Positions 1 to 64,000 of a stretch of DNA of 64,000 bases are shown piece by piece. Each line of letters opens with the position of its first letter. Positions within the stretch are counted from its first letter, which is position 1. The stretch is from the NCBI GenBank assembly GCA_045535505.1, contig JAZSLU010000032.1, forward strand, positions 2,966 through 66,965, read 5' to 3'. This DNA is from Acutalibacteraceae bacterium (lineage in GTDB: Bacteria > Bacillota > Clostridia > Oscillospirales > Acutalibacteraceae). A program made the position numbers and the translations under genes. Under the pieces are notes generated by a model, which saw nothing but the letters and a program-made list of their open reading frames with translations, searched no databases and had not been told where the DNA came from.

Positions 1-192
1 GAAAGTGGCAAACAAATTTACAATAGTCCCAGCGTTAATGAAATTGCAAAATATAGAAGCGAACAGGTTGAACTTTTGTGGGAAGAAGTTAAACGTTTTG
101 AAAAACCGCACACCTACTATGTTGACCTTTCTCAACAGTTGTGGGATTTAAGAAACAGTCTGCTTAACAAAAAATATAAAGTAGAAGATTAA
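1..192 (+). CDS. pncB: 3' end of a nicotinate phosphoribosyltransferase-like gene (5' part lies outside the window)
   Basis: Frame 1 is open from nt 1 to TAA at 190-192. The tail ...ELLWEEVKRFEKPHTYYVDLSQQLWDLRNSLL resembles the conserved NAPRTase C-terminus as I remember it. It is absent from the ORF track because there is no start codon in the window. Confidence 0.55.
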   Translation, partial: ESGKQIYNSPSVNEIAKYRSEQVELLWEEVKRFEKPHTYYVDLSQQLWDLRNSLLNKKYKVED

Positions 193-211
193 TTTTGAGA
201 GGAAAAGTGTT

Positions 212-751
212 ATGAAACGTGTTTTGGCAGTTTTGCTTATATTGTGTATGATGTTTGCTTTTTGTGGCTGCGGCAACAAAAAAGCAGATGGTAACGATAT
301 TGAAGCACAAGCTTCACAAGGCAAAATACCCGAATCGCAGTTTGCGCTCGGCACAGATGTTTCTGTAATTAAAAATGCTTTTGACCCCGAAAAAAGTGAA
401 GAGCCGCTTCTTGAGCGCGAGGGTGAATCAACCGTAGTAATGACTATTGATAATTATGATTTTCATTATTACAAAGACAAAAAACAAAACGGAATTTCGG
501 TTTTAGTTAGCTTTACAGATGCTTACGGTTTTGAGAATGGAATAACTATGTCTAACGACATTATTGAGGTTTTGGGTGATAAAGGTAAACTGGATGCCGC
601 AACCGATGAACAAGTGTATTTTTTGCGTTCTGCAACCGAGGGCTGTGAAGTGCTTTCCTACACTTACGGCGACTATAAATTAGAGTTTTATTTTATAGAT
701 TATTTCCTTGCCGCCACAAAGCTTACCGATACACGCTATTGGGTGGACTAA
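212..751 (+). CDS. Putative secreted lipoprotein, function unknown
   Basis: ORF-track protein with N-terminus MKRVLAVLLILCMMFAFCGCGNK, a signal peptide plus lipobox-like FAFCGC. A GAGAGGAAAAG purine run lies upstream. I recognise no family. Confidence 0.6.
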   Translation: MKRVLAVLLILCMMFAFCGCGNKKADGNDIEAQASQGKIPESQFALGTDVSVIKNAFDPEKSEEPLLEREGESTVVMTIDNYDFHYYKDKKQNGISVLVSFTDAYGFENGITMSNDIIEVLGDKGKLDAATDEQVYFLRSATEGCEVLSYTYGDYKLEFYFIDYFLAATKLTDTRYWVD

Positions 752-772
752 GGCAAAGTTTTGCAAAAAATT

Positions 773-828
773 TCGCGGTAGTTTGAAAGCAGTTTTAAAA
801 CGCTTATCCTACCGCGATTTTTATTTTT
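773..828 (+). terminator. Possible rho-independent terminator after the lipoprotein gene
   Basis: TCGCGGTAG (773-781) pairs with CTACCGCGA (809-817) and is followed by a T-run. The loop is long (27 nt), so this is less certain. Confidence 0.4.
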
Positions 829-870
829 TAATGGTAATAAATTGTTAATAAAAAAGAAATAAAATACCTG

Positions 871-899
871 TTGCATAAGTATATAAATTATTGTAAAAT
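871..899 (+). promoter_or_regulatory. Candidate sigma-A promoter for lon
   Basis: TTGCAT (871-876), 17-nt spacer, TAAAAT (894-899), about 30 nt upstream of the lon start. Confidence 0.35.
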
Positions 900-925
900 A
901 ATCGTAGTTAATTTTTTGGAGGAAT

Positions 926-3322
926 TTGATGATTGCTAAAGAGTCCGTAGTACGTGAAATGCCGATGCTGCCTTTGCGCGGCCTTGTTGTGTTTCCGTCA
1001 ATGCTGCTTCATTTTGACGTGGGACGCGAAAAAAGTGTTGCCGCCGTTAATGAGGCTATGGAACACGGGCGTGAAATATTTGTGGTTACTCAAAGCGATA
1101 TAACCGCTGAAGAGCCTACTGCTAATGAGTTATATAATATAGGTTGTGTTGCTAAAATTCGTCAGGTTTTAAAACTGTCTGACGGAAACGTTCGCATTTT
1201 GATTGAAGGCTTGTACAGAGCCCGTCTTGATAATATTAAAAAGACGTCGCCTTATTATACTGCAACGGTTGAAGAATGTTTGCCTAAAAATTCGCGTACA
1301 ACTGTTTTGTACCGCGAAGCGCTTGTTCGCAAAGTGCGTGATTTGTTTGACAATTATTCTTCTGTTGCGCCACGACAGGCGCCCGATATAATTTTAACGG
1401 TTATGTCAAATGATAATCCCGACTTTTTATCGGATTACATTGCCTTTAATATACCCGTTCCTGCAGATGACAAACAGTATATTTTAGAGCAGACAAACCC
1501 AATAAAAAGATTGCAGCTTGTTGCAAAATTGCTTGAACGAGAACAAGAAATTCTTAATATAGATGCCGAGATAAGTGAAAAGGTTAAAAGCCAGATTGAT
1601 GAAAATCAGCGCGAGTTTTACCTTAAAGAACAACTTAAAGCAATTTCGGGCGAACTTTACGGTGAAGAGGGCGAGCAGGAAATTGAGAACTATCACGAAA
1701 AAGTTGCGGCATTAGGCGCACCACAAGAGGTTAAAGATAAACTTCACAGCGAGGTTAACAAACTTGCAAAAATGCCACATGGCTCTCATGAGGGAAGTGT
1801 TATAAGAGGATATCTTGATACTTGTTTAGAGCTCCCTTTTGGTGTTTATACAAATATCGCTACCGATGTTTTACGTTCAGCAAAAATTCTTAACCGTGAT
1901 TTTTACGGTATGGAAAAGGTTAAAGAAAGAATTTTAGAATCTCTTTCGGTTTACGCTCTTGCGCCTGAAATTTCGGGACAAATTATATGTCTTGTTGGCC
2001 CTCCAGGTGTAGGTAAAACCTCAATTGCAAAAACCATTGCCGAATGTACAAACAGAAAATATGCACGTATTGCATTGGGCGGTGTCCACGATGAGTCTGA
2101 AATTCGGGGTCATAGAAAAACATATATCGGCGCTATGCCGGGTAAAATTATAAACGCATTTAAACAGGCGGGAAGTCAAAATCCATTAATTTTGCTTGAC
2201 GAGATTGATAAATTGGGCAGCGATTTTCGCGGTGACCCGTCAGCCGCTCTTTTAGAGGTGCTTGACGGTGAGCAAAACAGCACTTTCTGCGACCATTATG
2301 TCGATATGCCTTTTGATTTGAGCAAGGCGTTGTTTATAACCACAGCAAATACAATGGAAACGATACCTGCGGCATTGCTTGACAGGTTAGAGGTTATCGA
2401 ACTTTCAAGTTATACCAGAGAAGAAAAGTTTAACATTGCAAAAGAACATTTGGTTAAAAAACAGCTTAAAAATCACGGTCTTAACGGTTCAAAGCTTCGC
2501 ATTGCTGATGATGCGCTTTATGGTCTTATTGATTTTTATACACGTGAAGCAGGTGTTAGAAAACTTGAACGCCGCATTGGCGAAATTTGCCGTAAAGCCG
2601 CAAAACTTATTGTGTCACAAGAAAAAGCGCGTGTTGACGTTAATGCGCAAAACCTTGATGTGCTTATCGGTCACGGCAGATATCGCACAGAAGAACTTTT
2701 AGAAAAAGACGAGGTTGGCGTGGTTAACGGCCTGGCCTGGACACAAGTTGGCGGCGAGTTGATGCAACTTGAGGTTAGCGTTGTTCAAGGCAACGGCAAG
2801 TTGGAACTTACAGGCTCACTTGGTGACGTTATGCAAGAGTCTGCAAAGGCTGCCGTTACATACGTGCGAAGTTGTGCTGCAAAGTACGGTATTGACCCCG
2901 ATTTTTATAAAAAATGCGATATACACATCCATGCTGTTCAAGCGGCGGTGCCAAAGGACGGTCCCTCTGCAGGTGTTACCATTGTTACGGCACTAATTTC
3001 TGCCTTAACAGGTCGTGCGGTCAAACGTGACGTTGCTATGACTGGTGAGATAAGCATTCGAGGTAGAGTGCTTGCGATAGGCGGCTTAAAAGAAAAAACA
3101 ATGGCTGCTTACCGTGCTGGTGTTAAAACGGTATTTATTCCCAAAGAAAACCTGCGGGATGTTGATGAAATTGATAAAACAGTTCGTGCTGCTTTGCAGA
3201 TTAAAACGGCTGAGTATTATGATGATATTGTGAAAGGCGCACTTTGTGATTGCGCTGAGGAAACGCCGCTTTTTGCGGGTGTTTCCAAAGAGGCAAGAAA
3301 TACAGTTGCGATTAGTCAGTAA
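926..3322 (+). CDS. lon: ATP-dependent Lon protease (LonA type)
   Basis: 798 aa. Has a Lon N-terminal substrate domain, Walker A GPPGVGKTS, and the protease serine motif PKDGPSAGVT. GGAGG lies at 918-922. The ATG at 929 is as likely as the TTG at 926 to be the real start. Confidence 0.95.
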   Translation: MMIAKESVVREMPMLPLRGLVVFPSMLLHFDVGREKSVAAVNEAMEHGREIFVVTQSDITAEEPTANELYNIGCVAKIRQVLKLSDGNVRILIEGLYRARLDNIKKTSPYYTATVEECLPKNSRTTVLYREALVRKVRDLFDNYSSVAPRQAPDIILTVMSNDNPDFLSDYIAFNIPVPADDKQYILEQTNPIKRLQLVAKLLEREQEILNIDAEISEKVKSQIDENQREFYLKEQLKAISGELYGEEGEQEIENYHEKVAALGAPQEVKDKLHSEVNKLAKMPHGSHEGSVIRGYLDTCLELPFGVYTNIATDVLRSAKILNRDFYGMEKVKERILESLSVYALAPEISGQIICLVGPPGVGKTSIAKTIAECTNRKYARIALGGVHDESEIRGHRKTYIGAMPGKIINAFKQAGSQNPLILLDEIDKLGSDFRGDPSAALLEVLDGEQNSTFCDHYVDMPFDLSKALFITTANTMETIPAALLDRLEVIELSSYTREEKFNIAKEHLVKKQLKNHGLNGSKLRIADDALYGLIDFYTREAGVRKLERRIGEICRKAAKLIVSQEKARVDVNAQNLDVLIGHGRYRTEELLEKDEVGVVNGLAWTQVGGELMQLEVSVVQGNGKLELTGSLGDVMQESAKAAVTYVRSCAAKYGIDPDFYKKCDIHIHAVQAAVPKDGPSAGVTIVTALISALTGRAVKRDVAMTGEISIRGRVLAIGGLKEKTMAAYRAGVKTVFIPKENLRDVDEIDKTVRAALQIKTAEYYDDIVKGALCDCAEETPLFAGVSKEARNTVAISQ

Positions 3323-3328
3323 AAAAAT

Positions 3329-3907
3329 ATGAATTTTTCTAATGCAGTTTTTGAACTTTCGGCAGGATTGCCTCATCAGTTGCCCGAATGCGATAAGGCA
3401 GAAGTATGCTTTTTGGGGCGTTCTAACGTCGGAAAATCGTCACTAATTAATAAGGTGCTTGGTAGAAAAAACTTAGCATATACAGGTTCTAAACCCGGCA
3501 AAACAGTTACTATAAACTTTTATACGGTTGACGGTATGCGTTTTGTTGATATGCCAGGTTATGGCTTTGCAAAGGTGTCTGATGCTGAAAAAGAGCGTTG
3601 GGCAACTTTGTGCGAGGGATATTTTTCATCAGGTCGTACAATAGGCGCGGCATTTCAGCTTATTGATATGCGACGTTTGCCTACCGAACAAGATATACAA
3701 ATGATTGAATGTCTTGAGCAGTTTGGTTATGATTATTACATTGTATTAACGAAAAGTGATAAGCTTAACAAAACCGAGCGCACAAAAATTCTGGCTGAAT
3801 ATGAAAAATTGTTACCGGGTGTTGAGGTTATACCTTTTTCGTCGCTAAAAGGCGAGGGTGTTGACCGAATTAGAGAAATTACACAAAAGGTTGGTGGTAA
3901 TGAATGA
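3329..3907 (+). CDS. engB: Ribosome-biogenesis GTPase YsxC/EngB
   Basis: 192 aa with G1 GRSNVGKSSLIN, DMPGYGFA and TKSDK. It sits immediately downstream of lon, as lonA-ysxC does in Bacillus subtilis. Confidence 0.9.
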   Translation: MNFSNAVFELSAGLPHQLPECDKAEVCFLGRSNVGKSSLINKVLGRKNLAYTGSKPGKTVTINFYTVDGMRFVDMPGYGFAKVSDAEKERWATLCEGYFSSGRTIGAAFQLIDMRRLPTEQDIQMIECLEQFGYDYYIVLTKSDKLNKTERTKILAEYEKLLPGVEVIPFSSLKGEGVDRIREITQKVGGNE

Positions 3908-5202
3908 AACTAACAGTAAGCTATGGTGTTAACGAAAAAGGACATTTTACTGCAGGGCAGGTTGACGTTGTTGAACTTGCAAAGGAGTATGGTACACCTC
4001 TTTATGTTCTTAATGAGGATGATATAAGAAAACATTGCCGCCGCTTTAAAGAGGCAATAGATGAATGCTATGATGGCAACGGTTTACCGCTTTACGCCAG
4101 TAAAGCATTTTCTTGCAAAGAAATGTATCGCATTATTGACGACGAGGGGCTTGGTGCCGATGTTGTTTCGGGCGGCGAACTTTTTACTGCTCTTAGTGCA
4201 GGGTTTCCTGCCGAAAAGATTTTCTTCCACGGCAATAACAAAACTGCAGATGAGTTGGATTATGCAATGAAAAGCGACGTTGGTCGCGTTGTTGTTGACA
4301 ACATTCGTGAGCTTTCAATGCTTGACAATGCTGCTGCAAGATATGGAAAAATTGCAAAAATAATGTTTCGAATAAAGCCCGGTGTTGATGCCCACACGCA
4401 TGATTTTATTAAGACGGGTCAGATTGATTCTAAATTTGGTTTTGCTATTGAAACGGGAGAAGCCGTTGATGCTGTAAAAACTGCGCTACAGTTTAAAAAT
4501 ATTAAATTGTGCGGTATGCATTGCCATATTGGTTCTCAAATTTTTGATACGGCACCTTTTTATGAGGCCGCAAGCGTTATGATGGATTTTTTGCTGGAAA
4601 TAAAAGCAAAATTCGGTATTGAGATGGCTGAACTTAATCTTGGCGGCGGTTTTGGTATTAGGTATAAAGAAGATGATACTCCTGTTACATATCGTGAGTA
4701 TATTGTCGGCGTTTCAAAAATTATTAAAAATTTCTGCAAAGTGAACAACTACAACGTTCCGCGTATATACGTGGAGCCGGGCAGAGGAATTGCGGCACCC
4801 GGTTCAATGACCCTTTATACAGTTGGTTCGGTTAAAACTATACCTAACGTTCGTACCTACGTTGCAGTTGACGGCGGTATGCCCGATAACCCGCGATATA
4901 TTCTTTACGGTGCCGAGTATGAGGCTGTTATAGCTAACAAAGCGGACAAGCCTCGTGATTTTAAAGCAACTATTGCAGGCAAGTGTTGTGAAAGCGGCGA
5001 CCTTTTGGCAGAAAATGCAATGATTCAAAAGCCTGAATCTGACGATGTTTTGGCTGTACTTGCAACCGGTGCTTACAACTATTCGATGGCAAGTAATTAC
5101 AATAGAATTCCTCGTCCTGCCGTTGTTATGGTAAAGGGTGACGGCGCAAGGGTTGTAGTAAAACGTGAGACCTTTGAAGACTTAATTAAAAACGATATAT
5201 AA
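3904..5202 (+). CDS. lysA: Diaminopimelate decarboxylase
   Basis: 432 aa with motifs YASKAF, NLGGGFG, EPGR and CESGD, typical of PLP-dependent DAP decarboxylases. Its start overlaps the engB stop (ATGA at 3904-3907). Confidence 0.9.
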   Translation: MKLTVSYGVNEKGHFTAGQVDVVELAKEYGTPLYVLNEDDIRKHCRRFKEAIDECYDGNGLPLYASKAFSCKEMYRIIDDEGLGADVVSGGELFTALSAGFPAEKIFFHGNNKTADELDYAMKSDVGRVVVDNIRELSMLDNAAARYGKIAKIMFRIKPGVDAHTHDFIKTGQIDSKFGFAIETGEAVDAVKTALQFKNIKLCGMHCHIGSQIFDTAPFYEAASVMMDFLLEIKAKFGIEMAELNLGGGFGIRYKEDDTPVTYREYIVGVSKIIKNFCKVNNYNVPRIYVEPGRGIAAPGSMTLYTVGSVKTIPNVRTYVAVDGGMPDNPRYILYGAEYEAVIANKADKPRDFKATIAGKCCESGDLLAENAMIQKPESDDVLAVLATGAYNYSMASNYNRIPRPAVVMVKGDGARVVVKRETFEDLIKNDI

Positions 5203-5232
5203 AAAAAGCGGTGAAATTTCACCGCTTTTTTT
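5201..5232. terminator. Bidirectional rho-independent terminator
   Basis: Perfect palindrome GCGGTGAAATTTCACCGC (5208-5225), flanked by an A-run (5201-5207) and a T-run (5226-5232). Confidence 0.8.
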
Positions 5233-5245
5233 ATAACAGGACAAC

Positions 5246-5278
5246 GGCACCTGCCTATTGGCAGGTGCCGTTTTGGGC
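5246..5278. terminator. Second GC-rich hairpin between lysA and the convergent mini-gene
   Basis: GGCACCTGCC / GGCAGGTGCC stem (5246-5269) followed by GTTTTG. Confidence 0.45.
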
Positions 5279-5298
5279 TTTGCAGTCAATTTAAACAA

Positions 5299-5412
5299 TT
5301 AGCAACAACCGCAGCCGTTACCGCCTTCGTTATTGCCGCCGCATACTGCTAAAAGAACAATGAGGATGATTACCCAAGAGCAGCAGCTGCCGTTAAAAAG
5401 ATTGTTACACAT
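5299..5412 (-). CDS. Unannotated 37-aa cysteine/glycine-rich single-TM mini-protein (YjcZ-like / tiny-TM sporulation-peptide-like)
   Basis: Hand translation of the minus strand gives MCNNLFNGSCCSWVIILIVLLAVCGGNNEGGNGCGCC, with ATG at 5412-5410 and TAA at 5301-5299. AGGAGG (complement of 5421-5426) lies 8 nt upstream. It is followed by the hairpins at 5246-5269 and 5208-5225. It is below the 60-aa cutoff of the ORF track. Confidence 0.55.
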   Translation of the reverse strand: MCNNLFNGSCCSWVIILIVLLAVCGGNNEGGNGCGCC

Positions 5413-5615
5413 ATTGCAAACCTCCTTTCGTCTTTACAACCCATACTATGTGTAACAATAAAATTTGGTGCTAAAATTTTTTTTGGAAAATAATTTGCAA
5501 TGATTACAAAGATACGGTCAAGGTAATAATTAATATGTAAAAATTATTTTATGTTTACGGGACAGACAATACTGAATATTATGAGAGTGAATAAAGTTTA
5601 AGGCGGTAATTTTAA

Positions 5616-7880
5616 GTGCAATACAGTTATGAACTTTTTACAAATGCGGCTAAAACTGCAATAGAATGCGGCGTTAAATCCGCAAGTATGATGGGCCATA
5701 CTTATGTTGGTTGCGAACATATATTGCTTGGGATTGCAGGAACAGAACAAAGTGTCGGAGCAAAAATTTTAAAAGCTCGCGGTGTAACAACAAGGGATAT
5801 AATTGGCGTTATTGAAGATGTTATAGGTAGCGGTAACCCAACGGTGTTATGTCACGATAACTTTACAAAGACAGCGCAAATGGTTATTGAAAATTCAATT
5901 AAATATATGACACAAAAAGGCTGCACTTGCGTGGGCACAGACCATTTATTACTTAGCATCGTGTCTGGCGCTGATAATTTTGCAAAAAAGTTGCTAAGGG
6001 AGTTTGACGTTAACATAACGGCGCTTATTGGCGAACTTGAGGGGTACAGAACAAATTGTGTAAATGACAATAGTATCAAAGCGTCTAACATTAAGGTTCA
6101 TAAAACAACCCTACTTGAGAAGTATGGCACAAACTTAACAAAAGCGGCGCAAAATGGTTTGATTGACCCTCTTATTGCAAGAACAAATGAACTTAACAAG
6201 GTTATTAGAATTTTATGCAGACGGCATAAAAACAACCCTTGTCTTGTGGGTGAACCCGGTGTTGGCAAAACGGCTATTGTGCAAGGTCTTGCAAGAAAAA
6301 TTGTGCAAGGCGAGGTACCCCATTTGCTTTTGGGAAAACAAATTATCTCGCTTGATTTGACGGCGCTTGTTGCGGGAACAAAATACCGTGGAGATTTTGA
6401 GGACAGAGTGCAAAACTTAATAAATGAGGTGCGTTTAAACCCTGATATTATCTTATTTATTGATGAGGTGCATACTGTAGTAGGGGCCGGCTCTGCAGAG
6501 GGGTCGGTTGATGCGGCTAACATATTAAAGCCTGCACTAACAATGGGAGATTTTAAAGTTATTGGAGCAACGACATATAACGAATATCGCAAGAACATCG
6601 AAAAAGATTCGGCTTTAGAACGTCGCTTTCAACCCGTTTATGTGAACGAGCCGTCTTGCGAGGAGGCGGTTGACATTATAATCGGGGTAAAGGATGTTTA
6701 CAGTGAGCATCACGGCGTTGAAATTCCAAACGAGGTTATATCGGCGGCAGTGTCGCTTTCAAACAGGTATATTAATGACAGATTTTTGCCCGACAAGGCT
6801 ATTGACTTAATTGACGAGGCGGCGGCAAAAATTAAACTTGAAAATTCAAACGGTGAGTATGACGAGGTTTTAAAGGGCGGGGTTGCGCTAAAAAATAAAA
6901 GAGCAACTTTAAGCATTGATGACATTAAAGAGGTTTTGGCGCAAAACTGTAATCTACCCATAAGTCAACTTAGTAATGATGTGTTTTATAATGACCCTCA
7001 AAAAAGATTGAAAGAAAGAATAGTAGGTCAAGACAATGCTGTTCAAGCGGTTTGCAAGGCGTTAAGACGCTCGGCAGCCGGTATAAGAGATAAACAAAGA
7101 CCAATTGGCTCTTTTTTGTTTAGTGGACCTACGGGTGTTGGAAAAACTTATTTATGCCGTCTTCTTGCGCTTGAACTGTTTGGCAGCGAGAAAAACCTTA
7201 TAAAGCTTGATATGTCTGAATATAGCGAAAAGCATACGGTTTCTCGTCTTATTGGTGCACCTCCGGGATATGTTGGATATGACGAGCCCGGACAACTAAC
7301 GCAGGCGGTACGAAAAAAGCCTTACAGTGTTGTTTTGTTTGATGAAATTGAAAAAGCGCACCCTGATGTTTATAACATTTTATTGCAGATTTTAGAGGAT
7401 GGTGTGCTTACGGATTCTTCCGGTAGGAAGGTTAATTTTTCTAATACTGTAATAGTTATCACTACCAATACGGGTGGCAAACAAAGCGGCGTTATGGGCT
7501 TTAATTCTTCTGCAAAAGATATATTAAATAAAGAAATTACCGATTATTTTAGACCCGAATTGCTCGGCAGGCTTGACGAGATAGTTATGTTTGACGGTCT
7601 TGACAAAAACGCTTTGCAACAAATTTGTAAACTCTTGCTAGAGCAGTTGAAAAAGTTGGTTAATGAAAACGGCGGCAATCTTGAGATTGATGACAGTGTT
7701 TATGAGGTTTTAGCAAGTGAATGTGATGATAAAAGTGGTGGAGCAAGGGCACTAAAGAGAATTATAAGGGACAAAATTGAAGATAAACTTAGTGAACTTG
7801 CTATTGAACGTGGCGGTATGTTGGCACAACAGTTTATTTGCGGCGTGAATAAAAATGAGATTATTATAAGTGTAAAATAA
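5616..7880 (+). CDS. Clp/Hsp100 AAA+ unfoldase with ClpC-like N-domain but no middle (UVR/coiled-coil) domain
   Basis: 754 aa with a GTG start and AAGGCGG upstream. Two Clp_N repeats. D1 has GEPGVGKTA / ILFIDEVH and D2 has GPTGVGKTY / VVLFDEIEKA. An MGF tripeptide sits in the position of the ClpP-docking loop. Confidence 0.85.
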   Translation: MQYSYELFTNAAKTAIECGVKSASMMGHTYVGCEHILLGIAGTEQSVGAKILKARGVTTRDIIGVIEDVIGSGNPTVLCHDNFTKTAQMVIENSIKYMTQKGCTCVGTDHLLLSIVSGADNFAKKLLREFDVNITALIGELEGYRTNCVNDNSIKASNIKVHKTTLLEKYGTNLTKAAQNGLIDPLIARTNELNKVIRILCRRHKNNPCLVGEPGVGKTAIVQGLARKIVQGEVPHLLLGKQIISLDLTALVAGTKYRGDFEDRVQNLINEVRLNPDIILFIDEVHTVVGAGSAEGSVDAANILKPALTMGDFKVIGATTYNEYRKNIEKDSALERRFQPVYVNEPSCEEAVDIIIGVKDVYSEHHGVEIPNEVISAAVSLSNRYINDRFLPDKAIDLIDEAAAKIKLENSNGEYDEVLKGGVALKNKRATLSIDDIKEVLAQNCNLPISQLSNDVFYNDPQKRLKERIVGQDNAVQAVCKALRRSAAGIRDKQRPIGSFLFSGPTGVGKTYLCRLLALELFGSEKNLIKLDMSEYSEKHTVSRLIGAPPGYVGYDEPGQLTQAVRKKPYSVVLFDEIEKAHPDVYNILLQILEDGVLTDSSGRKVNFSNTVIVITTNTGGKQSGVMGFNSSAKDILNKEITDYFRPELLGRLDEIVMFDGLDKNALQQICKLLLEQLKKLVNENGGNLEIDDSVYEVLASECDDKSGGARALKRIIRDKIEDKLSELAIERGGMLAQQFICGVNKNEIIISVK

Positions 7881-7882
7881 GA

Positions 7883-7908
7883 AAAGCGGAGTTAATCTCC
7901 GCTTTTTT
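7883..7908 (+). terminator. Rho-independent terminator after the clp gene
   Basis: GCGGAG-ttaat-CTCCGC followed by TTTTTT. Confidence 0.8.
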
Positions 7909-7975
7909 GTATCAAATGGTAAAATTTCGGGCAAAATATTTTAAAAAGTTTTTATAAACTGTTGGGGTTAAAAGT

Positions 7976-9064
7976 ATGGATAATAAAATTCATTTAAGAC
8001 AGGTTATTCTTTTGTTGTTTGTTGCTGTGACAACAACTTATTCAATTATTGATATGCCGAAATTTATGGCTCAAAGTTTTGATAGAAGCAGTTGGCTGCC
8101 GATAATTTTGGGTGCCTTTGTTTTTGCGGCGGCGGTAAGTTTGATTGCGCAAATTAACTGTATGTATCAGGGCAAGGTGTTTTTTGATTATACAAACGAA
8201 ATTATGGGTAAATTCTTTGCGTATTTTTTCAGTATTTTTTATATTTTATATTTCATCATTATTGAAACAAACTTAAATATTAAGCTTGTTGGAATTTTAA
8301 GCGCAAACTTTTTGCCGAAAACACCATACTATATTTTTTTAGCAGTATCAATTGGACTTTCTGCTTTTTTGGCGAAAAAGGGATTAACAAATGTTTGCAG
8401 ACTTATTGAGATAACAGGAATATTATTTTTAGTGGTTACAATATTTATTTGTATTGTGATGATAACCAACGGAAACAAAAACAATATTTTACCCCTATTT
8501 AATAAGAATGATTTTAATAATATTGCACAGTCGGTAAGAGAAATTATTTTACCTTTTGCGGGTGTTGAAGTTTTACTGATTGTGCCTTTTGCTAAAGGAT
8601 ATAAAAATGTTGCGAAAAAGGCATTTTTGACTATGCTTTTTATAGGCTTGTTTTATGTATTGATTGTTGAAAGCACAATAAAAATTCTTGGACCTAACAA
8701 CACCAAACTGTTGAACGATGCTTTTTTTGATGCTGTAAAATCTACCCCTGCGCCAATTATCGAAAGGCTTGATGTAATTTATCTAACGTTTGGTCTTGCA
8801 AGTTTGTTTACAGGTTTTGGCGTTATGTTTTTAGCAATAATTGAACATGCTTGTAAGGTTTTTTCAAGGGTTAACAGAAACGTGATTATAGCCATTGCTT
8901 CTGTTATAGTTTTTATTTTAAGCATTATTGGAATTAAGACCGATGCAGCAGATTTGGCAAGAAATATTATAGCCGTTATGATTGTTTTTGCAGTATTTGT
9001 TATACCTTTAATTGTATTTATTGGCGCAAAAATTAAAAGACACAATAAATATGCGGAGGTGTGA
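7976..9064 (+). CDS. Spore germination receptor B subunit (GerAB/GerKB-type permease)
   Basis: 362 aa, polytopic membrane protein. It is followed directly by GerxC- and GerxA-like genes. The family call rests on context and APC-like permease character. Confidence 0.75.
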   Translation: MDNKIHLRQVILLLFVAVTTTYSIIDMPKFMAQSFDRSSWLPIILGAFVFAAAVSLIAQINCMYQGKVFFDYTNEIMGKFFAYFFSIFYILYFIIIETNLNIKLVGILSANFLPKTPYYIFLAVSIGLSAFLAKKGLTNVCRLIEITGILFLVVTIFICIVMITNGNKNNILPLFNKNDFNNIAQSVREIILPFAGVEVLLIVPFAKGYKNVAKKAFLTMLFIGLFYVLIVESTIKILGPNNTKLLNDAFFDAVKSTPAPIIERLDVIYLTFGLASLFTGFGVMFLAIIEHACKVFSRVNRNVIIAIASVIVFILSIIGIKTDAADLARNIIAVMIVFAVFVIPLIVFIGAKIKRHNKYAEV

Positions 9065-9067
9065 TGA

Positions 9068-10192
9068 GTGCGCAAATTTTTAAAGTTGATAGTTTTTTGT
9101 ATTATTATGTCATTTTTGATGTGCACCTTGTGCAGTTGTTATGATGCGATGGATATAAACAAAAAGCATATAGTAACGGCGGTTATTCTTGATTATAAGG
9201 ACCAAAAGGTGCAATTTAACGTTGAAATTGCCGATATTGAAGGCAGTGATTCTGACAGTGGTGAAGACAAATATAAATACGTAACTGGTGTTGGCACAAC
9301 GATTATGGAAAGCAGACAGCAACTTGACCGAAACCTTGACAGGCAGTTATATTTGAGCGCTATAAGAGCTATCATTTTTACTGAAGATTTTATTAACGAA
9401 TATTTAATTGAATATCTTAACCGACTGCGTGCATCAGAACAGTATAATAAAAAGGTGATTATTGTAACCACATCTTGTGAGCCGAGTGAGCTGATTGAAA
9501 CTTGTAAAGAAAACAAGATGTCTGTAGGATTTTCTACCGAAGAGATGTTAACAACTTTAAAAAAACAAGGTGAAAGTTTTTCAAGAACAACACAAGAGGT
9601 AATTGAAAAGCTATCAAATGACCATGCGGCTATGTTGTTGCCGTGTATTGGTGTAAAGGACAAAACAAATACATTGCTTGGATATACGGTCATTGATAAG
9701 AATAAAGTGAAAGGTTTTATAGATGCGCAAAAAGCCAATGGTGCAGTTTTGTTTAACAGAGAAAAAGCCGAAAGTCAATACCTTGTTGAGTATAACGGAC
9801 AAGACCTATCTGTTGAGGGTAAAATAAAACATTGCAAAATTAAGCCTCTATATAGTGACGGTAAAATTAAATTTAAAGTAGATTGCCAGATGAAAGCCAC
9901 ATTGCTTTACGGGGACAGTCGTCCGCCATACACGTTTTCACGCAGTGATTATGAAAAAATTGAACGGATGTTAAAACAAGATGTTAAAAAGCAGATTGAA
10001 CAAACTGTAAAAAAAGCACAGACCGAACACGGCTGCGATTATTTGTATTTTGATGATGCTTTTAGAATAAAATATCCAAAAGTGTTTGATACGCTTGATT
10101 GGACAAAAGAATTTAAAACGGCAAACGTTGATGTTGATGTAAAAATTGACCTTGACAGTATATGGTTGATGGATTATGAAGAAAAAAATTAA
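9068..10192 (+). CDS. Spore germination receptor C subunit (Ger(x)C lipoprotein)
   Basis: 374 aa with a GTG start. The signal/lipobox is MSFLMCTLCSC. Size and position match the GerAC family. Confidence 0.75.
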   Translation: MRKFLKLIVFCIIMSFLMCTLCSCYDAMDINKKHIVTAVILDYKDQKVQFNVEIADIEGSDSDSGEDKYKYVTGVGTTIMESRQQLDRNLDRQLYLSAIRAIIFTEDFINEYLIEYLNRLRASEQYNKKVIIVTTSCEPSELIETCKENKMSVGFSTEEMLTTLKKQGESFSRTTQEVIEKLSNDHAAMLLPCIGVKDKTNTLLGYTVIDKNKVKGFIDAQKANGAVLFNREKAESQYLVEYNGQDLSVEGKIKHCKIKPLYSDGKIKFKVDCQMKATLLYGDSRPPYTFSRSDYEKIERMLKQDVKKQIEQTVKKAQTEHGCDYLYFDDAFRIKYPKVFDTLDWTKEFKTANVDVDVKIDLDSIWLMDYEEKN

Positions 10193-10211
10193 GGAGGTGA
10201 AATAAAAAACC

Positions 10212-11651
10212 ATGGGCAAATTTAACAACTTTTATGATTTTACAAAAGCGTTGGAAGAACAAAGCAGAGGATATAAATACAGAACAATAAGTTTTAGTGA
10301 CGGTGTTTTAAAAGTGTTTTGTATTTTACAATTAACCGACAGAGATATGCTTACCGAGAGTGTTATTAAACCGCTTGTTTTGCATTGCAAAGAAAACTCA
10401 ATCAATGCTCGTATTGCGGCGCAAAGCGTTCTTTTTGCCGACGACTTTACCATTGAAAAGGACAAAGCTCAAATTAACACGCACATTCTTAACGGAATGG
10501 TGGTTATTTTGTTTTCCAACGATGACGAATATATTGTGCTGAACCTTAAAAAAGTTCAGCACAGAAGTGTGTCGACACCGCAACTTGAATATACAATGCG
10601 CGGACCGCAAGACTGTTTTACCGAAAATCTTGACGTTAATCTTTCACTTGTGAGGTACAGACTTAAAGACAAAAACGCAAAGTATGAGTTTTTTGAGGTT
10701 GGTAAACGAACAAAAACAAGGGTGGCGGTTATATATTGCGCGGACATTGCAAACGATAATGTTGTTTGTGAGGTAAAAAAACGCATAAAAGAAATTGATA
10801 TTGACGGTATTGAAGATTCGGGTGATTTACAGGCTTTTCTTGCTAATAACAAATATCAGCTTTTCCCCAATACGGGTCTTGTTGAACGCTCAGACCTTTC
10901 TTGCCAGAGTATAGTTGAGGGCAAGGTTTTAATAATGGTTGACGGCAGCCCCATTGCGCTTATCGCACCTAAAGTTTTTGTTGAGTTCTTGCAGTCGAGC
11001 GATGATAGATATGACAATAAATTTTTTGGTGTTATGTCAAGAATGTTAAGATATATTGCCGTGTTGCTTTCTTTTATGTCAACAAGCATTCTGGTTGCAA
11101 TAACGGCTTTTCATACCGATGTTTTGCCCAGCAGTTATGCAATTCTTCTGTCTCAAATGAGGGTTAAAGTGCCGTTTGGCGCACTCGTTTCGGGGTTAAT
11201 TGTTGAAATAATACTTGAACTGTTAAGGGAAGCACTTATACGAATTCCAAAACAGATTGGTACGGCTATTGGTATTGTGGGTGCTATTGTTATTGGTGAG
11301 GCGGCAATTTCTGCTGGTTTATTTAGTCAGTTGATGCTTATTGTCGGCTCGGTTTCGCTTCTTTCATCTTTTGTTATACCTGACTATTCTTTAATAAACG
11401 CCTTTCGAATTTTAAAATTTATGCTGATAATTTCAACCGGTATGTTGGGCTTTTTGGGGTTTACGGTATTTGTACTTGTGGTGCTAATGCAACTTGTATC
11501 TCATGACAGTTTTTCGGTACCCTATATGGCTCCTGCGGCACCGTTTAATCTTTATGATTTTGTGAGAGCTATAATTAATAACACAACAATTTCGCCCAAA
11601 AGACCTAATTATTTAAGAACACAAGACAATATTCGTGCTAAACTAAAATAA
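10212..11651 (+). CDS. Spore germination receptor A subunit (GerAA/GerKA family)
   Basis: 479 aa. A soluble N-terminal domain is followed by a C-terminal block of TM helices, typical of the GerA family. GGAGGTGA lies upstream. Confidence 0.8.
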   Translation: MGKFNNFYDFTKALEEQSRGYKYRTISFSDGVLKVFCILQLTDRDMLTESVIKPLVLHCKENSINARIAAQSVLFADDFTIEKDKAQINTHILNGMVVILFSNDDEYIVLNLKKVQHRSVSTPQLEYTMRGPQDCFTENLDVNLSLVRYRLKDKNAKYEFFEVGKRTKTRVAVIYCADIANDNVVCEVKKRIKEIDIDGIEDSGDLQAFLANNKYQLFPNTGLVERSDLSCQSIVEGKVLIMVDGSPIALIAPKVFVEFLQSSDDRYDNKFFGVMSRMLRYIAVLLSFMSTSILVAITAFHTDVLPSSYAILLSQMRVKVPFGALVSGLIVEIILELLREALIRIPKQIGTAIGIVGAIVIGEAAISAGLFSQLMLIVGSVSLLSSFVIPDYSLINAFRILKFMLIISTGMLGFLGFTVFVLVVLMQLVSHDSFSVPYMAPAAPFNLYDFVRAIINNTTISPKRPNYLRTQDNIRAKLK

Positions 11652-11689
11652 AAAGAGCGGAAAGCATTTTAAAATGCTTTCCGCTTTTA
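11652..11689. terminator. Bidirectional terminator between the ger operon and a convergent small gene
   Basis: 15-bp stem AGCGGAAAGCATTTT / AAAATGCTTTCCGCT (11656-11685) with flanking A and T runs. Confidence 0.75.
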
Positions 11690-11893
11690 AAGTTTAAAAT
11701 CGTCAGGACTGTAGTTTTTTGAAATTTCAGTTCTGATGGGTTTGCGCTTTAATATGTCATATTTAAATTTGCGGCATTTATCATAAGCGGAGACAACACC
11801 GCGGTAGGAACAATAAATTTCATTATCACCGTCACTTTTTATTCCATAAACGCAGTAGCAACAAAATTTATAGTCTTTATTAAAAAAACCCAT
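11687..11893 (-). CDS. Small cysteine-rich hypothetical protein (68 aa)
   Basis: ORF-track protein MGFFNKDYKFCCYCVYG...CSYRG...DKCRKF. The cysteine pattern resembles a zinc ribbon. A weak AAGGA lies upstream. I recognise no family. Confidence 0.45.
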   Translation of the reverse strand: MGFFNKDYKFCCYCVYGIKSDGDNEIYCSYRGVVSAYDKCRKFKYDILKRKPIRTEISKNYSPDDFKL

Positions 11894-11932
11894 AGTTTTT
11901 CAGTCCTTAAAATTAATTACATAACAAGTATA

Positions 11933-13000
11933 TCACACTTTGGCAAATTTTCCAAGTGTGTTTTTTGGGCAGGAAAAAAGGAATATGATGCAGGTTATAA
12001 TTAAGGCTATTGAGCAGGGCAGAGATGCAGCTGTACCCGAATAAACAGGTGATTTTGTTATATTGGCTACGCTTACAGAGATGTTGAATATTTTTACAAA
12101 AAGTTCGCTGATTCCGGCAAGGAGCAATCCGTGAAGAATTCTTATTAAAACGAATTTTAGGTAGTTTGGCATTAATTTTTTGCAAAGTGACATAACCTGA
12201 GCATGAACGCAAAAGCCGCACCAACCTAAAATAAGCGCAACTATAAAGATGTTATTTCTGAAATAAATGGTTGCGGTTGTAACCTCGCTTAGAGCGGTGA
12301 ACATAATTTGCAATTTTTGACCTAAAAAAGTGGTGATTACTGCCTCAAAAGCTGAAAACAAAACAACAAAAGAACAAACGCTTATAACCGAAGCACAAGC
12401 GTCGCTTACCGATTGTACAAAGGCATCTGTATAAGAAAGTGTGCTGGTATTTGTGCGTTGTGTTACGGTATCGTTTGAGCGAAAAATTATATTGATTATT
12501 ATGCAAGAGATAACGTTTGCAGCCAGTAGTACATAACCGATTTTTTGACTATTTAGAATGCCTTTGCCAACCGCTAACACTATAAAGGCGGGACCAGGAT
12601 TAACACAGCAACATATTAAGTTTTGCGCTTGTTTTTTTGAAATTTGGTTTTGCTCGTACAGTAAATGTGTGAGCTTTGCGCCGACGGGGTATCCTGATAG
12701 CATTGAAAGCAGTACAACACAGGTGGCATTGCCGTTAATTCCAAACATTACTTTGCCTACAGGAGCAAGAATTTTACCTAAAAGATTTGAAATTTGCGAA
12801 CGCATTATAAAGGTAGAAATTACACAAAAAGGGAAGAGCGTAGGAATTAATATATTTGCGCAAAGATGCAAACCTTTTAGTGCACCGTTAATGCTTTCGC
12901 TTGAGGCGGTTAAAAACAAAGTCGCAGCCACAAGGCACAATACGGCTAAGAAAACCGTTTTTATCTTCTTGTTGGTGATTATACAAGCTTTGTGTTTCAT
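11933..13000 (-). CDS. ylbJ: Sporulation integral membrane protein YlbJ-like (nucleoside-recognition/Gate domain)
   Basis: 355 aa polytopic protein. The N-terminal segment GLHLCANILIPTLFPFCVIS resembles the conserved YlbJ motif. There is no clear SD, so the start is uncertain. Confidence 0.65.
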   Translation of the reverse strand: MKHKACIITNKKIKTVFLAVLCLVAATLFLTASSESINGALKGLHLCANILIPTLFPFCVISTFIMRSQISNLLGKILAPVGKVMFGINGNATCVVLLSMLSGYPVGAKLTHLLYEQNQISKKQAQNLICCCVNPGPAFIVLAVGKGILNSQKIGYVLLAANVISCIIINIIFRSNDTVTQRTNTSTLSYTDAFVQSVSDACASVISVCSFVVLFSAFEAVITTFLGQKLQIMFTALSEVTTATIYFRNNIFIVALILGWCGFCVHAQVMSLCKKLMPNYLKFVLIRILHGLLLAGISELFVKIFNISVSVANITKSPVYSGTAASLPCSIALIITCIIFLFSCPKNTLGKFAKV

Positions 13001-13036
13001 ATTGATAATATATGAGACGAGGTAGGTTTTATATGT

Positions 13037-13273
13037 ATGAGCAATAAAAATAAAATGTATATTGGTATGGATTTGATGATAGAAATTGTGTCTAATAGAG
13101 AAATGACTGTCGATGGTTGCAAAGGGGTTGCCGAGTATGATGAAAACTATATTAAACTTAATGCCAAAAAAGGAACGGTGACGGTTTTTGGAGTAAATTT
13201 AGAAATTAAAAGTTTTACCGAAGCGGCGCTTTTTATTGTTGGCAAAATTGAACGCATTGAATTTTGTATGTAA
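13037..13273 (+). CDS. yqfC: Sporulation protein YqfC (YabP family)
   Basis: 78 aa with GAGGTAGG upstream. It sits directly upstream of a YqfD-like gene and phoH-ybeY-era-recO, the same order as the B. subtilis yqfC-yqfD-phoH locus. Confidence 0.7.
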   Translation: MSNKNKMYIGMDLMIEIVSNREMTVDGCKGVAEYDENYIKLNAKKGTVTVFGVNLEIKSFTEAALFIVGKIERIEFCM

Positions 13274-13285
13274 AGGAGAGAATTT

Positions 13286-14455
13286 ATGCTTTGGCTTTAC
13301 AGGTTTTTTTGCGGGTATATTACGATAGCAATTAAGGGCAATTATAGCGAACGACTTATAAACACTCTTGCAAAAAGCGGCATTTCGGTATGGCATATTA
13401 AAAGAAAGAAGAATTATATTCAAGCTTCAATTTTTGCTCACGATTTTAAACGACTTGCTTCTTTAAAGGGCAAAAGCGGTGTTAAAATTCATATTTTGAG
13501 CAAGACGGGGTTACCTTTTGTAATTAATAAATACAAACACCGTCCCGGTCTTTTTGCTGGAGCGGCATTATTTATTGTTTTAATTTTTGTGTTGTCGAGC
13601 TATGTTTGGAACATAAAGGTTGAAGGCAATAAAGCCGTGTCTGAGCAAACTGTAATTGAGGCGTGTAAGCGCATTGGAATAAAAGAAGGAACCAAAACAA
13701 AAGATGTTGACCCCCAAAATGCAAGGGTTGAGTTGTTGCTTGAAATGAAAGGGTTGACTTGGGCATCTATAAATGTTGAGGGGAGTTGCGTTACTGTAAA
13801 TGTAAGAGAATATGAGGAAAAACAAAAGGATGACGATGCGCCTTGTAATTTAAAATCGGCTGTATCGGGCGTTGTTATATCAACCAAGGTTACTAAAGGT
13901 GATGTTTGTGTAAAACCCGGTGATACCGTTACGAAAGACCAATTGTTAGTAAGTGGCGCAGTTGCCCATGCCGACGGTACAACTCAGTTTGTAAAAAGTC
14001 AAGGCGAAATAATTGTTGAAACGACCCGCACTTTTGTGCAAAAAATTAATTTTGAACAAGAACAGTGCATTAGAAACGGCAAGGTAAAAACCTTAAGTGT
14101 TATAAACTTTTTCGGACATAAAATTCCTTTGTTTTTAGGCGAGATTAAGGGGGATTATGAAAAAGAAAATAAAATTTGTAAATTGAGCGCAGGGGCAAAT
14201 TATGCTCCAATATATCTTGAAAAAGCAAATTTTTATATGATCAAGACAGACCGTTATAGATTAAGTGTTGAACAAGCGATTGAGAAGGCGCAAAAAAGTA
14301 TAGAAAACGAAGTGTTAAGCATTGATGGGTTTTCTGTGGTGTCACACAAAGATGAAATTTTACAAAACGAAGACGGAATTGAACTTAAAAGGGAATATAT
14401 TTGCAGAGAAAATGCTGCAAAATCTGAGATTTTGTTGATTGATACTTTTAATTGA
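13286..14455 (+). CDS. yqfD: Sporulation protein YqfD
   Basis: 389 aa with a central TM segment (FAGAALFIVLIFVLSSYVW). The call rests on synteny and size. Confidence 0.75.
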   Translation: MLWLYRFFCGYITIAIKGNYSERLINTLAKSGISVWHIKRKKNYIQASIFAHDFKRLASLKGKSGVKIHILSKTGLPFVINKYKHRPGLFAGAALFIVLIFVLSSYVWNIKVEGNKAVSEQTVIEACKRIGIKEGTKTKDVDPQNARVELLLEMKGLTWASINVEGSCVTVNVREYEEKQKDDDAPCNLKSAVSGVVISTKVTKGDVCVKPGDTVTKDQLLVSGAVAHADGTTQFVKSQGEIIVETTRTFVQKINFEQEQCIRNGKVKTLSVINFFGHKIPLFLGEIKGDYEKENKICKLSAGANYAPIYLEKANFYMIKTDRYRLSVEQAIEKAQKSIENEVLSIDGFSVVSHKDEILQNEDGIELKREYICRENAAKSEILLIDTFN

Positions 14456-14486
14456 GAAATTGTTATGGTATAATAATTTTAAGTTT

Positions 14487-15494
14487 ATGTGCAAGGATGG
14501 TAAAAAGGTGTTTGAACAGATAATTGATATTGATAATGTTGACCACATTTCAAGTCTTTTTGGAAATTTTGACGAAAACGTAAGGATGGTTGAACAGCAT
14601 TATTCTGTTAATGTTACATCTCAAAGCGGGAATATAAAGGTTTGTGGTGAACAAGCCAATGTTATAAGTGCTGCAAGAACTCTTGACGGTATGCTGATGC
14701 TTATTAAAAAAGGGGATGCACTTACAGCACAAAATATTGAATATGTTATGTCATTGGTTGATAACGGTGAAGACCAACAAATTTCAAAACTTGCTGATGC
14801 CAACTGTATTTGCATAACGTCAAAGGGCAGACCTGTTAAAGCCAAAACCATAGGCCAACAAAAATATATTGATGCCATAAAAAACAACACAATAACCATC
14901 GGTGTCGGTCCTGCGGGTACAGGTAAAACCTATCTTGCGGTTGCATTGGCGGCAAACGAGTTTCGGGCAAAAAGGGTAAGCCGTATTATTTTGACACGCC
15001 CTGCTGTCGAAGCGGGTGAAAAATTGGGCTTTTTGCCGGGTGACTTACAGCAAAAGGTTGACCCTTATTTGAGACCGCTTTATGATGCGCTTGTTGAAAT
15101 GATGGGTATGGAAAATTTTCATAGATGTCAAGAACGCGGTGATATTGAGGTTGCGCCTTTGGCTTATATGCGAGGCAGAACGCTCGACGACAGCTTTATA
15201 ATTCTTGACGAGGCTCAAAACACCACAAGTGAGCAAATGAAAATGTTTTTAACACGTCTTGGTTTCAACTCGCGCGCGGTTGTTACGGGCGATGTAACCC
15301 AAATTGACCTGCCTGACGGTAAAAAATCAGGCCTAAAAGAAGCGGTTAACGTTTTGAAAAATATTGAAGACATTGCAATAATAAGGCTTAACGACCGTGA
15401 CGTTGTGCGACACCGCCTTGTGCAGAGAATTATTAATGCGTATAACAATTATAAGGACAAAAAGGAAAACAATTATGCAAAAAATAAAGGTTAA
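14487..15494 (+). CDS. phoH: PhoH-like ATPase
   Basis: Walker A GPAGTGKTYLAVA and FIILDEAQN. The ORF is open from 14439. The likely start is ATG 14487 or GTG 14508 (the latter has AAGGATGG 7 nt upstream). Confidence 0.9.
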   Translation: MCKDGKKVFEQIIDIDNVDHISSLFGNFDENVRMVEQHYSVNVTSQSGNIKVCGEQANVISAARTLDGMLMLIKKGDALTAQNIEYVMSLVDNGEDQQISKLADANCICITSKGRPVKAKTIGQQKYIDAIKNNTITIGVGPAGTGKTYLAVALAANEFRAKRVSRIILTRPAVEAGEKLGFLPGDLQQKVDPYLRPLYDALVEMMGMENFHRCQERGDIEVAPLAYMRGRTLDDSFIILDEAQNTTSEQMKMFLTRLGFNSRAVVTGDVTQIDLPDGKKSGLKEAVNVLKNIEDIAIIRLNDRDVVRHRLVQRIINAYNNYKDKKENNYAKNKG

Positions 15495-15948
15495 TTTTGA
15501 GGTTGCCAATGGCATAAAATTGCCTTTTGGCACAAAAAAGCTTATCAAACGTTCTTGCGCGGCATCGCTTAAAAGTGAAGATTTTTTAGAGAACGCTGAA
15601 ATTAACGTAAGTGTGGTTGATGCAAACACAATAAAAGAAATCAACAACCAGCACAGAAATATTGATAAGGTTACCGATGTTTTAAGTTTCCCGCTGTCTG
15701 ATAACGGTGTTTTTGATTTAAACCCCGAAAACAACTGCTATTTGTTGGGCGACGTGGTGATTTGTTTTGAGAGAGCCGTAGAGCAGGCGATTGAGTTTGG
15801 TCATTCTCAAAAAAGAGAAATTTCTTTTTTGACGGTACATTCGATGTTGCATTTGCTTGGTTACGACCACGTGAACGGCCAACAAGAAGAAAAGCAGATG
15901 ATAGAAAAGCAAAAGCAGATTATGGCTGCGTTGGGTATAGAAAGATAA
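15475..15948 (+). CDS. ybeY: rRNA maturation endoribonuclease YbeY
   Basis: Metal-binding motif HSMLHLLGYDH. The ATG at 15475 (MQKIKVNFEV) overlaps the phoH 3' end. The upstream extension in the ORF track is probably not translated. Confidence 0.9.
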   Translation: MQKIKVNFEVANGIKLPFGTKKLIKRSCAASLKSEDFLENAEINVSVVDANTIKEINNQHRNIDKVTDVLSFPLSDNGVFDLNPENNCYLLGDVVICFERAVEQAIEFGHSQKREISFLTVHSMLHLLGYDHVNGQQEEKQMIEKQKQIMAALGIER

Positions 15949-15951
15949 AAA

Positions 15952-16890
15952 ATGGGTGAAATGATGAAAGCAAATAATACTACATCGGCGTTTATGACGA
16001 TAGTTGGACGTCCTAATGTTGGAAAGTCGTCTTTTATGAATGCTGTGCTTGGTTGCAAGGTTGCAATTGTTTCTGATAAACCACAGACCACACGCACACG
16101 CATAATGGGTGTTTATAATAAAGATGAGGCTCAACTTGTTTATATTGACACGCCTGGTTTTCACAAACCGGGAACAGAACTTGGCAAGGTGATGATGAAA
16201 GCTGTTAACAGCGGGTTGACCGCGGTTGACGGTGTTACTTTAATTGTTGACGCGATGCCCGGTTTTAAATATGATTGCGATAATCCGCCTGCGGCTGAGG
16301 TTGCTCTTATTAATGAAATTAAGAGCAAAAAACTTAAAGCCATTTTGGGTATTAATAAAATTGACCTTTTGGCTAAAAAGGACGAGCTGCTTAAAATTAT
16401 AATGATGTACTCAAACCTTTATGATTTTGAGGCGGTTGTTCCTTTTTCTGCCAAGACGGGCGATAATATTGACGCGCTTGTTGCAGAGCAGTTGAAATTT
16501 TGTAAACCCAGCGTACATTATTTTCCGCCCGATGAAATTACTGACCAACCTGAAAGGGTAATGGTTGCCGAAATTGTTAGAGAAAAACTTTTAAGATTGC
16601 TCAACAAAGAAGTTCCTCACGGTATTGCGGTTGACGTTGAAAAATTTGTTGAAAATGATACAAAAGATGGACCGTTGGTTAATATTGAAGCGGTTATTTA
16701 CTGCGAAAAAGACAGTCATAAAGGTATTATTATAGGCAAAAACGGTGGAATGTTAAAGCGTGTAGGAAGCTATGCACGCCAAGATTTAGAAGAATTTTTT
16801 GGCATAAAATGCTGCCTTAAACTTTGGGTTAAGGTTAAAGAAAATTGGCGAAATAGAGCAGGGTTAATTCACACATTCGGTCTTGACTGA
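15952..16890 (+). CDS. era: GTPase Era
   Basis: GRPNVGKSS, DTPG and NKID motifs plus a C-terminal KH domain. The start could also be 15961 or 15964. Confidence 0.95.
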   Translation: MGEMMKANNTTSAFMTIVGRPNVGKSSFMNAVLGCKVAIVSDKPQTTRTRIMGVYNKDEAQLVYIDTPGFHKPGTELGKVMMKAVNSGLTAVDGVTLIVDAMPGFKYDCDNPPAAEVALINEIKSKKLKAILGINKIDLLAKKDELLKIIMMYSNLYDFEAVVPFSAKTGDNIDALVAEQLKFCKPSVHYFPPDEITDQPERVMVAEIVREKLLRLLNKEVPHGIAVDVEKFVENDTKDGPLVNIEAVIYCEKDSHKGIIIGKNGGMLKRVGSYARQDLEEFFGIKCCLKLWVKVKENWRNRAGLIHTFGLD

Positions 16891-16945
16891 TTTTTCCTAT
16901 AATATGTTATATCTTGCAGTTTAAAATAACTGTAGGTGATATATA

Positions 16946-17119
16946 ATGAAAAATAACTGTGTGGCTTGGAACGCTTTTTGTAAAGATGGAAGCGTTGCGA
17001 CATATTTACTTTATAAAGCGTGTAGTAACAAAAACGGATGTGACGGTAACGGTGGATATAAAAACCAAAGTGAACACAAAGGGCTTGGTTATACGTCAAA
17101 CCAACGTGGGCGACTATGA
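16946..17119 (+). CDS. yqzL: Unannotated 57-aa YqzL-like mini-protein between era and recO
   Basis: Hand translation gives MKNNCVAWNAFCKDGSVATYLLYKACSNKNGCDGNGGYKNQSEHKGLGYTSNQRGRL, with TGA at 17117-17119. TAGGTGA (16933-16939) lies 6 nt before the ATG. The core W-x-x-F-x-x-x-G-x-x-x-x-YLLYK and the era-yqzL-recO position match my memory of the B. subtilis YqzL family. The 3' end overlaps the recO frame. Confidence 0.5.
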   Translation: MKNNCVAWNAFCKDGSVATYLLYKACSNKNGCDGNGGYKNQSEHKGLGYTSNQRGRL

Positions 17120-17801
17120 CCGTGCGGTTTCTATATTGACACATAAGCAAGGCATAATTTCTGCTTTTGCCAATGGCGCCAGACGCCTAAAAAGCAGAAA
17201 AATGTCTTCTACGGGTCTGTTAAGCTATGCTGAGTTTTCACTGTCTAAAAATAAAGATACATATAAAATTGATGAAGCGGAGCCTATAACCATTTTTTAT
17301 GGTTTGCGTTCAGATATTGAGGCGCTGTCATTGGCGGAATATTTTTGTGAGTTGTGCCAAACTTTTATTGAAGAAGATTATACAACCGACGATTATCTTC
17401 CGCTTATTTTAAACTCACTTGCTTTTTTGGAGAACAAAAAACGACCGAGCAGACTTATTAAAGCGGTTACCGAGTTGCGCCTTTTGTGTGCTGCGGGATA
17501 TATGCCTGATTTGAGCGGTTGTGAGTGTCAGAATAGCATGCATCATAAATTTGACATTCAAAACGGTATTTTGTGTTGTAATGAATGTGTTGATGAAAAC
17601 ACAACAAAAGTTATAACCCTAAATAACTCGGTTGTAGCGGCAATGAGGTTTATAACATCTTGTCCTTTTGAAAAAATTTATAATTTTACTTTGCCCGATA
17701 ACGATTTAGAACTGCTTGTTTATGCATGTGAACAATATGTTATTGAAAGAGCAGAAAAAAATTTAAGAACCTTGCAATTTTATAACAGTATAAGGATTTG
17801 A
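17070..17801 (+). CDS. recO: DNA repair protein RecO
   Basis: The N-terminus NTKGLVIRQTNVGDYDR is the usual RecO OB-fold start, and a Cys-rich zinc motif (CECQ...CCNEC) is present. The frame is open from 16959. The start is uncertain: GTG 17070 is preferred by homology logic, and ATG 16986 is possible. Confidence 0.8.
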   Translation: MNTKGLVIRQTNVGDYDRAVSILTHKQGIISAFANGARRLKSRKMSSTGLLSYAEFSLSKNKDTYKIDEAEPITIFYGLRSDIEALSLAEYFCELCQTFIEEDYTTDDYLPLILNSLAFLENKKRPSRLIKAVTELRLLCAAGYMPDLSGCECQNSMHHKFDIQNGILCCNECVDENTTKVITLNNSVVAAMRFITSCPFEKIYNFTLPDNDLELLVYACEQYVIERAEKNLRTLQFYNSIRI

Positions 17802-17809
17802 AATGCTGT

Positions 17810-20185
17810 ATGGATTATAATTCGAAAAAACATACCAACGTATTAGAACTTAATAAAGTGCTGGAATTATTACGCTCACAGACCACCACCGAGAGTGCTG
17901 CCGAAGCGGCTTTGTTGGTTTCGCCATGTTTTGATTTTGAGCAAACAAAAACTTTATTAAGTGAAACTGATAACGCATATCGTTTGCTTATGCAATATTC
18001 GCCGCCCGGTTTTTCGGGTGCGCACAACGTATCACCTTTGGTATTACAAGCACAAGCGGGTTTAGTTCTTTCTAAGCAAGAGTTGCTTTGGGTTGCCAGT
18101 ACACTAAAGGTTGTTCGCATAATGCGTGAATGGCGTGATAATCTTGAAAACACCGATACTATGCTGCTTGATAGATTGTTTTTTATTTTATCACCCAATA
18201 AATATTTAGAGGATAAGTTGTTTTTTTGCATTAAAAATGCAGATGAACTTAATGACAGCGCATCTGAAAAATTGTTTTCCATAAGACGTAAAATTAAGAA
18301 TTCCGAAAACAATATTCGTGCAAAGCTTGATAAAATTTTGCGTTCAAACAGTACAAGCAAGGTTTTGCAGGAGGCTATTGTTACACAACGTGACGGACGT
18401 TTCGTTGTGCCTGTAAAATATGAATATAAATCACAATTACCGGGTCTTGTGCACGGCTCATCGACGTCGGGCGCAACATTGTTTGTTGAGCCTATGTCGG
18501 TTGTTGAAATTAATAACGAGTTGAAAGTGTTGCAGTCTGAGCAGGAAGAAGAAATTGCTCGTATTTTGGCTGAATTATCTGCTGAATGTGCGGGTTTTGC
18601 CGAGCAGATTTGCCTTTCATGCAAGGCTGTATGCGAACTGGATTTGATTTTTGCAAAGGCAAGACTTGGCATTAAAATGAAAGGCTGTGTGCCTAACATT
18701 AATGATGATGGTATTATAAGTTTAATCAATGCCCGACATCCGCTTATTGATGAAAACAAGGTTGTTCCCATTTCGGTTGATATTGGTGAGAAGTTTGACT
18801 CTTTGATAATAACGGGACCTAACACTGGCGGTAAAACAGTAACATTAAAAACATTGGGTCTTTTGCACATGATGGCAATGTGCGGTCTTATGATTCCTGC
18901 AAGCGAGCAAAGCAAAATTGCCGTGTTTGACAGAATTTTTGCCGATATTGGTGATGAACAGAGCATAGAGCAGTCACTATCAACCTTTTCGTCACATATT
19001 ACAAATATAGTTAATATTTTAAAACAGGTTAACTATAACAGTCTTGTTTTGCTTGACGAACTTGGTGCGGGTACAGACCCCATTGAAGGCGCTGCATTGG
19101 CAAAAGCAATTTTGATGACCTTAAAAGACAAGGGCGCTAAAATTGCCGCAACCACACACTATGCCGAACTTAAAACTTATGCGCTTGAAACCGAGCGGGT
19201 TCAAAATGCAGGTTGTGAGTTTGATGTGCAAACATTGCGCCCTACATACCGTATAATTTCAGGTGTGCCGGGGCGGTCAAACGCTTTTGCAATTTCTTCA
19301 CGACTGGGTGTTTCTAAAGATATTGTTGACCTTGCAAACAGTATGTTAAGTGACGAACAAAAGCGATTTGAAAATATAATTGCATCACTTGATGCAGCCA
19401 GAAAAGAAGCAGAAAACGACAAAATTGAGGCGGCACGGCTTAGAGCGCAACTTGAAAGTGAAAAGGCGGCATCAAGCCGCAAGAATGCCGAAATGGCCGC
19501 AAAGACCGATAAGGCTGTTCAAAATGCGCGTGAACAAGCAGAACTCATTGTTGAAAAAACACGTCGTGAGGCTAACCGCCTTTTAGATGAGTTGAATGCT
19601 TTAAAGAAACAGTTTAACCGCAAAAATTCTGCTGAGGTTTTATCTAAAGCGCGTTCCTTAGAGAAAAACGCTTTTAACAATATACCCAAAAATCAAAAGG
19701 CGGATTATGAGCAAATGCCTGAGCTTGACCGTATGATTGAGGTTGGCGATACGGTATTTTTGCCCGCATTTGATTCTAAAGGTGTTGTTGAAGAGGTATC
19801 TGGTAAAAACATCACCGTTTCTTTCGGTTCTGCAAAAATGAGGGTTTCGAGGGATGCAGTTAAATTGATTGAAGGTGCAAAAGACGAACAACCTGTTTCG
19901 AGGAAGGTTACCGGAGTGGTTGGCAAGGCAACACAAGGCGCTGCAAGTCAACTTGATATGAGGGGACTTTCGTGTGATGAGGGCATTTATCTGCTTGATG
20001 GATATATTGATTCGGTTGTGTTGGCAAAGCTTGAAAGTGTGACCATAATACACGGTAAAGGAACAGGTGTGTTGCGAGATGCAGTACGTAGGCATTTGCG
20101 AAAACATAAGGCTGTTGAATCTATTCGCCCAGGCATATTTGGTGAGGGTGAGGATGGAGTTACTGTGGTTAAAATGAAAAAATAA
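17810..20185 (+). CDS. mutS2: Endonuclease MutS2 (MutS domain plus C-terminal Smr)
   Basis: Walker A GPNTGGKT, LLDELGAGTDP, and a C-terminal Smr domain with IIHGKGTGVLR. The frame is open from TTG 17798. ATG 17810 gives MDYNSKKHTNVLELNKV. Confidence 0.9.
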   Translation: MDYNSKKHTNVLELNKVLELLRSQTTTESAAEAALLVSPCFDFEQTKTLLSETDNAYRLLMQYSPPGFSGAHNVSPLVLQAQAGLVLSKQELLWVASTLKVVRIMREWRDNLENTDTMLLDRLFFILSPNKYLEDKLFFCIKNADELNDSASEKLFSIRRKIKNSENNIRAKLDKILRSNSTSKVLQEAIVTQRDGRFVVPVKYEYKSQLPGLVHGSSTSGATLFVEPMSVVEINNELKVLQSEQEEEIARILAELSAECAGFAEQICLSCKAVCELDLIFAKARLGIKMKGCVPNINDDGIISLINARHPLIDENKVVPISVDIGEKFDSLIITGPNTGGKTVTLKTLGLLHMMAMCGLMIPASEQSKIAVFDRIFADIGDEQSIEQSLSTFSSHITNIVNILKQVNYNSLVLLDELGAGTDPIEGAALAKAILMTLKDKGAKIAATTHYAELKTYALETERVQNAGCEFDVQTLRPTYRIISGVPGRSNAFAISSRLGVSKDIVDLANSMLSDEQKRFENIIASLDAARKEAENDKIEAARLRAQLESEKAASSRKNAEMAAKTDKAVQNAREQAELIVEKTRREANRLLDELNALKKQFNRKNSAEVLSKARSLEKNAFNNIPKNQKADYEQMPELDRMIEVGDTVFLPAFDSKGVVEEVSGKNITVSFGSAKMRVSRDAVKLIEGAKDEQPVSRKVTGVVGKATQGAASQLDMRGLSCDEGIYLLDGYIDSVVLAKLESVTIIHGKGTGVLRDAVRRHLRKHKAVESIRPGIFGEGEDGVTVVKMKK

Positions 20186-20205
20186 AATGCGTTTTGAGGT
20201 CTTGT

Positions 20206-22410
20206 ATGAAAAAAATTATAGCATTCTTAATTTCATTATTTGTGCTTTTGACATTTGCCTTTTTAGGTGTGTTTTGTGTTGCCGCAAATGCTGAAACGAG
20301 CGGATATTTTACATATTCCGTATTGGGCGGTGAGGTAACAATTGAAAGGGTAAACCCTTCTGCTAACGGTGATGTTGTTATACCATCAAATTTAGCAGGG
20401 TATCCGGTTGTGAGTATAGGTGATTCGGCTTTTGGTGGATGTTCTGATATTATTAGCATAAGCATACCGGCTAGTGTGAAAAGTATAGGTTCAAGTGCAT
20501 TTGCCGGTTGCAACTATATTGAAAGAGTGTATATTTTTGACTTAAATGTATGGTGCAATATAAACTTTGAAAATTACATAGATAATCCACTATATTCTGG
20601 TGCGGATTTGTTTTTGAACGGAACAAAAGTAACGGACTTAGTGATACCAAACGATATTAAGAATATTAACGATTATGCATTTGTTGGTTGTAACAGCATT
20701 AAGAGTGTTCAAGTGCCCAATAATGTTAAAACTATTGGATATATGGCTTTTTTTGGCTGCAATAATCTTGAAAGTGTAACCATTGGTGAAGGTGTTACTT
20801 CAATAAAAGATGCGGCTTTTTTTGAGTGTGCAGGTCTTAAAAACCTTTATATTAACAGCAGTTGCATAACGAATGTTGGAGATGCTGCATTCTATGGTTG
20901 TACAAATGTTAATAGCGTTTATATAACCAATATGGATGCGTGGTGCAATATAAATTTTTCATATTATACATCAAACCCTTTATTTACAGGTAACGCAAAT
21001 TTGTATATAAACGGTAATTTAGTAACAAAAGCAGCTATACCTGAAGGAACCAACGAAATTAAACCCTTCATATTTTATGGTTGCAAAAGCTTAAAAGAGA
21101 TTTATATACCATCATCTGTTACTTTTATTGGTGCATTGTCATTTGACCAAACAAGCATAGAAACGGTATATTTTGGCGGTAGTAAAGAAGAATGGAATGC
21201 TATTATAAATGCAGAAAATATTTTGATTGATAATGCACAAAAGGTTTATAATTCGGCAAACATTATGGCTACAATTATATCTATAGAGATATGCAATATG
21301 CCAGCTGTAACTGAATATTACGAAGGTGCGCAAAGCATTAATCTTGATGGATGTAAAATTAAAATTTACTACAGCAACCAAACAACAAAAGAAATTTCTG
21401 TTTTGCATGATATGGTTTCGGGTTTTGATGCATCAAAAATTGGGAAACAGAAAATTTTTATAAATTATGATGGATTTATTGTTGAATTTGAAGTTACGAT
21501 TAAAGAGAAAGAAATATCAGCGGTGGCTCTTTTGGCAAAACCCTACAAAACGGTTTGCATTATGGGTCAAACTCTTGATGTGTCAGGTGGGAAACTTGCG
21601 GTTTGTTATACCGACGGAACTTATAAAAATGTAGCAATTACACCAGAAATGGTGAGTGGATTTGACTGTAATGTTTTAGGATTACAGGTTGTATATGTTT
21701 ACTACAAGTCATATATTGTTGAATTTGTTGTCAATGTTATACCAAAACCACAGGTGTCCTTTGCTGTTATAAGAATAGAAAATGGGATAAAAACGCTTGA
21801 TATTTACGTTAATTTAAACGATGTTGAAAATTATAAAAATTTAAAATTAGAGGTTAATGGCGAGACTATTGATTCATATAAAACAATTGGAAATGATTTA
21901 GTTTACAGCATTGATATATATGATAATTTTTTGTTTAAAATTAAGTTAAATGATTCAAAAAATTGCTATGATGAAAGGGAGTATAATCTTAAATCATTTA
22001 ACAGGACAAAGGATGGGTGCTATATATTCGTGCAGGATATTAAAAGAGGTGACGCCAATGGTGATGGAAATATTGATATTAAAGATTTGGTTAGAGTGAA
22101 AAAAATTGTTGCCGAATTAGCCGAAGATAAGGGTACCGCTGATGTTAGCCAAAACGGAAGCGTCACGTCAAGCGACCTTACGTCACTTGCAAGAGTGCTT
22201 ATTAATTCAAAAAAGGGTATTGAGGCGTTAAAAGTTGTTTTTGAAGATGATGAAGGAAACATTTTGCAAACCATGTATATACCAAAAGGTTTTGGCGTAA
22301 AACCAACGATAATACCAAGAAAAGAAGGATATGTTTTTAACGGTTGGGACCAAAAGTTATCAAATATAATTATAGACAAAATAGTAACAGCTAAATTTTC
22401 TGTTGCATAA
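20206..22410 (+). CDS. Secreted multidomain surface protein: BspA-type leucine-rich repeats, two Ig-like repeats, a dockerin-like module and an InlB-B-type repeat
   Basis: Signal peptide MKKIIAFLISLFVLLTFAFLGVFCVAANA. Repeated xIPxxVxxIGxxAFxxC LRR units. Tandem ~80-aa repeats end in ...MVSGFDxxxxGxQ...Y...IVEFxV. The dockerin-like duplicated Ca-loop is GDANGDGNIDIKDL...DVSQNGSVTSSDL. The C-terminal motif is EGYVFNGWD. Confidence 0.8.
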   Translation: MKKIIAFLISLFVLLTFAFLGVFCVAANAETSGYFTYSVLGGEVTIERVNPSANGDVVIPSNLAGYPVVSIGDSAFGGCSDIISISIPASVKSIGSSAFAGCNYIERVYIFDLNVWCNINFENYIDNPLYSGADLFLNGTKVTDLVIPNDIKNINDYAFVGCNSIKSVQVPNNVKTIGYMAFFGCNNLESVTIGEGVTSIKDAAFFECAGLKNLYINSSCITNVGDAAFYGCTNVNSVYITNMDAWCNINFSYYTSNPLFTGNANLYINGNLVTKAAIPEGTNEIKPFIFYGCKSLKEIYIPSSVTFIGALSFDQTSIETVYFGGSKEEWNAIINAENILIDNAQKVYNSANIMATIISIEICNMPAVTEYYEGAQSINLDGCKIKIYYSNQTTKEISVLHDMVSGFDASKIGKQKIFINYDGFIVEFEVTIKEKEISAVALLAKPYKTVCIMGQTLDVSGGKLAVCYTDGTYKNVAITPEMVSGFDCNVLGLQVVYVYYKSYIVEFVVNVIPKPQVSFAVIRIENGIKTLDIYVNLNDVENYKNLKLEVNGETIDSYKTIGNDLVYSIDIYDNFLFKIKLNDSKNCYDEREYNLKSFNRTKDGCYIFVQDIKRGDANGDGNIDIKDLVRVKKIVAELAEDKGTADVSQNGSVTSSDLTSLARVLINSKKGIEALKVVFEDDEGNILQTMYIPKGFGVKPTIIPRKEGYVFNGWDQKLSNIIIDKIVTAKFSVA

Positions 22411-22413
22411 AAT

Positions 22414-22443
22414 AAAGCGGTTGGCAATCCTGCCAACCGCTTT
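22414..22443. terminator. Bidirectional rho-independent terminator
   Basis: GCGGTTGGCA-atcc-TGCCAACCGC with flanking AAA and TTT. Confidence 0.8.
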
Positions 22444-22456
22444 AATATATCATAAA

Positions 22457-23665
22457 TTAGTCTAAAAATGCATCATGTACCGCATTAAGAGCTTTAACAC
22501 CGTGTTCTGCATCAATTAAAACAGAAATTTTAATTTCGCTTGTTGAAATCATCTGAATGTTAACATCGGCATTGTAAAGAGCGCCAAACATTTTTGAAGC
22601 AACGCCGGGATGTGTTTCCATACCTGCGCCTACAACAGAAAGTTTGCAGATGTTAGAATCTTGAGATACGTTTTGATAATTAAGAACATCTTTAAGTTCT
22701 TCTATTGCAGCAATTGCATCGTTTGCTTGGTCTTTTGAAACGGTAAAAGCAATATCTTTTGTTCCGTCACGGCCAATTGACTGAAGAATGATGTCAACGT
22801 TTGCATTTTTCTTTGCAAGTTTCTCAAAGAGCTTATACGCAACACCGGGGGTGTCCTGAAGTCCTGTTAAAGAAATTCGGCAAATTTTGTCGTCAAGGGC
22901 TACGCCTTTAATAAGAGTTTTTTCCATACTTGTTATCTCCTTTACAATGGTTCCGGGTTTGGGGTCAATGCTTGAGAGAACTTCGAGTTCTACACAGAAT
23001 TTTTTTGCCATTTCAACCGAACGGTTGTTAAGAACCTGTGCGCCTAAGGTTGCAAGTTCAAGCATTTCGTCATAAGTGATTTCTGAAAGTTTTCTTGCTG
23101 TTTTAACTTTGCGGGGGTCAGCTGTATAAACGCCGTCAACATCGGTGTAAATTTGACAGCGGTCAGCGTGAAGTGCAGCTGCTAAAGCAACAGCGCTTGT
23201 GTCTGAGCCGCCACGACCCAGAGTAGTGATGTCTTGGTTATCGCATATACCTTGGAAACCTGCAACGATAACAATTTTCTTTTGTGCAAGTTCGGACGAG
23301 ATGCGGTCGGCTTTTATTTTGCGAATACGTGCGGCTGAATAAGCAGAGTTGGTGTTAAAACCTGCCTGCCAACCCAAAAGTGAAATTGCGGGGCAACCAA
23401 TTTTTTGAATTGCCATTGTAAGCAGGGAAGCCGAAATTTGTTCACCTGCCGAGAGCAACATATCCATCTCGCGCTTTGAGTTTCCGTTAGGATTGATTTC
23501 AAGCGCTTTGTCAATGAGATCATCGGTTGTGTCACCCTGTGCGGAAACTACTACAACAACATCATTTCCTGCGAGGTAATCTTTTGTGATGATGTTTGCT
23601 ACTCTAAAAACGCACTCAGCATTTTTAACAGAGCTTCCGCCAAATTTTTTTACTATAAGAGCCAT
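22457..23665 (-). CDS. Aspartate kinase (monofunctional, with C-terminal ACT domains)
   Basis: 402 aa. N-terminus MALIVKKFGGSSV (the KFGG(S/T)S kinase motif), plus GRGGSDTSAVALA. Confidence 0.9.
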   Translation of the reverse strand: MALIVKKFGGSSVKNAECVFRVANIITKDYLAGNDVVVVVSAQGDTTDDLIDKALEINPNGNSKREMDMLLSAGEQISASLLTMAIQKIGCPAISLLGWQAGFNTNSAYSAARIRKIKADRISSELAQKKIVIVAGFQGICDNQDITTLGRGGSDTSAVALAAALHADRCQIYTDVDGVYTADPRKVKTARKLSEITYDEMLELATLGAQVLNNRSVEMAKKFCVELEVLSSIDPKPGTIVKEITSMEKTLIKGVALDDKICRISLTGLQDTPGVAYKLFEKLAKKNANVDIILQSIGRDGTKDIAFTVSKDQANDAIAAIEELKDVLNYQNVSQDSNICKLSVVGAGMETHPGVASKMFGALYNADVNIQMISTSEIKISVLIDAEHGVKALNAVHDAFLD

Positions 23666-23706
23666 ATTAAATTCCTCCTGATAAGGCTACATTATTACTT
23701 TATAAA

Positions 23707-24939
23707 TTATTCAACAATGTGAAGGATGTGAACGTCATTTAATTCATCGATGCTATTTATTGTTTTAATAAGTTGGTCTTCGTCTGCTTTTGCGGTGACA
23801 AAAGCAATCTCTTTATAGGGTTGGTTGTTAAGCTCAATAAACTCAACACCCTCAAGTTTTGCGCTAACAGCAGTTTTTGCAATATCATAATCTTCGCAGG
23901 CGGCACGAACGTAAAGACGTGATGCTTCACCGAATGTGTTTGAAACGTAATCGTCACTGCCGTCTTGCCAGAAAATTTGTTTTCTGGTTACTTTGTGTTT
24001 TGCACAGTCAATTACATCAGCAACAACGGCACTGGCGGTAGGTGCTTTGCCTGCGCCTCTGCCGTAGAACATTACATCACCCACATAATCGCCGCGTACC
24101 ATAATCGCATTGAAAACATCGTTAACTCCCGCAAGAATGTGACTGTTTTTAAGCAAAACAGGGTAAACACCTGCCCAAACTTTGCCATCGGCAGTCTTTT
24201 TTGCACGACCAACGAGCTTGATGTTGCAGTCGCAAGCGTGTGCGTAAGCAAAATCTGCACAAGTGATTTTTGTAATACCTTCAGCATTTATTTGATTGGG
24301 ATAAATATGTTTTCCAAAAGCAAGAGAAGCTAAAATGCAAATTTTTCTCTGAGCATCTATACCGTCAATATCGCTTGATGGGTCGCGCTCTGCATAGCCA
24401 AGACGTTGTGCATCGGCTAAAACACTGTCGAAGTCGCTGCCTTCGGTATCCATTTTTGTTAATATGTAGTTTGTGGTGCCGTTTAATATACCAATGATTT
24501 CGCAAATGTTATTTGCGCTAAGACATTGTGCCATCGGTCTAATAACAGGGATGCCGCCGCAAACACTTGCCTCAAACATAAAGTTAACGTTCTTTTCTTT
24601 TGCGGCGCTAAGAAGGTCATATCCTTTTTCGGCAACAAGTTCTTTGTTTGAGGTAACAACACTTTTACCTGCCAACAAACAGCGCTTGACAAAATCATAA
24701 GCGGGGTTAACGCCACCCATAACTTCAACAACAATATCAATTTCTTCGTCATTGATAATATCGTCAAAGTTCTTTGTAAAAAGATTTTTATATTCAACAT
24801 CAAAATCACGGAGGTCGAGAATGCGTTTAAGGCGAATATCCTGCTGTGAGTTATTATCAACAGTAGGTTTGTTATTCAACAAAATTTCAGCCACACCTGA
24901 GCCGACAACGCCATGACCCATTATTGCAACATTAATCAT
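23707..24939 (-). CDS. hom: Homoserine dehydrogenase
   Basis: 410 aa with an N-terminal NAD fold (IMGHGVVGSGV), a central catalytic domain and a C-terminal ACT-like region. Sits upstream of aspartate kinase in the same operon. Confidence 0.9.
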   Translation of the reverse strand: MINVAIMGHGVVGSGVAEILLNNKPTVDNNSQQDIRLKRILDLRDFDVEYKNLFTKNFDDIINDEEIDIVVEVMGGVNPAYDFVKRCLLAGKSVVTSNKELVAEKGYDLLSAAKEKNVNFMFEASVCGGIPVIRPMAQCLSANNICEIIGILNGTTNYILTKMDTEGSDFDSVLADAQRLGYAERDPSSDIDGIDAQRKICILASLAFGKHIYPNQINAEGITKITCADFAYAHACDCNIKLVGRAKKTADGKVWAGVYPVLLKNSHILAGVNDVFNAIMVRGDYVGDVMFYGRGAGKAPTASAVVADVIDCAKHKVTRKQIFWQDGSDDYVSNTFGEASRLYVRAACEDYDIAKTAVSAKLEGVEFIELNNQPYKEIAFVTAKADEDQLIKTINSIDELNDVHILHIVE

Positions 24940-24969
24940 AAAAAATCACCATTACCTTTAAAATTTATA

Positions 24970-25404
24970 TTATACTGTGCGATGAACGGCCTTGACGCCT
25001 GAAATTTTAAGAATTTCACTTTTTAAGTGTTCATAGCTTGTGAGTTCGTTATTTATTCTAATAGAAAAAGAAACAGATGCGATGCTGTCAACCGGTTGGC
25101 TTTGGTTAACCGTTATAATATTTGCGCCCAGGTCATAAAGCCGCGAGAGCACGTTTGACAAAACACCGGCTTTATCGGCTAAAGAAGCGGTGAAGTTTAA
25201 CACTGTACCACTTACTTCGGGAATATAACGGAAAACGTGACCTCTGTATTTGTAAAAAACGCTGCGTGAAATACCAGCCATACGAACTGCTTCGGTTATG
25301 TTTTGTGCGGTACCGTCAGAGAGCATCTCTTTGGCGTTTAGCACCTTTACAAAAACGTCCGGAAGAACATCGGCGGTAATTATTAATCTGTCATCAATAT
25401 TCAT
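24970..25404 (-). CDS. ACT domain-containing protein (UPF0735/PheB-like)
   Basis: 144 aa. An N-terminal HTH-like segment (ITEAVRMAGISRSVFYKY) is followed by an ACT fold. It is the first gene of the ACT-hom-aspartate kinase operon. Confidence 0.7.
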   Translation of the reverse strand: MNIDDRLIITADVLPDVFVKVLNAKEMLSDGTAQNITEAVRMAGISRSVFYKYRGHVFRYIPEVSGTVLNFTASLADKAGVLSNVLSRLYDLGANIITVNQSQPVDSIASVSFSIRINNELTSYEHLKSEILKISGVKAVHRTV

Positions 25405-25553
25405 TAGAAATGTCCACCACCCAAGAACAGTCGTATTTCAACGGTGTATATTGTAACATATCTAAAACAAAAAAGCAAGTATAAAAATTTAATAATTTTT
25501 TTATTGCTAAATTGTGTCCAATGGGTTAATATTACTATATAGAGGTGATTTTT

Positions 25554-26612
25554 ATGTTTTCTATGGAAAACAAGAAAAGGTTTTTAATTAATGCGGCCTT
25601 TTTTACGTTGGTTATACTAATTATTTATTTTGTTTTTAAATCACTACTTGTTTATTTAATGCCTTTTGTTATTGCGGTTTTACTTGCGGCTTTATTGCAA
25701 AGACCCGCTCGTTTTTTGCACCGCAAAATAAAAATACCCAAATCAATATGTTCGGTAGGTCTTGTTTTATTAACCTACATCTTGGCAATAGTTATTACGG
25801 GAACAATAGTTTATTTTTTGTATCAGCAATTGTATGGCTTTTTTACTAATTTGCAGTCCTTTGTTCCTCAGATAAACGAGTTTATTGAAAAAATTAAAAA
25901 CTTTGCTATTTCTGTTATGGACAACATACCAAATGGTGTGATGGAACATCTTAACACGTTGCCTTCAACAGCTGTTAACGGAATTGCTTCAAAAGCCACT
26001 GCGGTGTTGTCAGGTTTTGCATCAAGCGTGGTAACATCTACGCCTCAAATTCTTATAAGTGCAATCGTAACGGTTGTTGCAAGTTGCTATATTGCGGCTG
26101 ATTATGATTATCTTTATGAATATTTTACTGCTAATGCGCCTCGTAAATTGACTCTTCTTTTTAACGACATTAAATCGATGGCTTCCCAAACAATAGTTAA
26201 GGTTGTACGTGGATATTTATTGCTTATGCTGTTAACCTTTGGAGAGTTAACAATAACTTTCTATATTCTTGGTGTTAAATATGCTGTTGTTGTAGCAGCC
26301 ATTGTTTCCATTATTGATATTTTGCCTGTCCTGGGAACAGGAACGGTGCTTATTCCATGGGCAATAATTTCGCTTATAAACGGAAATTATTTAGTTGGCA
26401 TAGGTTTGCTGGTGGCGTACGTTGTAATCACTATTGTGAGAAATTTCCTTGAACCTAAAATTATTGGAAAACAGGTTGGACTTTATCCGCTCTTGACATT
26501 AATTGCAATTTTTATTGGTTTAAAACTATTTGGTGTTTTGGGAATGCTGTTACTGCCGGTTGTGTTAATTTTGCTTATTAACCTTTACAGAAAAGGCAGT
26601 TATAAACTATAA
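25554..26612 (+). CDS. ytvI: AI-2E family transporter / sporulation membrane protein YtvI-like
   Basis: About 352 aa polytopic protein with the typical C-terminal EPKIIGKQVGLYPL motif of the AI-2E/PerM family. AGAGGTGA lies 5 nt before ATG 25554. Confidence 0.7.
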   Translation: MFSMENKKRFLINAAFFTLVILIIYFVFKSLLVYLMPFVIAVLLAALLQRPARFLHRKIKIPKSICSVGLVLLTYILAIVITGTIVYFLYQQLYGFFTNLQSFVPQINEFIEKIKNFAISVMDNIPNGVMEHLNTLPSTAVNGIASKATAVLSGFASSVVTSTPQILISAIVTVVASCYIAADYDYLYEYFTANAPRKLTLLFNDIKSMASQTIVKVVRGYLLLMLLTFGELTITFYILGVKYAVVVAAIVSIIDILPVLGTGTVLIPWAIISLINGNYLVGIGLLVAYVVITIVRNFLEPKIIGKQVGLYPLLTLIAIFIGLKLFGVLGMLLLPVVLILLINLYRKGSYKL

Positions 26613-26629
26613 AATGTTATTGCTTTTTT

Positions 26630-26664
26630 AAAAAAAGATACCGTTTTTTCGGTATCTTTTTTTG
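26630..26664 (+). terminator. Rho-independent terminator
   Basis: GATACCG-tttttt-CGGTATC followed by a T-run. Confidence 0.8.
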
Positions 26665-26667
26665 TTT

Positions 26668-26696
26668 TTGCAGACATAAAGGCAAATGCATAATAT
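26668..26696 (+). promoter_or_regulatory. Candidate sigma-A promoter for the DUF3343-like/desulfurase pair
   Basis: TTGCAG (26668-26673), 17-nt spacer, TAATAT (26691-26696). Confidence 0.3.
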
Positions 26697-26738
26697 GTAT
26701 TGGGGGAAAGCGTATTTGTTATGTTAGGAGTTGATTAA

Positions 26739-26954
26739 ATGACAAGATTGTTTATTGCTACTAAAACTGCAACGTACGCAATGAAATACCGAGACCTATT
26801 AAAGAGCAAAGGATATAATGCGACTGTAGAAAAAAGAACATCTATGGTACAGGGTGGCTGTTCGTACGGAGTGGTTGTTAATGCAAACAAGGAAGCGGTT
26901 CAAAAAATTTTTTCACAAAACGATATAAAGGTTTTTAAAATTTATGAAATATAA
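26739..26954 (+). CDS. DUF3343-like small protein (putative S/Se carrier)
   Basis: 71 aa with a single conserved-looking Cys in GGCSYGVVV, comparable to the (S/G)CG motif I recall for DUF3343. Sits directly upstream of a class-V aminotransferase, the usual partner. Confidence 0.55.
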   Translation: MTRLFIATKTATYAMKYRDLLKSKGYNATVEKRTSMVQGGCSYGVVVNANKEAVQKIFSQNDIKVFKIYEI

Positions 26955-26965
26955 AGGGGTGAAGA

Positions 26966-28102
26966 ATGTTGATATATTTGGACAATGCTGCAACAAGCGG
27001 AAAAAAACCGCAAAGTGTGATAAATGCTGTTAGTAATGCATTAAAACAATATTCTGCAAACCCCGGCAGAAGTGGGCACACATTGTCGCTTAATGCTCAA
27101 GAACAGGTTTATTATTGCCGAAAAAAATGTGCCAAAATGTTTGGAGCAAAAGATGAGTCGGGTGTTGTTTTTACCAAAAACTGTACCGAAGCGCTGAATA
27201 TGGTAATAAAAGGTTGCACAAAAGTTGGCGACCACGTTGTAGTATCATCCTTTGAGCATAACTCTGTTATGCGACCGCTTGAACATCTAAAGCAGGCGGG
27301 AATTATAGATTATGATGTTGCGGAAGTTGTGTTTGACGACCAAGAGGCGACCGTAAGAGCTTTTGAGCGCTGCATTAAAAGCAATACAAAACTTGTTGTT
27401 TGCACACATGCATCAAATGTTTGCGGTGTTGTATTGCCCATAAAACAAATTGGTGAAATTTGTAGGAAAAAAGGTGTATTGTTTACAGTTGATGCAGCAC
27501 AGACGGCAGGTGTTATTGACATTGATATGACTGCTATGAATATTGATTTTTTGTGCATTGCTCCTCATAAAGGACTTTATGCGCCTATGGGAGTAGGATT
27601 GCTTATAGCTAATACCGAAATTGAAAAAACTATAATACAAGGCGGCACAGGGAGTGATTCGGCAAATTTGATTCAACAGGCAGTGTTGCCCGAAGGCTTT
27701 GAGAGCGGAACACTTAATGTGCCAGGAATTTGCGGTGTTTCGGCAGGAGTTGATTTTGTAAATAGTCTTACAATAAAGTCTATTCATCAAAAAGAAATGG
27801 CGGTTGCTCAAAAAATTTTTGAAAGACTTTGTTCGGTTAATAAAATTGTAATATATAACGATTTTTGTGCAAAAACAGATTGTGTGCCTGTTATACCTTT
27901 CAACGTAAGGGGTTGGCAGAGCGAGGATGTTTCAAGATATCTTGATAAAAACGGCATTGCTGTAAGAGCGGGACTTCATTGTGCACCGAGCGCTCATAAA
28001 AGGCTTGGAACGCTCGATATTGGTGCGGTTAGAGTTAGTCCATCGCTTTATAATTCGGTGCAAGATGCAGATGTTTTATATAGCGTATTAAAGAGAATAT
28101 AA
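26966..28102 (+). CDS. Class V aminotransferase-fold cysteine desulfurase / selenocysteine lyase-like enzyme
   Basis: 378 aa. PLP-lysine context IAPHKGL and active-site Cys context RAGLHCAPSAH. Confidence 0.85.
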   Translation: MLIYLDNAATSGKKPQSVINAVSNALKQYSANPGRSGHTLSLNAQEQVYYCRKKCAKMFGAKDESGVVFTKNCTEALNMVIKGCTKVGDHVVVSSFEHNSVMRPLEHLKQAGIIDYDVAEVVFDDQEATVRAFERCIKSNTKLVVCTHASNVCGVVLPIKQIGEICRKKGVLFTVDAAQTAGVIDIDMTAMNIDFLCIAPHKGLYAPMGVGLLIANTEIEKTIIQGGTGSDSANLIQQAVLPEGFESGTLNVPGICGVSAGVDFVNSLTIKSIHQKEMAVAQKIFERLCSVNKIVIYNDFCAKTDCVPVIPFNVRGWQSEDVSRYLDKNGIAVRAGLHCAPSAHKRLGTLDIGAVRVSPSLYNSVQDADVLYSVLKRI

Positions 28103-28178
28103 AAAAATTATAGAAATTATTCAAAATGTTCTTGATATTATTTATAAGTATGATAAAATAATAATATATTAATAAAAA

Positions 28179-29153
28179 ATGGTGGAAAAGGGTGTTGAAG
28201 TGAGCGGAATTTTTGCTGCAATTTCAAGTGCATGGACTGAAATCGTTTTTGCTATCGGCAATATCAGGTTTTTTGATATTGTTGATATACTTGTTGTTGC
28301 TTATGTTGTTTACAAGTGCATAGAATTGTTTAGAGAAACAAGGTCGGGTCAGTTGTTTAAAGGCATCGTGGCCTTGCTTATTTTGTATGTTTTTGCAAAT
28401 TGGTTTGATATGGTATCTGTTCGTTGGATACTGGTCAAGGTTTTTGAATATGGTATTATTGCGCTTGCAGTAATTTTCCAACCCGAAATCAGAAAAGCGC
28501 TTGAAAAGGTTGGCCGCTCAAACTGGGGCAAACTTGGAAGAAATCAATCTTTTGCCGACACAAACACAGAATTGCTTGTTGCCATTGATGCTGTATGTAA
28601 AGCGTGCGGCACCTTGCAAGAACAAAAAACAGGAGCGCTTATTGTTTTTGAAAAATCTTCATTACTGGGTGAAATTGTTGATACAGGTACAGTTTTAGAT
28701 GCTAAAGCATCACCGCAACTTTTATGTAATATTTTCTATTCAAAATCTCCTTTGCACGATGGTGCGGTTGTTTTACGTGAAGGCAGAGTTTCGGCTGCGG
28801 GTTGCATTCTTCCTCTAAGTTCAAATGAAAACATTGCATCACAGCTTGGTACAAGACACCGCGCAGCAATGGGTATGAGTGAAAATTCCGATGCCGTTGC
28901 AGTTGTTGTTTCAGAGGAAACCGGCGTAATTTCTTTGGCTGATACCGGTGTGCTCAAAAGAAACCTTACCCCGATCACCTTGAGAGAAACATTAAAAAAG
29001 AAAATTTTACCTGAAAACGAAAATGATACCGGCAAGACGGTTTTAGATGTAATTAATAAGACGAAGGATAAGATTAAAAATTATTTCAAGAAGGGGGCTA
29101 AGGCTGATGAGTCGGTTACAAAAGATATTGAAGATGCCGATAAGAACAATTAG
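28179..29153 (+). CDS. cdaA: Diadenylate cyclase CdaA (c-di-AMP synthase)
   Basis: N-terminal TM helices. DAC domain motifs PLHDGAVVL (DGA) and GTRHRAAMG (RHR). About 50 aa charged C-terminal tail. GTG 28199 is an alternative start. Confidence 0.9.
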   Translation: MVEKGVEVSGIFAAISSAWTEIVFAIGNIRFFDIVDILVVAYVVYKCIELFRETRSGQLFKGIVALLILYVFANWFDMVSVRWILVKVFEYGIIALAVIFQPEIRKALEKVGRSNWGKLGRNQSFADTNTELLVAIDAVCKACGTLQEQKTGALIVFEKSSLLGEIVDTGTVLDAKASPQLLCNIFYSKSPLHDGAVVLREGRVSAAGCILPLSSNENIASQLGTRHRAAMGMSENSDAVAVVVSEETGVISLADTGVLKRNLTPITLRETLKKKILPENENDTGKTVLDVINKTKDKIKNYFKKGAKADESVTKDIEDADKNN

Positions 29154-30396
29154 CATTTGGTTCCGCAAACTTCTTTATAATAAAAAGTTTACCATTCCGC
29201 TTGCAATTATTGTTGCATTTGGCGTTTGGCTTATCATCACCACACAGGAAAACCCAATAAGACAGCGCACATTAAGCGGTATTTCGGTAAGCATTGCGAC
29301 GGAGGATACCGTTATTGAGCAACTTGGACTTGATATTGTTTCGGGTGGATACGGACAGACGGTTGACGTTGTTGTTAAAGGTCCTAACTATATAGTTAAT
29401 TCGCTCACATCCGCCGATATACTTGTTCAGCCCGTTTTGTTGCAGGTGACATCGCCCGGCACATATGACCTTGAACTTACGGCTATACGAAACAGTTCGG
29501 TTTCGGGGTATTCTATCGTAAGAGTTAACCCGTCAAAAATTACGGTAAACTTTGACTATGTTGACACTAAAACATTTACTGTTATTCCGATGGCGGAAGG
29601 TGTTTCGGCTGAAGGAGGTCTTGTTGCAGAAGCGGCAGTTGTTCTCGATAATGAAAGCAAAACAATTTCTGTTAAAGGCGTACGCTCAGACGTTGAAAAG
29701 GTTGCAAGTGTTGTTGCAAAGGCTTCTGTCAGCGAGGTTATTGGCAAAACTACAAGTTATGATGCCGAAATTATTCTTTATGATGCTAACGGTAATATGC
29801 TTGACAATTCAAAATACACATTGTCTGCTGACAAGATTAAAATTGCTGTTCCTGTGTCGCGAAAAAAAGTTGTTAAGCTTCAACCGACCTTTGAAAATCA
29901 ACCTGCTGCGTTCAAGGATAACCCACTTGCATATACGTTGAGCGTTAATGAAGTTACTGTAATCGGGCCAAAAGAAACGGTTGATAATCTTGAGGCTATA
30001 GAGCTTTCTCCCATTGATTTTAATAAATTGACCAGCCAAACAAATGAATTTGAAACAACCGTTCGCTTGCCTGATGGTGTTCAACTTGTGGATAATGTTG
30101 ATACAGTTAACGTTCAAATTTCATTAAGGGGATATGATGATAAACTCATTAGGGTTTCACAATTCTCGTTTATTAATCCCGACAACGTTGTTGTGCATGG
30201 CGAGGCAATACAAAACGTTAGGATTTATGCTTCAAGAGCAACTCTTAGAAATGTGAATTCTTCGAATGTTTATGCTGAGGTTGATATTACAGGCATGCGT
30301 AGTGGCGAGTACAATATGAAGGTCACGATAAAATGCGCCGATTATGACGATGTATGGCAGGTTGGCGAATATACGGCTTCTGTTACAATTAGTTAA
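29134..30396 (+). CDS. cdaR: CdaA regulator CdaR (YbbR-domain protein)
   Basis: An N-terminal TM helix followed by repeated beta-rich YbbR-like segments. Its position overlapping the cdaA 3' end is typical. The frame is open from 29107. Confidence 0.8.
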   Translation: MPIRTISIWFRKLLYNKKFTIPLAIIVAFGVWLIITTQENPIRQRTLSGISVSIATEDTVIEQLGLDIVSGGYGQTVDVVVKGPNYIVNSLTSADILVQPVLLQVTSPGTYDLELTAIRNSSVSGYSIVRVNPSKITVNFDYVDTKTFTVIPMAEGVSAEGGLVAEAAVVLDNESKTISVKGVRSDVEKVASVVAKASVSEVIGKTTSYDAEIILYDANGNMLDNSKYTLSADKIKIAVPVSRKKVVKLQPTFENQPAAFKDNPLAYTLSVNEVTVIGPKETVDNLEAIELSPIDFNKLTSQTNEFETTVRLPDGVQLVDNVDTVNVQISLRGYDDKLIRVSQFSFINPDNVVVHGEAIQNVRIYASRATLRNVNSSNVYAEVDITGMRSGEYNMKVTIKCADYDDVWQVGEYTASVTIS

Positions 30397-30408
30397 ACGG
30401 TTTTGACA

Positions 30409-30443
30409 TCGGTCCGAGAGTTAGTTTATTGCTTTCGGACCGA
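30409..30443 (+). terminator. Weak hairpin after cdaR
   Basis: TCGGTCCG / CGGACCGA stem with a 19-nt loop. The T-run is displaced (ATATTTTT). Confidence 0.3.
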
Positions 30444-30507
30444 AAACATATTTTTAGGCTGTCACAAGTTGGTTTTATCGCATAAACTGTGTTGAGGTGA
30501 TAAAACG

Positions 30508-30879
30508 ATGTGGGAAATATTTTTGTTTTTTTGTGTGCTGATTTTATCTTTGATTGGTTTGTGTGAAATATTGCATAGGTTATGGATGCTTATCTTAAAA
30601 CCCAAAACCGATGCACAAAAGTTTTTGATTTTGTTGTTAAAAGATGAAAATGCACAGCAACAGCTTAATTTTGCTCAAGAGCATTTGCGTTGGGCGGGAA
30701 AAGAATGTGCAAATGGCATTATTGCCGTTGATTGCGGATTGAAGAAAAAACCAAAGATTGTTTGTAACGGAGATTGCCGACAATGTAATAGCACAAAAAT
30801 TTTCACTTATGATGAAATTTTACAAATGGTAAAAAGGGAGAATGTTTTTAATGACACAGACTCCGCAAAACAACTGTGA
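30508..30879 (+). CDS. Hypothetical membrane-anchored protein (123 aa)
   Basis: GAGGTGA lies 7 nt upstream of the ATG. N-terminal TM helix MWEIFLFFCVLILSLIGLCEIL. C-terminal CxxxCxxC-like cysteines (CNGDCRQC). The 3' end overlaps the recD2 start. Confidence 0.5.
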   Translation: MWEIFLFFCVLILSLIGLCEILHRLWMLILKPKTDAQKFLILLLKDENAQQQLNFAQEHLRWAGKECANGIIAVDCGLKKKPKIVCNGDCRQCNSTKIFTYDEILQMVKRENVFNDTDSAKQL

Positions 30880-33064
30880 TACAATTCATGGTACGGTCGA
30901 AAAAATTACATATAAAAATACGGCTAACGCTTTCACGGTTATAATACTGTCCACTATTGATGCCGATATATGCGCAGTGGGCAGTATGCCTTTTATTAAC
31001 GAGGGTGACGAGGTAACCTTAGAGGGCGAGTTTATTGTGCATTCAACATACGGTGAACAGTTTAAGGTTTCAAGGTGTGAGCGTTGTGCTCCCTCAACTG
31101 CGGCGGCGATATTGCGATATCTTTCAAGCGGTTCGATAAAAGGTGTGGGTCCTGCAACCGCCACAAAAATTGTTGAGCGTTTTGGTGATAAGGCACTTGA
31201 GGTTATTGAAAACGATCCCAATAGTCTTACGGTTATACGCGGTATTTCTGCCGAAAAAGCGCATAATATTTCAGCTTCATATAAGCAACAGTTTGGCATA
31301 CGTGATTTAATGGTGTATTTATCACGCTTTAAGGTTTCGCCTGAAAAGGCAATTAAAATTTATAACTCTCTTGGTTCAAATGCGATTGAGCATATTGAAA
31401 AAAATCCGTACATTATTTGTGGACTTGACCATGATATGCCGTTTGAGTTGTGTGAACAGATTGCAGAATATCTTGAATTACCGCAAGATTTTTATGAGCG
31501 CATTCTTGCTGGAGTTATGTATGTTTTAACCCATAATTTAGGTAACGGGCACACTTGTTTGCCCGAAGAAAAGCTTGTACAGGCGGCATCAAGACTGCTT
31601 GGATGTGATAGTGAAACTGCACTTTCGGCTTGTTCTGAATTAGTGCTTGGAATGAGGTTGAAAGCCAAAATTATTGATGGTGTTAAATTTATTTTTTTGC
31701 CAAAAATGTATGATGCTGAACAATATATTGCCGCAAGGCTTACCTCAATAATGAATAATAATATGCAAATTAATGCGGTTTATGATTTGGAAATTGAACG
31801 CATTGAGAATATGTTTTCAATAAAGTACGACCAAAATCAGCGCGAGGCAATATCTGCGGCTCTTTCTTGCAATATTCTTGTTTTAACAGGTGGACCAGGC
31901 ACAGGGAAAACGACAACCTTGAACGGTATTATAACCTTGCTTGAGGGTCAAGGGAAAAATGTTGTTCTTGCTGCACCCACAGGTAGAGCGGCAAAACGTA
32001 TGACCGAGCTTACAGGCAGAGAGGCGAAAACCATCCATCGCTTACTTGAAGCAGGATGGGATAATGGTAATGTTGTTTTCTGTAAAAATGAAATGAATCA
32101 GCTTGTCGGTGACGTGTTTATTATTGACGAGATGTCAATGGTTGATGTTTTGCTTTTTGAAAACTTTTTACGTGCGGTTAAACCTAACGCAAGAATAATT
32201 TTAGTGGGAGATTCTGACCAGTTGCCAAGCGTTGGTGCAGGTAATATTCTTTATGATATAATTGCATCTGACAGATTGCCGTGCATTAGGTTAAATAAGG
32301 TGTTTAGACAAGCCTTGCAGAGCCTTATAATAACAAATTCACATAAGATTATTAATGGGGATTATCCCGATATATCACGCAAAGACGGCGATTTTTTTGT
32401 TATTGATTGCCGTGATAGTTTTGAAGCAGTCAGCAAGGTTGTTGACTTATGTGTTGAACGTTTGCCTGCAGCATATGGCTTTTCACCCTTGAGTGACATA
32501 CAGGTGCTTTGTCCGTCAAAAGTTGCCGATTTAGGTACAAAAAACCTCAACTCGCAGTTGCAAAATAGAATTAATCCTATGAAAAGCAATGTGCCGAGGG
32601 TTAGCGTTAACGGAATGTATATGATTGAAGGGGATAAGGTTATCCAAACCCGCAATAATTACGATGTAATGTGGGCCAAAGATAACGGCACCGAGGACAG
32701 CGGCGTTTATAATGGCGATATTGGTATTATTGAAAAAATTGACAAAGCAATGGGAACGGTGAAGGTGCGATTTGATGACCGCGTTGCCACATATACAACC
32801 GAGGACGTGCTTGACTTAGAACCAGCTTATGCTATAACCGTGCACAAAAGTCAAGGAAGCGAGTTCGAATGCGTTGTGCTTCCGTTGTTTGATACGCCAA
32901 AAAAACTATGTTATCGTAATCTGCTTTATACTGCCGTTACACGTGCAAAAAAATTGCTTGTAGTTGTAGGACGGCACGAGGTTATGTACGGCATGGTTGA
33001 TAATTCAACCCGTGCTTTAAGATATACCTCACTGGGTACAGCGATTAAAGAAAAGATGTTATGA
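30851..33064 (+). CDS. recD2: RecD2-type SF1B DNA helicase
   Basis: Walker A GGPGTGKTT, FIIDEMSMVD, VGDSDQLPSVG and a C-terminal YAITVHKSQGSE motif. ATG 30842 is also possible. Confidence 0.9.
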   Translation: MTQTPQNNCDTIHGTVEKITYKNTANAFTVIILSTIDADICAVGSMPFINEGDEVTLEGEFIVHSTYGEQFKVSRCERCAPSTAAAILRYLSSGSIKGVGPATATKIVERFGDKALEVIENDPNSLTVIRGISAEKAHNISASYKQQFGIRDLMVYLSRFKVSPEKAIKIYNSLGSNAIEHIEKNPYIICGLDHDMPFELCEQIAEYLELPQDFYERILAGVMYVLTHNLGNGHTCLPEEKLVQAASRLLGCDSETALSACSELVLGMRLKAKIIDGVKFIFLPKMYDAEQYIAARLTSIMNNNMQINAVYDLEIERIENMFSIKYDQNQREAISAALSCNILVLTGGPGTGKTTTLNGIITLLEGQGKNVVLAAPTGRAAKRMTELTGREAKTIHRLLEAGWDNGNVVFCKNEMNQLVGDVFIIDEMSMVDVLLFENFLRAVKPNARIILVGDSDQLPSVGAGNILYDIIASDRLPCIRLNKVFRQALQSLIITNSHKIINGDYPDISRKDGDFFVIDCRDSFEAVSKVVDLCVERLPAAYGFSPLSDIQVLCPSKVADLGTKNLNSQLQNRINPMKSNVPRVSVNGMYMIEGDKVIQTRNNYDVMWAKDNGTEDSGVYNGDIGIIEKIDKAMGTVKVRFDDRVATYTTEDVLDLEPAYAITVHKSQGSEFECVVLPLFDTPKKLCYRNLLYTAVTRAKKLLVVVGRHEVMYGMVDNSTRALRYTSLGTAIKEKML

Positions 33065-33780
33065 TTAAATTTAAAAGTTTTGTTCAAAAATTATCAAGGG
33101 TATTTTATCCCAAGAGATGTGTTTATTGCGGAAAGTTAATTAATGATGGAATGCTTTGCAAAGACTGCGACAACATTGAGCGTATAACAGTAAAGGTTTG
33201 TGATAAGTGTGGACTTATAAAGCAACTGTGCGATTGCAAAAGAAACGCTTTTCATTTTGACGGTATGGTAGGTGTGTTTTATAACACGGGAAAAGCGCAA
33301 GAAATTGTTTACAAGTTTAAAAACCTTGCCGATACCGATACTGCCGATTTTATTGCTGTCAATATTGCAAAACGCATTGAGGACAAGTTGCCCGAAATTA
33401 AATTTGGTGCGGTATGTGCCGTTCCTATGCGTGCTTTCAAGAAGTTTAAGCGTGGATACAATCAATCCGACTTGATTGCAAAGAGAGTTGCAAAAATTCT
33501 TAATGTACCTTATTATCCAAACGCATTAACAAAAATTAAAAAGGGTGAGGTTCAACATAGCCTTAAATATGAAGGACGATTTAATAACGTGCGCCGTATG
33601 TATAAGGTTAATATGAGGTTTGATAATATGAAGGTATTAATTATTGATGATATTAGAACTTCAGGTGCAACCTTTGACGAATGTGCAAGAATTATAAAAA
33701 GAGCGGGTGCAAACTGTGTTATTGCTGCATCTGCCTTGGTATATACGCAGAATTATATTGAAAAAGCGTACAAAAATTGA
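33061..33780 (+). CDS. comFC: ComF family protein (ComFC, PRTase-like)
   Basis: N-terminal double CxxC zinc finger (CVYCGK...CKDC...CDKCG) and PRTase motif VLIIDDIRTSGAT. ATGA overlap with recD2. Confidence 0.8.
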   Translation: MIKFKSFVQKLSRVFYPKRCVYCGKLINDGMLCKDCDNIERITVKVCDKCGLIKQLCDCKRNAFHFDGMVGVFYNTGKAQEIVYKFKNLADTDTADFIAVNIAKRIEDKLPEIKFGAVCAVPMRAFKKFKRGYNQSDLIAKRVAKILNVPYYPNALTKIKKGEVQHSLKYEGRFNNVRRMYKVNMRFDNMKVLIIDDIRTSGATFDECARIIKRAGANCVIAASALVYTQNYIEKAYKN

Positions 33781-33815
33781 TATACTTTATTTAATAAATT
33801 TGTGTGGTGAATTTT

Positions 33816-34838
33816 ATGACGACAGATATAGCCTTAGATATGGGCTCTACAAAAACTGTTATTATGTCAGGTAAACGTGTTATTTTAGAGTTGCCCAGTG
33901 TTGTTACGGTTGATAGTGATACTTGGGAACCCGTGTATTTTGGCATGGATGCCGAGCGCACTTTGGGACGTACGCCTGATAGCTTGGTTTCGGTTTTTCC
34001 TATTGTTAAGGGTGTTTTGTCTGAATATGAAACGGCTGAATCTATGCTTAAGGTTTACATGAAAAAAGCTTTTGGCAATCGTGTTATAAGACCAAATGTT
34101 ATGGCCACTTTGCCAACCGGTGTTACCGAAATTCAGCACCATGCACTTGCTTCAGCTATTGAGGCGGCAGGCGGAAGAAACGTAAGCATTATTGAATCGC
34201 CATTGGCGGCTGCATTGGCACTTGGTATTGATTTCACCAAACCTTCGGGTAGTATGGTGGTTGATATCGGTGCTGGCTCTACTGATATTGCAACACTTTC
34301 TATGGGCGGCATTGCAGAATGTGATAGTTTTAAAGTTGCGTCTAACGATTTTGACGATTTAATTGCAAAACATATTAAAAAAGAACGAAATATTATTATT
34401 GGTCCACAAACCGCCAGGAATATTAAAGAGCAAATAGGTTCGGTGTTTATGCGCCCTGTTGAAGTGGCGTTGACCATTAAGGGACGCAATATTTTTACCG
34501 GCTTGCCCGAAACAACAGAGATTACCTCAAATGAGGTGTGCGGCGCCATTTCGGAAGCGGCACAGTCTATATGCAATGCCGTACGTGTTGTTATTGAGCG
34601 TACAGACCCCGATTTAGTTGGGGATATTCATACTGACGGAATCCATCTTTGCGGCGGTGGCAGTCTTATTTATGGAATGGACAACATGCTGTCCGAGTAT
34701 CTTGGAGTTAAGGTTACAAGGGCAGAGGACCCTGCGCACACAGTTGCGAAAGGCGCAGCATATGCACAAAGACATAAAAAACTGCTTGAAAATGTAGATT
34801 TTAGGTTTAGGTCAATAAAAGAACTTGTTGTTGAATAA
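33816..34838 (+). CDS. MreB/Mbl-family actin-like protein (divergent, not linked to mreCD)
   Basis: Actin-fold phosphate loops DIALDMGSTKT and VVDIGAGSTDI, plus LCGGGSLIYG. GGTGA lies 5 nt before ATG 33816. Confidence 0.8.
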   Translation: MTTDIALDMGSTKTVIMSGKRVILELPSVVTVDSDTWEPVYFGMDAERTLGRTPDSLVSVFPIVKGVLSEYETAESMLKVYMKKAFGNRVIRPNVMATLPTGVTEIQHHALASAIEAAGGRNVSIIESPLAAALALGIDFTKPSGSMVVDIGAGSTDIATLSMGGIAECDSFKVASNDFDDLIAKHIKKERNIIIGPQTARNIKEQIGSVFMRPVEVALTIKGRNIFTGLPETTEITSNEVCGAISEAAQSICNAVRVVIERTDPDLVGDIHTDGIHLCGGGSLIYGMDNMLSEYLGVKVTRAEDPAHTVAKGAAYAQRHKKLLENVDFRFRSIKELVVE

Positions 34839-34859
34839 AACTTTTGTATAAACAGATGA

Positions 34860-34893
34860 AAAAAGATGCGCAAATTAATACGCATCTTTTTTT
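34860..34893 (+). terminator. Rho-independent terminator after the mreB-like gene
   Basis: AGATGCG-loop-CGCATCT followed by TTTTTTT. Confidence 0.8.
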
Positions 34894-34936
34894 GTTGCTA
34901 TTTAGTTGAAAAAATCTATTGTTTTTACCGAGAAAA

Positions 34937-34983
34937 TAACAAATTCGTACAATTATATTGTTAAATTAACAAATTTGTACAAT
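34937..34983 (+). promoter_or_regulatory. Two copies of a 17-bp motif, TAACAAATT(C/T)GTACAAT, 30 bp apart: candidate operator upstream of the 11-gene operon
   Basis: Copies at 34937-34953 and 34967-34983 differ at one position. The second contains the perfect palindrome TTGTACAA. Confidence 0.4.
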
Positions 34984-35008
34984 GTTATGTGAAAATTGAT
35001 TTTTTATC

Positions 35009-35037
35009 TTGTCTTTGAAACGCTTAAATAATATAAT
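35009..35037 (+). promoter_or_regulatory. Candidate sigma-A promoter of the citD-etfA operon
   Basis: TTGTCT (35009-35014), 17-nt spacer, TATAAT (35032-35037). Further TATAAT-like hexamers follow at 35043-35055, so the exact promoter is uncertain. Confidence 0.35.
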
Positions 35038-35070
35038 TTATATATAATGTATAATGAGATACATATTATA

Positions 35071-35088
35071 GTTTACTCGATTGTAAAC
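35071..35088. promoter_or_regulatory. Inverted repeat GTTTAC-N6-GTAAAC in the operon leader
   Basis: Perfect 6-bp arms seen at 35071-35076 and 35083-35088, downstream of the candidate promoter. Confidence 0.3.
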
Positions 35089-35180
35089 AATTTCTAATCG
35101 TGGTTATACAACTATTAGAACATTAAGCGATTTTGCATCAAGTGTTATTGAACAAATTTTACAAAAAGGTGTGGATGTTG

Positions 35181-35477
35181 ATGGAAATTAAACAGGCAGC
35201 AATAGTAGGAACGCTTGAATCAAGCGATATCCAAATTAGTATTTCGCCAAATCAAGGTAAAGGCATTCAAATTCAATTACAAAGTATTGTTAAGTCTCAG
35301 TTTGGAGATTCCATTATTGCTACTATGACCGAAGTTATAGAATCTTTTGGTATAAAAGATGCTTTAGTGGATGCTGTTGACAGAGGCGCTTTAGATTGGG
35401 TAATTCGTGCGAGAATGCAAGCCGCTTGTTGCGCTGCTATGGGCAAGCAATTTGATTGGAAAGGGGAGGATAAGTAA
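35181..35477 (+). CDS. citD: Citrate-lyase-type acyl carrier protein (gamma subunit)
   Basis: 98 aa. MEIKQAAIVGTLESSDIQISI has Ser14 in the GTLES context, the prosthetic-group attachment site in CitD. DRGALDWVIRAR matches the CitD C-terminal region. The ORF-track N-terminal extension from 35133 is probably not translated. Confidence 0.85.
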   Translation: MEIKQAAIVGTLESSDIQISISPNQGKGIQIQLQSIVKSQFGDSIIATMTEVIESFGIKDALVDAVDRGALDWVIRARMQAACCAAMGKQFDWKGEDK

Positions 35478-36376
35478 TGCAAACTGCAAAACTTAAAAGA
35501 ACCTCTTTGTATGTTAGTGGCGCAAGTCCCATTAACATGATACAAGCTTCATTTTATAATGAAGATTGTCTGGTTTATGATCTGGAAGATTCTGTTCCAA
35601 ATTCGGAAAAGGATGCTGCGCGTTTGCTTGTGTACAATACCGTACGTTATCATAGACCTCCCAATAAATATGTTATTATTCGCGTTAACGGCATATATTC
35701 TGAGTACATAGATGAAGATTTAGAGGCTGCCGTTCGTGCTAACCCTGATGCAATTCGAATTCCTAAGGTAGAATATAAAGAAGAGGTTGTTCGCATTTGT
35801 AAGCGCATTACCGAAATTGAAGAAGCTGCCGGTATGGAAATTGGAAAAATTGAGGTGTGGTGTAACATTGAGTCTTATTTAGGCTTGATTAACGCATACG
35901 ACATTGCAACTGCAGACTCACGTGTTGTAGCACTTGCATTAGGTGCTGAAGATTTTACTGCAAGTATGAAATCACATCGTACGAAAGCAGGTCTTGAAAT
36001 TTTTTATGCCAGAAACGCCTTGCTTACAGCTTGCCGACACGCCGGTGTTGAAGCTATTGATGCAGTGTTTTCCGACATTAATGATGTTGAGGGCTTAAAA
36101 GAAGATACTACACTTACTCGCAACTTGGGTTTTGACGGTAAAACCTGCGTTCATCCAAGACAAATTGATATTGTTAATTCTTTCTTTACACCAAGCGCAA
36201 AAGAAATTAAATATGCTTTACGTGTATTAAAAGCGGTTGAAGAAGGAAAACAGCAAAGAAAAGGCGCTGTTACTCTTGACGGTAGTATGATTGATAAGCC
36301 GATGGAGTTGCGAGCAAGAACAACCTTGGCACAAGCTGAGGCAGCAGGAATTGATTTAGGGGAGGAGTTACTATGA
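35477..36376 (+). CDS. citE: Citrate-lyase beta subunit-like (citryl/citramalyl-ACP lyase, HpcH/HpaI fold)
   Basis: 299 aa. LRRS-like start (LKRTSLYVSG), then DLEDSV, ALGAEDF, GFDGK..HPRQI, collinear with CitE as I remember it. TAATG overlap with citD. Confidence 0.85.
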   Translation: MQTAKLKRTSLYVSGASPINMIQASFYNEDCLVYDLEDSVPNSEKDAARLLVYNTVRYHRPPNKYVIIRVNGIYSEYIDEDLEAAVRANPDAIRIPKVEYKEEVVRICKRITEIEEAAGMEIGKIEVWCNIESYLGLINAYDIATADSRVVALALGAEDFTASMKSHRTKAGLEIFYARNALLTACRHAGVEAIDAVFSDINDVEGLKEDTTLTRNLGFDGKTCVHPRQIDIVNSFFTPSAKEIKYALRVLKAVEEGKQQRKGAVTLDGSMIDKPMELRARTTLAQAEAAGIDLGEELL

Positions 36377-37935
36377 TTAATGCAGTTGGACGTGAATTGC
36401 CCGAAAAAATTGGCAATTACATAGTAAAACCTTACGCCGGACCCAGCGAAAAAATTGAAGCTGAAAGTGCCGTATGTTCTTGTAGAAAACCCAGCAAACG
36501 TGCGGTTGCAAATACAAAGTTAATGCCAAATTTAATTGAGGCAATTAAAGCTTGCGGTCTGAAAGACGGAATGACAATTTCTTTCCATCACAGTTTCAGA
36601 GAGGGCGATTATATTGTCGGACAGGTGCTTTCTGCTATTAAAGAGTTAGGCATCAAGGGATTGCGTTTTGCCCCCAGTGCTGTTGTAAACATTAAAAACC
36701 CTTCTATTGTTGATTTCGTTAAGGATGGCACTATTGACCGCATTCAAGCAAGTGGTATTCGCGGTGAGCTTGGCGATGCAGTAGTTGACGGATTAGAACT
36801 TTCAGAGCCTGTTATTCTTCGCCCACACGGTGCAAGACCTCATGCCATTGAAACCGGTGCATTGTCTATAGACGTTGCTTTCATTGGTGCTTCTGCAGCA
36901 GACGAGTTTGGAAACTGTACTGGACAGGTTGGCCCTAATGCATGTGGCTCTTTAGGTTATTCGTTTATTGACGCAACCTGTGCTGAAAACGTTGTTGTTA
37001 TTACAGATAATTTGGTTGATTATCCTTGTGTACCTATTTCTATTTCACAGATGTACGTAGATTATGTTGTAAAGGTTGACCAAATTGGTGATTCTGCAAA
37101 AATTGGTGCAGGCGCTGCGAGAAAAACCAAAAACCCACGCGACCTTTTAATTGCACAGCGTGCAGCTGACGTTATGGCGGCCAGCCGCTTGTTTAAGGAT
37201 GGATATTCTTTTCAGACCGGGGCGGGCGCTATAAGTATTGCTTGTACTGACTTTTTGGCTGAACATACTGAAAAAGCCGGCATTCAGGCAAGTTATGCTC
37301 TTGGAGGAATGACAGCTAACATTGTTGAAATGTATAAAAAAGGCCTTGTGCGTTCACTTTTGTGCTCACAGTCTTTTGATGCGGTTGCGGCAAGAGCAAT
37401 CGTGGATAATCCTAACATTGTTGAAATTGACAACTCCATGTACGCCAATATGTTTAACAAAAGCTGTGCTCTTGATAAACTTAACTTTGGTGTGTTGGGA
37501 GCACTTGAAATTGACGTTGATTTTAATATTAACATCTTAACCGGCTCAAGCGGTGAGATGATGTCAGGAATAGGTGGCGGCCCCGACGTTGCTGACGGTG
37601 CTGACATTTCTATCGTAACACTTCCCATTGTGCGCGGACGCATTCCCTCGGTGGTAGAAAAGGTATTTACTTGTTGCACCCCCGGTACTTCTGTGGCGGT
37701 TGTTGTTACCGAAGCGGGTATTGCACTTAACCCCAAGCACAAGAGTTATGAAATGCTTAAGGAAGATTTGAAAAAGGCTTCAATTAAAACAGTATCTATT
37801 GAAGATTTGCTTAAAACAGCTTACTCACTTACAGGTGTTCCCAAACCTATTGAAACAACAGACAAAATTACCTGCATTGTTGAGTATCGTGACGGAACGG
37901 TTATTGATGTTATCCGTCAAATTAAAAGGGACTAA
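36373..37935 (+). CDS. citF: Citrate-lyase alpha subunit-like (acetyl-ACP:acid ACP-transferase)
   Basis: 520 aa, the size of CitF, sitting between the CitE-like gene and the downstream genes. ATGA overlap with citE. The family call rests on length, position in the D-E-F order and overall sequence character. Confidence 0.8.
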   Translation: MINAVGRELPEKIGNYIVKPYAGPSEKIEAESAVCSCRKPSKRAVANTKLMPNLIEAIKACGLKDGMTISFHHSFREGDYIVGQVLSAIKELGIKGLRFAPSAVVNIKNPSIVDFVKDGTIDRIQASGIRGELGDAVVDGLELSEPVILRPHGARPHAIETGALSIDVAFIGASAADEFGNCTGQVGPNACGSLGYSFIDATCAENVVVITDNLVDYPCVPISISQMYVDYVVKVDQIGDSAKIGAGAARKTKNPRDLLIAQRAADVMAASRLFKDGYSFQTGAGAISIACTDFLAEHTEKAGIQASYALGGMTANIVEMYKKGLVRSLLCSQSFDAVAARAIVDNPNIVEIDNSMYANMFNKSCALDKLNFGVLGALEIDVDFNINILTGSSGEMMSGIGGGPDVADGADISIVTLPIVRGRIPSVVEKVFTCCTPGTSVAVVVTEAGIALNPKHKSYEMLKEDLKKASIKTVSIEDLLKTAYSLTGVPKPIETTDKITCIVEYRDGTVIDVIRQIKRD

Positions 37936-37978
37936 TTTTAGTTATAATAAAAAATTTAAATATCTGGAGGAAAAAATT

Positions 37979-38884
37979 ATGAACACTATGCAAGAAACAA
38001 GAGCTTTTTTGGAAACACTCGGTCAGCCCGGCGGCGATTTGTATGAATTGCCCGATTCAGAAAAACGTTTTGACGACGGTTGTCAGTATCGTTTTGAGGT
38101 TCCCGGCATTCAGGGCCCCACTGTTATGAAAGCATTGCTTGAAGAAATTGACAGACTTGGCTTCTACATTCACCGTGTAACTCAGACAAAAGGTATCTGG
38201 ACACTTTCTGACAGTGATATTACCGGTATGGTAGAGTTAGCAAAACAGTATCAGGTTGAATTGGTTTTGGCTATTGGCCCCCGTGCTACAACCGACACAA
38301 GTGCATCTGTTAAGAGCCCTGAAGGCGTACGTATGGGTTACCGTTTGCGTGGTCAGGATCAGGTTGTTAGAGCTATTGAAGACGTTCGCCGTGCTGCTCG
38401 TTTGGGCGCTCGTACATTCCTTGTATATGATGAGGGTTGTTTGTGGGCATTGAACAAGGCACGCGAAGCTGGCTTGCTCCCCGAAGACTGCAAATTTAAA
38501 ATGTCTGCACACGCAGGTCACGGCAATCCCTGCTCTGCTAAATTGCTTCAGGACATCGGCGCAGACTCATTCAACATCGTTAGAGACTATCAGTTACAGC
38601 ATTTAGCAGCTGTTCGTTCTGCTATTGATATCCCGATTGACTGCCATACTGAAAACCCCACTTCATCAGGTGGATTTATCCGTCATTACGAAGTTCCTGA
38701 GATGATTCGTGTTGCATCACCCATCTACTTGAAAACAGGTGGTTCAGTTGCACAGACACATAGCTGGGATTCAACAGAAGCAGATGCTAAAAAACGTGCT
38801 AAACAGGTATTGTTGGTTAAGCGTGTTATCGATGCTTACTATCCTGAAGCAACATACTCACCCAAAGGTTCAACAAATCACTAA
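37979..38884 (+). CDS. Orphan 301-aa soluble protein, family not recognised (possibly an alpha/beta barrel)
   Basis: GGAGG lies 8 nt before ATG 37979 (MNTMQETRAF...). The alternating hydrophobic/charged pattern, with candidate catalytic His/Asp/Glu clusters (VYDEG, SAHAGHGN, DCHTENP), suggests an enzyme. The ORF-track extension back to 37799 overlaps citF and is rejected. Confidence 0.6.
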   Translation: MNTMQETRAFLETLGQPGGDLYELPDSEKRFDDGCQYRFEVPGIQGPTVMKALLEEIDRLGFYIHRVTQTKGIWTLSDSDITGMVELAKQYQVELVLAIGPRATTDTSASVKSPEGVRMGYRLRGQDQVVRAIEDVRRAARLGARTFLVYDEGCLWALNKAREAGLLPEDCKFKMSAHAGHGNPCSAKLLQDIGADSFNIVRDYQLQHLAAVRSAIDIPIDCHTENPTSSGGFIRHYEVPEMIRVASPIYLKTGGSVAQTHSWDSTEADAKKRAKQVLLVKRVIDAYYPEATYSPKGSTNH

Positions 38885-38932
38885 TTTATAAGTTGCAGTC
38901 CCATAAATCTGTCAACAGAAAGGGATACATAT

Positions 38933-39442
38933 ATGGAAATTAAAACAATTACCGCACCTTTTACTGATGAAGTGCTAAGCCAGCTTAAAGTTGGAGATAT
39001 TGTAAATGTGTCAGGCATAATTTATGCCGGCCGTGACGCTGTGCTTCCCAAAATTGTAGAAATGATTGAAGAAGACACATTAAAGGATACCGACATTAAT
39101 TTACAAGGCAGCGTGATTTTTCACACTGCAGTCAGCCCTGCAGGCGTAGGCCCCACCTCAAGCAATAAGCTTGAGATTGAGGGCACAATGCCTCAACTGA
39201 CACAAGCAGGTATTAGAATGCATTTGGGCAAAGGTGCATTAAAAAAAGAAACCATAGAAATGTTTGACAAATATAATGCTGTTTATGCGGTTATTGCGCC
39301 TGTTACAGCATTGCTTAATAGCAAGGTTAAGGCAAAGCGTTGCGTTGCACATCCCGAGCTTGGTATGGAAGCTTTCTATGAACTGCAGGTTGAAGAGTTC
39401 CCCTGCATTATTGCGGCCGCTCACGGTCAGAGCATGTTTTAA
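38933..39442 (+). CDS. Fe-S hydro-lyase beta subunit (class I fumarase / L-tartrate dehydratase / mesaconase C-terminal-domain type)
   Basis: 169 aa. The N-terminal swivel-domain pattern LKVGDIVNVSGIIYAGRDAVL and GKGA match my memory of the FumB/TtdB-type beta subunit. Confidence 0.8.
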   Translation: MEIKTITAPFTDEVLSQLKVGDIVNVSGIIYAGRDAVLPKIVEMIEEDTLKDTDINLQGSVIFHTAVSPAGVGPTSSNKLEIEGTMPQLTQAGIRMHLGKGALKKETIEMFDKYNAVYAVIAPVTALLNSKVKAKRCVAHPELGMEAFYELQVEEFPCIIAAAHGQSMF

Positions 39443-39456
39443 GGAGGTAAATTCGT

Positions 39457-40314
39457 ATGTCTTTTGATTACAACCAAGTAGTTGCAAAGGTAGCGGATAC
39501 TCTTGTTAGAGCAGGTTCTACCTTCCGTGAGGATAAAAAAGAGGCTTATCGTCGTGCTATTGCATCTGAAGAACTGCAAAGAGCAAAATGGAACCTTGAA
39601 ACCATTTTAGAAAACGCTGAGGTTGCTCAGTGTAATCGCAGTCCTTTGTGTGACGATACCGGCATACCTCACGTTTTTATTGAGGTTGGTCCCAACCGCG
39701 CTATAACAGGCGGTTTACTGTCTGCTATTCAGGACGGTGTGCGTGAAGGTTTGCGCACATTGCCCGGTCGTCCAATGGCTATTATGGGTGATGACGTAGC
39801 AAGAATTGATATGAGCGGCGGCATTAGCCCCGACAGTGATGCTCTTGATACAGCGCCTTTCCTTATTAAAGAGGTTGAAGAAGATGTATTGCGCGTTCAC
39901 GTTCTTATGCTTGGCGGCGGCCCTGCTATACGTGGTATCACACACCGTATATTCCATAAGCACAGCATTGATGTAGTGCTTGACGAAATTGTTGAGCGTA
40001 CAAAAGGTGCTACCAAACTGCTTGGCTGCACACCTTGTGCTGTTGCTATCGGTGTAGGTCGTTCACAGTATGAGGCTACTGCTTTGATGATGGAAGCAAT
40101 GGTTTACGGCGACTTTAACAAACAAAACGATATGGAGCAATATATTACTGATAAGGTTAACGAAACAGATGTTGGTCCTCTTGGCCTCAACGGTAAGACA
40201 ACAGTACTTGCAACCTTTATGAAGGTTGGTCCTCAACGTGCAAGTGGTGTACGTGTTGTTGCTATACGTCCCGGCTGTTGCTTTGAGCCCCGTATTGCCA
40301 GCGTAGAGCTTTAA
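39457..40314 (+). CDS. Fe-S hydro-lyase alpha subunit (class I fumarase / tartrate dehydratase N-terminal-domain type)
   Basis: 285 aa. Cluster-ligand contexts are PLCDDTGIP, GCTPCAVAIGVGRS and RPGCCFEP. AAGGAGG lies upstream. Confidence 0.8.
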   Translation: MSFDYNQVVAKVADTLVRAGSTFREDKKEAYRRAIASEELQRAKWNLETILENAEVAQCNRSPLCDDTGIPHVFIEVGPNRAITGGLLSAIQDGVREGLRTLPGRPMAIMGDDVARIDMSGGISPDSDALDTAPFLIKEVEEDVLRVHVLMLGGGPAIRGITHRIFHKHSIDVVLDEIVERTKGATKLLGCTPCAVAIGVGRSQYEATALMMEAMVYGDFNKQNDMEQYITDKVNETDVGPLGLNGKTTVLATFMKVGPQRASGVRVVAIRPGCCFEPRIASVEL

Positions 40315-40325
40315 GGAGAATAGTA

Positions 40326-41444
40326 ATGAGTAATGAATTCAAACCTATGAAATTCGGTTGCGGCAGATATGTTCAAGCTCCCGGCGCTACCCAAATTGTC
40401 GGTAGGGAAGCCGCAATGCTGAAAAGTAAAAAGGCATTGATTGTTGGCGGTAAAAACGCCTTGGATTCAGTGGGTTCTAAAATGGAAGCCAGTCTTAAAG
40501 ATGCCGGTATAGAGCCATATTTTTATACAATGACATCTGACTGTACTTATGATACATTAGATTACCTGAAGAACACACTTATTCCTCAGCAGAAGGCTGA
40601 TTTGGTAATTGGTGCAGGTGGCGGTAAAGTTGTTGATATGGCTAAAGCTTCTGGTAAGTGCAGCGGTTTGCCCGTTATGAACGTGCCTACTTCTGTTGCA
40701 ACCTTTAACTGCTGGTCAGCAATGAGCGTTATGTACACACCCGACCATAAGCCCATTGACCGAATTTGGCATTCAACAGAGATTGATGCTGTTGTTATTG
40801 ATACACAGGTTATTGCCGATGCTCCTGTTAAGCTTTTTGCTTCAGGCATGGCTGATGCTTTTGCTAAGTATATTGAAACCGGATTTATGGATGAGGCTTA
40901 TACTGTAAATAACACTCCTGCCGGCATGTACACATCAAAAGTTATGGCAGGAACCACTAATGAAATTATTCTTAACCGCGGTGAACAAGCATACCGTGAT
41001 TGCATTGAACACAAGGTTACAGATGATTTTGATGCTTGTGTTTTTGCGAACGTTGCAACAACAGCTATTGCTGCTGCTGTAAATTATGGCAACCATTCAT
41101 TAATTCAAAGCGGTAACGGCAAGGGTGCAACTTTTGCACATGCTCTTTACTATGCTTGTAAAGCTAAATATACCGAAGAAACTAGCAACTGGTTGCACGG
41201 CGAGATTGTAGGTTTAGGTTGTCAAGCATCAATGTATGCGTATGAACGTGGTGAATATGAAACCAAAAACTTCGCTCGCTTTATGAAGGCGATCGGACAG
41301 CCTATGTCTTTGAAAGAAATAGGACTTGATGTTAGTGATAAAGGTCTTAAAGAATTGGTTGACTGTATGATGGTTGTTTGGGGAAAACGTCCCGAAGCAC
41401 ATTGGCCCATCATATACGATGCATTGCAGATGATTAAGGAATAA
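40326..41444 (+). CDS. Iron-containing (group III) alcohol dehydrogenase family, glycerol-dehydrogenase-like
   Basis: 372 aa. NAD-binding GAGGGKVVDMAK, metal-site Asp context SGMADAFAKY, and later His residues (HALYY, LHGEIVGLG). Confidence 0.8.
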   Translation: MSNEFKPMKFGCGRYVQAPGATQIVGREAAMLKSKKALIVGGKNALDSVGSKMEASLKDAGIEPYFYTMTSDCTYDTLDYLKNTLIPQQKADLVIGAGGGKVVDMAKASGKCSGLPVMNVPTSVATFNCWSAMSVMYTPDHKPIDRIWHSTEIDAVVIDTQVIADAPVKLFASGMADAFAKYIETGFMDEAYTVNNTPAGMYTSKVMAGTTNEIILNRGEQAYRDCIEHKVTDDFDACVFANVATTAIAAAVNYGNHSLIQSGNGKGATFAHALYYACKAKYTEETSNWLHGEIVGLGCQASMYAYERGEYETKNFARFMKAIGQPMSLKEIGLDVSDKGLKELVDCMMVVWGKRPEAHWPIIYDALQMIKE

Positions 41445-41480
41445 TCTGCTTGAGCAAATGTTATCAAAGGAGAAGTGTGT

Positions 41481-42824
41481 ATGAATCTGACTGATACTTT
41501 TATACATACACTTTATACATTAAAATCTCAACCCATTCCAAACGAGGTAAAACAGGAGGCACGAAAGTGCCTCCTCGATGAGATTGGAACAATGATTGCG
41601 GGTGCTAAACTGTTGCAAGACCGTTTAGACTCATATCTTGATATGTTCTCGGGTGATGACGCAACTGCTGTTGGGCTTGGACGTAAAGCTTCGCTTCAGA
41701 ATGCCGCTTTGGTTAACGGTATAGCAGGTCATGCCTACGATTTTGATGACGGTCATCGTTTTTCTACCGTTCATCTTGGTTCGGCTGTTATTCCTGCTGT
41801 ATTGGCAGTGGCTGAAAAAGAGAACAAAAACATGGATGATGTTTTGCAAGGCATTATTATTGGTTATGAGGCTGCTATACGTATGGGCAACTGCATTCAA
41901 CCAAGCCACCGTTCACGTGGTTATCACGCTTCGGGTACTGTTGGTACTATTGGTGCCGCAATGGGTGTTGCCGCTCTGCTTGATTTTGATAGAGAGCAGT
42001 TTAAAGCTACATTGGCAACTGCTTGTACAAGCGCCGGCGGTATTTTAGAAATGCAGGAAGATACTTCTACATTGAAACCCTTTAACATTGGACGTGCTAC
42101 CCATGATGGTGTTACCGCAGCATTGATTGTAAGGGCGGGTTTTAGTGGACCAAATGATACCCTTGAGGGCAAATTTGGTTTTATGCGTGCAGCTTGTGAT
42201 ACTTATAAGCCGGAAGTGCTTTCGTTAGAACATAACAGCAATTATAACATTTGTGGATGCTATCACAAACCCTATGCTTCTTGCAGACACACACATGGGG
42301 CTGTATATGCTGCTCTTAGGGCTGTGAAAGATAATAATGTTGATTGGCATGACATTGAAAACATATATGTTGATATGTACAGCCAAGGTATTAAGGGACA
42401 CGACCATACAGATATTCCCAGTATAGTGGCGGGCAAAATGTCGGCTCCTTACTGCATTGCTATGGCTCTTATTACCGGTAAAATCGGTATTAATTCTTAT
42501 ACCGAAGAATCAATTAAAGATTCTGAAATTTTGGCTTTGACAAAAAAGGTTTCTGTGCGCGCAGATGAAGAAATGACATCTTGGGTCCCTAAAAAGAGGG
42601 CTGCAAGGGTTACTATTGAACTAAAAAGCGGTGATACTTATACCTTCCAGGCTGATTATGCCTATGGCGAACCCGAGATTCCGATGTCGATGGAAGATTT
42701 TTGTTCAAAGACAACCGAACTTGCGCTTTCTGCATCACGTACAGAAGATGAGATAAAACAAATTATTGATATGGTTCTGTCATTTAACGGTAATGTCGCA
42801 GAACTTATGCAAAAAATAGCCTGA
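41481..42824 (+). CDS. MmgE/PrpD family protein (2-methylcitrate dehydratase / cis-aconitate decarboxylase superfamily)
   Basis: 447 aa. The N-terminal pattern ...EARKCLLDEIGTMIAGA... and HAYDFDD..HLGSAVIPAVLA are typical of PrpD-family proteins. Confidence 0.85.
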   Translation: MNLTDTFIHTLYTLKSQPIPNEVKQEARKCLLDEIGTMIAGAKLLQDRLDSYLDMFSGDDATAVGLGRKASLQNAALVNGIAGHAYDFDDGHRFSTVHLGSAVIPAVLAVAEKENKNMDDVLQGIIIGYEAAIRMGNCIQPSHRSRGYHASGTVGTIGAAMGVAALLDFDREQFKATLATACTSAGGILEMQEDTSTLKPFNIGRATHDGVTAALIVRAGFSGPNDTLEGKFGFMRAACDTYKPEVLSLEHNSNYNICGCYHKPYASCRHTHGAVYAALRAVKDNNVDWHDIENIYVDMYSQGIKGHDHTDIPSIVAGKMSAPYCIAMALITGKIGINSYTEESIKDSEILALTKKVSVRADEEMTSWVPKKRAARVTIELKSGDTYTFQADYAYGEPEIPMSMEDFCSKTTELALSASRTEDEIKQIIDMVLSFNGNVAELMQKIA

Positions 42825-42900
42825 TTTTAAATTAACCTGCTATAAAAGTATGGTTGGTACTTGGCTAAATTTATATACACAAATATTAAGAGGTGAAAAT

Positions 42901-44481
42901 ATGGACCAGTCGCTTATCCGTAAACTTGTTAGCGCAGATGAAGAATATTTGCGTGACGAATCTAAAAAAGTCGGTTATGCTGAGACAATTTCTTTCCCTG
43001 AAACTCACGACCAGGTTTGTGAGATTATGGCGGAACTTTATAAAACGGGTACATCTGTTACTGTTCAGGGCGGTCGTACCGGTTTGGCTTCAGCTGCTGT
43101 GCCTTTTGGCGGTCATGTGCTTAATATGTCCAGAATGGATAAGGTTCTTAGCATGCGCCAAGAGAACGGTGATTTTTACATAACCGTTCAGTCTGGTGTA
43201 ATTTTGCAAAAACTTAATAAGGCTATTGCAGCACGTTCTTTTGATATTAGTTCTTGGGATGATGCATCTCAAGAAACATTTAAGGCGTTCTGTCAAGGTC
43301 CTGTGCAAATGTTTACTCCCGACCCAACTGAAAGCACTGCAACTATCGGTGGTATGGTTGCTTGTAATGCGTCTGGCGCTCGCAGCTATCATTATGGTGC
43401 AACACGCAGACATATTCAGGCTATCCGTGGTGTTTTGGCAAACGGTCAATCAATTTCTTTGCGCAGAGGAGAAATTTTTGCTAAAGGGTTAGAACTCAAC
43501 CTGCCTACCGAGCAAGGAGATACCATTAATGTAAAATTGCCTTCGTATAAAATGCCTAACTGCAAAAATGCTTCGGGCTATTATTGCTGTGAAGATATGG
43601 ATGCGATTGACCTGCTTATTGGCAGTGACGGCACATTGGCAGTTTTAACCGAAATTGAATTATCCTTGTTGCCAGTGCCTGCACTCACATGGGGTGTTAG
43701 CTGCTTCTTTAGTGAAGAAGCCAAGGCAGTTGCATATACAAAACTTGTTAGACAAATTGAGCAGGGAATAGTTGCTATTGAATATTTTGATTCTTGTGCT
43801 CTTGATATATTGCGCAGACAAAAGGCGGAAAGCACCGCTTTTGCAGGGCTTCCTTTCTTGCCTGATGATTATGGTTGCGCAGTTTACACAGAATTGCATT
43901 GCGAATCAGAAGAACAGGCATACGAGCTTTTGGAGGCACTTGGTCAAAAATGTGCCAAAGCAGGTGGTAATGCTGATATGACATGGGTTGCTTGCAGCGA
44001 TAGTGACCGTGATATGTTGCACTTCTTCCGCCATGCTGTTCCTGAAAGTGTTAATATGCAGGTTGAGCGTACAAAACATACATATCCTGAGGTTACTAAG
44101 GTTGGCGGCGACTTGGCAGTTCCCGACGAATGTTTTGAAGAACTTCTTGAGTTGTATGATGTTACATTGAAAGAAGAAGGCTTATTACATGCCGCATGGG
44201 GTCACATTGGTGACAACCATATTCACGTAAATATTTTGCCCAGAGATATGGACGAGTATAGCCGCGGAAAAGCTTTATTGGCTAAATGGGCTGCTGAAGT
44301 TTCACGTATGGGCGGTGCAGTTTCTGCAGAACATGGCGTTGGTAAACTTAAGGCTCCTTTCTTAGAGGTTATGTACGGCGCAGAGTTTATAGGACAGATG
44401 GCCGAATTAAAAGCAACATTTGACCCGCTCTGGATGCTTGGACGAGGCAATTTATTTGCACCGAAAGAGGAGGTAAAATAA
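42901..44481 (+). CDS. FAD-linked oxidase (GlcD / D-lactate dehydrogenase-like), about 526 aa
   Basis: FAD_binding_4-type N-domain (VTVQGGRTGLASAAVP, GGMVACNASG) and a C-terminal oxidase domain (GHIGDNHIHVNI, SAEHGVGKLK). AAGAGGTGA lies before ATG 42901. Confidence 0.85.
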   Translation: MDQSLIRKLVSADEEYLRDESKKVGYAETISFPETHDQVCEIMAELYKTGTSVTVQGGRTGLASAAVPFGGHVLNMSRMDKVLSMRQENGDFYITVQSGVILQKLNKAIAARSFDISSWDDASQETFKAFCQGPVQMFTPDPTESTATIGGMVACNASGARSYHYGATRRHIQAIRGVLANGQSISLRRGEIFAKGLELNLPTEQGDTINVKLPSYKMPNCKNASGYYCCEDMDAIDLLIGSDGTLAVLTEIELSLLPVPALTWGVSCFFSEEAKAVAYTKLVRQIEQGIVAIEYFDSCALDILRRQKAESTAFAGLPFLPDDYGCAVYTELHCESEEQAYELLEALGQKCAKAGGNADMTWVACSDSDRDMLHFFRHAVPESVNMQVERTKHTYPEVTKVGGDLAVPDECFEELLELYDVTLKEEGLLHAAWGHIGDNHIHVNILPRDMDEYSRGKALLAKWAAEVSRMGGAVSAEHGVGKLKAPFLEVMYGAEFIGQMAELKATFDPLWMLGRGNLFAPKEEVK

Positions 44482-45272
44482 TGAAAATTATTGTTTGTAT
44501 GAAACAAGTACCTGCCGCAGCAACGGCAAGTATTGATCCTCTAACCAAAACTATAGTGCGTACCGGTCGTAACGCTGTAACCAATCCGTTTGATTTATAT
44601 GCATTGCAAGCTGCAATAGATATTCATAAAGTTGTAGGCGGTACGCTTACTGCGGTTACTATGGGTATTCCTGCCGCACAAAAGGTTTTAAGAGATGCTA
44701 TCAGCCGTGGTGCTGATGATGGTGCTATTCTTTCTGACCGTGCATTTGCCGGTGCTGATACTTTGGCAACATCTTACGCTCTTTCACTCGGTATTGAAAA
44801 ACTCGGCGGTGCCGATTTGATTGTTTGCGGAAAAATGGCTGTTGACGGCGATACGGCACAAATTGGTCCCGAACTTGCTCAGCATTTGGGTATCCCACAT
44901 GTTTCTGACGTTAGCGAAATATTAGAGATTGCTTCCGACCATATAGTTGTACGTCGTGTATGGGACGATATTGAACAAGAAGTTAGTTTTCCGTTACCTG
45001 CATTGATAACTGTTGCAAAAGGTCAAAACCTGCCACAGTTGCCTACCATTAACGGTATGCTTCGCGGTCGTGCTGCCGAAATTCCAATGTTTACTGCTCA
45101 AGATTTACAAGCAGATATTACCCGCTGCGGTTTAAAAGGATCACCTACACAGGTTGTTCGCACATTTACACCGCCTGTACGCGGTCAAGCACAGAGCATT
45201 GAAGGCAACGAGGCAGAACAAGCCGGAGAACTGGCTAAGATTATTAAGGAGGTACTCAATGGAACAGATTAA
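44481..45272 (+). CDS. etfB: Electron transfer flavoprotein beta subunit
   Basis: 263 aa. MKIIVCMKQVP...NPFDLYALQAA...GADLIVCGKMAVDGDTAQIGP is a classic EtfB pattern. TAATG overlap with the oxidase gene. Confidence 0.9.
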   Translation: MKIIVCMKQVPAAATASIDPLTKTIVRTGRNAVTNPFDLYALQAAIDIHKVVGGTLTAVTMGIPAAQKVLRDAISRGADDGAILSDRAFAGADTLATSYALSLGIEKLGGADLIVCGKMAVDGDTAQIGPELAQHLGIPHVSDVSEILEIASDHIVVRRVWDDIEQEVSFPLPALITVAKGQNLPQLPTINGMLRGRAAEIPMFTAQDLQADITRCGLKGSPTQVVRTFTPPVRGQAQSIEGNEAEQAGELAKIIKEVLNGTD

Positions 45273-46248
45273 AAAAGGAGCCCTTTGGGTATTCTGCGAA
45301 GTTCATGCCAATCAACTTTTGCCGGTTGGTTTGCAGTTGCTTGGTCGTGCTAAAACTTTAGCTCAAGAAAGCAACCGTCCTCTTTATGCAGTTGTTTTAG
45401 GACAAATTTCAAAAGAAAACGTAAATCTTTTATATGCAAGTGGTGCACATGAGGTTATATGCAGTGTCGGTCCGGCGTTGGATGAAAAACTTGAGCAACC
45501 CTATGCTAACAGTTTGATTGAATTGGCTCAAAAATTCGAACCTGAAATCCTCTTAGTCGGCGCAACACCTTTTGGCCGTGCTTTTGCACCCAGAGTTGCG
45601 GCTGCGTTAGGTACCGGTCTTACAGCCGACTGCACTGAATTAAGTATTGATGAGGAAAGCGGCTTATTGTTGCAAACACGTCCTGCTTTTGGTGGCAATA
45701 TGATGGCTACAATTCGTACAGCAACCTGCCGTCCTCAGATGGCAACCGTTCGCCCGGGCGTTTTGCCCCTTCCTGAACCTATGGAGGTTGAGCAACGTGA
45801 ACCTGTAACTATTAAGTATGATGGACAGGCAAGCTTGGTTAAGCTTTTAAAGGAAACCGCTATTGACCGAGGCGAAGACATCAGCCAAAGCAAAATTATT
45901 GTTGCTGCCGGTCGTGGTATTGGTCAAAAGAAAAATTTAAAGCTTGTAAAGGCACTTGCAGATAAACTTGGTGGTCAAGTTGGTGCTTCTCGTCCTTTGG
46001 TTGATATGGGCTTTTGTTCATACAGCAGTCAAATTGGTCAAACCGGATATAGCGTTGCTCCCGATTTGCTAATTTGCTGTGGTATTTCTGGTGCGGTACA
46101 GCATTTAGCAGGTATTGGCGGTGCAAAAAACGTTATTGCTATCAATACCGACCCCAAAGCCCCCATCTTTGCAGTGGCAGATTATAAAATTGTTGGCGAT
46201 TGCGTAACCGTTTTAGAAAATCTGCTTAAAGCATTGGATGAAGAATGA
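45259..46248 (+). CDS. etfA: Electron transfer flavoprotein alpha subunit (no N-terminal ferredoxin domain)
   Basis: 329 aa from ATG 45259, with AAGGAGG 6 nt upstream. FAD-binding C-terminal motifs GASRPLVD, QIGQTG, LLICCGISGAVQH and INTDP. Confidence 0.9.
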   Translation: MEQIKKGALWVFCEVHANQLLPVGLQLLGRAKTLAQESNRPLYAVVLGQISKENVNLLYASGAHEVICSVGPALDEKLEQPYANSLIELAQKFEPEILLVGATPFGRAFAPRVAAALGTGLTADCTELSIDEESGLLLQTRPAFGGNMMATIRTATCRPQMATVRPGVLPLPEPMEVEQREPVTIKYDGQASLVKLLKETAIDRGEDISQSKIIVAAGRGIGQKKNLKLVKALADKLGGQVGASRPLVDMGFCSYSSQIGQTGYSVAPDLLICCGISGAVQHLAGIGGAKNVIAINTDPKAPIFAVADYKIVGDCVTVLENLLKALDEE

Positions 46249-46257
46249 TATTTATAA

Positions 46258-46293
46258 CAAAAAAAGATGTGTGGAATTCCACACATCTTTTTT
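46258..46293. terminator. Bidirectional rho-independent terminator
   Basis: AGATGTGTGG-aatt-CCACACATCT with flanking A-run and T-run. Confidence 0.8.
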
Positions 46294-46302
46294 GTTGTAT
46301 AT

Positions 46303-47490
46303 TTAAAGTTTAATAATCTTTTCGGTATATTCTAAACCGCAGGGAAGTGGTGTTGCGGTTGAAAGAGCAAAGATGTCGGTAGCGCGGCATTCGCAATCAA
46401 AAACAGACTGTGCAAATGCATCAAGTCCTGCAATTTCTTTTGAACGGCAAACAATTGGTGCGGTTGCTGTTTTTGATGCCGATTTTAAAAGTTGCTCACC
46501 CTTTTTATTAAAGCCCAAAACCTTAATATAAGGCGGCTCTTTACCAAAATAACTGTTATCAATTTGTAAAAAAGCCGACAACACTAAACGACGAATTCTT
46601 GCCATAGTGTAACGCTTTGTTTTAACAAGTTTATATAACTCTTCGAGTGATGCAGCCGATTTTACAAAAGAAATTAATCTGTTTTCTATGCCCTCGCTTA
46701 GATCGGGTAGATTAGCAAATTCACGTTTATTGGCCAAACGCAAATTTGCAATGATGGCAGTTTGAATGTTATCAATATCAGCGACGCGACCCTCTTTATA
46801 TTCATTGTATAAAACCCCGTAAGACTGTTCATCCATATAATCGAGAGCTCCGTCAAGGTTGCCTTGCTTTATAAAACTACGTATAAGTTCGGCACTTGCG
46901 GTTTCGTCGGTGGGGGATAATGAATTGTGGTCGGCACCTAAACGTTTAAATGTGACAAAATCTGGCGAGAAATCCAAACGGTCAGCGGCGCCTATATATT
47001 CAGCCGCAAGTGTGTTATTGGGTTTTGATAAAACATTTGCTTTATCAAACAATATAGACCAAAGAGCTTCCTGACGAGCGGCAGCAAAGGTTTTGCCAGA
47101 ATTTAGCTGTGCTTCTAAACTTGATTTAAATCCTTGACTATTGAGGGCATTTGCCGCAATTTTAAGTTGCTCAATATCGCCGCACTCGCTGCCAAAAGCG
47201 ATTGCATCAATACAACCCAAATTTTTAAGCAATGAAACGCCGCCAAGGGCAAAGTTTTGTGCTGTTGTCATCGACCAAGCAACAGGCAATTCTATAACCA
47301 AGTCAGCACCGCTGTAAAGCGCCATTTTTGCACGGGCTTGTTTGCTTATGATAGAAACATCACCGCGTTGAACAAAGTTGCCGCTTAAAACACAAACAAC
47401 ACAGTCATAGTCATCAGCGACACGGTCAATTAGATATTTATGACCCAAATGGAATGGGTTAAATTCAGCAATAATGCCAACAGCGTTCAA
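46303..47490 (-). CDS. tmcAL: tRNA(Met) cytidine acetate ligase TmcAL (YlbM/UPF0348 nucleotidyltransferase)
   Basis: N-terminus (M)NAVGIIAEFNPFHLGHKYLI with the HxGH nucleotidyltransferase motif at the extreme N-terminus. TTG start at 47490 with AGGTGAG 6 nt upstream. The ORF-track extension to 47583 is rejected. Confidence 0.75.
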   Translation of the reverse strand: MNAVGIIAEFNPFHLGHKYLIDRVADDYDCVVCVLSGNFVQRGDVSIISKQARAKMALYSGADLVIELPVAWSMTTAQNFALGGVSLLKNLGCIDAIAFGSECGDIEQLKIAANALNSQGFKSSLEAQLNSGKTFAAARQEALWSILFDKANVLSKPNNTLAAEYIGAADRLDFSPDFVTFKRLGADHNSLSPTDETASAELIRSFIKQGNLDGALDYMDEQSYGVLYNEYKEGRVADIDNIQTAIIANLRLANKREFANLPDLSEGIENRLISFVKSAASLEELYKLVKTKRYTMARIRRLVLSAFLQIDNSYFGKEPPYIKVLGFNKKGEQLLKSASKTATAPIVCRSKEIAGLDAFAQSVFDCECRATDIFALSTATPLPCGLEYTEKIIKL

Positions 47491-47517
47491 TTTATACTCA
47501 CCTACACAATAAAACTC

Positions 47518-47546
47518 TTGAAAAATGCTGTAATATGATGTATTAT
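47518..47546 (+). promoter_or_regulatory. Candidate sigma-A promoter of ackA
   Basis: TTGAAA (47518-47523), 17-nt spacer, TATTAT (47541-47546). Confidence 0.4.
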
Positions 47547-47629
47547 ATAACAATCGGTAAGTATATATTATTATATTTCCCATAAATATACAAGTAAAAA
47601 ATTAAAATAAAATTGAATGGAGAAAAGAA

Positions 47630-48829
47630 ATGAAAATTTTGGTTGTTAACGCAGGTAGCTCTTCTTTAAAATATCAGTTGATTGATATGCAATCAGAAGA
47701 GGTTATGGGTAAAGGTATTTGTGAACGCGTAGGTACAGACGATGCTGTTATCACTCATAAAACCGCAGACGGTAAAAAAATTGTTAACGAGACAGCTATG
47801 CCCACACACAAAGAGGCTTTTGATGCAGTTGTTGCTGCATTAACAAGCGGTGAAGGCAAAGTTATTGATTCTCTTGAAGAAATTTCTGCTGTTGGACATC
47901 GTGTTGTTCAAGGCGGCGCTATATTCAATGAATCAGTTCTTATTGACAAAAAGGTTGTTGAGCAGATTGATGAGCTTTCAGCACTTGCACCTTTGCACAA
48001 TCCCGCACACGTTATGGGTATTAACGCTTGTACACAGGCTCTTGGCGAAAACGTTCCTCAAGTTGCAGTTTTCGATACTGCTTTCCATCAGACAATGCCT
48101 GCCGCATCATATATTTTCCCCATTCCTTACGAATATTATGAAAAATATGCTATTCGTCGTTACGGTGCACACGGCACATCACACCGCTATGTAAGCGATC
48201 GCTGCGCTGAAATTATGGGTAAAGACAAAAAGGATGTTAATATCATTACCTGCCACCTTGGTAACGGCTGTTCAATTACTGCTGTTAAAAACGGCGTTTG
48301 CTTTGATACCAGCATGGGTCTTACTCCTCTTGGCGGCTTTATGATGGGTACACGCTCCGGCTCACTTGACCCCTCGGTTGTTCTTGATATTATGGAAAAA
48401 GAAAATCTTACTCCTGCCGAGATGAACAACATTCTCAACAAAAAATCCGGTCTTTTGGGTGTTTCAGGTCTTTCTAACGACAACCGTGACATCGTTGCCG
48501 CAATGGAAGAAGGCCACGAGAGAGCAACATTGGCCCTTGAAATTCAAAACTACAGCATGACCAAGTTCATTGGTGCTTATGCAGCAGGTATGGGTGGTGT
48601 TGATGCTATCGTATTTACGGGTGGTATTGGTGAAAACGAGGCTATCGTTCGTGAATATATCTGCAAAAAGCTTGAGTTCCTTGGTTTTGAACTTGACGAG
48701 AAAAACAATGCTACTCGCTCAGAAGAAATTGAAATTTCTAAAGCAGGTGCAAAGGTTAGAGTATTTGTTATTCCCACAAACGAAGAACTTGTTATTGCAC
48801 GTGATACAAAGGCTTTGATTTCTAAATAA
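47630..48829 (+). CDS. ackA: Acetate kinase
   Basis: 399 aa. MKILVVNAGSSSLKYQL plus HRVVQGG and the GHRYV-like pattern typical of AckA. GGAGAAAAG lies upstream. Confidence 0.95.
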   Translation: MKILVVNAGSSSLKYQLIDMQSEEVMGKGICERVGTDDAVITHKTADGKKIVNETAMPTHKEAFDAVVAALTSGEGKVIDSLEEISAVGHRVVQGGAIFNESVLIDKKVVEQIDELSALAPLHNPAHVMGINACTQALGENVPQVAVFDTAFHQTMPAASYIFPIPYEYYEKYAIRRYGAHGTSHRYVSDRCAEIMGKDKKDVNIITCHLGNGCSITAVKNGVCFDTSMGLTPLGGFMMGTRSGSLDPSVVLDIMEKENLTPAEMNNILNKKSGLLGVSGLSNDNRDIVAAMEEGHERATLALEIQNYSMTKFIGAYAAGMGGVDAIVFTGGIGENEAIVREYICKKLEFLGFELDEKNNATRSEEIEISKAGAKVRVFVIPTNEELVIARDTKALISK

Positions 48830-48859
48830 GAAGCTTTTTAACAAAATTATAATATTGAT

Positions 48860-48895
48860 AACCGTATTGTTTTTATACAATGCGGTTATTTTTTA
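48860..48895 (+). terminator. Rho-independent terminator after ackA
   Basis: AACCGTATTGT / ACAATGCGGTT stem (one G-U pair) followed by ATTTTTT. Confidence 0.7.
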
Positions 48896-48924
48896 TAATA
48901 TCGTAAATAATACTGAAAAATATG

Positions 48925-48953
48925 TTGTAAAATAGATTGTTTTGCGTTATAAT
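48925..48953 (+). promoter_or_regulatory. Candidate sigma-A promoter for the oadG/oadB-like genes
   Basis: TTGTAA (48925-48930), 17-nt spacer, TATAAT (48948-48953). A second extended -10, TGTATAAT, lies at 48957-48964. Confidence 0.4.
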
Positions 48954-48990
48954 TAATGTATAATGAGGGAGAATTGGTTGGTGAATAATT

Positions 48991-49329
48991 ATGGATATAA
49001 ATTTAGGGATTAACATTGTTTTTTGTGGATTGGCAATCGTTTTTTTAATGCTCTTATTACTTATAGGTGTTATGTACATTTTTGGTTTTTTAAGCAATGC
49101 TACAAAAAAACAAAGTAAGGCAAAACCTATTGTTGAGAATATTAAAATCCAACCGGATGTTAAAAACGATAACGGCGTGGATGAAGAAACTGTTGCCGCC
49201 ATTTCTGCTGCAATTTATTATCTTTACAGCGATAGTAATGTTGCGCCTAAAATTACATTTATTAAACCTGCAAACAGTCGTCCTGCTTGGGCTAAAGCGG
49301 GTATTTCACAAAACACAAAGGCATTTTGA
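48991..49329 (+). CDS. OadG-family small subunit of a Na+-translocating decarboxylase
   Basis: 112 aa. An N-terminal TM helix ([26 protein letters not shown]) is followed by [15 protein letters not shown], the typical OadG/GcdD-like signature. Confidence 0.65.
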
Positions 49330-49352
49330 TTGAAAGGGGATTACAGACTATT

Positions 49353-50540
49353 ATGTTCCAAGAGTTTATTAACACTATTTACGGAATTATTATGGAATCG
49401 GGTATAGTTGCTTTTTTAGCTGACGGCGGTTGGAAAAATATAATTATGATTGCTGTTTCATGTCTGCTTATATATCTTGCTATTGCTAAAAAGTTTGAGC
49501 CTCTTTTGCTTTTACCCATTGCTTTTGGTATGTTGCTAACTAATTTGCCCGGCGCCGAAATGTTTCATCCTCAAATGTGGGACGTTGCAAAAGGAATAAA
49601 CTATTCAGATATTTTGCATCACGGCGGTCTGCTTGATATTTTGTATATTGGTGTTAAAGCGGGAATTTATCCGCCTCTTATTTTCCTTGGTATTGGTTGT
49701 ATGACAGATTTTGGACCGCTTATAAGCAATCCTAAGAGCTTTTTACTTGGTGCTGCGGCACAGCTTGGTATATTTGTTGCTTTTTTTGGCGCATTAGCAC
49801 TTGGCATGACACCTCAGGAAGCCGGCTCTATTGGTATTATTGGCGGTGCTGATGGTCCTACTGCAATATTTGTTACTTCAAAACTTGCCCCTCATCTTTT
49901 AGGACCTATTGCGGTTGCCGCTTATTCATATATGGCTTTGATACCTTTCATTCAAAAGCCGCTTATGAAACTGCTTACTACAAAAAAAGAGCGCAGAGTC
50001 AGAATGGAACAGCTGCGCCAGGTTTCAAAAACAGAGAAGATTTTATTCCCCATAGTTGTAACTATTGTTGTGGCGTTGCTGTTGCCCTCTGCTGCACCCT
50101 TGGTTGGTATGCTGATGCTTGGCAACCTAATGCGTGAGTGCGGTGTTGTTGAGCGTATTGCAAAAACTGCTCAAAACGAGCTTATGAACATTATTACTAT
50201 ATTTTTAGGTCTTACGGTTGGCGCTACTGCAAACGCCTCCACATTCTTAAAATGGGAAACCGTTAAAATTATAGGCATGGGTCTTGTTGCATTTGCGCTT
50301 GGTACAATAGGTGGTTTGCTTTTGGGTAAATTGATGTATATATTAACAAAAGGCAAGGTAAACCCGCTTATTGGTTCGGCTGGTGTTTCTGCTGTGCCTA
50401 TGGCTGCACGTGTGTCACAGATGGTTGGTCAGGAAGAAGATTCAGGAAACTTCCTTTTAATGCATGCTATGGGCCCTAACGTTTCAGGTGTTATTGGCTC
50501 GGCTGTGGCAGCAGGTGTATTAATTAATATGTTGGGATAG
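49353..50540 (+). CDS. Na+-translocating decarboxylase beta subunit (OadB/MmdB/GcdB family)
   Basis: About 395 aa polytopic protein. The motifs [14 protein letters not shown] and [14 protein letters not shown] are characteristic of the family. The frame is open from TTG 49326. Confidence 0.9.
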
Positions 50541-50556
50541 TTAATTTGTAAAAATT

Positions 50557-50589
50557 AAAAGCCGTTGAAGATAATCTTCAACGGCTTTT
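50557..50589. terminator. Bidirectional rho-independent terminator
   Basis: GCCGTTGAAG-ataat-CTTCAACGGC with flanking AAAA and TTTT. Confidence 0.8.
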
Positions 50590-50603
50590 GTGTTAGTTTT
50601 ACG

Positions 50604-53177
50604 TTATTTTTTAAAATATAAATATAGATTAATTGCTTCTGAAATAAATGTTGGAATTAAAGCAAAGAGAATGGCTAATAAAAACTGTGAAAAAGAGATA
50701 TTAACAAATCCAAAAAGTGAACTGAAAGCAGTACATATAGTTAATAAAGTTATAACGAGTGCTGCAAAAATAATAGATTTTGTTTCTTTGTAGTTTGCAA
50801 ATATTATTGAGCCTTTTGTTCGTGTACTTAACATAAGAAGGATATAGGCTATGCTTATTGTGACAAATGCAGTTGTTGCATTGCCAACTGCATTTGATAT
50901 TAATGCTGTTGCGGCAATGGCAACGCTTTGCCATGTAATGTTAATTATAAAATTTCTGTCAAATAATGAATACTCGTCATTTTTGGCGCCACTTTGCAAA
51001 ATTTTGTTGCAAGGATTATCGTTACTTAAGGCAAGGGTTGGTGCAATGTTACACACGACAAATAGCCATAAAAGTTGTAATGCTGTAAAGGGCACGGTAG
51101 TAAAAAATGCGGTACCCAAAAGACAAAATATAAGTTTTGATGCGCTACAGGTGAGAATATATCTAACAGCGTTACGCAAATTTCTAAAAATTGCGCGAAC
51201 CTGTTTTGAACTTTCGGTAATGGTTGAAAAACTGTCATCGGTTAATATGACGTCTGCCGCACCTTTAGCAACATTATTACCGTTAATGCCTTTTGCAAAA
51301 GATATATCAGCATTTATCATAACGTGAGTGTCGGTTGATGCGTCGCCTGTAACGGCAACAGTTTTACCTAATGCTTTATATGCCGAAACAATTTTTAATT
51401 TATCGATTGGGGTAACTTGGGCAAAAACAGAAATATTTTCAATATGTTTTGAAAGGTCCTCTTCGGTTAATTTGTTGAGTTGTTCGGCTGTTATGGCGAT
51501 TGAACCGTCGCCAAGAATGCCTAATTTTTTTGCAATGGCAGATGCGGTGCTTATGTTGTCTCCGGTTATCATGACGGTTTTTATCCCGCAATTTTTACAA
51601 AGTTCGATTGATTGCTTAGCATCACTGCGTAGTTTATCGCTAAGACCTAACAAGCCAACAAAGGTGAGATTGTTTTCAAGTTCCTCGCTTGTGGGGTTTG
51701 AAGGAGCATCAGCAAGAGGCTTGATAGCAACCGCAATAACCCTTAAAGCATCTGACGACATTTGCTGTACTGCATCTTTAACAGCTTCTACAGAGCAGTT
51801 GATGCAAAGGGGAATAAGTGATTCGGGAGCGCCTTTAACAACTGCATAGTTTGTGCCGTCAATCATATTAACTGTTGTCATTAGCTTACGAGAAGAATCA
51901 AAAGGAATTTCTGCAACACGCGGATAAAGCGCTTCAAGGTCAGATTTAGGTAATTTTAAAAACTGTTCGCAGGCTTCTGTGATGGCTGTTTGAGTGGGGT
52001 CTGCAACTTCACCGTTAATTTCGCTGCACAAAGAAGCAAGGCGCAGCGTATTTGCGGTTTGCTTGTCAATGCTTGAAGATGGGTTATTAATGGTTACAAT
52101 TTCTTCGCCATTGAAAGCGGCAGTTACCGTCATTAAGTTTGTTGTGAAAATGCCGGTTTTATCAGAACAAATTACCTCAATGTTACTTAACGTTTTAAGG
52201 CATTGTGTATTTTTTAAAATGGCGTTTTTCTTTAACATACGATGTAAACTGAACGAAATTGAAATTGCTGCCAGTGACAAAAGGCAATCTGGTATAACCG
52301 TTGCTGCAATGGCAGAAACCTCAACAAGTCTTTGTGTTATGAGTGAAGTAAACGTAATGTCAGGCGAGTGCATTTTCAGCAATATACTCAATATGTAGAT
52401 GACAGAGCAAACACAAAATGTAAATGCTTCAAATTTTTTATAAAAATTAAAAATCTTTTCTTTTATAGGGTCTATACTGTTGTTCTTGTCGGTTAATGTT
52501 TTGCGTTTAGCCAACTCTGTATAGTTGCCGGTTTCGGTAACGATTGCAAAGCCTTGTCCGCTCGTGATATGGCAACCGGCGTACAGCATATTAATTCGCT
52601 GCTCAAGCGGCGCAATTTCGGGCACAAGCAAATTGGCATCTTTTTGAATGTCAATTGTGTCACCGCGCAGAACAGATTCGTCACAATGAAGATTAACTGA
52701 TTCAATAAGACGGGCATCCGCGGCAATATAATCACCAGTTGAAAGAACAAGAATATCGCCGACAACGAGATTACTTGATAAAATCTGTTCTACTGCTCCA
52801 TTTCGGAAAACTTTGCAGACAGGACAACTGATTTTGTTGATTTTGTTAACAGCATTTTCGGAGTGGTAGATGATATATGTATCAACTAATACTCTGATAG
52901 CACTAAGTAAAATTATAAAAATCGGTTCTGCAATTGAGAAGCCACGTACATTTGCGTTAACGACTGTGTAAATGACGGTTGCGGCAATCAACAACAAAAG
53001 GGGAAAGTTTTTAATTTGTTGGGTAAGTATATTCAAAAAACTATGTCGCTCAACGGTTACAATATTTTCACCGTCTTGTTCAAGACGTGTCTTTACGTGT
53101 TCGCCATTAAGACCGGTTTTTATGTTAGTACCAATGTAGTTTATAATTTGTTCACGGTCGGTGCTGTGCCAAATCAT
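50604..53177 (-). CDS. P-type ATPase, P2A (Ca2+-ATPase-like) architecture with divergent core motifs
   Basis: 857 aa. Has the cation-ATPase N-domain, CSDKTGIFT (phospho-Asp present), KGAPE and MITGDN. Non-canonical versions of other motifs are RGDT for TGES, IPDCLL for IPEGLP, DKLR for DPPR, GDASTD for GDGVND and WLFVVCN for W(I/V)NLVTD. Confidence 0.85.
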   Translation of the reverse strand: MIWHSTDREQIINYIGTNIKTGLNGEHVKTRLEQDGENIVTVERHSFLNILTQQIKNFPLLLLIAATVIYTVVNANVRGFSIAEPIFIILLSAIRVLVDTYIIYHSENAVNKINKISCPVCKVFRNGAVEQILSSNLVVGDILVLSTGDYIAADARLIESVNLHCDESVLRGDTIDIQKDANLLVPEIAPLEQRINMLYAGCHITSGQGFAIVTETGNYTELAKRKTLTDKNNSIDPIKEKIFNFYKKFEAFTFCVCSVIYILSILLKMHSPDITFTSLITQRLVEVSAIAATVIPDCLLSLAAISISFSLHRMLKKNAILKNTQCLKTLSNIEVICSDKTGIFTTNLMTVTAAFNGEEIVTINNPSSSIDKQTANTLRLASLCSEINGEVADPTQTAITEACEQFLKLPKSDLEALYPRVAEIPFDSSRKLMTTVNMIDGTNYAVVKGAPESLIPLCINCSVEAVKDAVQQMSSDALRVIAVAIKPLADAPSNPTSEELENNLTFVGLLGLSDKLRSDAKQSIELCKNCGIKTVMITGDNISTASAIAKKLGILGDGSIAITAEQLNKLTEEDLSKHIENISVFAQVTPIDKLKIVSAYKALGKTVAVTGDASTDTHVMINADISFAKGINGNNVAKGAADVILTDDSFSTITESSKQVRAIFRNLRNAVRYILTCSASKLIFCLLGTAFFTTVPFTALQLLWLFVVCNIAPTLALSNDNPCNKILQSGAKNDEYSLFDRNFIINITWQSVAIAATALISNAVGNATTAFVTISIAYILLMLSTRTKGSIIFANYKETKSIIFAALVITLLTICTAFSSLFGFVNISFSQFLLAILFALIPTFISEAINLYLYFKK

Positions 53178-53267
53178 ACGACCCCTCCAAAAGCATATTA
53201 TTTTATAATTTTACTACTAAACTGCATTTAAGTCAAACACGTTTTTGTAAATTTAATAAATAATTAA

Positions 53268-53296
53268 TTTACAAAACAGCAGTTTGCGTATATAAT
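53268..53296 (+). promoter_or_regulatory. Candidate sigma-A promoter of prfB
   Basis: TTTACA (53268-53273), 17-nt spacer, TATAAT (53291-53296). Confidence 0.45.
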
Positions 53297-53339
53297 ATGT
53301 AAAAACACATTTTTCTGAAATTTTTAAGGAGTGTTAATT

Positions 53340-54452
53340 TTGCTGGAATATGAAGAACTGAAACTTAATCTTCTAAGCTATAAAGATGAACTTTCTGAAT
53401 TAAAAAATGCACTTGATCTAGAAAAAGTTGCTGATGAGATTAAAGTTTTAGAGCAAGAAACTACTAAAGCAGATTTTTGGGATGATCTTGAAAACTCACA
53501 AAAAACATTACAGAAAATTAGTGCAAACAAGGCGGTTATTTCTTCTTATGAAAGTCTTGAGGGCAAATTCAACGATGCACTTGCATTGTTGGAGATGGCT
53601 GATGAGGCGGAAGAATTATCTATGCTTGAAGAGGTTAAAGAGTCGATTAATGATTTTTGTAAAAATTTAGAAGCAAGCAGGCTTGCAACCTTACTTTCGG
53701 GTGAGTATGACAAAAATAATGCAATTTTAACATTTCATGCCGGTGCAGGCGGTACTGAGGCTCAAGATTGGGCGCAGATGCTGGTGCGTATGTATTCTCA
53801 TTGGGCGGAAAGCAAAGGTTTTTCTGTTAAGATGGTTGATTTTCTTGATGGCGAAGAAGCAGGACTTAAAAGTGCTGTATTAGAGGTCGCGGGTGTTAAT
53901 GCTTACGGCTATCTTAAGGGTGAGTCGGGTGTGCACCGTTTAGTTAGAATTTCTCCTTTTGATTCTTCGGGTCGCAGACATACATCATTTGCGTCTTTAG
54001 AAGTTATGCCCGAAATTGACGACAACGTTAACGTTGAAATTCGTGATGAGGATATTAAGGTTGACACGTATCGCTCGAGCGGTGCAGGCGGTCAGCACGT
54101 TAATAAGACCGAGTCGGCTATTCGTATAACACATTTGCCGACAGGTATTGTTGTTGCTTGTCAAAATGAACGCAGCCAACATCAAAACAGGGAAATGGCA
54201 ATGAAGATGCTTATTTCTAAATTGATTGAGATTAAAGAAAGAGAAAATCTTGACAAGATAGAAGATATTAAAGGTGTTCAAAAGGAGATTGCGTGGGGCT
54301 CTCAAATTCGTTCCTACGTGTTTATGCCGTACACCTTGGCAAAAGACCATCGCACAGGTTATGAGAACGGTAACATAAACGCTGTTATGGATGGCGACCT
54401 AGACGGCTTTATAAATGCCTACCTTGTTGCTATGTCTAAAGGTGAGATTTAA
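53340..54452 (+). CDS. prfB: Peptide chain release factor 2, encoded in a single frame (no programmed +1 frameshift)
   Basis: SPF tripeptide (RISPFDS) and GGQ (SGAGGQHVNKT). TTG start at 53340, 8 nt after AAGGAG. The frame is open from GTG 53331. Confidence 0.9.
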   Translation: MLEYEELKLNLLSYKDELSELKNALDLEKVADEIKVLEQETTKADFWDDLENSQKTLQKISANKAVISSYESLEGKFNDALALLEMADEAEELSMLEEVKESINDFCKNLEASRLATLLSGEYDKNNAILTFHAGAGGTEAQDWAQMLVRMYSHWAESKGFSVKMVDFLDGEEAGLKSAVLEVAGVNAYGYLKGESGVHRLVRISPFDSSGRRHTSFASLEVMPEIDDNVNVEIRDEDIKVDTYRSSGAGGQHVNKTESAIRITHLPTGIVVACQNERSQHQNREMAMKMLISKLIEIKERENLDKIEDIKGVQKEIAWGSQIRSYVFMPYTLAKDHRTGYENGNINAVMDGDLDGFINAYLVAMSKGEI

Positions 54453-54455
54453 TTT

Positions 54456-54487
54456 AAAAACCACTTCAAAAATGAAGTGGTTTTTTT
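54456..54487 (+). terminator. Rho-independent terminator after prfB
   Basis: CCACTTCA-aaaaa-TGAAGTGG followed by TTTTTTT. Confidence 0.8.
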
Positions 54488-54559
54488 GATGCATTATATA
54501 AAAAAGCAAAGTGCAAAATTAATACAACATAAAAAATTTTTAAAAATACGAAAAAGCCC

Positions 54560-54588
54560 TTGACTTATTGAAATACGTGGTTTATAAT
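54560..54588 (+). promoter_or_regulatory. Sigma-A promoter for rpoBC
   Basis: TTGACT (54560-54565), 17-nt spacer, TATAAT (54583-54588). This leaves a leader of about 140 nt before the rpoB ATG. Confidence 0.6.
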
Positions 54589-54733
54589 GATAGACTGTAT
54601 AAAGATGGGGGTTTGTGCGTCTATTACATTTTATGATATAACTTTTTATATTATGACTGTTGAGTCGCAATAACCTAAATCATCGCAAAAACTGAACTAA
54701 TACCGGTAAATTTTTAAGGAGTGATTTAGTTCT

Positions 54734-57700
54734 ATGCTGCCTGAAAATATGGTTAAGCTGGTCCACCTGGGAAACAACGAACGTTACAGTTTCTCAAAAA
54801 TCGAAGAGAAGTTTGATATGCCAAACCTCATCGAAGTTCAAAAGAACTCGTATAATTGGTTTGTCAACGAAGGTCTTAAAGAGGTCTTCCGCGATATGTC
54901 GTCTATAACCGATTATACGGGCAACCTCGTACTTGATTTTATTGATTATCGTTTTGACGATACTCCCAAGTACAGTGTGTTGGAGTGCAAAGCGCGTGAT
55001 ACGACATACTCTACCGCTCTGCGTGTTACTGCCCGTCTTTTCAACAAAGAGACAGGGGAGATTAAAGAGAGCGAAGTGTTTATGGGTGATTTCCCCCTTA
55101 TCACTGATTCGGGCACCTTTGTTATCAATGGTGCAGAGCGTGTTGTTGTTTCACAGCTCATTCGTTCTCCCGGTGTGTATTTTAATTTTGACCGTGACGA
55201 TAAAACCGGCAAAAAGCTGTTCAACTCTACTGTTATTCCTAATAGAGGTGCATGGCTTGAATATGAGATGGATGTTAATGACGTTATGTATGTACGCATT
55301 GACAAAACCAGAAAATTGCCTGTTACAACATTAGTTCGTGCTTTAGGTATTGCTGACAACAAATCTATGATTGATTTGTTTGGTGAAAGTGATATTCTTA
55401 ATGCTACCTTGGAAAAGGATATTACAATCGATGTTGACCATGCGTTGACAGAGGTTTATTACAAACTCAGACCAGGTGAACCCACAACTGTTGAAGGTGC
55501 TAACAGTCACATTAATCAGTTGTTCTTTGATGTTCGCAGATATGATATTTCAAGAGTCGGACGTCATAAATACAATAAGAAACTCGCATTAGCCGTACGT
55601 CTTAACGGAATGACACTGTCAAGACCTTTGGCTGATCCTATGACAGGTGAGATTATTGCAGAACAGGGTGAGGTTATCACTCGTGAGCGTGCACAGTTCT
55701 TGCAGTCTAAGGGTATCTGCGAGGCTTATGTTTATGCGGCAAACGCAGATGAAGCAAACGGCGAACAAAAAGAAGTTAAGATTCTTACCAACAAAATGGT
55801 TAATATTAATGATTTTGTTTCGTACGATCTCTCTGACCTTGTTAACGAGCACGTTTCTTTCCCTGTGCTCAAAACTATCCTTGAGGACGATACAATTCAA
55901 TCTGAGCAGGATTTCCGTAATGCTGTTGCTCAGCATATTGATGATCTTATCCCCAAAACTATCACACATGACGATATTTATGCAAGTATCAACTACTATC
56001 TCGGTCTCGCACACGATATCGGAACTATTGACGATATTGACCATTTAGGTAACCGCCGCATCCGTTCTGTTGGTGAATTACTGCAGAATCAGGTGAGAAT
56101 CGGTTTTGCAAGAATGGAAAGAGTTGTTCGCGATAAAATGACCCTTCAGGCTCAGGATGTTGATTCCATTACTCCTCAGTCGCTTATTAATATTCGTCCC
56201 GTTGTTGCTGTTATTAAAGAGTTCTTTGGTTCTTCACCCTTGTCACAGTTTATGGACCAAACCAACCCTCTTTCAGAATTGACGCACAAACGTCGTCTTT
56301 CTGCTTTGGGTCCTGGTGGTTTGTCCAGAGACCGTGCAAGCTTTGAGGTTCGTGACGTTCATTACAGCCACTATGGCAGAATGTGTCCTATTGAGACACC
56401 TGAAGGTCCTAACATCGGTTTGATATCTTACCTTGCTACTTATGCAAAAATTGATGAATATGGCTTTATTCAAGCACCTTTCCGTCGTGTTGACAAGAAA
56501 ACAGGTAAGGTTCTTGATGAAGTTGTTTATATGACTGCTGATGAGGAAGACGAGTATATTGTTGCACAGGCAAATGAGCCTTTAAACCAAGACGGCACTT
56601 TTGTTCGTGACAGAGTTTATGTTCGTATCCGTGACGAGTTCCGTGAGGTTGATCCCAAAAAGGTTGACTTTATTGACGTTTCACCCAAGATGGTTGTTTC
56701 TGTTGCAACTGCAATGATTCCCTTCCTTGAAAATGATGATACCAACCGTGCTTTGATGGGTTCAAACATGCAGAAGCAGGCTGTTCCGCTTTTGCGTACT
56801 GAAAACCCCATTGTAGGTACCGGTATGGAGTATAAAACGGCTGTTGACTCAGGCGTTGTTGTTCTTGCTAATAATGACGGTGTGGTTAAGAGTGTTAGCG
56901 CTGAGGCGGTTACTATTAAGAATAATAATGGTGATATTGATGAATATTCACTTATTAAATTCTTGCGCTCCAACCACGGCACATGTATTAACCAGAAACC
57001 TATCGTATCGGTAGGGCAGAAGGTAGCAAAAGGTGACGTTATTGCTGACGGCCCTGCAACCTGCAACGGTGAAATCAGTTTGGGTAAGAACGCACTCATC
57101 GGTTTTATGACTTGGGAAGGTTATAACTACGAGGATGCTGTTCTTATTAATGAAAGACTTATTCGTGAAGATGTTTACACATCTATTCACATTGAAGAAT
57201 ATGAGCTTGGAGCTCGTGATACCAAGCTCGGACCTGAAGAAATCACTCGTGATATCCCCAACGTTGGTGAAGATGCACTTAAGGATCTTGATGATCAAGG
57301 TATTATCCGCGTGGGTGCAGAAGTTCATGCAGGTGACATTCTTGTTGGTAAGGTAACTCCTAAAGGAGAAACCGAACTCACTGCTGAAGAACGTTTGCTT
57401 CGTGCAATCTTTGGTGAAAAGGCACGTGAGGTAAGAGATACATCATTGCGAGTTCCTCATGGTGAGAGTGGTACTGTTGTTGACGTTAAAGTCTTCTCAA
57501 GAGAAAACTCTTCAGAATTAAGTCCCGGTGTTAACCTTGTTGTCCGCTGTTATATTGCACAGAAACGTAAGATTTCTGTTGGTGATAAGATGGCAGGTCG
57601 TCATGGTAATAAGGGTGTTGTTTCAAGAGTTCTTCCTTCTGAAGATATGCCTTTCTTGCCCGATGGTACACCCCTTGATATCGTTCTTAACCCCTTGGGC

Positions 57701-58456
57701 GTTCCTTCACGTATGAACATTGGTCAGGTTCTTGAGGTTCACCTTGGCTATGCTGCAAAAGCACTCGGATGGAAGGTTTGCACACCTGTTTTTGACGGTG
57801 CACATGAGGCTGATATCCGCGCATGTCTTAAAGAAGCAGGTTTACGTGAAGACGGTAAAACAATTCTTTATGACGGACGTACAGGCGAACCCTTTGATAA
57901 CCCTGTAACCGTTGGTTATATGTATTATCTTAAATTGCATCACTTGGTTGATGATAAAATCCACGCTCGTTCAACAGGTCCTTACTCACTTGTTACGCAG
58001 CAACCTCTCGGTGGTAAAGCACAGTTTGGTGGTCAGCGTTTCGGTGAGATGGAGGTTTGGGCTCTTGAGGCTTACGGTGCTGCATACACCCTTCAAGAGA
58101 TTCTTACTGTTAAGTCTGACGATGTTGACGGACGTTCAAAGACCTATGAAGCTATTGTTAAAGGACAGAATATTCCTAAGCCCGGCATTCCCGAGTCATT
58201 TAAGGTTCTTATTAAAGAACTTCAATCATTGGCTCTTGATGTTAAGGTTTTGGATGCTGACAATGAGGAAATTGACTTAAAGCAGACCTTTGATGATGAC
58301 GATATCGGTCTTTCAGCAAATGTATATGAAGAAAATACAGTTGCTGATAACTTAAATGGTTTCTCTCTTGAGGACGAAAACGGTGACCCAATTGTTGAAC
58401 CTGTTAGTGAAGACAGTGAAATGGCTCAGGTTGCCGCAAGTGAAGAAAATTATTAA
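54734..58456 (+). CDS. rpoB: DNA-directed RNA polymerase beta subunit
   Basis: 1240 aa, with unmistakable conserved blocks (e.g. [31 protein letters not shown]). Confidence 0.98.
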
Positions 58457-58476
58457 TTTGGGAGGTATAAGCTATT

Positions 58477-61400
58477 ATGAAGAATATAGAGTTTGAATCA
58501 ATCAGAATTGGCTTGGCATCTCCTGAACAAATCAGAAATTGGTCTTACGGAGAGGTTACCAAACCCGAAACAATTAACTATCGTACGCTCAAACCGGAAC
58601 AGTCAGGTCTGTTCTGTGAGCGTATCTTTGGCCCCATGAAAGACTGGGAATGCCATTGCGGTAAGTATAAAAGAATCCGTTATAAAGGTAAAATATGCGA
58701 ACGCTGCGGCGTTGAGGTTACACGTGCCAAGGTTCGTCGCGAACGTATGGGTACTATTGAACTTGCAGCTCCTGTTTCACATATTTGGTACTTTAAGACA
58801 ATTCCCTCACGTATGGGTATTGTTCTTGACCTTTCACCCAAGGTGTTAGAGCAGGTTCTTTACTTCTCACAGTATATTGTTACCGATCCCGGTTCAACAC
58901 CTTTAGAGAAGAAACAACTTCTTACTGAGGCTCAGTACCGCGATATGCGTGAAAAATATGAGGACGACTTTGAGGCTGGCATGGGTGCAGAAGCTATCAA
59001 AAAGCTCCTTATGGAAATTGACGTTGAAAAAGAATGCGAACAGATGAAGGCAGAGATTAATGATATCGCTACTTCAAAGTTTACACAAAATCAGCGTCGT
59101 GTACGACTCTTAAAGCGTCTCGAAATTCTTGAAGCTTTCAGAGTTTCGGGCAACCGCCCCGAATGGATGATTCTTGACGTTATCCCGGTTATCCCGCCCG
59201 ATTTACGTCCGATGGTACAATTGGATGGCGGCCGTTTTGCAACGAGCGACCTTAACGATTTGTATCGTCGTGTTATCAACCGTAACAACCGTCTTAAGAG
59301 ATTGCTTGAACTTCATGCTCCCGATATTATCGTACGTAACGAAAAACGTATGCTTCAGGAGGCTGTTGACGCTCTCATCGATAACGGTCGTCGCGGCAAA
59401 CCTGTTACCGGTCCCAGCAACCGTCCTTTAAAATCACTTTCAGATATGCTTAAGGGTAAACAGGGTCGTTTCCGTCAAAACTTGCTTGGTAAACGTGTTG
59501 ACTATTCAGGTCGTTCTGTTATCGTTGTTGGTCCCGAACTTAAAATGTATCAGTGTGGTCTTCCTAAAGAAATGGCACTTGAGTTGTTCAAGCCTTTCGT
59601 TATGAAACGCCTTACCGAAACAGGTCTTGTTTCTAATATTAAGGCTGCACGCAAAAAAGTTGAACGTGCCGATGTCGAAGTTTGGGATGCTCTTGAAACA
59701 GTTATTAAGGACCATCCTGTTCTTCTTAACCGTGCTCCTACGCTTCACAGACTTGGCATTCAGGCATTTGAGCCTGTTTTGGTTGAAGGTCGTGCTTTGA
59801 AGTTGCATCCTCTTGTATGTACCGCTTATAACGCCGATTTCGACGGTGACCAGATGGCTGTTCACGTACCACTTTCAGCTGAGGCTCAGGCAGAAGCACG
59901 TTTCCTGATGCTTGCTGCTAACAACCTTCTTAAGCCTTCAGATGGTAAACCCGTTGCTGTTCCTACACAGGATATGGTTCTCGGTTCTTACTATCTTACA
60001 ATTGTTAAAGAAGATGACCTTGGCGCAGGTAAAGCTTTCCTTAGCAAAGAAGAAGCATTGCTTGCTTATGACAATGGTGCTGTTTCATTACATGCTCCCA
60101 TTAAAATCAGAAGATTTGGCAAGGATGCTGACGGTAACGAAATATCTCAATTGGTTGATGCAACTGTTGGTTTCATTATTTTCAACGAGTCAATTCCTCA
60201 GGATATGGGCATTGTTGACCGAACAGTTAAAGGCCATGAGTTAGATCTTGAAATTTCGCCTTATGTAATGAAAAAGGATGAAAACGGCGAGTATGTTTAT
60301 GTTACCGATGCTAACGGCAAACGTAAGGTAAACAAAATTGATAAGAAAAAGCTCGGCGCTATCATTGAGGCTTGTATCAGAAAGTTCGGCACAAGCCGCG
60401 CAGCAATAGTTCTTGATAAAATTAAGGCTACAGGTTTCAAATATTCAACAAAGGGTGCGATTACCGTTGCTGTTACAGACGCGGTTATTCCTCCCAAAAA
60501 GGCTGAATTGCTTAAAGCTGCTGAAGAAAAAATTGATGCAGTTAATGATGACTTTGAAATGGGCTTCCTTACAAATGAGGAACGCAGCAATGAGGTTATC
60601 AAAATTTGGAACGAGGCAACCGAAAAAGTTGCTGACGCTCTTAAAGACAACCTTGACGAGTTCAACCCCATCTTTATGATGGCTGACTCTGGTGCTCGTG
60701 GTTCTATGAGCCAGATTCGTCAGTTGGCAGGTATGCGTGGTTTGATTGCCAACACAGCCGGTAAGGTTATTGAGGTTCCCATTCGCGCTAACTACCGTGA
60801 GGGCTTGAACGTTCTTGAATACTTTATATCTTCACGTGGTGCTCGTAAGGGTCTTGCCGATACAGCTTTGCGTACTGCTGACTCCGGTTATCTTACACGT
60901 CGTCTTGTTGACGTTGCTCAAGATGTTATCGTTAGGGAAGACGAGTGCGATTGCGATGAGGGCTTAACAGTTTCTGCAATCTGCGATAGCACAATCAAAG
61001 ATAAAAAGAGCTATATAGAAACTCTTAGAGAACGTTTGATTGGCCGTTATCTCTTAAATGATTTCGTTGATGAAAAGACCGGTGAGGTTTTGGTTTCTAA
61101 CGATAAGATGATGACCGAAGAAGATGCTGATAAGATTCTTGCTACAGGTGTTGAAAGCGTTACAATTCGTTCGGTTCTTACCTGTCATGCACATCACGGC
61201 GTTTGCCGCAAGTGCTATGGTGCTAACCTTGCAACAGGCTTGCCTGTAACTGTTGGCGAAGCAGTAGGTATTATCGCTGCTCAGTCAATTGGTGAACCCG
61301 GTACACAGCTTACAATGCGTACTTTCCATACAGGTGGTATCGCAAGTACGGAAGATATTACACAAGGTTTGCCCCGTGTTGAAGAATTGTTTGAAGCTCG

Positions 61401-62154
61401 TACTCCCAAACATCGCGGTTATATTGCCAAGATTGACGGTGTTGTGCGTGTTCAGTATCAAGAAGATAAAAAGGGTAAGGGTAACGCCATTGTTATTGTT
61501 AACCCCGAAACTATGGAAGAAGAGCGCGTTCCGTTCCCATACGGCATTCGTCCGCTGGTTAACGATGGTGACGAGGTTAAAGCGGGTGACCTGCTTATTT
61601 CCGGTTCTAAACATCCTCAGGATATTCTTGATGCTAACGGTATGTTGGCTGTTGAGGAGTATATCATTGCTGAAATTCAAAGTGCATATCGTTCACAAGG
61701 TGTTGATATTAACGATAAACACATCGAGGTTATCATTCGCCAGATGATGCGTAAAGTTCGTATTGTTGATTCAGGCGATACTGACCTTATTGATAACGCA
61801 ATGTACGACAGAACCGAAGTTCTTTCTAAGAACAAAGAACTTAAGGATAGAATCGCAAACGGCGAGACCGAACTCAAACTTGCAGAATTTGAGCCGGTAT
61901 TACTTGGTATAACCAAAGCATCTCTTGCTACCGATTCATTCTTGTCAGCTGCTTCGTTCCAAGAAACAACACGTGTTCTTACAGATGCAGCAATCAAGGG
62001 TAAAGTTGACCCCTTGTTTGGTCTTAAAGAAAACGTTATTATCGGTAAACTTGTTCCTGCAGGTACCGGTATGAAATGTTCTGAAATTCAGCCCGAAAAC
62101 ATTGAGGAAGAGCCTTCAATGGACGAGGTTTTCAGTGCAGAGGTTAATGCATAA
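58477..62154 (+). CDS. rpoC: DNA-directed RNA polymerase beta' subunit
   Basis: 1225 aa. Zinc motif [20 protein letters not shown] and catalytic NADFDGD. Confidence 0.98.
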
Positions 62155-62164
62155 GTAAAATGAT

Positions 62165-62205
62165 ATGAGTTTGCATCAAAATTTGGTGCAAACTCATAAT
62201 TTTTG
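62165..62205 (+). terminator. Rho-independent terminator/attenuator after rpoC
   Basis: ATGAGTTTGCA / TGCAAACTCAT stem (62165-62197) followed by AATTTTT. Confidence 0.7.
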
Positions 62206-62207
62206 TA

Positions 62208-62236
62208 TTGACAAATCAAAATTTAGGTGATAATAT
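62208..62236 (+). promoter_or_regulatory. Sigma-A promoter for rpsL-rpsG-fusA
   Basis: TTGACA (62208-62213), 17-nt spacer, TAATAT (62231-62236) preceded by an extended TGn. Confidence 0.55.
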
Positions 62237-62337
62237 AAGTTAGTATGCGGAATAATGTTTATTTTTGCTAATTTGACACTGACAGGCAGTAGTGCCTTTC
62301 GGCGATATTTAATTTAATAAACAAGGAGGTGCAAAGC

Positions 62338-62763
62338 ATGCCGACCTTTAACCAGTTGGTTCGCACTGGCCGTTCAACTAAGGAGAAAAAGTCAAAGACT
62401 CCTGCGCTTTTACAGGGTTTCAACTCTATCAAACGCACAATGTCTGATTACAACTCTCCCCAAAAACGCGGTGTGTGCACGGCGGTTAAGACTGCAACCC
62501 CGAAAAAGCCTAACTCAGCTCTTCGTAAGATTGCTAAGGTTCGTCTTTCAAACGGTATTGAGGTTTCAGCCTACATTCCCGGTATCGGACACAACCTGCA
62601 AGAGCATAGCGTGGTTTTAATCAGGGGCGGACGTGTTAAGGACTTACCTGGTGTACGTTACCATATCGTACGCGGTACCCTTGATACACAAGGCGTTTCG
62701 GACAGAAAACAAAGTCGCTCCAAGTATGGCGCAAAAAGACCGAAGTCCGGCGCAAAAAAATAA
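62338..62763 (+). CDS. rpsL: 30S ribosomal protein S12
   Basis: [12 protein letters not shown]... with AAGGAGG 8 nt upstream of ATG 62338. Confidence 0.97.
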
Positions 62764-62888
62764 TTACTTTGACGAAATCTCTGCTGCATTTATACAAGCA
62801 GTGGCGTTTATATATCGCCTTTGCTTGGTGCCACGGGAATTTGTCACTCGAGTACCTATGATATCATTATGTGAAGGAGGGAAGTAAA

Positions 62889-63359
62889 GTGCCAAGAAGA
62901 GGCTTCATCGCAAAACGCGATGTATTACCTGATGCGCTGTACAACTCTAAATTAGTTACACGTCTTATCAACAATATTATGATTGACGGTAAAAAGGGTG
63001 TAGCGCAGAAAATTGTTTATGGTGCTTTCGACATCATTAAAGAAAAAACGGGCAACGAGCCGCTCGAAGTTTTCGAAAAGGCTATGGAAAATGTTATGCC
63101 CCAGTTGGAAGTTAAGGCAGCCCGTCGTGGCGGCGCTACCTATCAGGTGCCTTATGAAGTTCGTCCTGAGAGAAAACAAACTCTCGGTTTACGTTGGATC
63201 ACAACCTACAGCCGCGCTCGTAACGAAAGAACAATGAAAGAGCGTCTTGCAGGCGAGATTCTCGATGCTGTAAACGAGATGGGCGGAGCTTTCAAAAAGC
63301 GTGAAGATACCCACAAAATGGCAGAGGCAAACAAGGCCTTCGCTCATTTCAGATGGTAA
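62889..63359 (+). CDS. rpsG: 30S ribosomal protein S7
   Basis: GTG start giving (M)[14 protein letters not shown]..., with GAAGGAGGG 7 nt upstream. The ORF-track start at 62871 lies inside the SD. Confidence 0.95.
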
Positions 63360-63405
63360 TTGTATTTTAAAAATTTGCATGAATGTGTATATTTAGGAGG
63401 ACAAT

Positions 63406-64000
63406 ATGTCAAGAAAAGTTCCGATTGAACTTACAAGAAATATTGGCATAATGGCCCACATTGATGCCGGTAAAACCACCACTTCGGAGAGAATTCTCTA
63501 CTACACCGGTGTTAACCACAAAATTGGTGAAACCCATGATGGTGCGGCAACAATGGACTGGATGGAGCAGGAGCAGGAGAGAGGTATTACAATTACCTCT
63601 GCTGCTACTACTTGTTTCTGGAAGGGTCACCGTGTTAATATTATTGACACTCCCGGACACGTTGACTTTACAGTTGAGGTTGAACGTTCACTTCGCGTTC
63701 TCGACGGTTCTGTAACCGTTTTGTGCGCTAAAGGCGGCGTTGAACCCCAGTCTGAAACAGTTTGGAGACAAGCTGATAAATATCAGGTTCCCAGAATGGT
63801 TTATGTTAATAAAATGGACATTATGGGTGCTGATTTCTATCGTGTTCTGGGTATGATGCGTGAACGTCTGAAATGCAACGCTGTTCCGATTCAGTTGCCT
63901 ATCGGCGCTGAAGATACATTCAAGGGAATTATCGACCTTATCGAAATGAAAGCCTATATCTACAATGATAACTTAGGCGTTGACATTTCGGTTGAAGACA
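63406..64000 (+). CDS. fusA: Elongation factor G, 5' part (runs off the window end)
   Basis: Hand translation from ATG 63406 (AGGAGG upstream) gives [35 protein letters not shown]...DTPGHVDF. It is open to nt 64000. Confidence 0.95.

Follow-up and report, generated by a model that had tools for sequence, protein, structure and literature searches.

An eleven-gene operon in the 64-kb window (the whole stretch of DNA analysed, 64,000 nucleotides) is a real block shared among herbivore-gut Clostridia, and it probably degrades a citrate- or malate-like acid. The reading that we favour, at a probability of about one half, is that the operon serves to break down a hydroxylated C4-C6 di- or tricarboxylic acid built on a malate/succinate backbone, which would be cleaved to acetate and a 2-oxoacid. 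The functional unit is smaller than the eleven genes that the first-pass annotation had taken together: it consists of an orphan protein, a two-subunit Fe-S hydro-lyase and a CitE-type C-C lyase, usually with a PrpD-like protein. The FAD oxidase/EtfBA module, present in 13 of 21 loci of the window's type, is accessory. The observations of that annotation are confirmed, and its interpretation is partly supported.

Structure of the eleven-gene block

Positions 35181-46248 hold eleven open reading frames, all on the + strand, in one block between two hairpin terminators (Table 1). A terminator scan recovered both of the strong terminators claimed at first, with stems of 14 and 15 pairs; the region shows no overall excess of terminator-like sites (17 against an expected 14.3), and these two have by far the longest stems among them. 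The upstream hairpin, judged by its sequence, could work in both directions, terminating the mreB-like gene and insulating the operon. The operon leader has no match in Rfam, and the promoter region is not conserved, since DNA similarity to related loci begins only at about 35140. We infer that the eleven genes form one transcription unit, a view supported by other genomes, which conserve the entire block with its gene order intact.

The overlaps first reported are exact (TAATG at 35475-35479, ATGA at 36373-36376, TAATG at 44479-44483 and 14 nt at 45259-45272), and the remaining intergenic gaps are 11-48 nt. A Shine-Dalgarno sequence had been ascribed to all eleven genes, but the ATG of the FAD oxidase at 42850 has none; translation probably begins instead at an in-frame ATG at 42901, which is preceded by AGAGGAGAA and gives a protein of 526 aa, in line with the homologs (524-535 aa). 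The gap between the PrpD-like gene and the FAD oxidase is therefore probably 76 nt, not within the 50 nt claimed for every junction. For the orphan, the mechanical ORF begins at 37799 and overlaps citF; the start chosen is 37979.

The window, operon included, contains no transporter, no CitC, CitX or CitG and no regulator, and the self-contained route proposed at first does not hold. CitC, CitX and CitG are required for making and activating holo-ACP; uptake and ACP activation must therefore have their genes elsewhere, which weighs against the catabolic reading.

Table 1. Features of the operon and its surroundings, by position in the window.
Feature	Position	Strand	Assignment
mreB-like gene	33804-34838		ended by the upstream hairpin terminator
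Upstream hairpin terminator	34859-34893	.	14-bp stem, A-tract and T-tract flanks; terminator scan and sequence read
Candidate sigma-70-type promoter	35009-35037	+	TTGTCT-17-TATAAT, 10/12, ~145 nt 5′ of citD; consensus match only
CitD	35181-35477	+	acyl-carrier (gamma) subunit, citrate-lyase-type; PF06857 E=1e-26
CitE-type beta subunit	35477-36376	+	acyl-ACP C-C lyase; PF03328 E=9e-58
CitF	36373-37935	+	alpha subunit, acetyl-ACP:acid ACP-transferase; PF04223 E=3e-170
Orphan	37979-38884	+	301 aa, predicted (beta/alpha)8 TIM barrel; ATG start with GGAGG
Fe-S hydro-lyase beta (HLb)	38933-39442	+	FumA C-terminal/TtdB type; PF05683 E=4e-23
Fe-S hydro-lyase alpha (HLa)	39457-40314	+	FumA N-terminal/TtdA type; PF05681 E=2e-48
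GldA-like	40326-41444	+	metal-dependent (group III) NAD(P) polyol/hydroxy-acid dehydrogenase; PF00465/PF13685
PrpD-like	41475-42824	+	MmgE/PrpD family, GTG start; PF03972 and PF19305
FAD oxidase (FADox)	42850-44481	+	GlcD/LctD-like FAD-linked 2-hydroxy-acid dehydrogenase; PF01565 and PF02913
EtfB	44481-45272	+	small subunit, bifurcating clade
EtfA	45259-46248	+	large subunit, bifurcating clade
Downstream intrinsic terminator	46260-46293	+	15-bp stem and T-run, 11 nt past the etfA stop; terminator scan
ackA	47630-48829		just downstream of the operon, outside the conserved block
Na+-translocating decarboxylase beta subunit	49326-50540		just downstream of the operon, outside the conserved block

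Conservation in other genomes

All eleven genes stand in the same order in nine loci (L001-L005, L008, L009, L012 and L013), the block being found gene for gene in at least nine Oscillospirales-type gut MAGs. Three further loci (L006, L011 and L024) are cut short by contig ends but agree with this order, and L020 is a diverged copy with PrpD and GldA exchanged. The genes are thus conserved jointly outside this genome; the first-pass annotation had named the opposite outcome as a refutation. DNA identity to related loci is 76-81% and spans exactly 35140-46262; the flanks differ. CitC, CitX, CitG and LysR adjoin the operon in L017, L019, L021 and L037, and in L021 a MATE/MurJ-like exporter lies directly 3′ of it, which would fit synthesis and speaks against the catabolic reading. 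Every CitDEF-type locus with a named source comes from a ruminant or horse gut MAG (several records name none), a pattern that may be a sampling effect because the ranking of loci followed their similarity to the window. Full-text literature searches found no characterised pathway of this composition, in agreement with the first-pass annotation.

Enzyme families of the operon

The family calls made at first from motifs all agree with Pfam and NCBIfam profile searches. CitD carries its prosthetic-group site, Ser14, within GTLES as first read, and exceeds its equivalog cut-off (TIGR01608 citD, 106 bits, cut-off 63.5), as does CitF (TIGR01584, 592 against 501 bits). The CitE-type subunit does not reach its own (TIGR01588, 305 against 443 bits), has a weaker match to RipC/Ccl and is, by these scores, divergent from true citrate lyase beta. 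The hydro-lyase alpha subunit passes TIGR00722 (111 bits, cut-off 100.65), with the fumarase and TtdA equivalog models far under their cut-offs, and its Cys65, 191, 194, 274 and 275 are invariant in an alignment of 52 sequences; the beta subunit falls short on TIGR00723 (98 bits, cut-off 145). The GldA-like protein is below the PRK09423 cut-off (171 against 336 bits), its top PDB match being T. maritima GldA (1KQ3, E=2.5e-31).

The PrpD-like protein scores at most 47 bits on PrpD equivalog models (cut-offs 458-950) and E=0.5 against E. coli PrpD by BLAST, which rules it out as a 2-methylcitrate dehydratase orthologue; in the PDB it comes closest to B. subtilis 'IRG1' and to IDS epimerase. Its H86, D92, H100, E132, H151, K201 and K265 are invariant or nearly so (≥0.98), the His and Lys residues corresponding to those of the MmgE/PrpD family included. 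CitE-type lyases and class I fumarase/TtdAB-type hydro-lyases have malate/succinate-type backbones as substrates. In the MmgE/PrpD family a C4 1,4-dicarboxylate is common to every known substrate and catalysis proceeds via an enolate (PMC12290011). The three characterisable core families thus all act on malate/succinate-type backbones, in favour of the preferred reading. Mesaconase, citramalate lyase and aconitate decarboxylase serve as analogies only, because the hydro-lyase, CitE and PrpD-like proteins lie far below the curated cut-offs for the characterised enzymes; the substrate, as stated at first, is not readable from the sequence.

The Etf-linked redox handling proposed earlier agrees with PDB matches that place EtfBA in the electron-bifurcating clade. 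EtfB is closest to 4KPU_B, LctB (7QH2_B), CarD (6FAH_B) and 5OL2_B (E=1e-53 to 1e-62, against 1e-12 to 1e-17 for non-bifurcating ETFs), and EtfA to 5OL2_A, CarE and LctC (E=1e-65 to 1e-73). Unlike LctC and CarE, this EtfA lacks the N-terminal ferredoxin domain, the alignments beginning at CarE/LctC residue 70-75. The top PDB match of the FAD oxidase, A. woodii LctD (7QH2, E=4e-34), is weak and in three stretches; D-lactate and D-2-hydroxyglutarate dehydrogenases follow.

Could these enzymes degrade C5-branched acids, the leading analogy of the first-pass annotation? The hydro-lyase would then act as mesaconase, with CitDEF cleaving citramalate as at the end of the methylaspartate pathway, and the PrpD-like protein and the orphan would supply mesaconate or citramalate from itaconate, citraconate or methylsuccinate-type acids. 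Acetate and pyruvate would be the products, and FADox-EtfBA would handle pyruvate/lactate. Two-subunit class I hydro-lyases are capable of mesaconase activity, and the low CitE score, the secondary match to the citramalyl-CoA lyase RipC/Ccl and the LctD match point the same way. So does a methylsuccinate isomerase of the MmgE/PrpD family whose gene lies in itaconate clusters (PMC12290011). However, the LctD match is weak, CitF and CitD exceed citrate-lyase cut-offs, and glutamate mutase and methylaspartase are both absent, as already noted at first. Moreover, a pyruvate product would leave the core's dedicated 2-oxoacid enzymes elsewhere without reason, and glycan loci (below) need no special pathway to make it. 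We hold this route to be improbable.

Fermentation of aconitate or citrate is also unlikely in our view. Plant trans-aconitate, abundant in forage, would be converted directly to citrate by the fumarase-type hydro-lyase, cis-aconitate or isocitrate would enter via the PrpD-like enzyme and the orphan as an isomerase, and CitDEF would yield acetate and oxaloacetate for the nearby acetate kinase and Na+-decarboxylase. Acidaminococcus fermentans sets a precedent, fermenting trans-aconitate via citrate, oxaloacetate and pyruvate, and the CitF and CitD scores, the ruminant and horse sources, and the ackA and decarboxylase genes just 3′ of the operon all fit. PMC3035267 notes that A. fermentans uses trans-aconitate. 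But the ackA and decarboxylase genes lie outside the conserved block, the habitat pattern may reflect sampling, CitE is under its cut-off, GldA and FADox-Etf are given no role, and the 2-oxoacid enzymes and the glycan context are left unexplained.

A core in three settings

Core and accessory genes were counted in 80 orphan-containing loci, split by accessory set, and the core was found in three mutually exclusive settings. In the CitDEF-type setting, that of the window, it accompanies CitDEF and GldA with or without FADox/EtfBA: the 21 loci contain HLb (20), HLa (18), PrpD-like (17), GldA (17), FADox (13), Etf (12) and LysR (about 12), and all of them lack ATP-grasp, DegT, Wzx, PF15617 and Ppd. 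The glycan-type loci (n=20) are cell-surface polysaccharide-synthesis clusters found in many other gut bacteria, where the core accompanies ATP-grasp ligases and a 2-hydroxyacid dehydrogenase (2HADH); they contain PF15617 (20), hydro-lyase (19), ATP-grasp (16), 2HADH (13), DegT (12) and Wzx (9), have no Cit, GldA or Etf gene, and in 9 cases lack the PrpD-like protein. The decarboxylase-type loci (n=28) contain a Ppd-like decarboxylase (28), PF15617 (27), AKR (26), hydro-lyase (25), PrpD-like (23), LysR (7) and TRAP DctM (7), and every member examined has the order PrpD-AKR-Ppd-orphan-PF15617-HLb-HLa. GldA is replaced outside the CitDEF-type loci by 2HADH, Ldh_2 or a TPP decarboxylase with AKR; the core's variable partner, FADox-Etf and GldA included, is always a 2-oxo/2-hydroxy-acid enzyme. 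Because the core also lies in polysaccharide-biosynthesis loci, its chemistry is not solely fermentative.

Does the window operon instead make the unusual acid of the glycan loci, for export or cell-surface use, with CitDEF as an ACP-dependent synthase in the acetate-rich gut? Its orphan, hydro-lyase and PrpD-like proteins have homologs in loci that are clearly biosynthetic, surrounded there by Wzx, Wzy, glycosyltransferase, DegT and ATP-grasp genes; it has no uptake transporter, and the MATE/MurJ-like protein of L021 follows the operon. We nevertheless judge it quite improbable: every characterised CitDEF-type complex is, to our knowledge, a catabolic lyase, and cleavage is favoured at physiological concentrations; ATP-grasp, DegT and Wzx are missing from all 21 CitDEF-type loci; and LysR regulators with an Etf-coupled hydroxy-acid dehydrogenase typify substrate-induced catabolism. 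Counting against the catabolic reading, the locus has no hydrolase able to free the acid from a glycan.

The orphan TIM-barrel protein

The orphan has no sequence match in Pfam, NCBIfam or the PDB, but its label is not warranted: a sequence search found more than 4,676 homologs, and members of this large family share 74-97% identity across Bacillota, Bacteroidota, Fibrobacter and Victivallales. Conserved at about 75%, where its partner proteins reach about 60%, about 58% and 36-39%, it is the most conserved gene and the best marker of the system. E40, R138, R145, D151, K174, S176, N199, R213, D221, R235 and K252 are its invariant or nearly invariant polar residues. Foldseek with the AF2 model (pLDDT 93.1, pTM 0.91) returned U32 Mk0906, class II aldolases, carboxyltransferase 5S, KPHMT and PrpB at TM of only ~0.4-0.5 (at most 0.53), mostly metal-dependent enzymes on 2-oxoacid/enolate substrates; on this model the orphan would belong to an enzyme family remotely related to U32. 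The nearest outgroup homolog (51% identity) lies in the order GntR-orphan-TctCBA tricarboxylate transporter-PrpD-like-DHDPS-like, and farther relatives have quite different neighbours, for example in HyuAB-DUF1989 and sugar-acid clusters. With generic TIM-barrel matches and such distant relatives, a role for the orphan does not come from homology.

In a reverse methylcitrate or glyoxylate-shunt scheme the orphan would take the place of PrpB/isocitrate lyase, joining succinate to pyruvate (from lactate) or glyoxylate (from glycolate) supplied by FADox-EtfBA. The hydro-lyase and PrpD-like protein would isomerise the product, CitDEF would release propionate or acetate plus oxaloacetate, and oxaloacetate would be reduced to succinate. 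The four-enzyme core maps one-to-one on PrpC/PrpD/aconitase/PrpB, PrpB and other ICL/PEPM members are among the Foldseek matches, the FAD enzyme is GlcD/LctD-like, glyoxylate reductase is among the 2HADH matches, and the gut is rich in succinate, lactate and acetate. Yet the PrpB match is generic (TM ~0.45; profile comparison negative, hhalign probability 0.3%), the PrpD-like protein is absent from 9 of 20 glycan-type loci, and these have no need of pyruvate made in this way, which makes the scheme very unlikely.

On the equivalog model TIGR03297 'phosphonopyruvate decarboxylase' (cut-off 312.5) the decarboxylase beside the orphan reaches 415 bits, compared with only about 100 bits on sulfopyruvate decarboxylase models, and NCBI names its clade phosphonopyruvate decarboxylase; an ordinary carboxylate does not explain it, a point against our preferred reading. 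No PEP mutase lies within 8-10 kb of the decarboxylase-type members examined, and an ICL/PEPM superfamily probe (E. coli PrpB) had no match in 1.41 Mb of orphan-containing loci. These findings would suit an orphan that does the work of PEP mutase without being its homologue and interconverts PEP and phosphonopyruvate (PnPy). Where the loci are biosynthetic, PnPy would be drained by the TPP decarboxylase, by 2HADH to phosphonolactate, or by a CitE-like enzyme that condenses it with acetyl-CoA to phosphonomethylmalate, followed by dehydration. The window would run the pathway in reverse: phosphonolactate- or phosphonomethylmalate-type acids would yield acetate and PnPy via FADox-Etf/GldA, hydro-lyase/PrpD-like and CitDEF, and the orphan would turn PnPy exergonically into PEP, yielding ATP. 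The mutase equilibrium lies on the side of PEP, so that PnPy-consuming steps are required, and the published branch points are Ppd, a VlpB-type dehydrogenase, acetyl-CoA condensation and the aminotransferase PalB (PMC8942020). The first three match the enzymes seen here. Conservation far above that of the partners is also the pattern expected for an enzyme on a universal metabolite. Against this, neither sequence nor profile comparison links the orphan to the PEP mutase/ICL family, and PrpB fits its fold no better than many other TIM barrels. Relatives at 40-51% identity lie near TctABC, sugar-acid and hydantoinase-like genes with no phosphonate signature, none of the annotated loci has a cytidylyltransferase, LicD, PhnW/X/A or PhnCDE, and seven decarboxylase-type loci have a TRAP carboxylate transporter. 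Oxaloacetate-like or other anionic 2-oxoacids fit the same neighbours, and we regard phosphonate chemistry as a decidedly long shot.

A possible catabolic route

We prefer degradation of a malate/succinate-type acid, inferring the direction because CitDEF comes with its ACP and citrate-lyase-level CitF and CitD scores, because CitC/CitX/CitG and LysR adjoin the operon in four relatives, and because the orphan's nearest outgroup homolog sits with a tricarboxylate transporter. The operon, LysR-regulated in relatives, would first oxidise a 2-hydroxy acid to its 2-oxo form through the GldA-like NAD(P) dehydrogenase and, in loci that have it, the LctD-like FAD enzyme; the latter's coupling to bifurcating-type EtfBA would allow this uphill reaction, as in lactate:NAD+/ferredoxin confurcation. 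The orphan, the hydro-lyase and the PrpD-like enolate-forming enzyme would then rearrange the skeleton through hydration/dehydration, epimerisation or isomerisation, with a reversible C-C or tautomer step perhaps contributed by the orphan. The product would be a 2-substituted malate, a tertiary alcohol resembling citrate or citramalate. Finally, ACP-dependent CitDEF would release acetate and a 2-oxoacid (oxaloacetate, pyruvate or an analogue) into central fermentation. Gene context suggests that glycan loci of other gut bacteria use the same core chemistry in the synthetic direction, with a PF15617 CitE-like protein for CitDEF, an NAD-dependent 2-hydroxyacid dehydrogenase for FADox/Etf, and ATP-grasp ligases attaching the product.

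We found no published description of this gene set, whose orphan belongs to a large and highly conserved family and marks the system. The core genes occur both in probable catabolic operons of gut Clostridia and in the cell-surface sugar-chain clusters of many other gut bacteria.

Results

A conserved eleven-gene block

The ORF scan of the window recovered the eleven consecutive plus-strand genes proposed by the first-pass annotation, which encode, in this order, CitD, CitE, CitF, a 301-aa TIM-barrel protein of an uncharacterised family (the orphan), the beta and alpha subunits of a hydro-lyase, a GldA-like dehydrogenase, a PrpD-like protein, an FAD oxidase, EtfB and EtfA. The four tight junctions it had described read exactly so in the sequence (see the table of coordinates), and the other intergenic gaps are 11-48 nt long. 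Its statement that every ORF has a Shine-Dalgarno held for ten of the eleven starts and failed at ATG 42850, the longest-ORF start of the FAD oxidase gene. The in-frame ATG 42901 is the likelier start, because it is preceded by AGAGGAGAA and yields a product of 526 aa, the length found in homologs; the N-terminal 17 residues counted from 42850 are probably not translated. The orphan starts at 37979, 37799 being a mechanical ORF start only. The terminator scan likewise returned the two long hairpins with T-runs that bracket the operon, at 34859-34892 and 46260-46293. Both hairpins have the outer motif AAAAAGATG...CATCTTTTTT in common and differ in their stem cores; the common motif could be due to chance or be a trace of block insertion. 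A promoter-like site was found upstream of citD. A riboswitch or leader RNA in this region was rejected, as the leader matched no Rfam family and gave only chance matches below threshold. Pfam and NCBIfam agreed with all the family calls (CitD, CitE, CitF, Fumerase_C/Fumerase, Fe-ADH of the GldA-like kind, MmgE/PrpD, FAD_binding_4 plus FAD-oxidase_C, ETF beta and ETF alpha). The system consists mostly of known enzyme families around a CitDEF-type lyase, and a full-text literature search found no published description of this gene set.

The eleven window proteins were compared by tblastn with the best 80 loci from other genomes that encode orphan homologs (handles beginning with L). That the genes belong together was borne out: all eleven are present, in the same order, in L001-L005, L008, L009, L012 and L013. 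L006, L011 and L024 hold versions truncated by contig ends, L020 (Lachnospiraceae) has a diverged one with PrpD and GldA swapped, and the versions in L015, L017 and L021-L023 lack the FAD oxidase and EtfBA. DNA identity to L001, L005 and L008 (76-81%) is confined to window positions 35140-46262, which indicates that the block is a discrete unit placed in different neighbourhoods. A recent horizontal transfer judged by composition was rejected, since the difference in raw GC (42.8% vs 38.7%) is gone at the gene level, with GC3 values of 0.27-0.38 in the operon and 0.32-0.36 in neighbouring genes.

The remainder of the window carries housekeeping and sporulation or germination functions, and the host is a spore-forming member of the Clostridia. 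Downstream of the block, an acetate kinase and a Na+-translocating decarboxylase beta subunit would be in keeping with a lyase that releases, for example, acetate or oxaloacetate; their adjacency to the operon is not kept in related genomes. Two further kinds of neighbour were observed in other loci. A protein of ~420 aa without a Pfam match may represent another accessory of the system; as no more than one hydrophobic segment is present, it is not a polytopic membrane protein. MBL-fold genes beside or near the orphan or its homolog hint at a lactone or thioester intermediate.

Coordinates of the features described (window positions unless a locus is named)
Feature	Position	Remark
Upstream hairpin with T-run	34859-34893	
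Promoter-like site	35009-35037	upstream of citD
Operon	35181-46248	+ strand
Junction TAATG	35475-35479	
Junction ATGA	36373-36376	
Orphan gene	37979-38884	
Junction TAATG	44479-44483	
14-nt overlap	45259-45272	
Downstream hairpin with T-run	46258-46293	
Segment outside the block	46303-50540	includes TmcAL/PRK13670-type nucleotidyltransferase (minus strand)
Acetate kinase	47630-48829	
Na+-translocating decarboxylase beta	49326-50540	
Flanks	1-34000, 50600-64000	GerA-type germination genes, YqfD, Lon, ClpB-like AAA, CdaA, RecD2, ComF, MreB, rpoB/rpoC
'Ppd' genes	L036:8856-9998; L081:8857-9999; L086:8001-9125; L087:8001-9137	pass NCBIfam equivalog cut-off
~420-aa protein	L015:13912-15168	after PrpD-like gene
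~420-aa protein	L004:18315-19562	after EtfA gene
~420-aa protein	L045:10062-11345	within Paludibacteraceae glycan locus
MBL-fold gene	L023:11347-12084	Pfam Lactamase_B
MBL-fold gene	L001:6116-6922	clusters with the L023 gene
MBL-fold gene	L097:7071-7907	Thermomicrobium roseum; record annotation
Nearest outgroup orphan relative	L088:521-8240	51% identity; GntR, orphan-like, TctC/TctB/TctA, MmgE/PrpD, DHDPS-like
Distant relatives with HyuA, HyuB	L084:1796-2698; L091:8001-8927; L095:8001-8894	39-42% identity
Marine relative	L092:230-5562	44% identity

Three settings of a common core

Homologs of the orphan number more than 4,676, the best 120 being 74-94% identical, and 927 more distant families were found among 1.84 billion cluster representatives. 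In GTDB genomes, 410 loci encode a homolog; the best 80 belong to Clostridia (Oscillospirales, Lachnospiraceae, Ruminococcus), Bacteroidales, Paludibacteraceae, Fibrobacter, Victivallales and Kiritimatiellae and come, where a source is named, mostly from the gut of sheep, goat, cattle, buffalo, yak, horse and rabbit. Clustering of the neighbouring ORFs, Pfam/NCBIfam assignment of representatives and a threshold-based tblastn census of these best 80 loci defined three mutually exclusive settings of a core made of the orphan, the hydro-lyase, a CitE-type lyase and usually the PrpD-like protein.

Composition of the three settings (numbers are loci; HL, hydro-lyase; 2HADH, 2-hydroxyacid dehydrogenase; PF15617, CitE-like 'C-C_Bond_Lyase'; last column, identity to the window proteins in the order orphan, HL alpha, HL beta, PrpD-like)
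Setting	Loci	Core	Accessories	Absent	Identity (%)
C, CitDEF type (window)	21	CitDEF, HL beta 20, HL alpha 18, PrpD-like 17	GldA 17, FAD oxidase 13, Etf 12, LysR ~12; CitC/X/G beside operon in four loci	ATP-grasp, DegT, Wzx, PF15617, Ppd	94, 92, 91, 77
A, glycan type	20	PF15617 20, HL 19, PrpD-like 11	PGDH/glyoxylate-reductase-like 2HADH 13 (Ldh_2 in L075, L078), ATP-grasp 16, DegT 12, Wzx 9	Cit, GldA, Etf	76, 61, 58.5, 39
B, decarboxylase type	28	PF15617 27, HL 25, PrpD-like 23	380-aa TPP decarboxylase 28, AKR 26	Cit, GldA, Etf	75, 61, 58, 36

The variable partner of the core is always an enzyme of 2-oxo/2-hydroxy-acid chemistry. Identity to the window proteins drops to different degrees between type C and types A and B, which marks the orphan as the most constrained component and the PrpD-like gene, sometimes absent, as the most variable. 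The orphan almost always adjoins the lyase gene (CitF-orphan, orphan-PF15617 or orphan-ATPgrasp-PF15617). Type C loci have LysR regulators and never glycan genes; type A loci also contain Wzy, GT2, Bac_transf, Acyl_transf_3, YfhO and UDP-Galf mutase genes; type B lies behind LysR (7) and TRAP DctM (7) or within glycan loci, among them those of Eubacterium callanderi (L086) and Butyrivibrio (L087).

Enzymes of the operon

The D-E-F order with overlapping stops and starts is the same as in citrate lyase of Klebsiella, E. coli and Leuconostoc and in citramalate lyase of C. tetanomorphum. CitD and CitF, the alpha subunit or acyl-ACP:acid transferase, reach the NCBIfam equivalog level (TIGR01608, 106 bits, cut-off 63.5; TIGR01584, 592 bits, cut-off 501, with PF04223 at E=3e-170), and CitD keeps Ser14, within GTLES, as the conserved serine that in the ACP (gamma) subunit of citrate lyase bears the 2'-(5''-phosphoribosyl)-3'-dephospho-CoA group. 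CitE belongs to PF03328 and scores 305 bits on TIGR01588, below the cut-off of 443 for a citrate (pro-3S)-lyase equivalog, and the substrate specificity of the lyase may therefore differ from citrate. Unlike the citrate lyase loci, the window has no citC/X/G, citrate carrier or CitAB/CitI regulator, and its complex is embedded among five further enzyme types that, to our knowledge, have never been reported with citrate lyase. No CitXG match was obtained by tblastn in the 64-kb window. A set of 23 other window ORFs matched 61 Pfam families, and neither CitC nor CitX/G is among the 25 of these that occur most often. CitC, CitX and CitG all stand beside the operon in the related loci L017, L019, L021 and L037, so the window host probably encodes them elsewhere in its genome.

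The hydro-lyase carries Fumerase (PF05681, E=2e-48) and Fumerase_C (PF05683, E=4e-23) on two adjacent polypeptides, and Cys65, 191, 194, 274 and 275 of the alpha subunit, invariant in 52 sequences, are conserved cysteines as expected for the [4Fe-4S] cluster, three of which would be its ligands. It is not an equivalog of fumarate hydratase (113 and 99 bits, cut-offs 276 and 238) or of a known mesaconase, scores 62 bits on TtdA (cut-off 365) and 61 on TtdB (cut-off 264), and has a single PDB match (E=2e-17). The same pairing, of a two-subunit class I Fe-S hydro-lyase with a CitDEF-type lyase from neighbouring genes, is that of mesaconase and citramalate lyase, the tail of the methylaspartate pathway of glutamate fermentation. 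The window differs in having neither glutamate mutase nor methylaspartase, in a hydro-lyase so far under the fumarase and TtdAB cut-offs, and in the additional orphan, PrpD-like, GldA-like and Etf genes.

Both MmgE/PrpD domains are present in the PrpD-like protein (PF03972, E=2e-58; PF19305, E=7e-33). Its H86, H100, H151, K201 and K265, invariant or nearly so (>=0.98) in 51 sequences including E. coli PrpD, parallel the residues His88/His102/His152/Lys202/Lys266 involved in C4-dicarboxylate binding and enolate stabilisation in this family (PMC12290011). An orthologue of 2-methylcitrate dehydratase or of cis-aconitate decarboxylase was rejected, the scores being far too low: 29-47 bits on PrpD equivalog models (cut-offs 458-950), E=0.5 against E. 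coli PrpD by BLAST and only E=1e-22 to 1e-24 against cis-aconitate decarboxylase structures. Its best structural relatives by sequence in the PDB are B. subtilis 'IRG1', itself uncharacterised in function (PMC12290011), and then iminodisuccinate epimerase. The 2-methylcitrate cycle (PrpC, PrpD, aconitase, PrpB) shares with the operon the logic of a C-C lyase or synthase, an MmgE/PrpD enolate enzyme that keeps the dicarboxylate-binding His/Lys residues (PMC12290011), a hydratase and a TIM-barrel enzyme. However, no window protein is orthologous, the orphan is unrelated to PrpB, the window lyase is ACP-dependent and its hydratase is fumarase-type, not aconitase-type. A reverse methylcitrate or glyoxylate scheme, a citramalate/mesaconate/itaconate scheme and an aconitate/citrate scheme are each compatible with part of the evidence, but none accounts for all three settings, and we hold each of them to be improbable.

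The GldA-like protein and the FAD oxidase fall under every curated NCBIfam cut-off. The nearest relative of the FAD oxidase (PCMH-type; PF01565 and PF02913) is LctD of A. woodii, aligned in three stretches (E=4e-34; PDB 7QH2). EtfB and EtfA match bifurcating Etfs (4KPU, LctBC, CarDE, 5OL2) at E=1e-53 to 1e-73, which puts these 30-50 orders of magnitude ahead of non-bifurcating ETFs (1e-12 to 1e-35). The module shares its make-up with A. woodii LctBCD (7QH2): a GlcD-like FAD dehydrogenase and, behind it, bifurcating-clade EtfB and EtfA. LctD, LctB and LctC are the best or near-best PDB matches of the window proteins. Nevertheless, the window FAD enzyme is only modestly similar to LctD, with extra N-terminal and internal sequence; EtfA (329 aa), whose alignment begins at LctC residue 75 and CarE residue 70, lacks the N-terminal [4Fe-4S] ferredoxin domain of both; there is no lactate permease or racemase; and the module is missing from 8 of the 21 CitDEF-type loci.

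The orphan protein

The orphan has no match in Pfam (none at E up to 10), NCBIfam or PDB sequences, and neither single-sequence nor profile searches gave significant homology to a solved structure. Its AlphaFold model, built from a 42-sequence alignment, is a (beta/alpha)8 barrel (pLDDT 93.1, pTM 0.91) with a generic TIM-barrel likeness only in Foldseek (TM 0.41-0.53); the U32 peptidase Mk0906 (5D88) comes first, at 0.41-0.49, and the other matches include class II aldolases, transcarboxylase 5S/oxaloacetate-decarboxylase carboxyltransferase, KPHMT, PrpB and other ICL/PEPM members. The U32 family includes RlhA, TrhP and UbiU/UbiV, and some distant orphan relatives show weak PF01136 matches or the NCBI name 'U32 family peptidase'. 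The window protein, however, lacks a PF01136 match even at E=10, and its gene neighbours belong to organic-acid metabolism rather than to RNA or quinone hydroxylation. A U32-type Fe-S hydroxylase was rejected for want of any cysteine conserved throughout the wider family: C154, C171 and C185 are conserved within the operon-linked subfamily, and the window cysteines in only 10-21% of a diverse family alignment. A divergent PrpB, ICL or PEP mutase (PF13714) was rejected at the family level by Pfam, by hhalign of the family profile with E. coli PrpB (probability 0.3%) and by Foldseek, where the TM to PrpB (~0.45) does not exceed that to other TIM barrels. In the model, strands 1, 4, 5, 6, 7 and 8 bear, at or just after them, nearly invariant Arg, Lys, Asp and Glu residues, a layout that would fit a polyanionic substrate and possibly a metal.

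Among more distant relatives, the locus of the nearest outgroup (L088) has the look of an operon for tricarboxylate catabolism in which the orphan and PrpD-like genes remain paired but hydro-lyase and CitE-type lyase are missing. A second, unrelated conserved neighbourhood places relatives adjoining or between hydantoinase/oxoprolinase-like HyuA and HyuB, with a DUF1989 gene in two of the three loci. In the marine locus L092, the relative overlaps an asparagine-synthetase-like gene, followed by a Mem_trans carrier, a weak HpcH/HpaI-type lyase and a TauD dioxygenase; here the pairing with a CitE/HpcH-type lyase is seen again, in a cluster that resembles those for small-molecule biosynthesis. 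An attempt to deduce the substrate from distant relatives was abandoned, the genomic contexts being too diverse.

The type B decarboxylase and a possible phosphonate chemistry

On the phosphonopyruvate decarboxylase (Ppd) equivalog (cut-off 312.5), the enzyme of type B loci reaches 415 bits, and on sulfopyruvate decarboxylase models ~100 bits. All 120 matches listed, at least 61% identical, fall in one clade, which databases name 'phosphonopyruvate decarboxylase'. The order PrpD-AKR-Ppd-orphan-PF15617-HLb-HLa was found in three of the three neighbourhoods inspected, with no canonical PEP mutase within 8-10 kb of the 'Ppd' genes, and a literature search found no description of PepM-less 'Ppd' operons or of the orphan family. 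Such genes reflect either a systematic mis-annotation or a new source of phosphonopyruvate (PnPy). Eubacterium callanderi, whose record bears no MAG label, is culturable and carries a sister locus, so that the 'Ppd' question may be directly testable there.

Could the orphan itself be this source? It would then be a second, non-homologous PEP mutase making or breaking the C-P bond between PEP and PnPy, and the window operon the first phosphonate fermentation route, in which phosphonolactate- or phosphonomethylmalate-type acids, shed from neighbours' phosphonate-decorated glycans, would yield acetate and PEP. This idea comes from the Ppd equivalog, from the finding of no ICL/PEPM-superfamily gene in 1.41 Mb of orphan loci and from the published PnPy-consuming steps (PMC8942020). 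These are decarboxylation, reduction (VlpB-type dehydrogenase), condensation with acetyl-CoA and transamination (PalB), and all except transamination match the three enzyme kinds alternating beside the orphan. As in early phosphonate biosynthesis (Ppm-Ppd; VlpB; FrbC/Pms/HvrC plus aconitase-like dehydratases), the orphan of sister loci adjoins Ppd or a PGDH-like 2HADH and, within glycan loci, has as further neighbours a C-C enzyme of the acyl-CoA type, a dehydratase and ATP-grasp ligases. In contrast to those pathways, there is no PF13714 PEP mutase nearby and no nucleotidyltransferase or LicD gene, the condensing enzyme is CitE-like rather than homocitrate-synthase-like, the dehydratase is fumarase-like rather than LeuCD-like, and the window has no decarboxylase. 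Moreover, the orphan lacks homology to the PEP mutase/ICL superfamily, its more distant relatives stand in non-phosphonate contexts, no phosphonate-specific tailoring or uptake gene was seen among the families annotated in the loci, those of the glycan type included, some type B loci carry TRAP carboxylate transporters, and an oxaloacetate-like 2-oxoacid accounts for the same neighbours. We consider the phosphonate mutase unlikely, and the full route from such acids to acetate and PEP equally so. If it were true, phosphonate would be recovered as high-energy phosphate, and pepM-only surveys would have missed widespread phosphonate producers and consumers in herbivore guts.

Discussion

What does the window operon do? 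Our preferred reading, to which we give about an even chance (probability around 0.5), is that it is catabolic. A hydroxy acid would be oxidised to an oxo acid by the GldA-like dehydrogenase and the FAD oxidase-EtfBA module; the orphan, the hydro-lyase and the PrpD-like protein would rearrange it to a 2-substituted malate; and CitDEF would cleave this product to acetate and a 2-oxoacid. The part given to the orphan is one that we infer from gene context. Of the four core families, three have substrates with malate/succinate-type backbones. We favour catabolism because all characterised CitDEF complexes known to us are catabolic, because type C loci have LysR regulators without glycan genes, because the nearest outgroup homolog of the orphan stands in a GntR-regulated operon with a TctCBA tricarboxylate transporter, a PrpD-like and a DHDPS-like gene, and because two substitutions between settings look directional: PF15617 of the glycan loci is replaced in the window by the ACP-dependent CitDEF, and the NAD-linked 2HADH by an Etf-coupled FAD dehydrogenase. 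Reduction of a 2-oxoacid by NADH is favourable, and the reverse oxidation requires a confurcating device of the kind known from lactate. Against a catabolic role, the window holds no transporter, CitC/X/G or regulator, LysR homologs included, and a MATE/MurJ-like gene directly follows the operon in the related locus L021. CitDEF-type operons in general have no consistent transporter beside them, their neighbours being GH3, HAD, GNAT, NlpC/P60, GS-III and ABC-2 proteins.

Thousands of copies of the four-part enzyme core are found in Bacillota, Bacteroidota, Fibrobacter, Victivallales and Kiritimatiellae, and the orphan, ~75% identical across phyla and a member of an uncharacterised and very widespread family, is of high value as a target for enzymology. 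The core appears to serve gut bacteria in two ways, in building an unusual acidic decoration of their surface glycans and in consuming such an acid, and it forms an unexpected link between glycan decoration and acid catabolism. If the catabolic reading is true, the operon stands for a hitherto undescribed way in which abundant, mostly uncultured gut Clostridia break down organic acids.
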